Positions 1-52,528 of a stretch of DNA of 52,528 nt are shown in pieces (within the stretch, counting starts at the first letter, position 1; each line of letters opens with the position of its first letter). Source of the stretch: Myxococcales bacterium (lineage in GTDB: Bacteria; Myxococcota_A; Polyangia; Fen-1088); contig JAYUUT010000162.1 in assembly GCA_043754455.1 (NCBI GenBank), positions 1 through 52,528 on the forward strand, in the 5' to 3' direction. Under the pieces are notes generated by a model that did no database searches, was not told the DNA's origin, and was given only the letters and a program-made list of their open reading frames with translations. A program made the position numbers and the translations under genes.

Positions 1-943
1 ATAACAAAGACCACCATTTGCGGGACCGACCTGCATATTCTGCGCGGCGATGTACCAAGTTGTCATCCCGGTCGAATCCTTGGCCATGAGGGTGTAGGTT
101 ATTGACAAGGCGGGGGAAGCGGTCGCGGCTTTTAAACAAGGCGACCGGGTCGTGGTCTCCTGCATTAGTTCCTGTGGGAAATGCGACTATTGCCGCAAAC
201 TCATGTACTCGCACTGCACAACGGGCGGATGGATACTCGGCAATCGCATCGACGGAACGCAGGCCGAGTTCGTCCGCATTCCCCATGCCGATACAAGCCT
301 TTACCCCATTCCTGCGGGCGTGGACGAGGAGACACTGGTGATGCTGAGCGACATTTTCCCCACTGGTTTCGAGTGCGGCGTGCTCAACGGCAAGGTTCAG
401 CCTGGCAACTCTGTGGCGATCATAGGCGCGGGCCCCATTGGGCTGGCCACGCTGCTTACGGCGCAACTTTACTCTCCTTCGAAGATCATTGTGGTCGATG
501 TAGACGACCATCGCCTTGAAGTCGCAAAACGTTTGGGGGCTACCACGGTCATTAATAGTACCGACGGCAAGGCCCGTGAGGGGGTCATGAAAGTTACGGG
601 CGATCGCGGGGTCGACGCAGCTATAGAAGCGGTAGGCATTCCCGCGACTTTCGAGCTGTGCGAACATATCGTCGCGCCGGGCGGTACCATCGCCAACATC
701 GGCGTCCATGGAACGAAAGTAGATCTGCATCTTCAGTTACTGTGGGATCGAAACGTTACCATTACGACACGGCTGGTCGACACCGTCAGCACGCCTATGC
801 TCCTTAACTGCCTTCGATCCGACAAGCTTGATCCGAGCCAACTCATCACACATCACTTTCACTTTGACCGTATCCTCGACGCTTATGAAACCTTCGCGAA
901 CGCGGCCACGACACGTGCGCTTAAAGCGATCATCGCGGCTTAG
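1..943 (+). pseudogene. Zn-dependent medium-chain (MDR) alcohol dehydrogenase; 5' end off-window; reading frame broken at nt 98-105
   Basis: Frame 1 (nt 1-102) reads ITKTTICGTDLHILRGDVPSCHPGRILGHEGVGY, then TGA at 103-105. The expected continuation VIDKAGEAVAAFKQGDRVVVSCISSCGKCDYCR... is in frame 2, open from nt 98 (TAG at 95-97), and runs to the stop at 941-943. It has the GHEGVG catalytic-Zn motif, the Cys-cluster structural-Zn motif and the IIGAGPIGL Rossmann motif. This could be a true frameshift or a sequencing error. Confidence 0.65.
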
Positions 944-1142
944 GATGCAGTTGGCAGGGATCCTCCTGTCGAAGAGCAGTCCTTGCCCGGATACCCGGCA
1001 AATGCCCTGACCGAAACTCGGCCATGCTTTGCACGCTCGCCTCACGGTCGTTGGCCCCGCACGGCGCCGTCGTAGATGCCACCGAAAAAGATGTCGATGC
1101 CTTGGTCGTTGGTATCATGCTCCTACGACCCGCGAAAATGAT

Positions 1143-2147
1143 TTAGCCTAGTCTCACAACCATTTTTCCGTCGTTTTTTCCATGGAATAGCCCGATGAAA
1201 GCGTTCACCGCTGCCTCTAGTCCTTCGGCGACGGTTTCTCGGTTTTGCAGTTGTCCCGCTCGAAAATATCCCCCAACCTCTGCTTCAAATTCCTCCTGTC
1301 GTTCTAGCCAATCGCCGACGATCATGCCTTTCATCGTGAGTCGCTTGCCGACGATGTTCATCAAATTTGATGGCCCGGGCAGCGGCGCCTTTTCGTTGTA
1401 ACCAGCGACGGCGCCGCACGCGATGATACGACCGTGGAGACGAAGGACCGACAACGCCGCTTCGAGAAACTCCCCGCCGACGTTGTCAAAGTACACATCA
1501 ATCCCATCCGGCGCCGCGCGCTTGAGCTGTTCCAAGAGGGGTCCGCTTTTGTAATTGAATGCCACATCAAAGCCACATTCTTTAAGGAGGGAATCAACTT
1601 TTTCGTTCGAACCTGCGGATCCGATCACACGACATTCGCGCAACTTCGCCAGTTGGCCGGCCATGTTGCCGACGGCCCCTGCTGCTCCAGAAATGTAGAT
1701 GACGTCCCCTGCCTTAACGTCGACCAAATTTAGTCCAACCCATGCCGTCAGCCCCGTCATACCCAAGGCCCCAAGACGAATGGAGAGAGGCTGAAACTCA
1801 CGATTGAGAAGCCGCAATGCCGACGATGGCGCTGCAAACGATTCCCGCCACCCAAACTTCGAAAACACCACGTCGCCTTGATTGAAGCCGTGCGCGCGCG
1901 TTTCGACCACTTCCCCAACGGCCCCACCTTCAAGGGGTTGACCGACTTCAAAGGGTGGAACGTACGATTGACCCTCATTCATGCGTCCTCTCATGTAGGG
2001 ATCGACCGACATGAAGAGATTGCGCACCAAAACCTCATGGGCTCGCAACGGTAGGATTTCTGCGGTCTGAAGCACAAAATTCTCAGGCGTTGGCAAACCC
2101 TTTGGACGAGAAGCAAGGCAAATCTGGCGGGCTGTGGTCTGTTTCAT
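1143..2147 (-). CDS. NADP-dependent oxidoreductase, MDR superfamily (YncB/CurA/PTGR1-like enone reductase)
   Basis: ORF 1143..2333. The family-like body begins at MKQTTARQICLASRPKGLPTPENF (ATG at 2147). It has the ISGAAGAVGNMAGQLAK dinucleotide-binding motif. The 62 upstream codons are Arg/Trp-rich and look non-coding. Confidence 0.85.
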   Translation of the reverse strand: MKQTTARQICLASRPKGLPTPENFVLQTAEILPLRAHEVLVRNLFMSVDPYMRGRMNEGQSYVPPFEVGQPLEGGAVGEVVETRAHGFNQGDVVFSKFGWRESFAAPSSALRLLNREFQPLSIRLGALGMTGLTAWVGLNLVDVKAGDVIYISGAAGAVGNMAGQLAKLRECRVIGSAGSNEKVDSLLKECGFDVAFNYKSGPLLEQLKRAAPDGIDVYFDNVGGEFLEAALSVLRLHGRIIACGAVAGYNEKAPLPGPSNLMNIVGKRLTMKGMIVGDWLERQEEFEAEVGGYFRAGQLQNRETVAEGLEAAVNAFIGLFHGKNDGKMVVRLG

Positions 2148-2362
2148 TCGAAAATAATGATGCAGATCCTGGGCCAAGCGAGTCTCAACCCGGCGGGTCG
2201 GTGATTCGCCATCGATCGGCGCCTTATTTGACGGACCGCCGGGCCGCACGGTGCACGATCGCACCCCCCAAAACCAGATGTGAAAGTGTCGGTTCACCCG
2301 CAGGTCAGAACTGGCCCGCTGTATCGTCGTCACCGCCCCGCTTTGCCCCAGGTGCTTTCCAG

Positions 2363-2896
2363 TTAGTTTGACCAGCCGCTTTGTCCGTCATCTACCTCGC
2401 CACCACCACTGTCCGCTTCAGGTGGTGAACGCGCGCACGCGGCCTTCGGGCCGAAGGGGGGCAGCCCCATCGCCGCCAGTATTTTCTTGATCACGGCTTC
2501 TGTCCTCACAAGCACGATAGGCCGCATCTCTCCCTGGCAACTAGGACACACGATGTCGATGCCGAACGTCCTTTTCAGAAATTCACGCCGCGGGATGTAC
2601 TTGCTTCCCCTCCCGCCTTGGTCCGCCTTTGGCTGGGGTGCTGCCTCGGCCGGCACCGACGCGTCTTCCCCGATGGTCGGCACGATTTGTTTGCGTGTGC
2701 GATGACAAGATCCCGAAATTCCGCACCACAGGCCGTTTCGACGGCGGCATGATCGCGCGGCGACCGGTCGAAGGACCGCCTGTAATCCACATGGGGCGGC
2801 CTGCGGAACCGCTCCCGGTACGATTCTGCCCCCGGTGTGATGGTCGAGGTGTCTTCGAGGGTCGTTCTGCTGTGGGCAAGGCAGCCGAGCACCCAA
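2363..2896 (-). mobile_element. IS91-family-like (HUH Y2) transposase C-terminal remnant
   Basis: The tail KYIPRREFLKRTFGIDIVCPSCQGEMRPIVLVRTEAVIKKILAAMGLPP matches, from memory, the conserved C-terminus of IS91-type transposases (AELLKRVF-IDVL-CP-CGG-MR-IA-I-P-VI-KIL-HLGLP). There is no catalytic N-terminal half and no recognisable element ends. The upstream part of the ORF is Arg/Cys-rich and degraded. Confidence 0.45.
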
Positions 2897-3063
2897 AGCT
2901 ACTACGCTACCGTCACCCGCGCGAAACGGTCATTACGCGCTAACGGTCGCCATTCGGCCCCAGTAGACCGCGATTTCGAGCTCGTCCACGCGGGCATAGC
3001 GGTCGCATTAGCATATCCACATGGGTATCTCACCGGGAAGTTCGACGCCGCAGTATTCCTTGA

Positions 3064-3702
3064 AGGCAAGGCGTTCAAGCCGGATGGCGTAAGGGCGCGA
3101 CGCTGATTCCGCCCGTATTCGGGCTGGCCGGCGTGAACCTGCACACCTGGACCGGATGGGGAGGTGTCGCACCCTGGAACGCATTCGTCGCGAAGTTGGA
3201 AAGGCACGGACAGGGCTCCTTCTACGATCCCCGTCTAAACGCCAAGACGGCTGACGGAACCCCCCGGTTCCCGATCGCGGTGAAGGCTGGCTTCGCAAAT
3301 GTTCGGAACGACCCCGACCTCGTGACGCCGAAGTTGGCCAACCTCCACATCTATCAGCTTGCCATTGCGGCACCGACGGCAGCGGCAGGCAGCTTCGATG
3401 CAACGGCGGCGGTACGCGGTCGGTTGGTATTCAAAGGAACGGGGAAGTGCGCGGGCTGTCACGTCCCGCCACTTTTCACAGAGCCCGGGTGGAACATGCA
3501 CGCCGCCGCCAAAATCGGCATCGACGATTTTCAGGCGAAACGCTCGCCTGATAGGGCCTACCGGACATCGCCACTCAAAGGTCTGTTTGCCCACCTGAAG
3601 GGCGGCTTTTATCATGACGGCCGCTTCGCCACACTGGGCGCCGAGGTGAACCAATACGACGCATTCTTCAAACTCGCGCCCCAGATCGGCCACTGGCCTT
3701 AG
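3064..3702 (+). pseudogene. C-terminal fragment of a c-type cytochrome (cytochrome-c-peroxidase-like, single CxxCH seen)
   Basis: The frame is open from 3064; the ORF track starts it at GTG 3133. It has the haem-binding motif GKCAGCHVPPLFTEPGW followed by YRTSPLKGLF and FYHDGRFATL, typical of CCP/MauG-like C-terminal domains. There is no signal peptide or N-terminal domain. A protein-like stretch in another frame (2837..3106, ...GKFDAAVFLEGKAFKPDG) may be the displaced upstream part. Confidence 0.45.
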
Positions 3703-3725
3703 AAACCGGGCACGAATACGGCGCC

Positions 3726-4019
3726 TCAGCCCTCGTAGTCGACTGCCGCGGCGTCAGTTATCAGACTGTGGATGAAATCCGCGACCGGGTTATGGGCCGG
3801 ATGATTCGAATAGGTCTCAAAATCCCCACGTGAATCAAAGCGGGCAATAAACGACATATCGAAAGACCGTGGGGTTTTCAGAATGTCGATCCCGACTTCA
3901 GCGTGTTTAAGTTGTGGGATCTTTTCCTGCAACGACAACAAAGCGTCGCGCACCCGCGAGATATCCGCCTGATTTTTCACTTTCAAGAAAATAATGTGAT
4001 TGAACATGATTGCTTTCAT
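3726..4019 (-). CDS. Dabb (stress-responsive alpha/beta-barrel) family protein
   Basis: 97 aa: FNHIIFLKVKNQADISRVRDALLSLQEKIPQLKHAEVGIDI...FDSRGDFETYSNHPAHNPVADF. The size and pattern are typical of a Dabb domain. Confidence 0.8.
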   Translation of the reverse strand: MKAIMFNHIIFLKVKNQADISRVRDALLSLQEKIPQLKHAEVGIDILKTPRSFDMSFIARFDSRGDFETYSNHPAHNPVADFIHSLITDAAAVDYEG

Positions 4020-4131
4020 ACAGAAACTGGGGCCCGCCGTCCTTACATTTGAATGCGTTCCATGACTGAACCTTCGTACAGCAGTTGATGCAAAAACTGG
4101 ACGCCGCCTCCCAAGGGGCGATCTTCGATGG

Positions 4132-5229
4132 GTGAACGTCGAGTACGACGATGCCTCCCGCAGAGGCGTAATGCACCGGCGCCGGTCGAACCGGCGATCG
4201 GGAGCTGATCGATTGCCCCGGCTTGTCCGCTTGAAACTGGGGTTGCTGGCTTTTGCGGGCAGGGTGTGGCGCGTGACGAAGGTGGCGGGGCTCGTTTCGG
4301 GCGCAGCCGGACTGGTCCTGGCGGTTTTCTTGGGTGCTCAGAAGGGTTACGCCCACGTTCTTACGTCCCCACACTTTTCGCTAAGCACCGTTTCAATTTC
4401 AACCGGGCCTCGGTTGAACCGGATCGACATTTTGAATCTATCAGGGGTGACGATCGGCGATCCACTTCTGCAAATCGACGCCGACGCGGTCGCCGCGCGC
4501 ATCGCACGGCACCCCTGGACTGCAACTGTGCGGGTGCAGCGGCAATTGCCGTCATCGCTTGTCATTGACGTCAGTGAACGGAAGGCGGCGGCTGTGGTGG
4601 CGCTAGGCGCGCTTTACCTAATTGACGAAGCCGGGCGCCCCTTCAAACGTGCCACCATGGAAGAGGCCGACGGGTTGGTCGTGCTGACCGGCATTGATCG
4701 CGCAACGTATGTCGATGCCCAGGGCGCAGCCGAAGGCGCGTTTCGCGAAGCCCTCACGGTTCTGGGGTCCTGGCGCACCCGGGGCGCCTTTGACCGGCCC
4801 GAAGCCGGCGAAATGCATATCCATTCCCGCTACGGCTTCACCTTGTTTTTCTTCGAGGGAGGCGCCGAGATCCGACTGGGTCGTGGGCGATATGATGAAA
4901 AATTGGCGCAGTTGGACCGGATCCTCGAAGCTGTTAGCGTCGGGGGACGGGGTGGGCTCGGGCGCTTGCGGCTCGTGCATCTGGATGGGGGCCTTGGCGG
5001 TCTGGTGCCGGTGTCGATGGACCCGGACCCTATCGAAGAGGCGGCGGCGGCGGCAGCGGCGGACACCGAACGGGCTCGACTAAAAACAGTGGCAAAAGAA
5101 CGATTTCTCAAAGAACAGGCCCGCGCCAACGCTCGGGCGGCAAAAGCTGCGGGCGGCGTTTCGCCGTCGCAAGCTGGCGCCCCAGACAATTTGCTGGTCA
5201 ACACGCACCAGCCCCAACCCATCGACTGA
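4132..5229 (+). CDS. ftsQ: Cell division protein FtsQ (POTRA domain), with long Ala/Lys-rich C-terminal tail
   Basis: Basic N-terminus, one TM helix (VAGLVSGAAGLVLAVFLGA), POTRA-like FSLSTVSISTGPRLNRIDILNLSGVTIGDPLLQIDADAVAARIARHPWTATVRVQRQLPSSLVIDVSERK. It sits immediately upstream of ftsA-ftsZ. The start is uncertain (GTG 4132 or ATG 4171). Confidence 0.8.
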   Translation: MNVEYDDASRRGVMHRRRSNRRSGADRLPRLVRLKLGLLAFAGRVWRVTKVAGLVSGAAGLVLAVFLGAQKGYAHVLTSPHFSLSTVSISTGPRLNRIDILNLSGVTIGDPLLQIDADAVAARIARHPWTATVRVQRQLPSSLVIDVSERKAAAVVALGALYLIDEAGRPFKRATMEEADGLVVLTGIDRATYVDAQGAAEGAFREALTVLGSWRTRGAFDRPEAGEMHIHSRYGFTLFFFEGGAEIRLGRGRYDEKLAQLDRILEAVSVGGRGGLGRLRLVHLDGGLGGLVPVSMDPDPIEEAAAAAAADTERARLKTVAKERFLKEQARANARAAKAAGGVSPSQAGAPDNLLVNTHQPQPID

Positions 5230-5249
5230 CAGAAAACGGAGACAGGGAC

Positions 5250-6476
5250 ATGGCCAAGCGCAGCTCGGACATCATCGTGGGTCTGGACATCGGCACGACC
5301 AAAATCGCGTGTGTGGTGGCCGAAATCACCGAAGAAGGCCTCGACGTCATCGGGGTCGGCACCCATTTATCGCGCGGGCTGAAAAAGGGCGTGATCGTCA
5401 ACATTGATTCCACGGTCGCCGCTATCAAACAGGCGGTCGCAGAAGCCGAAAGCATGTCCGGCTGTGAAATCTCACAGGTCTACGTCGGCATCGCTGGCGG
5501 CCACATCAAGGGCGTCAATTCAACCGGAACCGTCGCCATCAAGGACAAGGAAGTGCGCAATGCCGACGTGGCCAAGGTCCTAGACCTAGCCCGCGCCATC
5601 GCGCTGCCGGTAGATCGGCATATCGTCCATGCGCTGCCGCAGGAATATAAGATCGACGGCCAAGACGGTGTGCGCGAACCGCTGGGCATGTGTGGGGTGC
5701 GGCTGGAGTCCCGGGTTCACATCGTAACCGCCGCCGCCGCCGCGACCCAGAACATCATTAAATGTTGCCATCGTTGTGATCTAGAAGTCCTAGACATCGT
5801 GCTTGAACCCCTGGCATCAGGCGAGGCGGTTCTCGAAGAAGACGAAAAAGGCCTGGGGGTGGCCCTTGTCGACATCGGCGGCGGAACCACTGACATTGCC
5901 GTTTTCACTGATGGGTCGGTCGCCCACACCAGCGTCATCCCCATCGGGGGGTTCCAGTTGACCAGCGACATCGCTTACGGGCTGCGCACACCCCCCCACG
6001 AAGCTGAAAAGATCAAGCACAAGTCCGGATGTGCCCTAGCCAGCATGGTGGGTGAAGAAGAAACCATCGAAGTGGCGTCGGTGGGCGGCCGCCCCGCCCG
6101 CATTCTGTCCCGCCAGATGTTGTGCCGCGACATCGTACAGCCCCGCGTCGAAGAGATTTTTTCCTTGGTGAAGGCAGAAATCGCCCGCCTGGGATGTGAA
6201 GATCTTTTGGCTTCCGGAGCGGTCATCACAGGTGGCGCCACGCACCTTCCGGGCATGGCAGAGCTAGCTGAAGAGATCTTAGGGATACCTGTAAGGCTTG
6301 GCATTCCCAAGGGCGTCGGTGGACTGGCCGAAGTGGTCAAATCCCCGGCGTATGCAACGGGCGTGGGGCTGGTTCTGTACGGCGGTCGGCGCCAGCACGA
6401 ACTGGATTCGGTGGCGGAAAAGACGCGACCGGGGTTGTGGGGACGCTTCCGTAGGGCGCTTTCGAGCGCATTTTAG
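5250..6476 (+). CDS. ftsA: Cell division protein FtsA
   Basis: Actin-like ATPase: [30 protein letters not shown], and position between ftsQ and ftsZ. Confidence 0.95.
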
Positions 6477-6546
6477 CAAAAAATCATTCAAAAATTGGCG
6501 CAGGCCTTCGGGACGTGCGACCAATTGTGACGAGAGGGAGAACAAG

Positions 6547-8001
6547 ATGCTCGAATTCGCTGACGAGAACCCCGGCCCGAAGATCAAGGTCATCGGTGTG
6601 GGCGGCGGAGGCGGGAACTCCGTCAACACCATGATCGATGGTGGGGTGCAGGGCGTGGACTTCATTGCGGCCAACACGGACGCGCAGGTGATGGACACGA
6701 ACCTGGCCGCCATTAAGGTGCAGATCGGACGTAACCTAACCCGGGGACTGGGCGCGGGCGCCAATCCGGAAATCGGCGCTGCGGCCGCCATCGAGGACGC
6801 CGCCCGACTGGGCGAGGTTCTTCGGGGTGCGGATATGGTCTTCGTGACCGCCGGCATGGGCGGCGGCACCGGCACGGGGGCCGCGCCGGTCATTGCGCAG
6901 GTGGCGCGAGATCTGGGTGCACTAACCGTGGGCGTTGTGACAAAACCTTTCGTGTTCGAAGGCATGCAGCGGAAGAAAAAGGCCGCCGCGGGCATCGAGG
7001 CCCTGAGCAAAGCGGTCGACGCGCTCATCGTGATCCCCAACGATCGCCTTGTGGCCCTCGCGGGGAACAAGATGACGCTGAGCGAATCGTTCCGCATCGT
7101 GGACGCCGTGTGCCTAAACGCTGTGCGCGGCATCAGCGACCTCGTGATGGTGCCTGGCCTGATCAACGTAGATTTTGCTGACGTGCGCACCATCATGACG
7201 GGCCAGGGACGCGCCCTGATGGGCACCGGGCGCGGCACCGGTGAAAAACGAGCGATTGACGCCGCCCAGGCCGCCATCAATTCCCCCTTGCTAGAAGATG
7301 TGTCGATAAACGGTGCCACCGGTATTTTGGTGAACATCACGGGCGGGCCCGATTTGACCCTGTCCGAGGTAAACGAGGCCTGCGGATTGATTCAGGAGGC
7401 CGCCGATCCCGACGCCAATATCATCTTTGGATCGGTTATCGATCCAAACCTGACCGATGAAGTTCGCATCACCGTCATCGCGACCGGATTTCACAACCGC
7501 GCCATCGCCGAGGCGCAGCCGCCGCTTGGTCGTCAGACGGGACGGGGATCGGCCTTGCAACAAATGGCGTTCCCCATGTCCGGGCCGCCGATGACCTCAT
7601 CGCCCGCGCCGATGGCCGTGGCCCAGGCGGTTCCCCCAACGGAGCCCACGGACTACGCTGAGGTTGCCACCGAACCGTACCCCACGGGCGGCCTTTGGGC
7701 GCAGCCCATGACCCGGGTGCCCGTCGCCACAATGACCGCTCCGTATGGGGTTGCCGGGGCCGCACAAGTGTCAGATTGGCAAAATCAAGTACCCAGCGAA
7801 CGGCCTGTGATTCGGCCCGCCGTGCTGTCTCCCATGACCCCACCGCCTAGTGCCCCCATGACCGCCCGCCGAACCCCGCCGCCCGGCGCCGCGTTCGAAG
7901 ATTTGGGGATCGAGGACAGCGAACTTGACTCCCCTACGTTCATGCGCAGGCGCAGCGAAGGCCTGCCTGCCGTGGGCTACCGGCTGCCTGGCGACAAATA
8001 G
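6547..8001 (+). CDS. ftsZ: Cell division GTPase FtsZ
   Basis: The true start is ATG 6547 ([29 protein letters not shown]) behind a GAGGGAG RBS. It has the tubulin signature [13 protein letters not shown], a Pro-rich linker and the C-terminal peptide [10 protein letters not shown]. The longer ORF from 6298 overlaps ftsA and is rejected. Confidence 0.95.
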
Positions 8002-10199
8002 CCATCGGCGGCTAACAGCTCACGAACCCGACCGTGCAGCGCCTGGAGCGAAAACGGCTTGGCTAGGAAGTTTGCTGATTCCTGCGACAAGGCCTCACGA
8101 ATCGACTCGTCTTCCTGATAGCCAGAGATGAATAGGGCCGAGATCTGGTGGCGCTGCTGTCGGATCAGCGCCACCGCGTCCCGCCCTCCAAGGCGAGGCA
8201 TAGTGACGTCGCAAACAATCAGGGCGATGCGCCCTGCAAAGGCCCGGGCGCATTCAACAGCCTCTAATCCGTCGGCGGCTTGCAGGACCGTATAGCCCTG
8301 CTCGCCCAGCGACATGACCAAGAGGGCCCGCACGTCGGGGTCGTCTTCGACCACAAGCAACGTTTCACTGCCACGCGCGGCCGCCAGCGGTGCCAGCGAT
8401 TCGGGCGTTGGCAGCACCGGACCGTCGGTCACCGGCAGGTACAATTCGAATCGGGTCCCAGCCCCAGGCGCGCTGTCGACCAGGATGGCGCCGCCAGCCG
8501 TTTCAATAATTCCATAGGTGGTCGCCAACCCCAACCCTGTCCCCTGATCAGGGCCTTTGGTCGTGAAAAATGGCTCGAAAATGCGGGCCTTCACCGCCTC
8601 CGACATGCCAATCCCCGTGTCCTGCACCGTCAAACAGACAAAAACACTTCCCGTGCGCCGATCCCCCATCGCCCGGACGGTCGCTTCACGGTCGGCTCGA
8701 CACAGACCAATGATCAAAATTCCCCCGGTCGGCATGGCATCACGGGCGTTGACAGCCAGATTCATGACCACCTGTTCAAACTGGCCCGGATCCATGCGCA
8801 CGGTCCCAGGATCCCCCTCGATCCGCAGTTGCACCGCGATGGCATCTCCAATTGCCCGCCTGATCAGCTTGTCAAGATCGGTCAGGCGTTCGGCGGGCGA
8901 GAAGATCCGCGCCTCAATCACCTGACGCCGTGCAAACGTCAGCAACTGCCGGGTCAAAGCCGCCGCACGCGCCGCCGCCTGGTCGATCAGATCGAGCGCG
9001 CGTTGCCCCGCTTCAGGCATATGGTCCCGCGCCGCAGACACGCCTCCGGTCACCACCGTCAGCATGTTGTTGAAATCGTGGGCAATGCCCCCGGCCAGGG
9101 TCGCCACCGTTTCCATCCGTTGGCTTTTTGCCAAGGCCTCATGGCTTTGGCGCAGTTCAGCCGTGCGTTCAGCAACCTTCTGTTCCAGATCCACTGACAG
9201 CGCCCTCACCTGCCGCAGCGAAAGGAACTGCCGCACCAAAATCAGGATGAACACGGCCCCCGCCAACCCAATGAACACGAGGTCACGCGACCCCGCCCCC
9301 AGCAGATGTTGAACCGAGATCGGTAGGCACACCAATGCGGGCAGATACGGCAACGCGTCCGTCATCGTGGGCGAACGCACGACAGCTCCTTGGGCGGCCT
9401 GACCCCCAGCCGCGACACGCGCAGGAAGCCAAGGGGCAACGGCGCTGGCCGTGTACGCCGCTAGCCCGAAGAGGTCAACCACGTGCCCCATGTAGTACCG
9501 GCCCTGCAACGCCAACACCGTCAGCAGCAAGGTGTTGACCGCTCCCAGCAATACGCCCAAGCCCACCATCCCGACAGGGCCTGCGTACAGGCTGGGCCGC
9601 CGGGCGCAGACGTACACGATAATCCCAAGATCAAAGGTGACCCCCACCCACGTGCCAATCGCTGCCGCCTTGGCCAAAGGCACGATTCCAGAGGCCGCCG
9701 TCAGATCCCCCAGGGCGAGGGCCCAGGAGATCATGAAGCAGGAAACACCAAAAATGGCGCCATCCAGAGCTGTCTGTCCACGAGGCGCCTTGGTTCCCGC
9801 GGTGCCAGGCCAGCCCAAACTTCCGATCGCCAGAAGAATCAAAACGGGGACATTGAACCAATCTCCCAGTGACGGATAGACAGGCGAAAACCTTGGATCG
9901 GGGTTAGCGGCAAGAGTTACAATGCCTCCGACAGCGACGAACACGCCAACGCCAGCCGTGACCCCAAGAATGCGAAAACCACGCGCGGCTGCCGGTTCGG
10001 CGCGCGCGCGGAGATAACATGACACGGCTCCAAAAACCGCAAAAGCCCCGGTGACCCCGTTAATCAGATAGGCCGACAAGCGCCCGTCGGGATGGGCCAC
10101 CGCCAGCAAGGCAACCACCACGACCACCAAACCAGCCACGCCCGCCAAGGCCCGACCAATCCGGGCCGATCCCAAATGAGGGGAAAGCGGCTGCATCAC
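7977..10199 (-). CDS. Hybrid sensor histidine kinase (polytopic membrane N-terminus, HisKA, HATPase_c, C-terminal receiver)
   Basis: About 330 aa of repeated hydrophobic helices. H-box [13 protein letters not shown] box [12 protein letters not shown] boxes DTGIGM and GTGLGLA. Receiver motifs [23 protein letters not shown]. The last 25 nt overlap the ftsZ 3' end on the opposite strand. Confidence 0.85.
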
Positions 10200-10283
10200 C
10201 GCAGATGATATATTTTTTTCGACCGATTACGTCATCAACGGGCCGGAATTGGTCCTGCACCCAGACACTTCGCACACCGCCAC

Positions 10284-10312
10284 TTGACGTGAGGCGCCCC
10301 GGACGCTAGCCC
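10284..10312 (+). promoter_or_regulatory. Candidate sigma70-type promoter giving a leaderless transcript for the 72-aa ORF
   Basis: TTGACG (10284-10289), 17-nt spacer, TAGCCC (10307-10312). ATG 10319 lies 7 nt after the -10 hexamer and there is no SD sequence (upstream is CCACCC). Confidence 0.3.
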
Positions 10313-10318
10313 CCACCC

Positions 10319-10537
10319 ATGAGCCGCGAAGAAGAGCTGAAGAACCCCGCCCTGTTCGACAACCGCGTCATTGATCGGCACATCAAGAAGGGGCTGACGA
10401 CCCGCAAGGATTTCGAGAAACACTTGAAGGCCCTTCCCGATGTCCGCGACAAGATTTGCCCCCCCGAAGAACGCAGCGGCGAGCTAACCGGGGTCGGCCC
10501 CGACCGCGACGACGCGCTCGAAGGCGATTCGAACTAA
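10319..10537 (+). CDS. Small hypothetical protein (72 aa)
   Basis: Balanced composition: MSREEELKNPALFDNRVIDRHIKKGLTTRKDFEKHLKALPDVRDK.... It is co-directional with the DUF1844 gene and clpB. I do not recognise a family. Confidence 0.5.
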   Translation: MSREEELKNPALFDNRVIDRHIKKGLTTRKDFEKHLKALPDVRDKICPPEERSGELTGVGPDRDDALEGDSN

Positions 10538-10611
10538 GCGCTGGAAAGTTCAGCCCCGGTCGCCGTATGGTTCCCCCCGGTGCGACCGAAGGGTCACATC
10601 GGAAGGAACCC

Positions 10612-10890
10612 ATGCGCATCGACCAACCTATTGCCAGCACAGGGGTGGATTTTTCCACTTTCGTCATGTCGCTTGGCAGCTCAGCCCTGATGCATCTAGG
10701 CGCCCTGCCAGGGCCCGACGGTAAGACAGAAGGGATAAGCCTTCCCTTGGCCCAGCAGACCATCGACGTGTTGTCGCTGCTGGAAGAAAAGACCCGCAAC
10801 AACCTGTCGGTGGAAGAGACCGAACTGTTGACCGGCCTGCTCTATGATCTGAGGCTGCGCTACGTCGAGTGCGCGCGATCGAGAAAATAG
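10612..10890 (+). CDS. DUF1844 domain protein
   Basis: [75 protein letters not shown] matches the DUF1844 pattern as I remember it. ATG 10612 follows GGAAGGA. Alternative starts are ATG 10567 or the longer 10456 ORF (Arg-rich, unlikely). Confidence 0.65.
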
Positions 10891-10891
10891 G

Positions 10892-13471
10892 GTGAGATTC
10901 GATTTTCTGGCGGCCGACGCGCGCCAGGCTTTGATCGCCGCGCAACGCCTGGCGCGGACGCGGGACGAGGACGCGGTTGAACTCGAACACCTGCTGCTAG
11001 GGCTTTTAACAACGGCACCCGTTGTCGCCCTGCTGGCCCGCGCCGAGGTCGACGCCGATGGCCTGCAGCGCGGGTTGGAACAGGCACTCTCCGGTTCACC
11101 GAAACGCCCAGGCGCCCAGGTTTTTCTAGGCGAGCGGGTGTTACGTCTTTTGGACGTTGCCCAGGTTGAGGCACAGGAACGTGGCGCTACGACCGTGGGG
11201 CCCCTGGATCTTCTGGTCGGCATTCCGCTAGAAACCCGCTCGGCGGCGGCGGAATTGCTACGTGACCGGGGGCTGACGCTACCTCGCTTGGAACAGCTCA
11301 CCTCCTCGACTGAATCGCCGCCATCGCCCACGCCACCACCGCCGCCAACCGAGATCACCCACCGCCCGTTGCTGGCAAAATACGCCCGCGACCTGATCGC
11401 CGAAGCACGCAGTGGAAAAATGGATCCGGTGGTTGGGCGCGACAATGAAATCCGCCGCATGGTCCAGATCTTGGGACGCCGTGGAAAAAATAACCCCGTG
11501 TTGGTGGGCGATCCTGGGGTGGGTAAGACCGCTATTGTCGAAGGGCTGGCGCAGCGGATGGCCGAAGGGGACGTACCCGACAGCCTGCGGGGAAAACAAC
11601 TGTTGGGGCTGGACGTAGGCCAGCTGGTCGCGGGCGCAAAATTCCGCGGGGAATTCGAAGAACGAATCCGCGGGCTGATGGCCGAAGTCCGCGATGCTGA
11701 CGGCGAAATTCTTCTGTTTTTCGACGAATTGCATACCCTGGTGGGCGCCGGTCAAGGTGAAAGCGGCCTCGATGCCGCCGAGTTGTTCAAACCCGCCCTC
11801 GCCCGCGGGGAATTGACCATTATCGGTGCCACAACACCGGACGAATACCGCCTGCACATTGAAAAAGATCCTGCGTTTGAACGACGGTTGCAGCCTGTCC
11901 TTGTGGCTGAGCCCGATGAGGACACGTGCCTTGCCATGTTACGCGCGGTGAAACCCCGCTACGAAGAACGCCACCGCGTACGCGTTCTGGATGAAGCCCT
12001 TTTGGCAGCGGTCAAACTATCGCGCCGGTATCTGGCCGGTCGCGCGTTGCCGGACAAGGCCATCGATCTGCTGGACGAGGCCGCCAGTCGATTGCGGCTG
12101 GAACTGGATTCCCGGCCCGATGAATTGGACGCTTTGGAAAGAAAGGCGCGTGGCCTCCGCGTACAAATCGAAGCCCTTCGCAAGGAACGCGGCGCTGAAC
12201 CACAGGCGTTGCGGGAAGACCGCGAAAGGCAGCTTGCTGCCTTGTCGGATCAACTGGTGCCCCTGCACGCCAAATGGCAGGCGGAACTGCAAATCATTAC
12301 GTCGCTGGGTGAGGCGGCGGCGGCACTGGAATCAACACGCGTTCATGCCGAAGCGGCCGAACGTCTAGGCGACCTCTCGCGCGCGGCCGAAATCCGCTAC
12401 GGAAAACTTCCTGCCCTGGAGACCGCCGTTCTTCGGGCTGAGGCCCGCCTGCGCGAGGCCCAGGGGACAGAGCCACTTCTGGAGGACTCATGCCAAGGGG
12501 TTCATGTCGCCCGCGTCGTAGCTGATTGGACGGGCATTCCCGTAAACCGAATGTTGGAGGCCGAACGGCAAAAGGTACTGCAGATCGAAGATCGCCTACG
12601 CAAACGTGTCGTTGGACAGGACGAGGCGGTAAAGGTCGTCGGGCACGCGATCAAACGCGCCCGCGCGGGTCTTGCCGATCCTGGACGACCCATCGGATCT
12701 TTCCTGTTCCTGGGACCAACGGGGGTCGGAAAAACTGAACTGACCAAGGCCCTGGCCGAATTTCTTTTCGACGACGAACATGCGCTGTGCCGCCTGGATA
12801 TGGCGGAATATATGGAAAAACACGCCGTTTCACGCCTGACCGGCGCCCCTCCCGGATACGTGGGTTTCGAAGATGGCGGGCAGTTGACCGAAGCTGTCCG
12901 TCGGAAACCTTTTTCTGTGGTTCTGTTCGACGAAGTTGAAAAAGCGCATCCCGATGTCTTCAATGTGCTTTTGGCATTGATGGATGACGGCCGGTTAACC
13001 GACAGCCGCGGCCGCACAGTCAGTTTTTCCAATACCGTGGTCATCCTAACGTCCAACCTGGGATCACCCGCGATCTTGGCCGCCAACGGCGATCGCGCAC
13101 GTATCAAGGCCGAAGTCGATTCCGCCCTGCGGGGACACTTCCGCCCCGAGTTTCTTAACCGTCTCGACGAGATCGTGATCTTCAACCCTTTAGGTACGGT
13201 GCAGATCGCCTCCATTGTCGATCTGCAGCTGCGACGACTGGAAAAATCGCTAGCCGAGCAAAACCTAAAACTGGACGTCAGCGCCGAAGCGCGCGCCCTC
13301 TTGGCCGAGGAAAGCTACGACCCCGCGTTTGGAGCCCGCCCTGTCAAACGCTGCGTCCAGCGGCGCATCCGAGATCCGCTGGCCGAAGCAATTCTTTTAG
13401 GCACCGTACGCCCCGGACAGGTGGTACGCGTGCAACGGGTCGATAAAACGCTGACGTTCACGGGGACGTAG
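10892..13471 (+). CDS. clpB: ATP-dependent disaggregase ClpB
   Basis: GTG start 1 nt after the preceding stop. Clp N-domain, two AAA+ modules ([16 protein letters not shown]) and a long coiled-coil middle domain between them. Confidence 0.95.
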
Positions 13472-15116
13472 CTGCGTTTTTTCGTCGGCGCCTGATAACA
13501 AACACCCCTCCCCCTGTCATCGCAGCGAATCCGACTAGCATCGTGAAGGCCGCCCCCTCGTGCGCCGCCCGAAATTCCGGAAACCACCAATCCAGACGTA
13601 CCCGCTTCCAGCGATCCTGCACATCCACCGATAGGGTCGAATACCTTCGCCATGGCGCATCGACAGACGCTGTTGCCCAGTCATCACCCGCCACCACATG
13701 CCGAAGCATCCAATAGTGGCCCATCACCGGCTGAAAGGCGGGCAACCACTGCAGGCCGTGCGTGTCTTCAAAACAGGCGCCACATAACCCGTCGTGGGTC
13801 GCCGTCGCCGCGCCTGAACGATCCGGTCCGCCCAGCCACCGCGTTGCCACGTCTTGGCTGATGCGAATGAAATGATCCCAGAAAAACGCCACCCCCAGCA
13901 CCTGCACCCAGATTCCCATCGCTATCACCACGATGACCGCCCCTTTATGAATCCTCCCTTGCCACTTCACCGTATCCAACCAAATCACCGCAGACGCCCA
14001 AACCGGCGCGACCAGAAACACTAGATACCGCGGCCCCCACGCATAGTCGCCTGCCCAAAACAGAAACGTCCCATAGATCAGCACCACGGGCCCGCCCAGC
14101 GCCAACAGCGTCACCCAGCCCACACGCCAGCGCCCCCATGCAAACCGCAGCGATGCCAATGACAGCAGAAGCGGCGGGCTGTAGATAAACACGCTTTTCC
14201 CTGGCGATAGGAACAGCCCCCACAGCCCCAGCCACAATCGTTCGCCAAAGGGCGATAGCCGTACAAGATCGCCCGATGGTTTCAGAACGTAGCCCGCGTT
14301 GAACACTGAACCGAAGCGGGCAAAGTTATACGCAAGCATCAGCGCCACAAACGGCAGCGACGCTAAGACCGTAAAACCAATCCCCCGCCAGCGTCCGCGA
14401 GCGGATCTCGCTGTCAGGAAGATCAATCCTGGCCAGGCCGCTGCGTACACGGGCTTTGTCGCCATTAGAAGCCCCGCCCAAGCCCCGACGCGGACAAAAT
14501 CGCGCCCTCGCGCCTCAGGCGTTATTCGCAGCACCGCGTCGATGAGGCCCAAGAACGCCACGGCCTGAATCGCCTCACCGTACGGCGAACGTGCATAGAC
14601 CCAAATGGTCGTTCCAAGCGCAAGCACCGCCGTACCCAGCAGAGCAGCCACTTCGCGTACTCCTTGTCGGCGCAAAAATCCAAAAAAAATCCCGCACAAA
14701 ATTGCCCCCAACAACGCCGGCCCTAGATGGCTGAAAAACGGCGTCGTGTAGGGCGCGGTTCGCGGCGCCACCAACCCCAGCAGGTACCGCAAAAAGGCCC
14801 CTGGTACATGCACTAAGGACTGCACAAGCGGTGCCACCGCGTATATGCGTCCATCTCGGCCACGGGGCAGATCCTGGGGCCACGCCGTGGGAATGTTCAC
14901 GTCCCCCCGGCGAACGAGGCTTTCAGCCACCTCCCATATCGGCGTCGCATCCCCCCAAGGCTTTTCGCGTCCGCCCGTTAAAAGAAAAAAACCGAGCACC
15001 GCGGTGAACAGCGCTGCCCGGACGCGCATAGGCGATGAAGGTGCCTCCATGAACAGGGGGACTTTAGCCTGATCCCGGGATGGAGCGCGGTTCAACGCCC
15101 CGTGGGAACGCGACAA
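13458..15116 (-). CDS. Polytopic membrane protein, GT-C-fold glycosyltransferase-like (ArnT/PMT, GT39-type)
   Basis: More than 10 predicted hydrophobic helices and a first-loop acidic/aromatic segment (GREKPWGDATPIWEVAESLVRRGD). The family call is tentative. The start may be an internal ATG (15050 or 15029). The 3' end overlaps the clpB 3' end by 14 nt. Confidence 0.5.
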   Translation of the reverse strand: MSRSHGALNRAPSRDQAKVPLFMEAPSSPMRVRAALFTAVLGFFLLTGGREKPWGDATPIWEVAESLVRRGDVNIPTAWPQDLPRGRDGRIYAVAPLVQSLVHVPGAFLRYLLGLVAPRTAPYTTPFFSHLGPALLGAILCGIFFGFLRRQGVREVAALLGTAVLALGTTIWVYARSPYGEAIQAVAFLGLIDAVLRITPEARGRDFVRVGAWAGLLMATKPVYAAAWPGLIFLTARSARGRWRGIGFTVLASLPFVALMLAYNFARFGSVFNAGYVLKPSGDLVRLSPFGERLWLGLWGLFLSPGKSVFIYSPPLLLSLASLRFAWGRWRVGWVTLLALGGPVVLIYGTFLFWAGDYAWGPRYLVFLVAPVWASAVIWLDTVKWQGRIHKGAVIVVIAMGIWVQVLGVAFFWDHFIRISQDVATRWLGGPDRSGAATATHDGLCGACFEDTHGLQWLPAFQPVMGHYWMLRHVVAGDDWATASVDAPWRRYSTLSVDVQDRWKRVRLDWWFPEFRAAHEGAAFTMLVGFAAMTGGGVFVIRRRRKNAATSP

Positions 15117-16231
15117 ATGACGACATCGATCTTTAGGCCCCCATTGACCAGCCTGTGGCTCCGTTCAATCGGAAGCCCCAGCGCCTGCGCAAACCGTGCC
15201 TGCGGCACGATGATTCCCGCACGCCACCCACCAAATTGCGTCCTTAGCCCCCGCCCCAGATCTCGAAAAAACCGCTCTGGGGTCCCCGATAACGCCAAAC
15301 GACGCCCGTACGGGGGATTCGCCACCACCAACCCGGGCTCACCCGGCGGACGCCAATGCCCAAGCTCTGTCTCGACCACCGTCACCCGGTTCTCAAGCTG
15401 CGCCCGCACCAGATTACGGCGCGTGATCACAAGGGCGCCCGGATCTCGATCGCAGGCGAAAATCGCCCCCGCAGCCTTCACCCCTGAAGCCAGGATATGC
15501 TTCCTTATCTCAGTCAAATTCGTCCAACGCTCGCAGGCAAACGACCGGTTTTGCCCGGGGGCACGTCCCTCGGCTATCGATCCCGCCTCCAGCACGAACG
15601 TTCCCGCTCCGCACATCCCATCCACCAAGGTCTGCTTCGGATCGTATTCGCACAACGCCAAAACCCCTGCCGCCAGGGTTTCCCTTAACGGCGCCCGGCC
15701 GATGTCAACGCGATCTCCGCGCCTGTGCAGCAGCTCCCCCGATGCGTCCACGCTCACCGTAAACACGTCCCTGTCGCCGCGCAAAAGAATGCGCGTGACC
15801 GCCGGTGTCTCGTCCCCATCATCATCCCCATCGCAAACCTCTGCCGGCAACAATTCGCGTTTCCCGGCCCGTCCTTGCACAGCCTGCACCACCTGATCCG
15901 AAATCGCCCCCGTGTGATACAGACGACATCGGGACGCTGCCACCGAGATCTTCAGAGGCACGCCGACGGGCGCGTAGTCCTTCCACGGCATCTTATCGAG
16001 GGCCCGCCGCAATATCGCAAATTCGCGGGCCCGCACCGTGCCCAACCGCAGTAGGACACGCGTCGCCACCCGCAAACGCAGATTTGCTGCCAAGCCCGCT
16101 TGCAGGGATCCCGAAAATTCAACCCCTCCGGGCGTAACCTTTAGATCGCTAACGCCCACATCCGACAGCCGTTCACATTCCGCGCATACAACGTCCTGCA
16201 GCCCCGGCGCCGCCACCGCAAACCACCGCAT
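15092..16231 (-). CDS. THUMP-domain class I SAM-dependent RNA methyltransferase (RlmL/K-like N6/N2 type)
   Basis: The N-terminus MRWFAVAAPGLQDVVCAECERL is THUMP-like. SAM fold DGMCGAGTFVLEA and catalytic VVANPPYGRRL (NPPY). The ORF is open to 16312; I prefer ATG 16231. Confidence 0.7.
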   Translation of the reverse strand: MRWFAVAAPGLQDVVCAECERLSDVGVSDLKVTPGGVEFSGSLQAGLAANLRLRVATRVLLRLGTVRAREFAILRRALDKMPWKDYAPVGVPLKISVAASRCRLYHTGAISDQVVQAVQGRAGKRELLPAEVCDGDDDGDETPAVTRILLRGDRDVFTVSVDASGELLHRRGDRVDIGRAPLRETLAAGVLALCEYDPKQTLVDGMCGAGTFVLEAGSIAEGRAPGQNRSFACERWTNLTEIRKHILASGVKAAGAIFACDRDPGALVITRRNLVRAQLENRVTVVETELGHWRPPGEPGLVVANPPYGRRLALSGTPERFFRDLGRGLRTQFGGWRAGIIVPQARFAQALGLPIERSHRLVNGGLKIDVVICRVPTGR

Positions 16232-16402
16232 TGGCGTCGGCCGATCCGATCGGGCTCCCCATGTCACAGGCGCGACCGACATAGGTTTCCTATCGACGGG
16301 TTTTTGCTTCACGGACGGCAGGCCATGCTTTTACCACCTAACCCCTCCGGGACTGCTAAACTGCGGCGCTTTTCTCGCCCCGACCCAAAAGGATCTTTTC
16401 TT

Positions 16403-19400
16403 ATGTCCATCCGCAAATTCGAACGCGTTCTGGTGGCCAACCGCAGTGAAATCGCCATTCGCGTCTTCCGCGCCTGCACTGAACTCGGGATTCGCACTCT
16501 CGGCATTTTCAGCAAAGAAGATCGCTCCGCCCTGCACAGGTACAAGGCCGACGAATCGTACGCGCTCGACGAAGGGCTTGACCCGATCAAGGCGTACCTC
16601 GACATCCCGGGCATTGTGGCCATCGCCAAACGGCAGGGCGCCGACGCGGTCCATCCAGGGTACGGCTTCTTGTCCGAAAATGCCGAATTCGCACGGACCT
16701 GCGAGGCCGCAGGCATCAAATTCATTGGCCCCTCGCCCACCGTCCTTGAATTGATGGGCGACAAAACAGCCGCCCGCCGCCAGGCCCAAAAGATTGGCCT
16801 TTCCGTCGTCCCCGGCACCGACGAACCCCTCCCCTCGCCCGCCGAGGCCGCCCGCCTCGCCCGGGACATCGGCTACCCGGTTATTCTCAAAGCGTCGTTT
16901 GGTGGCGGCGGTCGCGGCATGCGGGTCTGCACCAACGAACCCGAACTTATCGAGTTTCTGGTCCAGGCCGAACGCGAAGCCATCGCTGCCTTTGGCCGCG
17001 GCGACGTGTTCCTAGAAAAATACATTGAACGCCCCAAACACATCGAAGTGCAAATTTTGGCCGATGCTCATGGCCACACCGTTCACCTTTTTGAAAGGGA
17101 TTGTTCGGTTCAACGCCGACACCAAAAGGTCGTCGAGATCGCACCGTCCCCGCACCTGGATCCCCAACTGCGTACGACCCTGTGCGACGAGGCCGTGCGG
17201 TTGGCAGCATCGGTCGGGTACGTCAACGCGGGCACCGTCGAATTCCTGGTCGACGCCCACGGGCACCATTATTTCATCGAAATGAACCCCCGTGTTCAGG
17301 TCGAACACACGGTGTCCGAAATGGTCACGGGCATCGACATCGTAAAATCCCAGATCCGCGTGGCGGAAGGCTACGCCCTGCCTAGCCCCGAAATCGGTAT
17401 CACGTCTCAAAAAGACGTCAGCTTGCGTGGTTTCGCCATCCAATGCCGCATCACCACCGAAGATCCAAAAAACAACTTCATTCCCGACTATGGCCGTATC
17501 AGCCACTACCGATCGGCAGCGGGTTTCGGCATTCGCCTGGACGCGGGCACCGCTTTCTCCGGCGCGCTTATCACTCCCTTTTATGATTCTCTGTTGGTCA
17601 AGGTGTGCGCTTCAGGGCTCAGTTTCGACGAGGCTTGCAACAAGATGGATCGTGCGCTGGCCGAATGGCGCGTGCGCGGCGTGAAGACCAACCTACCTTT
17701 TTTGCGCAACGTGATCGCCCACCCTCAGTTTCGGGCAGGCGACGCCACCACCACGTTTATCGCGGATACACCGGCTCTCCTTCAGTTCGCAGAACGTTTC
17801 GATCGCGCGACAAAACTACTTGAATTCATCGGCGACGTCAGTGTCAACGGAAATCCCGAGGTCAAGGGTGCCCGGCCCGCGGGCCTGCGCAAGCCGCCGG
17901 TCCCCGCCTACGATCCGTCATCACCTCCCCCACCCGGTACCCGGGACCTGTGGAAGCAGCTTGGGACCGACCGGTTCATGGGTTGGATCAAAGATCAGAA
18001 ACGTCTGCTTCTCACCGACACAACCCTTCGCGACGCGCACCAGTCCCTGATGGCAACACGCCTGCGTACACACGACATGGCCCGGGTCGCCCCTGCTGTC
18101 GCCCGCCAGTTGTCGGGTCTATTTTCTTTGGAAATGTGGGGTGGCGCCACCTTCGACGTCGCCATGCGCTTTCTTCATGAAGATCCGTGGGAACGCCTTG
18201 CGCTTTTACGTCGGCAGATCCCCAACGTGCTTTTCCAGATGCTCCTTCGCGGCGCCAACGCCGTCGGTTACACCAACTACCCCGACAACGTGGTTCGCAA
18301 ATTCATTGAAGAAGCCGTGAAAACCGGCATGGACATCTTCCGCATTTTCGATTCTCTGAACTGGTTACCAGGTCTGGTGCCGGCCATCGGAATGGTGCGG
18401 GAAGCAGGTGGCATCGCCGAGGCAGCCCTTTGTTACACCGGCAACATCGACGATCCGCGCCGCAACCGCTACGACCTCGCCTACTACGTGAAAATGGCGA
18501 AAGAACTAGAAAAGGCCGGGGCCCATATTCTCGCCATTAAAGACATGTCCGGCCTTCTGCGCCCCTTTGCCGCCCGGCGCCTCATCAAAGCGCTCAAGGA
18601 CGAGGTGGGATTGCCCATTCACCTGCACACCCACGATACCGCAGGTGTACAATCGGCGACATTGCTCTACGCTGCCGAAGCAGGTGTCGATATCGTCGAC
18701 ACGGCCTTCGGGGCCATGTCCAGTCTCACCTCCCAGCCGATCATGGAATCCGTGGTGGCAGCGCTTGAAGGACAAGATCGTGACACCGGCATGGATTTTC
18801 ATCGCCTTCTGGATTTCACCTACTACTGGGAAGAAGTGCGCCCTTACTACGCCGCTTTCGAAAGCGGCCTGAAGGCCCCCAGTGCGGATGTCTATATTCA
18901 CGAGATCCCCGGCGGCCAGTACAGCAATCTGAAACCCCAGGCAGAATCGGTTGGGGTTGGCCATCGCATACCAGAATTGAAACGCATGTACGCCGTCGTC
19001 AATGACGTCTTGGGCGACATCGTTAAGGTCACGCCGTCTTCTAAAATGGTCGGCGATCTAGCGTTGTTTATGATGAACAACGATCTTAATGCCAGCAATT
19101 TGGAAACTCGCGCTCGCGATCTATCTTTCCCGGAATCGGTCGTGGGGTATTTTGCAGGCGACATCGGCCAGCCCCCTGGTGGCTTCCCCGCTAAACTGCA
19201 AGAAGCCGTTCTTAAGGGCCGCAAGCCCCTGACCACCCGCCCCGGCGACACCATGGCACCCGTCGACTTCGACAAGACCCGCGACACTGTGCAAGCCAAG
19301 GTGGGCCGGCCCCTCAGTGACAACGACCTGATGAGCTACCTCATGTACCCGAAGGTCTTCACCGATTTCGCCGACTTCACGAAGAAGTACGGCGAAATCA

Positions 19401-19846
19401 CTGCCGTTCCGACCGACGTCGTGTTCTATGGCTTGCGCAAAGGCGAGGAAACCGAAGTCGAGATCGAGATGGGCAAGACCCTGTTCGTCCGCCTGCAGTC
19501 CATGTCCGAACCCAACGAACACGGCATGCGGACGCTCTACTTTGAACTCAACGGCCACCCCCGAGAGGTTGAGGTGCCCGATCGGAAGCTTGGCACCTCC
19601 AAGACGGCTCGGCCCAAGGCCGACAAAGACAATCTTCACCATATGGGATCGCCAATGCCAGGCGCCGTCGTCGAGGTCAAGATCAAGCCTGGCGACGAGG
19701 TCAAAGTCGGCGACAAGCTGATAGTTCTTGAGGCCATGAAGATGGAGATGACGCTGTCGTCTCCCATTGCCGCGGTCGTCAAAGAAGTCACCGTCGCGCC
19801 AAAAGATCGAGTGGATACGGGAGATCTTCTCATCGTATTTCAGTAG
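16403..19846 (+). CDS. pyc: Pyruvate carboxylase (single-chain: BC, CT and BCCP domains)
   Basis: Start MSIRKFERVLVANRSEIAIRVFRAC at ATG 16403. Biotin carboxylase ATP-grasp, carboxyltransferase TIM barrel (LLTDTTLRDAHQS) and C-terminal biotinylation motif LEAMKMEM. Confidence 0.95.
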   Translation: MSIRKFERVLVANRSEIAIRVFRACTELGIRTLGIFSKEDRSALHRYKADESYALDEGLDPIKAYLDIPGIVAIAKRQGADAVHPGYGFLSENAEFARTCEAAGIKFIGPSPTVLELMGDKTAARRQAQKIGLSVVPGTDEPLPSPAEAARLARDIGYPVILKASFGGGGRGMRVCTNEPELIEFLVQAEREAIAAFGRGDVFLEKYIERPKHIEVQILADAHGHTVHLFERDCSVQRRHQKVVEIAPSPHLDPQLRTTLCDEAVRLAASVGYVNAGTVEFLVDAHGHHYFIEMNPRVQVEHTVSEMVTGIDIVKSQIRVAEGYALPSPEIGITSQKDVSLRGFAIQCRITTEDPKNNFIPDYGRISHYRSAAGFGIRLDAGTAFSGALITPFYDSLLVKVCASGLSFDEACNKMDRALAEWRVRGVKTNLPFLRNVIAHPQFRAGDATTTFIADTPALLQFAERFDRATKLLEFIGDVSVNGNPEVKGARPAGLRKPPVPAYDPSSPPPPGTRDLWKQLGTDRFMGWIKDQKRLLLTDTTLRDAHQSLMATRLRTHDMARVAPAVARQLSGLFSLEMWGGATFDVAMRFLHEDPWERLALLRRQIPNVLFQMLLRGANAVGYTNYPDNVVRKFIEEAVKTGMDIFRIFDSLNWLPGLVPAIGMVREAGGIAEAALCYTGNIDDPRRNRYDLAYYVKMAKELEKAGAHILAIKDMSGLLRPFAARRLIKALKDEVGLPIHLHTHDTAGVQSATLLYAAEAGVDIVDTAFGAMSSLTSQPIMESVVAALEGQDRDTGMDFHRLLDFTYYWEEVRPYYAAFESGLKAPSADVYIHEIPGGQYSNLKPQAESVGVGHRIPELKRMYAVVNDVLGDIVKVTPSSKMVGDLALFMMNNDLNASNLETRARDLSFPESVVGYFAGDIGQPPGGFPAKLQEAVLKGRKPLTTRPGDTMAPVDFDKTRDTVQAKVGRPLSDNDLMSYLMYPKVFTDFADFTKKYGEITAVPTDVVFYGLRKGEETEVEIEMGKTLFVRLQSMSEPNEHGMRTLYFELNGHPREVEVPDRKLGTSKTARPKADKDNLHHMGSPMPGAVVEVKIKPGDEVKVGDKLIVLEAMKMEMTLSSPIAAVVKEVTVAPKDRVDTGDLLIVFQ

Positions 19847-19885
19847 CCCACAGGCAGCCTCCCCCAAAACAAAGAAGTCCGTCCA

Positions 19886-20608
19886 ATGCCCAGCATTCTT
19901 ATCGTTGATGACGAAAGCGATATTCGCGAGGTCCTGGCGTACAACCTCATTGCCGCCGGGTTCGAGGTCATTCAGGCCGGGACCGCTGCCGACGCGCTTG
20001 AACGGGCACGGGCCCAGAAGCCTGATCTTGTCCTTCTTGATCTGATGTTACCCGATGGCTCTGGCCTAGACGTGTGCCGGATCCTCAAATCGTCCATCGA
20101 AACCCGGGATATTCAGGTGATTATGGTGACGGCGAAGGGTGAAGAGATCGATCGCGTCGTGGGCTTTGAACTGGGCGCGGATGACTACGTCGTCAAACCT
20201 TTCTCCACGCGCGAACTGCTGCTGCGTGTGCAGGCCATTTTGCGTCGGCGCAGCCCCACCACAGCACCGTCCCTCAGCACGATAGGTGGCCCGACTCGTT
20301 TTGGTTGTCTGCTCTTCGATCGCGAGGCCCACCGCGCCTGGGTCGACGACGCCGAAGTGCAACTGACGGCCCTTGAATTCCGCTTGCTCAGCACCCTTTA
20401 CGATCGCCGCGATCGAGTGCAGGCCCGGGGCACCCTGCTGCAAGACGTATGGGGTGCAAACGCCGACATGGCCACGCGAACCGTCGATACCCATGTCAAA
20501 AGACTGCGCGAAAAACTGGGAGCGGCAGGCGACTATATTGAAACCGTCCGCGGCGTTGGGTACCGGTTCGTGGCCGATCCAGCCGCCGCCGTGCCGTCCG
20601 AACCCTAA
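19886..20608 (+). CDS. OmpR/PhoB-family response regulator
   Basis: Receiver (ILIVDDESDIREVL, LVLLDLMLPDGSG, VVKPF) plus winged-helix output (LTALEFRLL, VDTHVKRLREKL, IETVRGVGYRF). There is no adjacent kinase. Confidence 0.9.
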   Translation: MPSILIVDDESDIREVLAYNLIAAGFEVIQAGTAADALERARAQKPDLVLLDLMLPDGSGLDVCRILKSSIETRDIQVIMVTAKGEEIDRVVGFELGADDYVVKPFSTRELLLRVQAILRRRSPTTAPSLSTIGGPTRFGCLLFDREAHRAWVDDAEVQLTALEFRLLSTLYDRRDRVQARGTLLQDVWGANADMATRTVDTHVKRLREKLGAAGDYIETVRGVGYRFVADPAAAVPSEP

Positions 20609-20619
20609 AATACGTTGCC

Positions 20620-21129
20620 CTAATCGGGACCTCCCATGCCCAGACCATCAACCCCGGGCGTATCGCTGCCCCGGCTGTCGGCTGCCGTCGCGTCGAGCGA
20701 AGCTGCATCAACCACCGTCACAGGAGGACGAGGCTCCTCCGCAGCATCAACCTCGTCCGGATCTTTTCCAGGACAACGGGTCCTGACCTGGGGAGAAGAC
20801 CAGATCCCCTCCGAACAAACGAATGTGCTCTCGACTCCGTAGGTGACGTCGTTTATCCGGCATGTGTCCGTGACGTAAGGGCACCGGTTCATCGAGACCG
20901 CATCGCGCGGGCACGTTTCACCCTCCTTGGGGGCCTCCGCCGGGCAATACGGGGACTCTTCGCCTTCCCCAGCGCCTGAGAATCCGCCCCCATCGACACT
21001 GAAGGGAACAGGACGGCTCAGCCGCGATTCGTCGTCAAAAGGTCCCGAGCACGCCGCAAGGCCCAGGAATGCCAGCCCCACCAGGGTGAAACCAACGCAC
21101 GGCCACTTCAGTCCGCTGTATCTCTGCAT
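20620..21129 (-). CDS. Cys-rich putative lipoprotein
   Basis: The start ATG at 21129 shares one nt with the thiE stop (TGATG on the minus strand). Signal peptide with lipobox LGLAAC, then 8 further Cys (CPAEAPKEGETCPRD...CPYVTDTCRIND...FVCSEG...TRCPG). The longer ORF to 21297 lies inside thiE and is rejected. Confidence 0.55.
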   Translation of the reverse strand: MQRYSGLKWPCVGFTLVGLAFLGLAACSGPFDDESRLSRPVPFSVDGGGFSGAGEGEESPYCPAEAPKEGETCPRDAVSMNRCPYVTDTCRINDVTYGVESTFVCSEGIWSSPQVRTRCPGKDPDEVDAAEEPRPPVTVVDAASLDATAADSRGSDTPGVDGLGMGGPD

Positions 21130-21782
21130 CAGGTATTCCTCGTAAAGGCAGCCGATATCATCATTCCCGCCGCCGTTGGATCTATAGCTCGTTTTACGTC
21201 CGCAATCACCGCGGCAGCATGGGCACCCGTTCGTGCCACGTTCCCCACAGTTTCCCGGGTGATGCCGCCAATCGCGACCACCGGTACCGGGGACCACGCC
21301 GCCACCCGACGCAGCTCCTCCAGTCCCACAACCTGGTCGGGGTTTTCCTTGGTGCTGGTGCCGAACACCGGCCCGCAGCCGATATAGTCGGCTCCGGCCG
21401 CCACAGCGGCCTCGGCCTGGGCCATGGTGTGCGTGGAAACGCCGACCCGCATCGTTCGCCCTACGGCCGCCAGTACCCGTTTCACATCGTGTAATGGCAG
21501 GTCCTCCTGGCCCACGTGGACGACGTCCGCCTCCACAGCCAGAGCCACATCCAGCCGGTCATTCATGCAAAAGGGGACACCCGCCACCCGGCAGAGCGGC
21601 AGGATCCGTCGTGCGGCCGCAGCCATCCGCGCGGCACCCCAGGGCTTCGCACGAAGCTGCAAACAGCAAGGCGAAGCCGCCAACAATTCCGCGCCCCGCC
21701 GCTCTAGAAGGTCGGCTTCCGTGTCATCGTTTCCCTTCAGATCCAGGATCGCGTAGAACCCGCTTAGAATCATTGGCGCCAT
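21129..21782 (-). CDS. thiE: Thiamine-phosphate synthase
   Basis: FYAILD N-terminus, VHVGQEDLP, GADYIGCGPVFGTSTKE, VVAIGGI: typical ThiE pattern. Confidence 0.85.
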   Translation of the reverse strand: MAPMILSGFYAILDLKGNDDTEADLLERRGAELLAASPCCLQLRAKPWGAARMAAAARRILPLCRVAGVPFCMNDRLDVALAVEADVVHVGQEDLPLHDVKRVLAAVGRTMRVGVSTHTMAQAEAAVAAGADYIGCGPVFGTSTKENPDQVVGLEELRRVAAWSPVPVVAIGGITRETVGNVARTGAHAAAVIADVKRAIDPTAAGMMISAAFTRNT

Positions 21783-21816
21783 GCAGGGCTAGACTATAAC
21801 CGACCCCGGAACATCT

Positions 21817-23838
21817 ATGCCCATCCCCTTTACCCTCCGAACGGATCTCGCGCCCTGCGGTGATCAGCCGCGTGCCATCAAGGAACTTATTTCGGGCATC
21901 GAACGCGGCGATAAGGCCCAGGTTCTGCTCGGGATCACGGGGAGCGGGAAAACTTTCACCGTGGCCCAGGTTATCGCCCGGATCAACCGTCCGACGTTGG
22001 TGATGGCGCACAACAAAACCCTTGCGCACCAGCTGTACCTGGAATTCAAACAGCTTTTCCCTGACAACGCGGTCCACTACTTCGTCAGCTACTACGACTA
22101 CTACCAGCCCGAGGCCTACGTCCCCACCACCGATACGTTCATCGAAAAAGACTCGCTCATCAACGACGAAATCGATCGGATGCGCCACGCGGCCACCTAT
22201 GCTTTGCTCACCAGGCCCGACGCGCTTATTGTCGCGTCGGTTTCGTGCATTTATGGCATCGGGGCGTCTGAGGCGTATTTGGGCATGAAGATCGACCTGG
22301 CCCGGGGCCAGAAGGTGCGCCGCGATGCCGTTCTGAAACGCCTTGTCGAAATTCAATACGATCGAAACGACGTCGATTTTTCACGCGGCACCTTTCGTGT
22401 TCGGGGTGATGTCGTCGAAGTCTTCCCCGTTTACGAAAATGAGAAAGCCCTCCGCATAGAATTTTGGGGCGACGAAATCGAGAGCTTGTCCGAGGTCGAT
22501 CCCCTGCGCGGAAAGATCCTCCGGAAACTCGACGAAGTTAGTATTTTTCCGGGTTCACACTATGTGACCCCCGGGGCCGAACTGGTTCGCGCAATGACCA
22601 GCATTAAGGACGAATTGCGAGAACGCCTCACAGTCCTCAAGGATGAAAACCGACTGGTCGAGGCCCAGCGGCTTGAACAACGCACCATGTACGACCTTGA
22701 AATGCTTGAACAAATGGGTCGCTGCAAGGGTATCGAGAACTACTCACGTCACCTCTCAGGTCGAGCCCCCGGCGAGCCCCCGCCGACCCTCATCGACTAT
22801 TTTCCCAAGGACTTCCTCCTGTTCGTTGATGAGTCCCATCAGACAATTCCCCAAATCGGCTCTATGTCAAAGGGGGATCGCGCCCGCAAAGAAAACCTAG
22901 TGAATTTTGGCTTTCGCATGCCGTCTGCGCTCGACAACCGCCCCCTGCGCTTCGAAGAATGGCAGACACGCGCCACCCAGGCCATCTACGTATCCGCGAC
23001 GCCCGGCGATTGGGAACTGGAGCAGGCCCAGGGCGTCGTCGTGGAACAGATCATTCGTCCCACAGGGTTGCTGGATCCGGTCATTGAAATCCGACCGGTT
23101 TCTTCCCAAGTCGATGACCTTTTGGGGGAAATCCGTGACCGGGTCAAGGCCGGCGAACGGGTCCTTGTGACCACGTTGACCAAACGAATGGCCGAAGATC
23201 TAACCGAGTACTACACCGAACTGGGCGTCAAGGTTCGTTACCTGCATTCGGACATCGAAACCCTGGAGCGAATCCAAATCCTTCGCGATCTTCGTCTCGG
23301 CGCATTCGACGTTCTGGTCGGTATCAACCTTTTGCGCGAAGGCCTTGATCTGCCAGAAGTATCCTTGGTTGGCATCCTCGACGCGGACAAAGAAGGATTT
23401 CTGCGCGCGACCCGGTCGCTGATTCAAACCATTGGTCGCGCCGCCCGCAACGTCAATGGCCGGGTGATCATGTACGCCGACCGGATCACGAAATCCATGC
23501 ACGCCGCCATCGACGTAACCAACAGCCGCCGCGCGGTGCAGGAGGCCCACAACCAGAAAAACGGCATCACACCCACCACGATCAAGAAGGCCATTTCCGA
23601 CCTTGAGGGGACCGCCCTGGACGATTTCGTGGATCTTTCCTCGGTGAAGTTGCCTTCGGCCAAGGGCGCCCGTGGCAAGGCCGCACAAGCCGCCGTTGAT
23701 CTGGCCCAGATCCCCAGGCTCATTTCCAATCTCAAGAAGGAAATGTTCGATCTGGCCGAAGAGCTTGAATTCGAAAAAGCGGCGGCCATCCGCGACCGCA
23801 TTCAGGAGCTTGAGGCATATGCCCTTGCGGCCATTTAG
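21817..23838 (+). CDS. uvrB: Excinuclease ABC subunit B
   Basis: [10 protein letters not shown] Walker A, helicase motifs ([15 protein letters not shown]) and C-terminal UVR domain ([16 protein letters not shown]). Confidence 0.95.
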
Positions 23839-23866
23839 GGGCATCCCCTATTTTGCCGTGGCCACC

Positions 23867-24481
23867 TCACACCCGCCGGTAGGCAAGCCGCCAGATCTTC
23901 ACGCCTTTTCCCTCACATTCGGTCTCCCGCCGTGATCGCGCCCCAAAATTCGCTTTCTTCAGAAAGCTCCACGGGCTGCCCTGGTTTTCAAACCGGCGCG
24001 GCACTTCCCATTCCAATTCCAGCATGGCTTCCAACGCCAGCTCGAAAATGTCCGTGTTGACATAAACTTCGCCGTCCGCCGCCAACAGCCAGTGCATGTC
24101 CTCCACCAATTGTGGCCCCATCACCCGCCGCTTGTGCTGCTTGGTTTTGAAACAAGGGTCGGGAAAATTCAGAAAGAACCGCCGGACCCGCCCTTGCCCA
24201 AACAACCCACGCAAATCCACATTGATGTTTGCGTACACGCTTCGGACGTTTTGCAGATCTTTTTCCCGACAATATCCATTGGCCTTGTCCACCAGTTCTC
24301 GTCGGATTTCGACCCCGACGTAAAACCCGGCAGGCTCGTGCCGCGCGCGGTCCATCAGGTAGTAGGCCTCAGCCGACCCCAGCTCCACTTCCAGCGACAC
24401 CCCGTCCGGCACCAACACCGGGTCCGGTTTGATAACGAAGAAGTTCGATTTCAGCGGGTTAACGTGCTGGCGAACGCGCAT
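23867..24481 (-). CDS. trmB: tRNA (guanine-N7)-methyltransferase
   Basis: MRVRQHVNPL..., LEVELGSAEAYYL, FLNFPDPCFKTKQHKRRV: TrmB signature. Confidence 0.85.
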   Translation of the reverse strand: MRVRQHVNPLKSNFFVIKPDPVLVPDGVSLEVELGSAEAYYLMDRARHEPAGFYVGVEIRRELVDKANGYCREKDLQNVRSVYANINVDLRGLFGQGRVRRFFLNFPDPCFKTKQHKRRVMGPQLVEDMHWLLAADGEVYVNTDIFELALEAMLELEWEVPRRFENQGSPWSFLKKANFGARSRRETECEGKGVKIWRLAYRRV

Positions 24482-24494
24482 TCAACAAAAAAAT

Positions 24495-24761
24495 CTACTT
24501 GCCCTCGTCACTGATAAGACTCAGCTCCCACGCGCCCGACGGCAGATCCGCTTCTTCCCCGTCCCACAACTCAGCCTGCCCCCGACGTAGCGTCGGCACA
24601 AAAGGTTGTGACGCCAAGCGGTCCAGCGCCGCAATGCTCGGCGCCTCCACCTCTAGGCGGGCTCGAAACGTGGCCGCCCGATCAGCCACCTGTTCCAACC
24701 GCTCACGCGCGTCGCGGATCCGTTCGAACAGCCCCACCATGGACTCGGTCACCATTTTCAC
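24495..24761 (-). CDS. Hypothetical 88-aa protein in the yidC-trmB gap
   Basis: It sits 15 nt downstream of the yidC stop and 13 nt upstream of the trmB start, on the same strand. The N-half is helical and charged (LFERIRDARERLEQVADRAATFRARLEVE). No family recognised. Confidence 0.4.
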   Translation of the reverse strand: MKMVTESMVGLFERIRDARERLEQVADRAATFRARLEVEAPSIAALDRLASQPFVPTLRRGQAELWDGEEADLPSGAWELSLISDEGK

Positions 24762-24776
24762 GACCCTAGCACGACG

Positions 24777-26420
24777 TTAGGTCGCGATCGCCGCCGCTGC
24801 CGCCAACGTGTTTTTTCGATCAAGCCGGTTGATCAAAACTTGCTGCAAAATCGCCAACAGGGAATTGGTCAATGTGTATATGGCAAGGCCTGCCGGCAGG
24901 AACAGCGAGAATCCCGTGAACATGATTGGCATCATCACAGCCATCATCTTCTGCTGCTGTGGATCGGTGCCCGCTGGACTCATACGCATCTGCAAAAACA
25001 TGATGCAGCCCATTAGCAAGGGCGCAACGAAGTACTGGTCGCGTGCCGAAAGATCCTGGATGTAGCCGAAGAAAGGCGTCCGGTGCAGCTCAACCGCGTA
25101 ATTCAACGCAGAAAATAGCGCGAACCATATCGGCATCGTGATAAGGGTCGGCAGGCAGCCCCCGACGGGCGATACGCCTTCGGCCTTGTACAAACTCATC
25201 GTCTCCACGCCCATTCGCTGACGATCGCTGCCGTATTTCTCCTTCAGCAGGGCCAACTTGGGCTGCAACCGCTGCATCTTCTTGCCTGACATCATCGCGC
25301 GCTGGGTCGGGTAGAAGGTCACAAGTTTTACGAAAAACGTCAGCAAGATGATGGCGAAGCCCCAATTCCCGACGACGCTTTGAAAAAATTTCAGCAACGC
25401 GATAAGCGGCCTCGCTAACCACGCCAGCGTCAGATCAACAACCTTATCCAATTGAACGTCATCACCCCCGGGCCTCACCTTGTCTAGCTCCTCCGTGACC
25501 TTCGGCCCCGCGAACACTGTCATCGCGTAATTGGCTTTCGCTTTTGCGCCCAGCTTTCTGACATCATAGGTCAAGGTGGCCTCGCCGCGCATGGCGTCCA
25601 GTCCACGCCGCGCGCAGCGCAAAGGCTGAGGCTCTCTGTGGGGCACCAGCGCCACCGCGTAGTACTTCGTGTCCGCCGCCATCCATTTCACCGCGCCAAA
25701 TTTCTCAGAAGGTTCTTTCCACAACGACTCGAACGCGTCGCGCTGAACTTTCCCATCTACGAAACAAACCAAAGTCGCCAAATCGGCAGAAGCTGCCGCA
25801 AAAAATCCGCCGCCCTTCCTTGAGGGATCTTGCTCTCCATACAAATGCACCGCCAGGGCGTGGCTCTGCTCTTTGTCGGTTCGGTTCTCGACCTGCACGT
25901 CCATCGCCAACCTAAATCCATCCCCATCGACACGGACTCGTTTTTCGACCGCGACGACCTCGGATTCCGTTCGAAACACCACCTCGGTTGATGAACGGCT
26001 CTTAACGGACCATGTCAGGCCATCGGGCAGCTTAAAATCGCCGCTTGGAAACGACAGCTGCAGCGGCGCCCCCTCCGGCTTGGCCCCTACCACATCCAGG
26101 CCACTTGCTTTGTCGCCCTTGGTTTTTAGAAACTTGTCGTCCTTGAGCACAACCTTGCGAAGATCCGCGCCAACATTGGACAGCACGTATTTGGCCCGGG
26201 GCGTCTCGAGAATGACCAACTCTTCGGGGATCAAAGGCCCGGACGGCAGTGCGGCGGCTGGCGACACGGAAGCAGAGGTCCCCCCCGCTGGTGCCAGCAC
26301 TGCGGGCACGTTCGCGGGCGCCTTCACCTGAACAGCAGGCACAGGTGGTGGAAAGATTTTCCACCACAGGAACAAGATTCCCATGCTGATCGCAACCACA
26401 ACCAAAGTACGCTTTTCCAT
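24777..26420 (-). CDS. yidC: Membrane protein insertase YidC
   Basis: N-terminal TM helix, large periplasmic domain and the conserved insertase core (QPKLALLKEKYGSDRQRM, GGCLPTLITMPIWFALFSAL). It follows yidD-rnpA-rpmH. Confidence 0.9.
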   Translation of the reverse strand: MEKRTLVVVAISMGILFLWWKIFPPPVPAVQVKAPANVPAVLAPAGGTSASVSPAAALPSGPLIPEELVILETPRAKYVLSNVGADLRKVVLKDDKFLKTKGDKASGLDVVGAKPEGAPLQLSFPSGDFKLPDGLTWSVKSRSSTEVVFRTESEVVAVEKRVRVDGDGFRLAMDVQVENRTDKEQSHALAVHLYGEQDPSRKGGGFFAAASADLATLVCFVDGKVQRDAFESLWKEPSEKFGAVKWMAADTKYYAVALVPHREPQPLRCARRGLDAMRGEATLTYDVRKLGAKAKANYAMTVFAGPKVTEELDKVRPGGDDVQLDKVVDLTLAWLARPLIALLKFFQSVVGNWGFAIILLTFFVKLVTFYPTQRAMMSGKKMQRLQPKLALLKEKYGSDRQRMGVETMSLYKAEGVSPVGGCLPTLITMPIWFALFSALNYAVELHRTPFFGYIQDLSARDQYFVAPLLMGCIMFLQMRMSPAGTDPQQQKMMAVMMPIMFTGFSLFLPAGLAIYTLTNSLLAILQQVLINRLDRKNTLAAAAAIAT

Positions 26421-26426
26421 GGGTCT

Positions 26427-26660
26427 TCAGACTTTCTCAAAGGTCGGGACCGGATCGGCCCCACCGCGACAAAAGGGATGACATCGAAACACACGCCGCG
26501 TCGCCAACCAACCACCCCGCAACAGCCCCCACTGTTGTATAGCCTCCTCCGCATAGCGGGAACATGTCGGCTCAAACCGGCAGGCAGGCCCTAAAAGCGG
26601 AGAAAGAGCTGCTCGATACAACCGCAGGGCACGGCTGACGATCGTTTGTACGGATGTCAC
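26427..26660 (-). CDS. yidD: Membrane protein insertion efficiency factor YidD
   Basis: 77 aa, [28 protein letters not shown]...CHPF motif. The GTG start overlaps the rnpA stop (GTGA). Confidence 0.85.
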
Positions 26661-27031
26661 CGTCGCGTCCCTGGTTGTAACCGTTTCAAAAGCGCTGACA
26701 ATTCGTCGAACGTTGCCTGATATCCCACGGTGTCGGCCCCTGGTCTAGCCAAGACAACCAGATCATGCCCAGCCGGGGCCGTCGGTAACAAACGACGGCA
26801 CACCTCTCGAACCCAACGCTTAACCCGATTGCGCGCAACAGCGTTACCGATCTTCTTGCTCACGGTAACCCCAACCCTTACCGTCGCCGCCCCATGCTGG
26901 CCCGGCAAAGCCAGAAGAAGATATTTCGACCCGCCCGCCCGGCGCCCCTTCGATTGAACCTCCAGGAAATCCGGCCGCCGGCGAAGCCTGGCGCGCCGGG
27001 GAAACCTGCCACCGGAGGCCGTTCCGGTCAC
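26657..27031 (-). CDS. rnpA: RNase P protein component
   Basis: [17 protein letters not shown] and [24 protein letters not shown] (RNR-box). The GTG start shares one nt with the rpmH stop. Confidence 0.85.
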
Positions 27032-27180
27032 TACTTCTTGGCTACCTTGACGGTCAGAAGCTTACGCCCACGGCGACGGCGGCGACGAATCACCTCCCGG
27101 CCTGACTTGGTGCTCATGCGTTTGCGGAACCCATGGGTGCTCTTGCGGCTTTTTCGGCTTGGTTGATAGGTACGCTTCAC
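27031..27180 (-). CDS. rpmH: 50S ribosomal protein L34 (not in the ORF track, 49 aa)
   Basis: The reverse complement of 27031-27180 translates as (V)[51 protein letters not shown] start at 27180 is preceded by GGGAGGA. Confidence 0.9.
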
Positions 27181-27219
27181 GACAGATTCCTCCCAGATCC
27201 CGCACGCGCGGGGACGGGT

Positions 27220-27248
27220 GGACTACCACCCTGTCCAGGGCCTGTCAA
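27220..27248 (-). promoter_or_regulatory. Candidate rpmH promoter
   Basis: On the minus strand: perfect TTGACA (27248-27243), 17-nt spacer, TAGTCC (27225-27220), about 30 nt upstream of the rpmH RBS. The -10 is weak by the E. coli consensus. Confidence 0.35.
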
Positions 27249-27263
27249 ACCCTCCGCCTCACT

Positions 27264-27272
27264 TTATCCACA
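27264..27272 (+). promoter_or_regulatory. Perfect DnaA box TTATCCACA
   Basis: Exact 9-mer read at 27264-27272, about 15 nt upstream of the candidate rpmH -35. Confidence 0.6.
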
Positions 27273-27411
27273 GGCCCATCTGCGAAATGTAGCCTTTAGA
27301 CCTTCGTCGCCTGCAAACAACCGCCAAACCGCCGTTTCGTTCAAGATTCTCAGCCCTTGGCCAGGGCGGCAAATCCCGTCTGACGTTTACGCCGAATTTT
27401 GAGCCTGTTTT

Positions 27412-27420
27412 TGCGGATAA
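27412..27420 (-). promoter_or_regulatory. DnaA-box-like site (TTATCCGCA, 1 mismatch)
   Basis: The plus strand reads TGCGGATAA at 27412-27420. Confidence 0.35.
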
Positions 27421-27934
27421 ACGAGCCATCGGGTTGGAAGATCAGCGCCTGATCCGCGTATTTCGCCGAGACGTGGAATCGCTATCCTCTGTCCCCGTCG
27501 GAGACCGTGAAAATGCACACCCCCCGATCGCGCCAAGCCGCATGTTATGGGCATCTGGCGCCCTTGTGCCGAACGCACGCGGAGGATCATGGTGGCGCTG
27601 CGATCCTCACCTTGGCGAAGGTCCCAAAACACCGCTATTTCGCGCGATTCCACGCACCTTCGAGGTCGCTGGTCTTTTGGGCCCCAAAACCACCCCTTTG
27701 TTCGGCGGGGAAAAACCTGGGTGATCTTCGAGATCTTGGCCCTGTCAATTTTTCCCCCTTTCGGTCCTCGAATCCCTCTGTTACACGAGAGTCCGAAGTT
27801 TTCGGATTCGTCGTCCTCGGGTTGCCCGTTCATCAAAGGGGAACTCTGGCTCGTCGGATCCCCCGTGACTAAATCAGACGCTCTAGGGATAGGTAGCCGG
27901 TAGCTGTTGGTAGATCGTGGATTGTGGTCAATAA

Positions 27935-27959
27935 CCCAAGGGGATTCTTGGGGTTTTTT
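27935..27959 (+). terminator. Terminator-like hairpin plus T6, 24 nt upstream of the dnaA ATG
   Basis: CCCAAG (27935-40), loop GGGATT, CTTGGG (27947-52), G, TTTTTT (27954-59). No annotated plus-strand gene ends here. Confidence 0.4.
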
Positions 27960-27971
27960 GCTGTTCGTACC

Positions 27972-27980
27972 TGTGGATAA
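27972..27980 (-). promoter_or_regulatory. Perfect DnaA box (TGTGGATAA on plus strand) abutting the dnaA start
   Basis: The exact reverse-complement 9-mer ends 3 nt before ATG 27984, so it may be an autoregulatory site. Confidence 0.6.
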
Positions 27981-27983
27981 CTA

Positions 27984-29357
27984 ATGCAAGCACTCTGGGA
28001 AGAAGCTGTTCGTGATATCGAACCTAAGGTCAAACCGGCCCACCGGGACCAATGGCTTCGTCCAATCAAATGTTTGGCGATAGACGGACGCCGGATTCGG
28101 CTCAGTGCCCCCAACCGCTACCAAAAGGAATGGTTTGAGGACAATTATCTGCCGTCCATCCTTCAGTCACTGGAATCGCGCGCCAAACACGATTTTGCGG
28201 TCGATTTCGAGCTCTCAGACGACAGCCCCGCCCCTACCGCCGCGTTGTCCGTATCCCCCGTCACCCAAGGTCCAGGCCTTCGCAACGACGGCCCGCCACC
28301 ACCGCCCACCCCAAAAGGTCTGGATTCCCGTTACACCTTCGAAAAGTTTGTCGTTGGACCCACGAACCAATTTGCGCACGCGGCCGCCCGTATGGTTGCC
28401 GAAGCTCCGGCTTCGAAGTTCAACCCACTTTTCATCTATGGTGGCGTCGGTCTAGGAAAGACCCATCTTTTGCACGCCATTGGCCATGAAATACATCGCG
28501 AACATCCCGATTGGCGCATCGCCTGCATTACCTGCGAACGGTTTGTGACCGAATTCATAGGCTCCATTCGCAGCGTTAAGAAGCACGCAGTCATCAACCC
28601 AATGGACGAGTTCCGACAGCGATACCGCGAAGAGCCAGACGTATTGCTTATCGACGACGTTCAGTTTCTGTCCAACAAGGACAGCAGCCAGGATGAGTTT
28701 TTTCACACATTTAATGCGCTTCACTTGGCGCACAAGCAGATTGTCCTGACCTGCGACAAGCTTCCCGGTGAACTGTCTGGCCTTGAAGATCGGCTCCGAA
28801 GCCGGTTTACCTGGGGCCTCATTGCCGAGGTGGCGGTTCCAGATCTGGAAACCCGCACCGCCATCGTCAAACGCAAAGCCGAACTAGACAACGTCGCTTT
28901 GCCAGACGACGTAGCACATCACATCGCAGCCCTGGTCCGGTCGAACGTGAGGGAGCTCGAAGGTGCCCTCTTACGCATTACCGCCCGCTCTGCCATCGAA
29001 CAGCGACCTATCACCCGTCAGCTCGCCGATGAGGCCCTCAAAAGCTACAGCACCGCCCGAGCCCCCCTGCTGTCCATTGAGGCCATTCAGCGCGAAGTGG
29101 CTTCGTACTTTGATGTCAAACTCATCGATCTCAAGGGCCCCAAGCGCCACCGGGCCATTGCTCATCCCCGGGCCATCGCAATGTTCCTCGCCCGCAAACT
29201 CACCAGCATGAGTTACCCCGAGATCGGAAGCCGTTTCGGTGGCAAAGATCACTCAACGGTCATCAGCGCCGTTCGGAAAATAGAACGGTCTTCGACCGAA
29301 GATTCCGCCCTGCACAGCCAACTTCAGACCCTCGAAGGGCACCTCCGGGTCGGATAA
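27984..29357 (+). CDS. dnaA: Chromosomal replication initiator DnaA
   Basis: MQALWEEAVRDIEPKV... domain I, AAA+ Walker A GGVGLGKTHLL, box VII, and C-terminal DNA-binding domain (RFGGKDHSTVISAVRKIE). Confidence 0.97.
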   Translation: MQALWEEAVRDIEPKVKPAHRDQWLRPIKCLAIDGRRIRLSAPNRYQKEWFEDNYLPSILQSLESRAKHDFAVDFELSDDSPAPTAALSVSPVTQGPGLRNDGPPPPPTPKGLDSRYTFEKFVVGPTNQFAHAAARMVAEAPASKFNPLFIYGGVGLGKTHLLHAIGHEIHREHPDWRIACITCERFVTEFIGSIRSVKKHAVINPMDEFRQRYREEPDVLLIDDVQFLSNKDSSQDEFFHTFNALHLAHKQIVLTCDKLPGELSGLEDRLRSRFTWGLIAEVAVPDLETRTAIVKRKAELDNVALPDDVAHHIAALVRSNVRELEGALLRITARSAIEQRPITRQLADEALKSYSTARAPLLSIEAIQREVASYFDVKLIDLKGPKRHRAIAHPRAIAMFLARKLTSMSYPEIGSRFGGKDHSTVISAVRKIERSSTEDSALHSQLQTLEGHLRVG

Positions 29358-29382
29358 AAGGGTTTGCCGTCGAAAACTAGGG

Positions 29383-29416
29383 CCCTGCTTCCTCCCGGGA
29401 AGTGGGGTTTTTTTTT
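29383..29416 (+). terminator. Intrinsic terminator of dnaA
   Basis: CCCTGCTTCC / GGAAGTGGGG 10-bp stem (two G-U pairs), 5-nt loop TCCCG, then T9 (29408-29416). It starts 26 nt after the stop. Confidence 0.7.
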
Positions 29417-29705
29417 ATGGTCCTTTCGTTCCCCCGTTGATCCCCTCCGCTGTGGATACGGTGTGGGTTGAAAAGTTGACAAGCCTGTGGATCCTCCAAC
29501 GACACGCCGTATAAGTTTTACCCCCTTCCGAGTCCAGTCACCTTCCCACAGGCTAATCTATTGAATCTAATCATGATTCACCCGTTTTCCCCATTTCCAC
29601 AGGCCCTTCTGAAACAACCTTCTTAATATCAATCTCTCTTTATAGATCCGAAGGCCTGTGCGAATGTGGGCTTCACTTCGATTACAGTCTCCCGGGGGGA
29701 TAGCG
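29417..29705. promoter_or_regulatory. Candidate oriC core (DnaA-box-like sites plus AT-rich unwinding-type stretch) in the dnaA-dnaN spacer
   Basis: TGTGGATAC 29451-59 (1 mismatch), TGTGGATCC 29487-95 (2), CTTCCCACA 29542-50 (3), ATTTCCACA 29593-601 (1 mismatch versus the relaxed TTWTNCACA). The locally AT-rich stretch is CTAATCTATTGAATCTAATCATGATTCA and CTTCTTAATATCAATCTCTCTTTATAGATC (29553-29648), in an otherwise GC-rich window. Confidence 0.45.
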
Positions 29706-30809
29706 ATGGATGTTCGAATAGATAAAACCCAGCTCATCAAAGGCCTCTTTTTGGCATCGGGCATTGCTGATCGCAAAAGCACCATGCCCATTCTCGCCAA
29801 CGTGCTTCTGCGGACTGATGGCAAGGATCGTCTTTTGTGTGTGGCCACGGATCTAAACATTTCCGTCGTGGCATCCCTGTCTGCCCGCGTTGTCAGTGAG
29901 GGCGCCATTACGCTTGGCGCTAGACAGTTGCACGAGATAGTTAAAGGTCTTTCAGGCGAAGAAATCACGCTCAAACGAACAGATCAGAATTGGGCAGAAA
30001 TTCGGTCGGGACGGGCCGAATACAAAATGGTCGGCATGTCCGAAAGGGACTTTCCGAAGCTTCCGGCATTTTCCGAGGCCTCGTTGGTCAAAGTAGATGG
30101 GGCCATCATTCGGGATTTGATTACAAAAACGGCCTTTGCGGTGTCGACTGACGATAGCCGTCAGCATCTAGCGGGGGTTTTTTTTGAAAGCGATGGCGCG
30201 CGGGCTTTGATGGTTTCGACCGACGGTCATCGCCTTTGCAAGGCCAGCCGTTTGCTCGAAGGAGGCCCTAGGCTTGACGGAGGCATCCTGATCCCACGCA
30301 AGGGAGTCGCAGAAATAAAACGGGCCCTAGAGGGCCGGGAGGCACCTTGTGAGATGGGCGTTCATCAGGGGCAACTGATTCTTAAGGTCGACGACATCAC
30401 GATCGCGGTGAAGCTGGGGGACGGGCAATTCCCGCCCTTTGACCAGGTGATTCCAAAAGACAATGATAAGGTCGTTATTGCGCGTCGCGACGATCTCCTT
30501 GACGCATTTAGACGGGTGTCCATTATGGCTTCCGACAAGACGATGGGCGTCCGCGTCGCCTTGGACAAAGGAAAACTGAGCATCGAGGCCGACAACCCCG
30601 ATCTTGGTAACGCCCGTGAAACCCTTGAGGTGCCTTATGCGGGGGCCCCTGTAACCGTCGGTTTCAATGCAAGATATTTCATCGACATTCTGGCAGAGAT
30701 CGCAACGTCGGAAGTCAGAATTGAGCTTGCCGGCGAGCTCGATCCGGCGGTGGTTCGACCGGGCGATGGCAGTGATTATCTTGGCGTCGTCATGCCTATG
30801 CGGCTCTGA
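29706..30809 (+). CDS. dnaN: DNA polymerase III beta sliding clamp
   Basis: Start MDVRIDKTQLIKGLFLASGIADRKSTMPILANVLL at ATG 29706 after GGGGGGA. Three-domain clamp length (367 aa). The C-terminus ...VVMPMRL is typical. Confidence 0.95.
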   Translation: MDVRIDKTQLIKGLFLASGIADRKSTMPILANVLLRTDGKDRLLCVATDLNISVVASLSARVVSEGAITLGARQLHEIVKGLSGEEITLKRTDQNWAEIRSGRAEYKMVGMSERDFPKLPAFSEASLVKVDGAIIRDLITKTAFAVSTDDSRQHLAGVFFESDGARALMVSTDGHRLCKASRLLEGGPRLDGGILIPRKGVAEIKRALEGREAPCEMGVHQGQLILKVDDITIAVKLGDGQFPPFDQVIPKDNDKVVIARRDDLLDAFRRVSIMASDKTMGVRVALDKGKLSIEADNPDLGNARETLEVPYAGAPVTVGFNARYFIDILAEIATSEVRIELAGELDPAVVRPGDGSDYLGVVMPMRL

Positions 30810-30818
30810 GCTATCACA

Positions 30819-31913
30819 GTGCGGCTTAGGTCGCTCCGGCTCCGCGGGTGGCGAAATTTCGACGATGCGTTATTCGAGCCCGGCCCGCGCGTGTCAGTAC
30901 TCCACGGAGACAACGGCCAGGGAAAGACGAATGTCCTTGAAGCGACCCACTTCCTTTTCGAATTGCGCTCTTGGCGATCCCGATCGCTCAGTGAATTGGT
31001 TCAGTGGGGGCGCGACAGGGCAATTCTTGAGGCCGAAGTCGAAGTTGGCGGGCTCGTCAGGAAACTTGGAGTCGAAGTGTCAGCGGGGCGGCGCACGTTC
31101 AGTATCGATGGGAAGCCCGCTAGGAGGGACGTGGCGTCCCTTGCCGCTGCGGGTATTGTATTGTTCGTTCCCGAAGACCTTCTTCTAGCGCGGGCGTCCC
31201 CACAGGCTAGGCGTACATTCATTGACAGGGCGGCGTTTGGGATCCAGCGGCGGTATTACAATGAAGCAACGGTGTTCCAAAGGCTTCTGAAGAGCCGCAA
31301 CGCCCTGCTCAAGGACGCGCAAGGGGGTGCGCTGCTGATTGAAACCTATGATGAACAGCTTTCAATCGCTGCTGCCCGGATCGTGCTGCGTCGTCGCGCC
31401 ATAGCGGCTTGTTTGGCCCCGCGGCTTACGGATGTGTTTAGACGGATACATGGGGATCTGAACGCCGCGTTCAGTTATGTCAGCCATCCCGAGATCGCAG
31501 AGGCCGCTTCCGAAGAAAATATTGCAGAGGCCATGCGAAACGGCCTGAGAAAAAGTATCGAAAGGGATCGACAGCGCGGGTACACAAGTTTTGGCCCCCA
31601 TACCGACGACATTATGTTTCGGCTGTGTGGTGAACCTGCCGCCGAACATGCATCCCAGGGGCAGCTACGCTCCTTCGTGCTGGCGTTGAAACTAGCCGAG
31701 CTTGAAAATCTGGCTGATGCACTGGGCGAGTCACCCTTACTTTTGCTTGATGACGTGGCTAGCGAGCTGGATGAAACCCGCCGAAAGTGTCTTTTCGAGG
31801 CACTCGCCACCCTACCTGGCCAAGCGATCTTGACGCTTACGGATCCCGCGTTGCTCCCGAGGCTTCCAGGCCGCCGCGACGTGGGCATCTCTGCAGGTGA
31901 CTTTACTAGCTAG
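30819..31913 (+). CDS. recF: DNA replication/repair protein RecF
   Basis: GTG start, Walker A GDNGQGKTNVLEA, signature SQGQLRS, Walker B LLLLDDVASELD. Confidence 0.9.
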   Translation: MRLRSLRLRGWRNFDDALFEPGPRVSVLHGDNGQGKTNVLEATHFLFELRSWRSRSLSELVQWGRDRAILEAEVEVGGLVRKLGVEVSAGRRTFSIDGKPARRDVASLAAAGIVLFVPEDLLLARASPQARRTFIDRAAFGIQRRYYNEATVFQRLLKSRNALLKDAQGGALLIETYDEQLSIAAARIVLRRRAIAACLAPRLTDVFRRIHGDLNAAFSYVSHPEIAEAASEENIAEAMRNGLRKSIERDRQRGYTSFGPHTDDIMFRLCGEPAAEHASQGQLRSFVLALKLAELENLADALGESPLLLLDDVASELDETRRKCLFEALATLPGQAILTLTDPALLPRLPGRRDVGISAGDFTS

Positions 31914-31943
31914 TGAATAGGTGCTAAATATTGAAAAGATTAG

Positions 31944-34436
<2,493 letters not shown>

Positions 34437-34437
34437 A

Positions 34438-34468
34438 CCGCCCTTGGGGCAAGAGCGGGCCTTTTTTT
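34438..34468 (+). terminator. Probable intrinsic terminator of gyrB
   Basis: CCGCCCTTG / CAAGAGCGG stem (8 bp, one C-A mismatch), GGG loop, then GCC and T7 (34462-34468). It begins 2 nt after the stop. Confidence 0.5.
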
Positions 34469-34505
34469 GGCCGCCCTGCCCGCCCTTGCGTCTGATGGTG
34501 GTAGT

Positions 34506-35417
34506 TCAGCCATGGATGTTACGCACGATCTCCATCTGGATCTTGTGCATGGAATCCATCATCTGGGTCATCATTTGAAACATCCGGGAAATCTGTTCCA
34601 TGCGCTGCTGGATCATCATCATTCCCGCCTGTGATCCCATCACATCGTCGGGGATCGTTCCATCGCGAACCGCGGCCATGAACGATTCAGGATCTTTATT
34701 GTCGGCGATGAATTTTTTGGCAGCATCACGCCCCAGTTTTTCGGCTTCTTGTTTTTCGGTGAGTTCGGATTTTTCGGTTCCCTTCGAAGACGACGTGTTG
34801 CTGCCCGAAGGTGGGGCCGAAGGTTTTGTTTCTTGGGCAGGGCCTGCGCGGTCAATGTCGCCGCCGCAACCACCTGTACGCGATGGCGTTGAGGGTTTGG
34901 AGTCTCCGCCGTCAGGGGCCTTGCAGGAGGGTTGTTCGATGGGTGCGTGTTGGACCCGGTGGCCATGGTCAATGGGAGCCTCCACGTTCACCTCAGAATC
35001 AGACGAAGTTTTGGTGGGTGGTATGCCCGGATCAGTGTCTCCGGTAATGTCGTTGAACAGTTCAACACTGTCACACAGGACGGCTGGAATGTTTCCGGTT
35101 TCTAGGTTCGTGAGGAGACTCAATGTGTCCCCGACCCAGCTCAGTTCTTCTGGCAGAAGTTCGTCGCAGAGATCTTCAACGATGTCCCCCGCGTCGGGCA
35201 TGATTTCATCAAAAGCCTTGGCCAAGGGTGCGAGGACCGTTCCAATCGATTTTGCCGTGTCGCTCTTGAGGATGTCCAAAAGGGGCGAACTCCCGGCCAG
35301 CCCCAGTGCGCCTTCGGTGACAGACTTCAAATCGCCCTTTACGAGCCCCTCGGCCATCTTCATCGTGTTGCTCAGGTGGGAAGTGATCCCGTTCGTGATA
35401 GAGGAAAGGAAGCTCAT
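34506..35417 (-). CDS. Hypothetical 303-aa protein: Ser/Thr-rich acid-free N-terminus, acidic helical domain, Pro/Ser/Thr linker, Met/Gln-rich C-terminal helix
   Basis: The ATG is 2 nt after the stop of the upstream TPR ORF. N-terminus MSFLSSITNGITSHLSNTMKMA has no D/E. The linker is ...PPTKTSSDSE...KPSTPSRTGG...TKPSAPPSGSNTSSS. The last 38 aa, MMMIQQRMEQISRMFQMMTQMMDSMHKIQMEIVRNIHG, contain 11 Met. No family recognised. Confidence 0.6.
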   Translation of the reverse strand: MSFLSSITNGITSHLSNTMKMAEGLVKGDLKSVTEGALGLAGSSPLLDILKSDTAKSIGTVLAPLAKAFDEIMPDAGDIVEDLCDELLPEELSWVGDTLSLLTNLETGNIPAVLCDSVELFNDITGDTDPGIPPTKTSSDSEVNVEAPIDHGHRVQHAPIEQPSCKAPDGGDSKPSTPSRTGGCGGDIDRAGPAQETKPSAPPSGSNTSSSKGTEKSELTEKQEAEKLGRDAAKKFIADNKDPESFMAAVRDGTIPDDVMGSQAGMMMIQQRMEQISRMFQMMTQMMDSMHKIQMEIVRNIHG

Positions 35418-35419
35418 GA

Positions 35420-35842
35420 CTACTGGACCTCCTTCGACGAGGCAAACGGGCTGACCTTCGAACCACTTGCCGAGGCCTTAAGGGCAACGGCGCGATCCCG
35501 CAAAACTTCAAAGAGGCGAATGGCATCAACAATCGCGGCCCTTGAACGTTTCAATCCGTCGTCATCTGGGGCGTGTTTCAAGCCCAGTTCAGCCTGGGCA
35601 AGCGCCTCGGGAAGCTGTCCCAGGCGAAGCAAGGCCCCGGCCAAAAGGCGATGTGCGTAAGCGTCGCCGGGATCGGCTGCCAACAACCCTCGGCACATGA
35701 CAACCGTGTCGCTCCAGCGCCGCTGCTGAAATAGCTCGTAGGCGGTCCGTGAGCACTCACGAAGGACCTCGGGGGGAATGCCCACAAGATCCTTCAAAGG
35801 GTTGGTATCAAGGAACGACTCGGTGCGGCTCTCCTGGGTCAT
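35420..35842 (-). CDS. Small TPR protein resembling class II type III secretion chaperones (LcrH/SycD/CesD-like)
   Basis: 140 aa with a GAGGAG RBS. LKDLVGIPPEVLRECSRTAYELFQQRRWSDTVVMCRGLLAADPGDAYAHRLLAGALLRLGQLPEALAQAELGLKHAPDD follows the three-TPR layout and spacing of LcrH/SycD as I remember it. The family assignment is inference. Confidence 0.55.
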   Translation of the reverse strand: MTQESRTESFLDTNPLKDLVGIPPEVLRECSRTAYELFQQRRWSDTVVMCRGLLAADPGDAYAHRLLAGALLRLGQLPEALAQAELGLKHAPDDDGLKRSRAAIVDAIRLFEVLRDRAVALKASASGSKVSPFASSKEVQ

Positions 35843-35985
35843 GGCGGCTTCTCCTCTTTTGATGGCACCCGGCGTTGTTGCCGGGACGAGGAGTCTTCGG
35901 AGCCGGGCGAAAAAGGTTGCCTAAATTCGCGACGATTCTTTTTTTCACCGCCTTTGGAACTCAGAAACGTTCAGGCCCGGAATAG

Positions 35986-36018
35986 AAAAAACCCCGGGGA
36001 GCAGGGGCTCGCCGGGGT
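35986..36018 (-). terminator. Intrinsic terminator of carD
   Basis: On the minus strand: ACCCCGGCGAGC / GCTCCCCGGGGT 12-bp stem (one C-C mismatch), loop CCCT, then TTTTTT. It lies 38 nt after the carD stop. Confidence 0.65.
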
Positions 36019-36055
36019 CTTTCCAAAACCGTGTTGGTCGGGTTAACGAACTAGA

Positions 36056-36547
36056 CTAGCAGGCGAAGATACGGTCGAGCCGCTCTTCGATGTTGGTTTC
36101 CTTGGACTTGGTGGCAACTGCAATCTCTTTGACCAGCAGCGTCCTTGCGGTGTCGAGCATTTTCCGTTCACCGAAGGAAAGTTCTTTGTCACCTTTAAGG
36201 CGCTGCAAATCGCGAAGCACTTCGGCGATCTCAAAGACGGAGCCCGTCTTGATTTTCTCCATGTACTCGCGGTAACGACGGTTCCACGTCTGACCCTCGA
36301 CGGAAACCTCGCGGCTCTTTAGAATCTCGAAAACCTCGTCAACCTCTTCTTCCCGTATCAGTTCGCGCAGGCCGACGGCCTTTGCGTTCTTGGTCGGGAT
36401 CATTATCTTCATTCCGTTGTCGAGAATCTTCAGAATGTAGAAGTTCTCTTTTTTGGATGAGATCTCTCGCGTTTCCACACCGACGACCTGGGCAACTCCG
36501 TGGGCCGGGTAGACAGCGAGATCACCCACGTGGAAATTCGGTTCCAT
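36056..36547 (-). CDS. carD: CarD/CdnL-family RNA-polymerase-binding transcription regulator
   Basis: 163 aa. N-terminal Tudor-like module FHVGDLAVYPAHGVAQVVGVETREI...FYILKI, and C-terminal helical domain ...WNRRYREYMEKIKTGS..IAEVLRDL. Confidence 0.9.
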   Translation of the reverse strand: MEPNFHVGDLAVYPAHGVAQVVGVETREISSKKENFYILKILDNGMKIMIPTKNAKAVGLRELIREEEVDEVFEILKSREVSVEGQTWNRRYREYMEKIKTGSVFEIAEVLRDLQRLKGDKELSFGERKMLDTARTLLVKEIAVATKSKETNIEERLDRIFAC

Positions 36548-36601
36548 TTGCCTGCTTCTCCTCGTGTAAACTCGGAACAGCCTCGGACTTGAGGCGCGCG
36601 A

Positions 36602-36631
36602 ACTCTAGCACTGGGAACCCCTATCAGTCAA
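36602..36631 (-). promoter_or_regulatory. Candidate carD promoter
   Basis: On the minus strand: TTGACT (36631-36626), 18-nt spacer, TAGAGT (36607-36602), about 50 nt upstream of ATG 36547. Confidence 0.3.
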
Positions 36632-36728
36632 TTGAAATTCCCGAGAATTCGCGGGTTTCTCCAGTGATTAGGGGCTTGATCGGTTGCAAAACTTTGCGGG
36701 CGCGGGCGGGGACAAGTTCCCCCTTAAT

Positions 36729-36760
36729 TTCGGTCACTTCGGTGACTTCGGTCTTTCGGC
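36729..36760. repeat. Tandem 9-mer repeat TTCGGTNAC x3 plus a partial unit, containing a GTCAC-TTCG-GTGAC hairpin
   Basis: TTCGGTCAC (36729-37), TTCGGTGAC (36738-46), TTCGGTCTT (36747-55), TCGGC. It lies 33-64 nt downstream of the pepA stop (minus strand). Confidence 0.6.
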
Positions 36761-36792
36761 GAATCCACGTCGGAAAACATTGCGTAGCCAAC

Positions 36793-38307
36793 TCAGGAAG
36801 AAGCTAACCGGGCGAGGTGCTCAAATATAGTCAGCACGGCAAACCCCGTACCTCCCTTAGAAACGTCCCCCATGTCTTTGTCGGCCGTCGAGGGGCCCGC
36901 AAGGTCGATATGGACCCAGGGCGTCTCGCCCACGAATTCACGGAGGAATAGTCCTGCAGTTAAAGCCCCCCCCCACCGCTCTCCGGTATTTTTCATATCT
37001 GCGATGTCGGACTTCAGTTGCTCGAAGAGGCGGCCAGGCAAGGGAAGGCGCCACATCTCCTCTCCCGCAGCGGAAGCGGCTGCAAGCCAGGTGCTGCATA
37101 AAACGTCGTTGTTGCTCATGACGCCCGCTGTGTGGGGGCCAAGCGCCACGATACAGGCACCTGTTAGCGTGGCGAAATCGAAGATCTGGTCAGGCTTGAG
37201 TTCAAGGCCATAGGTGATCGCATCGGCCAGAGTCAGGCGTCCTTCGGCGTCGGTATTGTTGATTTCGACGGTCTTGCCGGCTTTAGAGCGAAGGACGTCG
37301 CCCAGCTTGTAGGCGGTTCCCGATGGCATGTTCTCGGTACAGGCCGCGATGGCGTGGACCTCGATCGGCAGGTTCTCCGCGGCGATGGCGGACATTACGG
37401 AAAGCACCGCAGCGGCCCCGGCCATATCGGTCTTCATATCCAACATGCCATCGTTGGGTTTCAACGAAAGGCCACCCGAATCGAAAGTGACGCCTTTTCC
37501 GACCAAGACGACACGGTGCTTGGCGGGCGTGGCGGGTTTCCATGTGAGGTGAATAAACCGAGGCTCCTCGGCGCTGCCCTGGGCAACGGCTAGGTAGAGG
37601 CCCATCCCTAACTTTCGGCATTCGGCGGGACCCAGAATTTGCACCTGGAGGCCGACATCGTGGGCCAGCGCAACGGCGATATCGGCCAGGCGCGTGGGGG
37701 TCAAAACGCCCGCGGGTTCGTTGACTAAATCACGCGCGCGTGAAATGGCGGTGCTGAGGTGTTTTCCCCGCAGGAGCGCGGCGGATAGCGCCTCGGGGGG
37801 GCCGGCGTTTGGTCCCAAAAGCAGCTCGACGGTCGCGACCGTTCGCGGGAGGCGTTTCTCCTCGGAAAGATACCGATCGAATCGGTACGTCCCCAGGTGG
37901 GCGCCTTCCGCCAAGCGTTGGGCACAAACGGCTGGATTCGGCAGGCTGGTTGGTTGATCAACGCCAAGGGACAGCGCAACGTGCGATGCACCCAGCGTTT
38001 GAGCAAGGCGCGTCGCGCGGCCGGCAAATATGCGCAGGTCATCTGCCCGGAGTTGTTCCCGCGAACCGAGACCTATGAGGGCGATCCGGTGTGAGGGGAG
38101 CTTCCCAAAAGTGTGAAGCACGAGGAGCTGGCCCGGTTTGGCCCCAAACCGTTCGTCGCGAATGGCCTGACGCAAGACCCCGTCAAGGGCGGCGTCCAAT
38201 AGATCAATACCCCTGGCGCCTGGTTTAAGGCTGATTTCATTGCATCCGACGACGAGCAGATCGCAGCGAACGTCCCGGGCCAGGGTGGGGGTGATCACGG
38301 TGTTCAT
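36793..38307 (-). CDS. pepA: Leucyl aminopeptidase (M17)
   Basis: VGKGVTFDSGGLSLKP and NTDAEGRLTLAD metal-site motifs, 504 aa. Confidence 0.9.
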   Translation of the reverse strand: MNTVITPTLARDVRCDLLVVGCNEISLKPGARGIDLLDAALDGVLRQAIRDERFGAKPGQLLVLHTFGKLPSHRIALIGLGSREQLRADDLRIFAGRATRLAQTLGASHVALSLGVDQPTSLPNPAVCAQRLAEGAHLGTYRFDRYLSEEKRLPRTVATVELLLGPNAGPPEALSAALLRGKHLSTAISRARDLVNEPAGVLTPTRLADIAVALAHDVGLQVQILGPAECRKLGMGLYLAVAQGSAEEPRFIHLTWKPATPAKHRVVLVGKGVTFDSGGLSLKPNDGMLDMKTDMAGAAAVLSVMSAIAAENLPIEVHAIAACTENMPSGTAYKLGDVLRSKAGKTVEINNTDAEGRLTLADAITYGLELKPDQIFDFATLTGACIVALGPHTAGVMSNNDVLCSTWLAAASAAGEEMWRLPLPGRLFEQLKSDIADMKNTGERWGGALTAGLFLREFVGETPWVHIDLAGPSTADKDMGDVSKGGTGFAVLTIFEHLARLASS

Positions 38308-38690
38308 TGCGGGGTCGCGGCATCGTAGGCGCGCAAAGAGGCGATTTCAAGCCGGTTCTGTTGACAGGGCGGGAAGACGGGAAGTAATTTCGATGGTGGC
38401 CTATGCCTGCGTCGTCAAAGCCGAAACCAATGAAAGCCCCTGTGAAGAAAAATTCCGTGGCAAACAGTGAGCCGGGTAGGGGGGCAGGTGCAAGCGAGGA
38501 CGTGCATCGAGGGGCTGCGCAGGGGGGCGCTCCGAAGAAGGTCCTGCCGGCTGTTGTGGTGGTGGAAAGAGGGCCGGCCCCCGCGCTTCCCATACCACTG
38601 GCGACGTTTAATATTTGAATCAATCAAGGTCTCAAGGAGGTCGAGCGTGCGTGAACCGAAAGTTTTTCCGTATTCCAGGGTGCTAGCGTC

Positions 38691-39182
38691 ATGACGGAGG
38701 TGGTTGCTTCGCCGGAGAAAAGAGAACAGGCCGCTATGGTTCTGCGAGAAGTATTGGAGCGAATGGGGATTGAGGCGGAAGTCAGTGCGTTTGACGACGG
38801 TGACAGGGTGATCTTGGACGCCCATGGGGGCGAGTCGGGATTGATCATAGGTAAGAAGGGCGCCACGCTAGACGCTTTGCAATATTTGGTGAACCGAATC
38901 GTGTTCCCCCGGCCTGGAGAGCGTCCGATGGTTGTGGTCGATGCCGAAGGGTATCGGGGACGACGCGAGGATACGCTGGTGGACATGGCGAACCGGCTTG
39001 CCGAGAAGGTTCAACGCTCAGGGCGCCCTGCGGCCGGGGAGGCCATGAGTGCTCATGATCGACGGATCATGCACAAGGCTTTGGTTGATATGCCGGGTAT
39101 TCGGACGGAGTCCGAGGGGGACGATCCACAACGCCGGGTGGTGGTGTTTCCTGTTGGGCCCACGGAGCAGCCGAGCCCCTGA
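38691..39182 (+). CDS. khpB: KH plus R3H RNA-binding protein (Jag/KhpB-like, no Jag_N domain visible)
   Basis: KH: GLIIGKKGATLDALQYLVNRI. R3H: MSAHDRRIMHKAL...GIRTESEGDDPQRRVVVFP. The stop abuts the bioD stop with 0 nt between them. Confidence 0.75.
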   Translation: MTEVVASPEKREQAAMVLREVLERMGIEAEVSAFDDGDRVILDAHGGESGLIIGKKGATLDALQYLVNRIVFPRPGERPMVVVDAEGYRGRREDTLVDMANRLAEKVQRSGRPAAGEAMSAHDRRIMHKALVDMPGIRTESEGDDPQRRVVVFPVGPTEQPSP

Positions 39183-39911
39183 TCAGGTGGTTGGGTCGCC
39201 CTTGAAGGTACCGGCAAGGGAAAGCAAATGGTCGCCTTCGCAGAAGGTAGCGGCTGCGAGGGCGAGGGCGTCTGGTTCGAGGGAGGGGACGAATGGAAAA
39301 GGGCCCAGGGGATGCATTCCGGTTTGGGCGGCGATCAGGGCGGCATTGTCGGCGCGATCGGGGGTGGGCGCACCCGTGGTGTTAACGAGGATGATGGCGG
39401 CGACAAGGATCTCTCGGCGGCGGAGTTCGGCGTAGGCGAGGCAGGTATGGTTGATGGTGCCTAGGGCGTTTCGGGCGACGAGGATGACGGGGATGCCCAG
39501 GGAAACGGCAAGGTCCGCGCCGACGAAAGTGGGCGTGAAGGGGGTGAGCACGCCACCTGCCGATTCGACGATGAAGAGGTCCCCGTAGCCGAGGAGGGCT
39601 GAACGTGACGCAAGGATTTCAGATATTTCAGGGTGATTGCGGTGGGCCGCTGGTGCGACGGGGAGGGGGAGGGGGAAGGGGCACACCCGACGCAGGGGGA
39701 GGTCGAGCCGCGAAGCGGAATTGAGAGCCAGGGCATCCGCAGGCAGGGCGGGGGCCACGACGCCGGTTTCGACGGGTTTCCAAGGCACGGGCCACAGGCC
39801 GCGTTGAGCCGCAAGTCTTAGTAACGCGCAGGCCACAACGGTTTTCCCGACGTTTGTATCGGTTCCTAGGAGGAGAAGTCCGCTTTTTTTTACCGACTGA
39901 GCTGTACTCAC
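39183..39911 (-). CDS. bioD: Dethiobiotin synthetase
   Basis: LLLGTDTNVGKTVVACAL P-loop, ...FIVESAGG.... The GTG start overlaps the bioF stop (GTGA). Confidence 0.85.
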   Translation of the reverse strand: MSTAQSVKKSGLLLLGTDTNVGKTVVACALLRLAAQRGLWPVPWKPVETGVVAPALPADALALNSASRLDLPLRRVCPFPLPLPVAPAAHRNHPEISEILASRSALLGYGDLFIVESAGGVLTPFTPTFVGADLAVSLGIPVILVARNALGTINHTCLAYAELRRREILVAAIILVNTTGAPTPDRADNAALIAAQTGMHPLGPFPFVPSLEPDALALAAATFCEGDHLLSLAGTFKGDPTT

Positions 39912-41074
39912 GTTTGTTTGGCCAAGGTCTCTAGGGCGGAGACCAATGACTTGAGGTCATCGGCCGTGTGGGCGGCGCTAAGAGTAACGCGGAGGCGGGA
40001 GGTTCCTTCAGGGACTGTAGGGGGCCGAATGGCAGGAACGAGGAGTCCACGTTCGCGCAGAAACGCCGAGGCTTTGATGGCGCGGGCGTTGGTACCTAGA
40101 ACGAGGGGAAAGATGGGTCCGGGGGTACACGTCCGAATGTTGGGCGGCAGCAGTGGTCGAAGGGCATGTGCGTGGAGGCTTAGGATTGCTCGTCCTTGTT
40201 CACCGCAGTCGCCCTGGGCGAGGGCGACCGCCGTGTTTGCCGCGGCTGCTACTGGAGGGGGGAGGGCGGTCGTAAAAATGAAGGTCCGGGCACGGTTGAC
40301 AAGGATCGTACGTAGCTCGGGCTCTCCAGCGACGAATCCCCCGGCGGAGGCAAAGGCTTTGCCAAGGGTACCAACGAGCGCGTCGGGGACGACACCGGCG
40401 GCAGCGCAGAGGCCGCGACCTCCGGGACCCAGAACGCCGCAAGCGTGGGCTTCGTCGACGAGTAGGGCCGCGTTTGCTTCGGTCGCAATGGTGGCGAGAT
40501 CGGCCAAAGGGGCGGCGTCCCCGTCCATGCTAAACAGAGATTCGGTCAAGAGGAAGCGGCGCCGAAAGCCGCCGCTTCCGTGGAGGAGGAGCCTTGCAGT
40601 GCTCCGATCAAGGTGGGGATAGATTCGGACGGTTGCTTTAGAAAGCCGACAGCCGTCAATAAGGCTCGCGTGGTTTAATGCGTCGGACACGATCAGGTCC
40701 TGGGGTCCGGCCAGGGCGGTGAGTAGCCCGATGTTAGCCTGGTAGCCGGTCGGGAAGACCAGGGCGGAGGGGAGACTTAGGAGCGAGGCCAACGCCGCTT
40801 CTAATTTTGCAAGGGCAGGGCGGGTACCGCTCACCAGCCGGGAAGCGGTCCCCCCCTGGCCCTCGATCGCTGCGGTCGCCGCCGCCGCTGCGGCGAGAAG
40901 TGGATGATGCGCAAGGCCTAGATAGTCGTTTGAGGAGAAGGATAGAAGACGTTCCTTATTTATTGTTGGGCCCGTCGAGGTTCCTGCCTCGATGAGCGTT
41001 AGGGTGCGCAGACCCTCAACCGCCTTGAGGGAGGCCAAATCCCGGGTGAGCGATTCGTGAAGTGAGGGGAGCAT
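39908..41074 (-). CDS. bioF: 8-amino-7-oxononanoate synthase
   Basis: PLP-dependent alpha-oxoamine synthase: SNDYLGLAHHP, ...DEAHACGVLG..., GTLGKAFASAGGF (PLP lysine). Confidence 0.9.
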   Translation of the reverse strand: MLPSLHESLTRDLASLKAVEGLRTLTLIEAGTSTGPTINKERLLSFSSNDYLGLAHHPLLAAAAAATAAIEGQGGTASRLVSGTRPALAKLEAALASLLSLPSALVFPTGYQANIGLLTALAGPQDLIVSDALNHASLIDGCRLSKATVRIYPHLDRSTARLLLHGSGGFRRRFLLTESLFSMDGDAAPLADLATIATEANAALLVDEAHACGVLGPGGRGLCAAAGVVPDALVGTLGKAFASAGGFVAGEPELRTILVNRARTFIFTTALPPPVAAAANTAVALAQGDCGEQGRAILSLHAHALRPLLPPNIRTCTPGPIFPLVLGTNARAIKASAFLRERGLLVPAIRPPTVPEGTSRLRVTLSAAHTADDLKSLVSALETLAKQT

Positions 41075-41107
41075 TGGTTAGCGGGGCGAAAAGAGGCACA
41101 GCGCGAC

Positions 41108-41125
41108 ATGTTTCACGTGGAACAT
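41108..41125. promoter_or_regulatory. 18-bp near-perfect palindrome ATGTTTCACGTGGAACAT, 34 nt upstream of the bioF start: candidate operator
   Basis: Read directly. One asymmetric pair (T/G) around a CACGTG core. Confidence 0.5.
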
Positions 41126-41160
41126 ATCAATTCTGGGGGCGTCGGAAATCATCTTCGGCG

Positions 41161-41805
41161 TCACTTTGTTCCACGTGGAACAAGGAATGCCAAGACCTCT
41201 CGAACCCTCCCGTCAGGAAGCCGGTAAACCCTCTTCCCCGCAGCCTCATATCCAGCCTTCGATAAGGCGACCGCTTCGTCGGGGGTCGTCAAGACTCCAA
41301 TCTGGCCTCCGGGCTCGATCACGCCGGGTGCGCGCTTGATCCACTCGAGCGGGGCGAACGTTGCCCGCGAAAATCCCGCCGCAAAAAGCTCGTGCCGAGG
41401 GAACGACTCTAGTCGGCTCTCTACAACGGTCCCCGGCAAACCCAACTCTCGTAGAGCGGTTCGCAAGAATGCGGCCCGGCGACGCCGTGGTTCGACAAGC
41501 GTCAAAATGCAGTCGCGTCGAAGAATCCCGAAAGCAATACCTGGCAGTCCGCCCCCAGCACCTACATCAACGACGCGTCCAGCGGGAAAAAGCAAAGCGA
41601 GGGCCGCGCTATCGAGGAAATGTTCATCGAGGAGCTCTCTTATGGAACTGGCTCCCGTCAGATTGATGGTTTGGTTCCAACGCAAAAGCAGCTCAAAGTA
41701 CTCACATATCTTCCGCGAATCTTCGGCGCCGAGCCGTAGGCCCAACGATGACGCCATCGTCCCCAATTCCCCGGCTGCTGTTTCAATAGACGTGCTTGCC
41801 GACAT
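41161..41805 (-). CDS. rsmG: 16S rRNA (guanine527-N7)-methyltransferase
   Basis: LLLRWNQTINLTG, VVDVGAGGGLPGIAFGI, typical RsmG/GidB length. The start could be the internal MASSLG. Confidence 0.85.
   Translation of the reverse strand: MSASTSIETAAGELGTMASSLGLRLGAEDSRKICEYFELLLRWNQTINLTGASSIRELLDEHFLDSAALALLFPAGRVVDVGAGGGLPGIAFGILRRDCILTLVEPRRRRAAFLRTALRELGLPGTVVESRLESFPRHELFAAGFSRATFAPLEWIKRAPGVIEPGGQIGVLTTPDEAVALSKAGYEAAGKRVYRLPDGRVREVLAFLVPRGTK
41166..41183. promoter_or_regulatory. 18-bp perfect palindrome TTGTTCCACGTGGAACAA inside the last codons of rsmG: second copy of the candidate operator
   Basis: Read directly. Its centre is 58 bp from the centre of the first palindrome. It encodes the rsmG tail ...LVPRGTK. 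Confidence 0.5.
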
Positions 41806-41831
41806 GCTGGGGCTAGTATAGTCGTGCCGGA

Positions 41832-42917
41832 ATGACGCTATCGTGGGAACTAAGCCACCGAATCACGGGCTTCGTGAACACCTATGGTGGTGGCGATGCG
41901 GGATCGCCGGTACTCCTTGCGGGTGATGCCTCGGGGCGCCGCTACTTTCGTGTGCCGACCGGGGCCATTCCCTCCAGCACGGTGGTGATGGAACTGCCCG
42001 CACCCTCCTCGGCAATCCCTGGCCTCCCGACCACTCGGGGGGTTACCGCCCCTTCGTCGTTGGGGCCTCAACTAGAACCGACGTTTCTTCCTGTCCAGCG
42101 TTTCCTTTCGGAGGCTGCGTATCCCGTTCCCCAAATCTCCTGCGTGCAACTCGACCGTGGGTTCATTGGGCTCGAAGATCTGGGTGATGTGACCCTCGAC
42201 ATCGCTCAGGGAAGAGCCAGTGCTGAGGGCCGTCGGGCCCTTTACCGACAGGCCGTGTCCCTCATCGCCGATCTTCAACGAATTGGCGCCGAGGCGATTC
42301 GAAGCAAGCCGGGCTTTTTGGCCTTCCATCGAAGATTCGACGTACCCCTCCTCTCTTGGGAGCTCGACCATTTTCGGGATTGGTTCCTTGAACGCGAAAG
42401 AGGAATCAGACTGGATCCTGCAGAAGCCATGATTGTCGATGCGGCCTTCTCCTTTATTGCTAACCATCTGGCCGAACAGCCGCCGGTTCTGGTCCATAGG
42501 GACTTTCAAAGCCGGAACCTAATGGTGCAGGGGGCTTGTTCACTGCGCGTCATCGATTTCCAAGACATGCTTCTTGGCCCCCCCTGTTACGACCTTGTGG
42601 CTCTGCTCAAGGATTCATATGTCGTGCTTTCAGGCGCGGAAACCACTGAGTTGATAACGCAATTCGCCGAAGAAGCCGGAATTTCAAATCGCAACATATT
42701 TAGTAATCTATTTCACATACAAACTGTGCAGAGAAAACTGAAAGACGCAGGACGCTTTATCTATCTCGACCGCGTTCGTGAACAGTCCACCTACCGCCGC
42801 TGGATTGCATCCAGCCTTGCCCATGCGGCCTTGGCGATGGCCGCGGTAGACGAATTGGCACCCCTTTGTGAGGTTCTCGGTCGTCACGTCCCCGAACTGT
42901 GCGCCGAGCGGGTATAA
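41832..42917 (+). CDS. Aminoglycoside-phosphotransferase-fold kinase, AmgK-like (anomeric MurNAc/GlcNAc kinase type)
   Basis: Brenner/catalytic loop LVHRDFQSRNLMV and VIDFQDMLLGPPCYDLVALLKDSY match the AmgK pattern as I remember it. No adjacent MurU-like nucleotidyltransferase. Confidence 0.65.
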   Translation: MTLSWELSHRITGFVNTYGGGDAGSPVLLAGDASGRRYFRVPTGAIPSSTVVMELPAPSSAIPGLPTTRGVTAPSSLGPQLEPTFLPVQRFLSEAAYPVPQISCVQLDRGFIGLEDLGDVTLDIAQGRASAEGRRALYRQAVSLIADLQRIGAEAIRSKPGFLAFHRRFDVPLLSWELDHFRDWFLERERGIRLDPAEAMIVDAAFSFIANHLAEQPPVLVHRDFQSRNLMVQGACSLRVIDFQDMLLGPPCYDLVALLKDSYVVLSGAETTELITQFAEEAGISNRNIFSNLFHIQTVQRKLKDAGRFIYLDRVREQSTYRRWIASSLAHAALAMAAVDELAPLCEVLGRHVPELCAERV

Positions 42918-43016
42918 CCGGATACACCGGTTCCGGTTCTTCACCGGGGTCTGGTGATTGCCGAATGCGCACTTGTGGCGATACAATCCCCGCTTCCTGA
43001 GGTCGGAAAAACGCCA

Positions 43017-45305
43017 ATGCAGACAGGTTCCAGCAAACAACGCCTTCTTCTTGTCGACGGGGATCCAAAGAGCCTCCGGGTTCTGGATGTGAGCTTGAAA
43101 AAGCTCGGGTACCTCGTGACGCCCGCAGCCACTGGTGTCGAGGCCCTCGCGGTCCTTGAAGCTGGCCCGCCGGATCTTGTGATCTCCGACACCCACCTGC
43201 CCGAACTAGATGGTTTCCAACTGTGCCGCCGAATAAAGGAACGACCGGAATGGGCAAAGATCCCGTTCATCTTCCTTTCCAGCCGCAAATCGATGGAAGA
43301 CAAGATTCGCGGCCTAGAATTAGGTGTCGAGGACTACCTATCGAAGCCCGTCTATATCAAAGAGATCGTGACCCGCGTTAAGATGCTGCTACAGCGGCGC
43401 GAACGCGAACGCTTGGAATCCAAGCGAGGTGATGGGCGGACAAAATTCGCGGGAAAACTAAGCGACATCGGTGTCGTCGACTTGGTCCAAACCATCGAGG
43501 TCAACCGCAAATCGGGAATCATTCACGTACAAAACCGCGACAGAAAACGTGGGGCTTTGTACTTTCGTGATGGAAAAATTGTCGATGCAGAAGTGGGACG
43601 CCTACAAAGCAGCGAAGCCGTATATCGGATGTTTTTTTGGGCGGACGGCAATTTCGAGGTCGAATTCAAACCTATTCGTCGTCGTGATGTGATCGACCTG
43701 TCGGCGCAAGCCCTTCTGATGGAAGGTATGCGTCGGGTAGACGAATGGACCCGGGTCGTCGAAACCTTGCCCCCGCTTGATGCGGTATTCGTGGTTGACT
43801 ACCACCTGCTGGCCGACCGTTTGGCCGACATTCCTGACGAGGTCAACGGAATACTCCGCCTTTTTGACGGGCGCCGCACGCTCGGGCAAGTCGTTGAAGA
43901 TTCGGATTTTCCAGAGATTGCGGCTGCAACTGTCATTGGTAAGCTGCTTGGCGACCGACTCGTTTACGAGGTCCATCGCGATTCCGGGCGGGCCTTTGCT
44001 GATAATCTTGACCAGGACGAGATCGAGGCCTCGCCCCTAGATCGCTGGCTGGGACAGCCCGCTCAGGATCCGATCGACTTGTTGACTCCGGACGAGGGCC
44101 CAGATGCCCTGACCCCCATTCCTGAACCGCGGGGTCAGTCCGCGTTGCCAGGTGCCACAAGCCCGACAATCGCGATTCCCCAAGGTCCAGCACCCTCTGT
44201 CGTGGCGCCGCGAATGCCCACCTTGCGTGGGGTCGGACCTGAACACGAGGCCCTGTTGGCGGCAGTTGCCGATGCTCGTCGGCCGCTCGAATCCCGGGGT
44301 ACTCGGCTTATGAGTATTCCCCAGGCTCTTGATGCAGATGGCAGTGCGGCGTCGAACGCGGCGGCCCCAGTCGAGGCTTCCGATGCCCGATCCTCGCGCG
44401 CTGCCCCGGCGCTGGTCCAGCACGCGTCCGTCGAGGAGATAGGCCAGGACACCTCCCACGGCCACACCGATGACCCAGCCCACGACGAACCGGCGCTACC
44501 CGTCGCCGTCCCCATGCCTACGCGATCGTCGCCCGCCGTGTCCGTTTCGACGTCCATTCCGTCAGGCACTGACTTTCTGAAGGAAGATCCGACCTTCGTC
44601 ACGGAATACCTCGCCCACCGGGCAAAAAAACGAATGACCATCGGCGTGGCCGCTGGTGCCACGCTGGTCGTCGCGTTGGTTTTTGTCCTGCGCGGTGGCT
44701 CAGCCCCTCCTGACGCACCTTCTCCGATGAAAGAAGTTGCAGCAGAGGAAAAAGCGCCACCCGCAGAGCCAGTCCCTGCCCCAGCTGTGACTGCCCCGGT
44801 TGTGGCGGCACCGCCCACCGCGCCGTCCGTGGAGGTTCCCGTGGCGACGGTGCCTGCGGCTCCTGCTGTTGCTGTGCCTGCTCCAGCTGCTCCCTCGCCC
44901 GCTATTCCCGCCGTCGTTGCCCCGCCCGAGCCACCGGCCTCCCCGGCAGTCGATGAAGCAGCCGTCCTCGTTGTCGCCTGTCGCCAGGCTCATGACGGAC
45001 AAGTCTACAAAAGCATTATCGACGAATGTGGCAAAGCCCTCAAGGCCAAGCCGGACGCTGCAGACGTGATGGCCATGTTGGCCAATGCGGAGCTTGACAA
45101 GGGCAATGCCAAGAAGGCGCTTACCTGGGCTAAAAAGGCTAGCGAGGCCGATCCGAACTTTCCTGAGGCCTATGTTTTTATCGGCAGTGCCGAGCAGGTG
45201 TTGGGTCGTCCGGTCGAAGCCAAGAATGCATATTTGCGATATCTGGAACTCGCGCCAACTGGGAAATACGCTGCCGACCTGAAATCTGTCCTCGCAGGAC
45301 TGTGA
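43017..45305 (+). CDS. Response-regulator receiver, DUF4388 (PATAN-like), Pro/Ala/Val-rich spacer with TM helix, C-terminal TPR
   Basis: Start MQTGSSKQRLLLVDGDPKSLRVLD (ATG 43017). Receiver motifs VISDTHLPELDG and YLSKPV. DUF4388: FAGKLSDIGVVDLVQTIEVNRKSGIIHVQNRDRKRGALYFRDGKIVDAEVG...AVYRMFFWADGNFEVEF. Hydrophobic helix IGVAAGATLVVALVFVL. About 90 aa of PA/PV repeats. TPR-like tail (...ANAELDKGNAKKALTWAKKASEADPNFPEAYVFIGSAEQVLGRPVEAKNAYLRYLELAP). Confidence 0.75.
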   Translation: MQTGSSKQRLLLVDGDPKSLRVLDVSLKKLGYLVTPAATGVEALAVLEAGPPDLVISDTHLPELDGFQLCRRIKERPEWAKIPFIFLSSRKSMEDKIRGLELGVEDYLSKPVYIKEIVTRVKMLLQRRERERLESKRGDGRTKFAGKLSDIGVVDLVQTIEVNRKSGIIHVQNRDRKRGALYFRDGKIVDAEVGRLQSSEAVYRMFFWADGNFEVEFKPIRRRDVIDLSAQALLMEGMRRVDEWTRVVETLPPLDAVFVVDYHLLADRLADIPDEVNGILRLFDGRRTLGQVVEDSDFPEIAAATVIGKLLGDRLVYEVHRDSGRAFADNLDQDEIEASPLDRWLGQPAQDPIDLLTPDEGPDALTPIPEPRGQSALPGATSPTIAIPQGPAPSVVAPRMPTLRGVGPEHEALLAAVADARRPLESRGTRLMSIPQALDADGSAASNAAAPVEASDARSSRAAPALVQHASVEEIGQDTSHGHTDDPAHDEPALPVAVPMPTRSSPAVSVSTSIPSGTDFLKEDPTFVTEYLAHRAKKRMTIGVAAGATLVVALVFVLRGGSAPPDAPSPMKEVAAEEKAPPAEPVPAPAVTAPVVAAPPTAPSVEVPVATVPAAPAVAVPAPAAPSPAIPAVVAPPEPPASPAVDEAAVLVVACRQAHDGQVYKSIIDECGKALKAKPDAADVMAMLANAELDKGNAKKALTWAKKASEADPNFPEAYVFIGSAEQVLGRPVEAKNAYLRYLELAPTGKYAADLKSVLAGL

Positions 45306-46357
45306 GCCCCTTGGGACCTCGCGCGGGCTGCCAGGGTCCGCCCGGCTTGGTGTTGGGGCTTGAAACGTCCTGCGACGAAACGGCTGCGTCCGTGGTCGAA
45401 AATGGTCGCATCATTCGCAGCGATATCGTTGCCACCCAAATGGTTGTGCACGCCGAATTCGGAGGGGTCGTCCCCGAGGTGGCATCCCGTCAGCACCTAG
45501 CAACGGTTATTCCTGTAGTCCGGGACGCCCTCTTGCAGGCCGGTGTCGATCTTGCCGATCTTGATGGAATCGCCGTAACCTGCGGTCCCGGGCTCGTGGG
45601 GCCTCTGCTTGTCGGGGTCGAGACCGCCAAGTCCCTTGCCTACGCCCTAAAGATCCCTGTGGTTGGCGTGAATCACCTCGTAGGTCATTTAAGCGCCGTG
45701 TTTTTGGAGGGCAGTGAGGCAGAATGCCCACCGCCATTTCCGCATCTGGCACTTCTAATCTCGGGAGGAAATACGCTGTTGGCCCGTCTGGATGCTCCTA
45801 GCCAGGTCAAGATCCTTGGTTCGACCCGCGACGACGCGGCAGGAGAGGCCTTCGACAAGGTCGCAAAACTTTTGGGACTGGGCTACCCAGGAGGGGTTCA
45901 GATCGATCGTCTCGCTGCAAAGGGAGACGCTACCGCCTTTGCCTTTCCTCGCCCGCTTCCGCGACGAGATGATCTAAATTTTTCCTTTTCAGGCTTGAAA
46001 ACCGCGGTTGCGACATGCCTTGGGGCTGGGCCCCGTCCCGTCGGAGACACGCTAGCAAATTTCTGCGCGAGCTTTCAGGCGGCGGTTGTGGACGTCCTTG
46101 TCCGCAAATCACGAGCGGCCCTGCGACAAGAAGGTGTCGCCCACCTGCAAATCTGTGGAGGGGTAGCCTCGAACGGCGGCCTCCGTACCGCACTTCGGCG
46201 TGCCGCTTCCGAAGATGGGTTCACTCTCTACGTGCCCCCGGCGCGCCTCTGCACTGACAATGCCGCTATGATAGCTGCAGCGGGGGCGGTTTCACTCGCT
46301 CGCGGTCAATCCGCTGGGTTGGACCTGAACGTTGATCCGGGACTTCCGATTCAATGA
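45302..46357 (+). CDS. tsaD: tRNA N6-adenosine threonylcarbamoyltransferase
   Basis: LGLETSCDETAASVV, GVNHLVGHL, LLGLGYPGG. The true start may be TTG 45347 or GTG 45350 rather than GTG 45302. Confidence 0.9.
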   Translation: MSPLGPRAGCQGPPGLVLGLETSCDETAASVVENGRIIRSDIVATQMVVHAEFGGVVPEVASRQHLATVIPVVRDALLQAGVDLADLDGIAVTCGPGLVGPLLVGVETAKSLAYALKIPVVGVNHLVGHLSAVFLEGSEAECPPPFPHLALLISGGNTLLARLDAPSQVKILGSTRDDAAGEAFDKVAKLLGLGYPGGVQIDRLAAKGDATAFAFPRPLPRRDDLNFSFSGLKTAVATCLGAGPRPVGDTLANFCASFQAAVVDVLVRKSRAALRQEGVAHLQICGGVASNGGLRTALRRAASEDGFTLYVPPARLCTDNAAMIAAAGAVSLARGQSAGLDLNVDPGLPIQ

Positions 46358-47262
46358 GTGACGATGCCTCTTCAAGCCCGCTCACAGCGTCAGCGCGGAC
46401 GTTGCTGTCGAAATATTGTCTTTCACCCAAGAAGGCCTGGGGTCAAAATTTTCTCACCGATCCGAACACGCAAGTTCGCATCGCGAAGGCCGCCGACTTG
46501 CAACCGGATGACGTCGTTGTCGAGATCGGTGCCGGCCTGGGAGCCCTGACGGTACATCTCGCAAGATCCGCCAAACGTGTCTTCGCTGTCGAGCGCGATC
46601 CCGATCTAGTCAGGGTTCTGCGTGCCGAACTGGTCCCCCGTTATGGAACCCTGTTGGTCGAGCCGGGGGATGCGCTGGAGGTAGACTTTTTGGCCAAGGC
46701 ACGCGAAGCAGGTCGCCCGCTCGTGGTCATTGGGAACCTGCCCTACCAGATAACGTCACCCTTGCTATTTCGTGTGATCGACGCCGCTGATGGGGGGCAG
46801 GTGGTGTCGCGGGCGGTGTTCATGGTGCAGCGAGAATTTGCTGAAAGGATGGCAGCGGGGCCCGGCAGTAAGACCTATGGGCGGCTGTCAGTCATGGTTC
46901 AGCAAGCAGCCAACGTTCGGATTCTTTTCCACGTTGGATCTGGTGCCTTTGTCCCGCCGCCCAATGTCACCTCCACGGTCTTTCGTCTTGACCTGCGCGC
47001 CACGCCCTTGGCCCCAGTCCGCGACCCACAAGTTTTTGCCATGACAGTGGCGGCTGCATTTTCTACCAGGCGAAAAATGTTGCGCCGAGCGCTAGGGACG
47101 GCATTCGGGGATGACGTGGCGCCTGCGGCTCTCGCCGCTGCCGGGATCCTGGGAACCCGGCGCGCCGAAGAACTGTCCGTGCCTGAATTCGGGCGACTTG
47201 CCGACCAACTGTTCGAACGACGCGATGGCTGGTCTGGCACACTGCCACCCTGCGCCGAATAG
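46354..47262 (+). CDS. rsmA: 16S rRNA (adenine1518/1519-N6)-dimethyltransferase
   Basis: ATGA overlap with tsaD. GQNFLTDPN, VVEIGAGLGALT, IGNLPYQITSPL. Confidence 0.9.
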   Translation: MSDDASSSPLTASARTLLSKYCLSPKKAWGQNFLTDPNTQVRIAKAADLQPDDVVVEIGAGLGALTVHLARSAKRVFAVERDPDLVRVLRAELVPRYGTLLVEPGDALEVDFLAKAREAGRPLVVIGNLPYQITSPLLFRVIDAADGGQVVSRAVFMVQREFAERMAAGPGSKTYGRLSVMVQQAANVRILFHVGSGAFVPPPNVTSTVFRLDLRATPLAPVRDPQVFAMTVAAAFSTRRKMLRRALGTAFGDDVAPAALAAAGILGTRRAEELSVPEFGRLADQLFERRDGWSGTLPPCAE

Positions 47263-47265
47263 GCC

Positions 47266-48105
47266 ATGCCTGAACTTCCCGAAGTCGAAACCGTCGTTCG
47301 AACGCTCCGCCCCCATCTGATCAGCCGGCGGATCGAAAATATAACCTGGAGTGGTTTCGGCTTGCGTCTGGGTCGTCCCGTCCCCCTCGCACAACTTCGG
47401 GCCTCGGGTGTTGGCCAGATTGTTCAGCGCGTTGAACGCCGCGCGAAGTATGTTCTCCTCTTCCTAGGACCTCGCACCGGCGGATCTTCAACCGCAGTGG
47501 TCCTTGTCCATCTTGGGATGTCTGGGCGGCTGCGGGTCCAGCCTTCCGGCGAGGACAAAGTCCCTCACACACATGTTGTCTGGCGGCTTTCGGGGGGCGT
47601 CGACCTTCGCTTCATCGATCCGCGTCGATTTGGCTGGGTCGGCATTGCCAGCGATGAAGGCGCGCTGGTAGAGCTGCGGGGTCTGGGCCCTGATCCAGTC
47701 GTTGGCCTAGACAGGGAGTTGTTCTCACAAGCGCTCGCAACATCCCAAGCGCCCATCAAGGCCTTCCTCCTCGACCAACGACGGGTGTCCGGCCTCGGCA
47801 ATATCTATGTGTGCGAGGCCCTTTTTCATGCGCGGATCGATCCGCGTGCGTCTGCCCGTCGATGTCAGTTGCGGGCTGTTCCTTTAGTACAAGCCGTCAC
47901 CCAAGTTCTGGTCAAGGCGATCGCAAACCGCGGTACGACCCTGCGGGACTATGTAGATGGTGAGGGCGGGCAAGGCTTCAACCAGCACGTCCTCGCGGTT
48001 TATGGCAAGGAATCCGAACCCTGCGATGTATGCGGCACTGCCATCCGCCGCATTGTCCAGAATGCCCGGTCGACCTTCTTCTGTCCGACCTGCCAGCGTC
48101 GCTGA
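47266..48105 (+). CDS. mutM: Formamidopyrimidine-DNA glycosylase
   Basis: MPELPEVETV N-terminus, H2TH region, C-terminal zinc finger CDVCGTAIRRIVQNARSTFFCPTCQ. Confidence 0.92.
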   Translation: MPELPEVETVVRTLRPHLISRRIENITWSGFGLRLGRPVPLAQLRASGVGQIVQRVERRAKYVLLFLGPRTGGSSTAVVLVHLGMSGRLRVQPSGEDKVPHTHVVWRLSGGVDLRFIDPRRFGWVGIASDEGALVELRGLGPDPVVGLDRELFSQALATSQAPIKAFLLDQRRVSGLGNIYVCEALFHARIDPRASARRCQLRAVPLVQAVTQVLVKAIANRGTTLRDYVDGEGGQGFNQHVLAVYGKESEPCDVCGTAIRRIVQNARSTFFCPTCQRR

Positions 48106-48126
48106 CAGGTCGGACCTTTAAAATCG

Positions 48127-49479
48127 TTAAAGAACGTTCGAGGCCAATTCAGCCAATGGAGAGCGTTCCCCCTTGGTTAGCGAGACGTGCCCGGCAATGC
48201 CCTGGCCCTTAAACTTCTGGACGATCGTCGTCAGCCCATTCGATGTCGCATCCACGTAGGGATTGTCGATCTGGTAGGGATCGCCCGTTAGCACGATCTT
48301 CGTGCCGTCCCCCGCGCGGGTGATAATCGTCTTCACCTCATGAGGCGTTAGATTCTGAGCCTCGTCCACAATAATAAATTGATTCGGGATCGATCGGCCG
48401 CGTATGTAGGTCAACGGTTCAATCTCAATAAATCCAAGCTCGATAAGCTCGCGATAGCTGCGACCGCTCTTTGCATCTTGCTTGGACAAGCCCATCAAGA
48501 ATTCGATGTTGTCGTAGATCGGCTGCATCCAAGGATTCAGTTTCTGTTCGAGGTCACCCGGCAGGAAACCGACGTCACGCCCTAGGGGGAAAATCGGTCG
48601 GGATACCAGCAAACGCGAAAAAGTTCGTTCCTCCACCACACGCTGCATTCCCGCCGCAAGGGCCAGCATGGTCTTTCCCGTGCCCGCCTTGCCCACCAAC
48701 GTGACCAGCTTGATGTCATCCGCCAACAACAAATCCAGCGCACAATGCTGTTCTTTGTTTCGCGGTCGAATCCCCCATACGCCGTCCCGAAGCTTCCGTA
48801 AAGGAACAACCCGGCCGGTGGCTTGATCAAACCGGCCCAACGCCGAATGCGAGGGGCTCTTCTCGTCTCTGAGGATCACATACTGGTTCGGCACCACCGT
48901 CACCCCAGGCAGTTCAAGGGCGCCGTTCGCATAAAATGCGTCCACCAAATCACCCTTCACCTGCAGATCAAGGATGCCGGAATAAAGTTCGTCAATATCG
49001 ACCCGACCCGCCTCGTAGTCCATTGCGTTCAGACCTAGGGCGTCCGCACGAATCCGTAGATTGACATCTTTGGTGACGAAAATCGTCTGGTCACTCAAGT
49101 TCGAGTCCCGCACCTCTAATGCGACGCCCAAGATCAAGTGATCCGCGATCTGGTTTTCGCGCAGGGTGGTCGGCACCGTCGCCGCCTGCCCGGTCGTCGC
49201 AACTCGCAACGTCCCGCCCGTTGGCAACGGAGCCCCGTCCGAAAGCCGTGCTCCATCGGCCCTAAGGGCATCTAACATGCGGGCAATCTCACGCGCGCTG
49301 CGTCCGCGCTCTGACGATTCCTTCTTAAATTGATCCACCTCTTCGAGGACGAAGATGGGTATTACCACCTCGTTGGCTTCGAAGTTCAGGATCGCGCGTG
49401 GATCGTGGATAAGAACGTTGGTGTCGAGGACGAAGTGCTTGTTGGGCATCCTGTGTGCGGGCAGTGCCCGTTTGTCCAT
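48127..49479 (-). CDS. PIN-domain plus PhoH-like ATPase (PhoH2/YlaK type)
   Basis: PIN: KHFVLDTNVLIHDPRAILNFEANEVVIPIFVLEEVD. PhoH: LVGKAGTGKTMLALAAG Walker A, IIVDEAQNLTPHE Walker B. I place the start at ATG 49479 (MDKRAL) or 49449 (MPNKHF). The ORF stays open to 50061, but the extra 194 codons are doubtful (see findings). Confidence 0.85.
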   Translation of the reverse strand: MDKRALPAHRMPNKHFVLDTNVLIHDPRAILNFEANEVVIPIFVLEEVDQFKKESSERGRSAREIARMLDALRADGARLSDGAPLPTGGTLRVATTGQAATVPTTLRENQIADHLILGVALEVRDSNLSDQTIFVTKDVNLRIRADALGLNAMDYEAGRVDIDELYSGILDLQVKGDLVDAFYANGALELPGVTVVPNQYVILRDEKSPSHSALGRFDQATGRVVPLRKLRDGVWGIRPRNKEQHCALDLLLADDIKLVTLVGKAGTGKTMLALAAGMQRVVEERTFSRLLVSRPIFPLGRDVGFLPGDLEQKLNPWMQPIYDNIEFLMGLSKQDAKSGRSYRELIELGFIEIEPLTYIRGRSIPNQFIIVDEAQNLTPHEVKTIITRAGDGTKIVLTGDPYQIDNPYVDATSNGLTTIVQKFKGQGIAGHVSLTKGERSPLAELASNVL

Positions 49480-50077
49480 AGTACACGTTCGTCGAGCGGT
49501 GCCACCAGGAATCCGCCGACGCCGCTTCAGCAATGTATCGATAACGACCCGCAGATCCGCTCGCCGTGCTCCTCGTACACCCGCCCACAGGTCACCGATT
49601 CGTGCCAGTCGACCGGGCAGAGTTCGGATGGTTCTCGAATCCACCGGGCGACGTTCCCCTCCTGCTCGACGGCACCCCTGGGATCGGAGCAAGATCGAAA
49701 GCAACTTGGGTTGGCGAGTCGATATCGGCTGCCCGTATAAGCCACGGATCTCGGGAAATCGTCGCCAGCTGCACCATATACGTACCGTCGACAGCGCCAA
49801 CGATTCGTGTTGGTACGTCAGGACCATCGATCTGCCGTGTCCGAATGCCCGCGGGCATCTTGCCAGGGGCTCGATGCTGGGAAAAACTGTTCGGGTCATC
49901 AACCCCATGTGGAAGTTCGGTTCGTCGTAGAGCCTGCCGTCACCCAGGGAAAGGTCTTCGACCGTGGCCAACTGAGCCAACATCGGAAGCCACCCCTCAG
50001 TTTCGCTGTGGCTCATTGTAAACAGAGCTGCATCCGTTTTCCCCTCGGATCCCTTAGACACGCTATCATTCTGCGCG

Positions 50078-50845
50078 ATGACTGCCCCCCCCCTCGGCGG
50101 ACGGAGGATTCTGGTGACCCGGGCAGCTCATCAAGCCCGCCAATGGGAACCCACCTTGGTCGCCGCAGGTTACACCCCCATCTACCACCCGCTGATTCAC
50201 ATAGGACCGCCCGCCTCGTGGGCCCCGTTTGAGGCCGCCTGGGCTCTTCTGCCGACCTACGATTGGTTGATCTTCACCAGCGTCAACGCGGTCCGGTTCA
50301 GCCTGGAACGTTCGCTCCCTTCCGACCTTGAAACCCTTCGGTCTCGCCCGGCCATAGCGGCTGTCGGACCGTCGACCGCCCGATTTCTCCAGGACCTGGG
50401 CCTGCCCGTCGCCAAAATTCCAGACGACCCCCGACAGGAAGGCCTCATGGCAGCGTTCGATGCCCTTGCCGTGGGCACCAGGGTCCTTTTCCCACGTGCC
50501 GCCGTTGGCCGGGATGATCTTCCTCGTTATTTGACTTCACGCGGCTGCCTCGTTGACGTGGTCGCTGTCTGCGACACGCAACCCCTTTTGCCTGCGCCCC
50601 CCTTGCCCGACTACGACGTGGGTACCTTTGCCAGTTCCTCAGCCCTCCACGCTTTTGTCGCGGCTCATGGCACCGAGCCCCTCCTTGGGCGCCCCTTCGT
50701 TGCCATAGGGTCCACCACCGCAGCGACGGCCAGACAGCTTGGGCTGGACGCTACGGTTGCCCCTACGCCCGATGCGCGCGGCATCGTCGCAGCCCTCCAA
50801 TGCCTCGAAATCCCGTTATCGAAAACCGACCTAGGAGTCATTTGA
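50078..50845 (+). CDS. hemD: Uroporphyrinogen-III synthase
   Basis: [16 protein letters not shown]..., [14 protein letters not shown], two-lobed HEM4 pattern. The stop overlaps the hemB start (TGATG). Confidence 0.8.
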
Positions 50846-51825
50846 TGTCATTCCCGGATAGCCGCCCCCGCCGTCTGCGCCGCACCAACGCCCTGCGCCG
50901 AATGGTGCGGGAAACCACCCTGTTACCAGACAATCTCATTTACCCGCTGTTCGTTGTCCCCGGCCAGGGCATCAAGCGGGAGATCCCGTCAATGCCCGGG
51001 CAGTATCACTTTTCCGTCGACCAGCTAGCCAACGAGGCCGAATCGATCGCTAAACTCGGCATTCCCGGAGTGATTCTTTTCGGCCTTCCCGAGACCAAAG
51101 ACCCCGTGGGCAGCGAGGCTTGGCATCCCGATGGCGTCGTTCAGCGCGCTCTTAAAGTCATCAAGAAGAACGTCCCTGATCTCAGCCTTGCCGTGGATAC
51201 CTGCTTCTGCGAATACACATCTCACGGACACTGCGGCGTTGTGTTGGACAAGATCCGGGGAGACGTCGACAACGACGCGACCCTAGAAAACCTTGGTCGC
51301 GCGGCCATTTCCTACGCCCAGGCGGGCGCCGACCTCGTCGCCCCATCCGGGATGATGGACGGCGTAATTGGCTTCCTTCGCGAATCCCTTGACGAAGCGG
51401 ATTTCGACCAGGTGGCCTTGTTATCTTACGCCGCCAAATACGCCTCTGCATTCTACGGACCTTTTCGCACCGCAGTCGATTCGACGCCCGCCCAGGGCGA
51501 TCGCCGTGGCTACCAGATGGATCCTGCCAACATTCGCGAGGCGGTGAGGGAGGTATCCCTCGATATCGAAGAAGGGGCGGACATCGTTATGGTCAAGCCA
51601 GCCCTGGCATATTTGGACGTCATCGCCGAAATCCGTCGTGAGTTTGACGCCCCCATCGCGGCGTACAACGTGTCCGGCGAATACGCGATGTTAAAGGCGG
51701 CGGCCGACAAGGGATGGATCAACTACGAGCAGGCAATGATCGAGACCCTCATCAGCATGCGCCGAGCGGGGGCGGATATCATCATAACGTATCACGCCAA
51801 GGAGGTCGTGCCGATGCTCAGGTAA
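50845..51825 (+). CDS. hemB: Porphobilinogen synthase (Zn-type Cys cluster)
   Basis: Start [24 protein letters not shown] at ATG 50845 after [19 protein letters not shown] metal site, IVMVKPA Schiff-base lysine region. Confidence 0.95.
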
Positions 51826-51897
51826 GCGCGTCAAACGTCGCCCAAGAAAGGTCGCCGTTCCCTCAACGAAAAAAATGAACTTTCTTCGAACTTCGGG

Positions 51898-51925
51898 TTG
51901 ACGTTTTCCAAACCGCGAGTATCTT
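51898..51925 (+). promoter_or_regulatory. Candidate rRNA operon promoter with A/T-rich upstream tract
   Basis: TTGACG (51898-903), 16-nt spacer, TATCTT (51920-925). The upstream A/T-rich CAACGAAAAAAATGAACTTTCTTCGAACTT is UP-element-like. It lies about 220 nt before the mature 16S 5' end. Confidence 0.4.
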
Positions 51926-52146
51926 AGCCACCCCTCGACGAAACGACTTCGGTGACGAAAGTCGGACGGCGGGTGGGTCTCTGAAAGTTGAATAGCAAGC
52001 TGAGAAACGAACGGTTCGTTCTTCTCGAAGACGAATCGTAAGTCTGAAACCTTTGAGTTTATATTCGAGCAATGCAGTTGGAAAGCTTCAAAGAGCAATT
52101 CGACTCTACGTTGAAAATACACGCCGCGTAAGCGTCGTGAAAAGTT

Positions 52147-52528
<382 letters not shown>

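Follow-up and report, generated by a model that had tools for sequence, protein, structure and literature searches.

Two genes between gyrB and carD of a Myxococcales bacterium: a candidate SctF-like filament subunit and its putative TPR chaperone

Two tightly packed minus-strand genes between gyrB and carD probably encode a filament- or needle-like subunit of the type III secretion (T3S) kind together with its dedicated TPR chaperone, a reading that we favour with modest confidence. On sequence grounds the last ~42 residues of the larger, 303-aa protein can be assigned to a diverged SctF-type C-terminal helix, and the 140-aa TPR protein resembles, below threshold, the class II T3S chaperones (LcrH/SycD, IpgC, PcrH). 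From this homology and the recurrent pairing of the two genes we infer binding, export and polymerisation.

Within the 52.5-kb window (the whole stretch of DNA that was analysed) the locus comprises the following genes and signals:

32007..34436, plus strand: gyrB, converging on the 303-aa gene
34446..34488, no strand assigned: hairpin region in the gap between gyrB and the convergent needle-like gene, statistically weak
34506..35417, minus strand: needle-like gene, ORF of 303 aa (leader, N-domain, proline motif, linker, SctF-like helix)
35428..35434, minus strand: Shine-Dalgarno sequence AAGGAGG of the 303-aa gene, read from the sequence
35420..35842, minus strand: TPR gene, ORF of 140 aa, candidate LcrH/SycD-like (class II-like) chaperone
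~35850..35856, minus strand: Shine-Dalgarno sequence GAGGAG of the TPR gene, read from the sequence
35983..36010, minus strand: intrinsic terminator of carD (hairpin 35989-36010 and U-run)
36056..36547, minus strand: carD

The ORF list and the sequence agree with the first-pass annotation on the coordinates and the close packing of the two minus-strand ORFs, which are separated by 2 nt (TAG-TC-ATG). The AAGGAGG element lies 10 nt 5' of the ATG of the 303-aa gene within the 3' end of the TPR gene, and this tight coupling suggests co-translation of the pair. According to the ORF list no third small gene belongs to the two-gene unit, and a promoter scan of the spacer 35843-35985, covering the sigma-70 type only, returned no site. 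The carD terminator folds with -30.8 kcal/mol (z = -3.4, equalled by 0 of 200 shuffles) and marks the pair off as a transcription unit by itself. Of the terminator bracketing proposed on first reading, the carD side is strong, whereas the gyrB side is weaker than claimed: the 5-bp stem with a T7 run at 34446-34469, found by the terminator scan, does not fold better than shuffles (z = +0.4), and the 12-bp hairpin that can form at 34451-34488 does better (z = -1.7). In related loci the flanking carD and gyrB genes carry the Pfam CarD and GyrB domains. A scan of 30 large ORFs of the window turned up no T3SS or flagellar gene, in line with the earlier observation that injectisome and flagellar export genes are missing here; the Pfam-matched ORFs are housekeeping or signalling genes, and five have no Pfam match.

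The 303-aa protein itself is modular and was divided into the following segments:

35043..35222, minus strand: conserved N-terminal domain, residues 66-125 (alignment A5; D.G.lVe..cD..LP..L..vGD......l.TGN)
35016..35033, minus strand: DPGIPP, residues 129-134, degenerate version of the family [E/D/Q]PxPP motif just past the N-domain
34773..35042, minus strand: Pro/Ser/Gly/Thr low-complexity linker, residues 126-215 (51% P+S+G+T; AF2 pLDDT 30-37)
34509..34706, minus strand: C-terminal domain, residues 238-303
34512..34637, minus strand: SctF-like amphipathic helix, residues 261-302, ending at the C-terminus

All three compositional features that had been read from the sequence at the outset were recovered, namely the acid-free first 22 residues (the first acidic residue is at position 23), the Pro/Ser/Thr/Gly linker and the Met-rich tail with 11 Met within the last 38 residues. 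Neither a TM segment nor a Sec-like signal was found in the 303-aa protein (maximum 19-residue Kyte-Doolittle value 0.97), and at their extreme N-termini the family members share M-[SG]-[FL]-L-x-[SG]-[IL]. The profile of the N-domain gave noise only against PDB and Pfam and thus no known homologue. Of the 129 full-length members, 68 carry the [E/D/Q]PxPP motif at positions 68-107, where shuffles expect 2.3; the linker is hypervariable in length and sequence, the member proteins ranging from 154 to 430 aa. AF2, run on the full-length protein, gave a confident model for residues 215-302 only, with a pLDDT of mostly ~83-94 in the C-terminal helix, dropping to ~70 near the C-terminus. This helix is strongly amphipathic (hydrophobic moment 1.25 vs 0.46 +/- 0.24 for shuffles) and the Met residues of the tail line one of its faces. 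The 303-aa protein had no match when scanned directly against Pfam and NCBIfam; Foldseek against PDB gave none at E <= 0.001 for either the whole or the C-terminal model, a null result that is uninformative for a single long helix.

The drop in GC content that had been noticed at the 3' end of the gene is real (49.6% over residues 216-303). Since GC3 in this part is native (63.6%, equal to the gene and its neighbours), the dip is attributed to amino-acid composition and not to foreign origin, and horizontal transfer was rejected on the native GC3 and the conserved synteny. A copper-binding or other Met-motif function was set aside as well, because the Met residues occupy one face of a needle-homologous helix and EsaG is Met-rich at the same positions.

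The relationship to needle proteins was unveiled by the family as a whole. A word-indexed homologue search found 1-2 relatives per query, falsely suggesting an orphan; this was corrected by an exhaustive profile search, which yielded 170 cluster representatives. The members share the new N-terminal domain, an [E/D]PxPP motif that leads into a Ser/Thr/Pro/Ala linker, and an invariantly C-terminal Met-rich helix. When 75 family C-termini were compared with Pfam and NCBIfam, 41 matched T3SS_needle_F (PF09392) at E <= 1 (best E 2.3e-10) and 25 matched TIGR02105 SctF (best E 8.4e-9). SctI (5/75), EspA (2/75) and SseB (2/75) gave minor matches, and no family other than the SctF models recurred comparably. 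These SctF matches span HMM positions 30-71 only, corresponding to the C-terminal helix; no counterpart of the N-terminal needle-hairpin helix is detectable in the family, whose upstream region is a different domain. Against PDB, the family profile A2 retrieved the needle fragment 31-73 of EsaG (7Y6C, E 3.4e-6; the chain was identified as EsaG from the residue numbering in PMC9426511) and PrgI 43-83 at E about 0.5-1.5, both aligned end to end with C-terminus on C-terminus (for EsaG over residues 32-72), and hhalign against PrgI 39-80 gave E 4.9e-5. The family proteins end in N-[IVL]-R-x.

The window protein and its isolated C-terminus do not match the SctF models (PF09392, TIGR02105) at E <= 1-10, and the same holds for its nearest relatives P0002, P0005, P0007 and P0009. 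By sequence the window copy is linked to SctF transitively, through relatives only: the profile built from the window protein and P0002 reaches P0048 at E 3e-16, BLASTP of the window protein against P0048 aligns the C-domain (E 2e-11) and the N-domain (E 3e-9), and the C-terminus of P0048 passes PF09392 with 30.1 bits against a cut-off of 29.4. The initial statement that no described family has such a tail has to be withdrawn, as the tail falls in the superfamily PF09392/TIGR02105, though the window copy is too diverged to match. The result also shows that needle relatives which are modular and diverged can escape the curated SctF models.

For the 140-aa product, the proposed TPR assignment held (Pfam TPR_19, E 2.7e-8), and the guess of an LcrH/SycD-like protein was likewise supported: the best specific matches are TIGR02552 LcrH_SycD with 29 bits, far from the equivalog cut-off of 104.8, and SctY with 25.5 bits, also under cut-off. 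As a single sequence it gave generic TPR matches only, and class II chaperones emerged with a profile of 5 orthologues (IpgC 2.9e-5, SycD 4.7e-4, AcrH 6e-3, and PcrH at E 2.3e-4 over the full length, 15-138 vs 6-127), intermingled there with generic TPR proteins. Each of the 7 partner TPR proteins tested across the family matches LcrH_SycD. YscG-type membership was rejected, as no match to the YscG family appeared at E <= 10 in Pfam or NCBIfam. The original suggestion of a chaperone/substrate-like T3S pair is thus supported and sharpened by homology; a class II likeness is seen, below threshold, for the putative chaperone but not for the partner, which lacks a hydrophobic translocator segment and is therefore no class II-type substrate.

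Furthermore, the pair is no orphan as had been thought: besides the 170 cluster representatives, the gene order carD-TPR-needle-like-gyrB was found in nine further metagenomic contigs, so that the arrangement at the gyrB-carD junction is kept in relatives. The small upstream partner, called TPR by Pfam and in L005-7 by alignment, adjoins the needle-like gene in the window, L001, L002, L003, L005-7, the P0120 contig, L011, L012, L010 (with swapped gene order and at a different locus) and L004; adjacency recurs in at least 10 loci, and one contig reads the two genes as a single fused 398-aa ORF. The position within the conserved dnaA-dnaN-recF-gyrB ... carD-pepA-jag block is invariant across relatives, and the needle-like proteins there have diverged strongly: those of L001 and L003 are only about 30-36% identical to that of the window, and P0035, P0036, P0057 and P0120 match it by profile alone. 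No T3SS gene was found in stretches of up to 21 kb around the junction (L003, L005, L011, L012). One distant family member, in a Myxococcales MAG (L004), has three LcrH-like TPR genes around it and, at a distance of 1.9 kb, an SctV gene (814.8 bits, above the NCBIfam cut-off of 692). This sctV-adjacent member carries two frameshifts in the assembly, and its TPR partners reach at most 79.5 bits against the TIGR02552 cut-off of 104.8; hhalign of the window TPR protein with the sctV-adjacent LcrH-like TPR protein gave P 96% and E 3e-9. Metagenome scans for more sctV-adjacent examples returned no confirmed locus.

In injectisome needles the C-terminal helix of SctF drives polymerisation, and needle chaperones grip this same element. 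The TPR protein, produced from the same message just upstream, would bind the cytoplasmic subunit in one of two ways: it could grip the amphipathic Met-rich helix, like YscG/PscG/EsaH, or its concave groove could take up the extended proline motif, in the way that PxLxxP peptides are held by class II chaperones. Binding would keep the subunit soluble and unpolymerised, and the subunit would then be passed to a putative export gate of the SctV type whose gene would lie elsewhere in the genome. The core of the resulting rod or filament may be built from the conserved termini, with the hypervariable Ser/Thr/Pro linker exposed on the surface, which is the design of flagellin and EspA. Several points speak against such a subunit-chaperone pair. 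The window copy matches no SctF model, the family matches are confined to the C-terminal helix, T3SS genes are missing from the window ORFs scanned and from the stretches around the junction, and the sctV-adjacent member is frameshifted twice. In addition, the family comes from Polyangia/Myxococcales MAGs, and surveys place recognisable T3SS genes mainly in Myxococcia (PMC10196010, PMC11821767). Canonical needles require two co-chaperones and one is seen here, the protein has ~4x the size of a needle subunit, and the TPR scores fall far under the curated cut-offs and are mixed with generic TPR matches. A fixed position among replication genes would suit a housekeeping role too.

Such a role is the core of an alternative that we regard as possible though on the whole unlikely, according to which an SctF-like helix and an LcrH-like TPR protein of T3SS descent now work without any export apparatus. 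The pair could, for example, make up a scaffold that assembles itself in the cytoplasm, with the TPR partner gating its polymerisation, and serve a housekeeping process tied to the origin-proximal neighbours. The invariant gyrB-carD position despite strong divergence of the needle-like proteins, the lack of T3SS genes near any junction copy, the native GC3 and surveys that place recognisable T3SS genes mainly in Myxococcia and not in Polyangia (PMC10196010, PMC11821767) all fit this view. However, exported T3S substrates are marked by just such traits as the conserved extreme N-terminus, the strictly terminal helix and the closely coupled chaperone gene, and one family member adjoins sctV. Moreover, the neighbour genes are functionally unrelated, so that synteny alone may reflect the general stability of the region.

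That the protein belongs to another class of T3S substrate (an EspA/SseB-like sheath or filament, a tip protein or an SctI-like inner-rod adaptor, with the class II-like TPR protein acting as for translocators) seems improbable to us. Conserved termini around a variable middle resemble EspA or flagellin, the few EspA, SseB and SctI matches point the same way, and the partner is class II-like and not YscG-type; on the other hand, SctF models are by far the commonest and strongest matches (41/75 and 25/75) and hydrophobic translocator segments are absent. A mere chance resemblance, with a generic TPR protein beside an unrelated disordered protein whose Met/Gln-rich helix mimics a coiled coil, is already disfavoured and in our view very improbable. 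It would agree with the failure of the window copy alone to match any needle model, with the Foldseek null and with the proneness of single long helices to spurious matches. Yet four independent libraries or tools give one and the same C-terminus-to-C-terminus register, the E-values go down to 2.3e-10 and 8.4e-9, the two partners indicate T3SS families independently of each other, and sctV adjacency is seen in L004.

Among non-flagellar T3SSs the Myxococcales loci branch off earliest, and SctF is held to have been lost from them (Abby and Rocha 2012, PMC3459982). The predation apparatus of M. xanthus has been termed a 'needle-less' T3SS* whose delivery route is unknown (Herrou et al. 2025, PMC12075869), and needle-less T3SS* are reported to be without SctF, secretin and translocon (PMC3459982, PMC12075869). 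The literature searched held nothing linking SctF to Myxococcota except the statement of its absence. We raise, tentatively and as a rather doubtful proposal, that the type III-like systems of Myxococcota have in this family a rod or filament subunit derived from SctF that has been overlooked. It would have been missed because of its fusion to a new N-domain and a variable linker, its sub-cut-off HMM scores and its location at the replication-origin region instead of an sct cluster. If so, the 'needle-less' systems would possess a needle-type polymer, atypical and surface-decorated, that might bridge the periplasm without a secretin. As a widespread, unannotated Myxococcota family with an SctF-type helix and an LcrH-like chaperone, it is a concrete candidate for the missing periplasmic or extracellular element; if these lineages really have no export gate, the pair would instead exemplify a module for needle polymerisation that has been exapted to a role independent of T3SS.

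Compared with the SctF needles (PrgI, MxiH, YscF, EsaG), the family has the amphipathic helix at the very C-terminus with an ...[IV][IV]xN[IVF]R-type end, retains a Met anchor equivalent to EsaG M64, includes members that match SctF HMMs and is adjoined by a candidate gene for a dedicated chaperone. It differs in length (303 aa, family 154-430, vs about 70-90 aa for the helix-PxxP-helix hairpin), in that the second helix alone is homologous and the window copy stays under every curated threshold, in its additional novel N-domain, proline motif and long variable linker, and in the location of the 303-aa gene outside any T3SS cluster, sctV being a neighbour only for the distant L004 member. Unlike the YscE-YscG, PscE-PscG and EscE-EsaH co-chaperones (PMC9426511), a single partner gene is present without a YscE-like second chaperone, and by sequence the TPR partner is nearer to LcrH/SycD/IpgC/PcrH than to YscG. 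With the class II chaperones (LcrH/SycD, IpgC, PcrH, SicA; TIGR02552) it shares the size of ~140 aa and a gene directly 5' of that of the presumed substrate, whose proline-containing linear motif could fill the TPR groove; a putative all-TPR fold and the full-length profile alignment to PcrH and AcrH, among generic TPR matches, may add to the likeness. Nevertheless, its 29 bits stand against the cut-off of 104.8 and the cognate protein is not a membrane-inserting translocator (SctE/SctB). Class II chaperones are generally acidic, unlike the TPR protein with its pI of 6.7. To the needle-less Myxococcales T3SS* the likeness is limited to the phylum, the family being seen in Polyangia/Myxococcales MAGs. 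From EspA/SseB filaments and flagellin the family is set apart by its disordered, low-complexity middle in place of a folded domain, and few members match EspA or SseB, with weak scores (2/75 each); it shares with them conserved terminal helices as a likely polymer core and a hypervariable centre that is presumably surface-exposed.

The two packed minus-strand ORFs between gyrB and carD lie exactly where the first-pass annotation had placed them, separated by a 2-nt gap. Both are preceded by good Shine-Dalgarno sites, namely GAGGAG before the ATG of the TPR gene and AAGGAGG 10 nt 5' of the ATG of the 303-aa gene, within the end of the TPR gene.

32007..34436: gyrB, downstream of the pair and convergent with it
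34506..35417, minus: needle-like gene, ORF of 303 aa
35016-35033: DPGIPP, the window copy of the [E/D/Q]PxPP motif
35420..35842, minus: TPR gene, ORF of 140 aa
36056..36547, minus: carD, upstream of the pair

The carD terminator described earlier was recovered as a strong intrinsic hairpin (35989-36010) followed by a U-run (z = -3.4); consequently, a promoter for the pair alone must lie in the 143-nt spacer, where a sigma-70 scan revealed none. On the gyrB side a structure is likewise present, either a 5-bp stem plus a T7 run or a 12-bp hairpin (34451-34488; z = -1.7), and it is weaker than had been claimed.

The composition reported for the 303-aa protein was reproduced: acidic residues first appear at position 23, P/S/G/T account for 51% of the linker and the last 38 residues hold 11 Met. 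TM segment and Sec-type signal are both absent from this protein. The GC dip at the 3' end of its gene (49.6%) is accompanied by a normal GC3 of 63.6% (neighbours 62-69%) and is thus due to amino-acid content, as had been supposed for at least part of it, so that a foreign origin was rejected. Residues 1-65 (35223-35417) include an additional segment of about 65 residues, lying after the conserved MSFLSS start and ahead of the N-domain, which most family members lack (alignment A5 of the family).

A Pfam scan of the 30 large ORFs of the window gave matches for 25, all housekeeping or signalling: two alcohol dehydrogenase-type oxidoreductases, ftsQ/A/Z, a hybrid histidine kinase, clpB, an RlmL-type methyltransferase, pyruvate carboxylase, an OmpR-type response regulator, uvrB, a Methyltransf_4 protein, yidC, dnaA, dnaN, jag, bioD/F, gidB, an APH-family kinase, a DUF4388 response regulator, tsaD, ksgA, fpg, phoH and hemD. 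T3SS or flagellar genes were not among these 30 ORFs, in line with the first-pass annotation. The flanking recF, gyrB, carD and pepA were named by their position in the conserved block and the Pfam domains of their equivalents in the metagenomic locus L005. The 783-aa response regulator with DUF4388/PatA_N and TPR domains (42954-45305, plus strand) and its neighbours tsaD, gidB, bioF, bioD, jag and pepA are syntenic in L005, indicating that origin-proximal gene order is highly conserved in this lineage. Four sizeable ORFs had no Pfam match at E <= 1e-5 (minus strand: 2363-2896, 177 aa; 13458-15116, 552 aa; 20620-21297, 225 aa; plus strand: 3133-3702, 189 aa), and the roughly 1.5 kb that separate yidC from dnaA (26420-27984), the expected site of rpmH/rnpA/yidD and possibly oriC, contain no ORF >= 150 aa.

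Word-indexed searches found just one or two relatives per gene of the pair. An exhaustive HMMER search with a profile of the 303-aa protein and its single homologue yielded 170 cluster representatives at E <= 1e-3 (107 at E <= 1e-10), and the designation as an orphan had to be abandoned. Named sources are MAGs labelled 'Polyangia bacterium', 'Myxococcales bacterium' and 'Proteobacteria bacterium'. The two-gene unit is genuine and conserved. Its arrangement, with carD followed by a small TPR gene, the family member and gyrB, recurs in L001, L002 (partial), L005, L006, L007, L011, L012 and the contig of protein P0120, and the MAG locus L003 reads dnaA-dnaN-recF-gyrB-pair-carD-pepA-jag. The needle-like proteins of these junctions are ~30-36% identical to that of the window or match by family profile only. 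Away from the junction, family members still adjoin a small partner gene, namely a downstream TPR gene in L010 and an upstream 176-aa gene without Pfam match on the P0141 contig. On one JGI contig of 10,629 bp both genes read as a single 398-aa fusion (P0165; compare the separate P0166 and P0164), where a shift of frame close to the end of the TPR gene joins them; the cause is a sequencing indel or else a fusion that occurs naturally.

Family proteins vary between 154 and 430 aa and follow one fixed plan. A conserved start, M-[SG]-[FL]-L-x-[SG]-[IL], is joined by an N-domain of ~55 aa (D.G.lV...D..LP..L..vGD......D..TGN......l.DLPQ) that has no relative in PDB or Pfam. At a fixed distance after this domain, 68 of 129 full-length members carry the [E/D/Q]PxPP motif at residues 68-107 (2.3 expected from shuffling), typically as F/Y-E-P-x-P-P-P, which may be a chaperone-binding peptide. 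A hypervariable S/T/A/P/G linker then leads to a C-terminal domain of ~65 aa that invariably ends the protein (..D..FM.AvR.G.IP..V..dp.aM..lQ.Rm..I.qMnqLmT.Mm.AmH.M.MsIIqNiR); Met-richness is common to the family (median 8 Met per last 40 residues).

For this tail the first-pass annotation had named no described family; models of the T3SS needle subunit SctF nevertheless matched the C-termini of the relatives. Among 75 C-termini scanned singly, 41 matched Pfam T3SS_needle_F (best E 2.3e-10), 25 the SctF model TIGR02105 (best E 8.4e-9) and five SctI, the next commonest Pfam family being SEP with a best E of just 0.007. Across all PDB sequences, the profile of these 75 domains (A2) matched a 43-residue chain of 7Y6C best (E 3.4e-6, 30 bits), followed by PrgI, the Salmonella needle (E 0.5-1.5); both align C-terminus to C-terminus, and hhalign of A2 with PrgI gave E 4.9e-5 over PrgI 39-80. 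The 7Y6C chain F bears the depositor label 'co-chaperone' and is listed as an EscG/YscG/SsaH-family co-chaperone in a PDB-derived table; its sequence numbering corresponds exactly to residues 31-73 of the Edwardsiella needle protein EsaG, with V61, K62, M64, M65, I68 and I69 matching the positions in PMC9426511. M64, the main stabilising anchor of EsaG (PMC9426511), aligns to a conserved family Met. The needle hairpin can be recognised in its second helix alone (HMM positions 30-71), and AF2 predicts window residues 263-302 as a single long helix, confident along most of its length and strongly amphipathic. On their own, neither the window protein nor the relatives closest to it, which are the richest in Met, match these models. 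The link of the window protein to SctF is transitive but statistically solid: both of its conserved domains align with P0048 in BLASTP (E 3e-9 and 2e-11), and the C-terminus of P0048 scores 30.1 bits, above the Pfam gathering threshold of 29.4.

For the 140-aa partner, the Pfam and TIGRFAM profiles indicated a TPR protein whose best specific matches are the class II T3S chaperone model LcrH_SycD (6.9e-7), as had been anticipated, and SctY; all seven partner proteins tested matched LcrH_SycD. A profile of five junction orthologues retrieved IpgC, PcrH (full length), SycD and AcrH at 3e-5 to 6e-3, mixed with generic TPR proteins, the single sequence giving generic TPR matches only, and no YscG-type similarity was seen. 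Given these generic matches and an LcrH_SycD score of 29 bits against a cut-off of 104.8, the proposed likeness to class II chaperones holds as a resemblance, whereas by curated criteria the protein is a non-member.

Both genes point independently to the T3SS toolkit. The 303-aa protein is SctF-like, modular and diverged, and its partner is an LcrH-like chaperone; support for the homology is good. An exapted, T3SS-independent role of a self-assembling module is a serious rival, since no sct gene was found near any junction copy and the T3SS genes recognised in surveys are mainly those of Myxococcia, not of Polyangia (PMC10196010, PMC11821767); special weight is given to the fixed place of the pair among replication genes. 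The only direct tie of the family to an export apparatus is the Myxococcales MAG locus L004, where LcrH-like TPR genes (72.8 and 79.5 bits) flank a distant member and an SctV scoring 814.8 bits, above its equivalog cut-off of 692, is encoded 1.9 kb away. This member is broken by two frameshifts in the assembly (region 8857-10147), which are probably long-read errors, and it may instead be a pseudogene among decaying genes. The upstream LcrH-like TPR (8857..9231) likewise seems to be cut short and is missing from the gene calls. Abby and Rocha described Myxococcales systems without SctF, which 'should have been found' if present (PMC3459982), and Herrou et al. termed the M. xanthus apparatus a 'needleless' T3SS* (PMC12075869). 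Our literature search for SctF with Myxococcus or Myxococcota returned nothing besides the former report, and no description of the present family.

The tight coupling and constant adjacency of the TPR and needle-like genes fit a chaperone-substrate pair. In the established needle mechanism the helix that drives polymerisation, at the C-terminus of the subunit, stays bound to a TPR-type chaperone up to export and assembly of the polymer. By analogy, the most economical model for the pair would be that the TPR protein holds the C-terminal helix of the SctF-like subunit until export or, possibly, grips its proline motif as class II chaperones would; we infer that the released subunit would be exported and then polymerise. 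Flagellin and EspA are built from conserved termini around a hypervariable middle, and the family shares this layout, suggestive of a surface-decorated filament.
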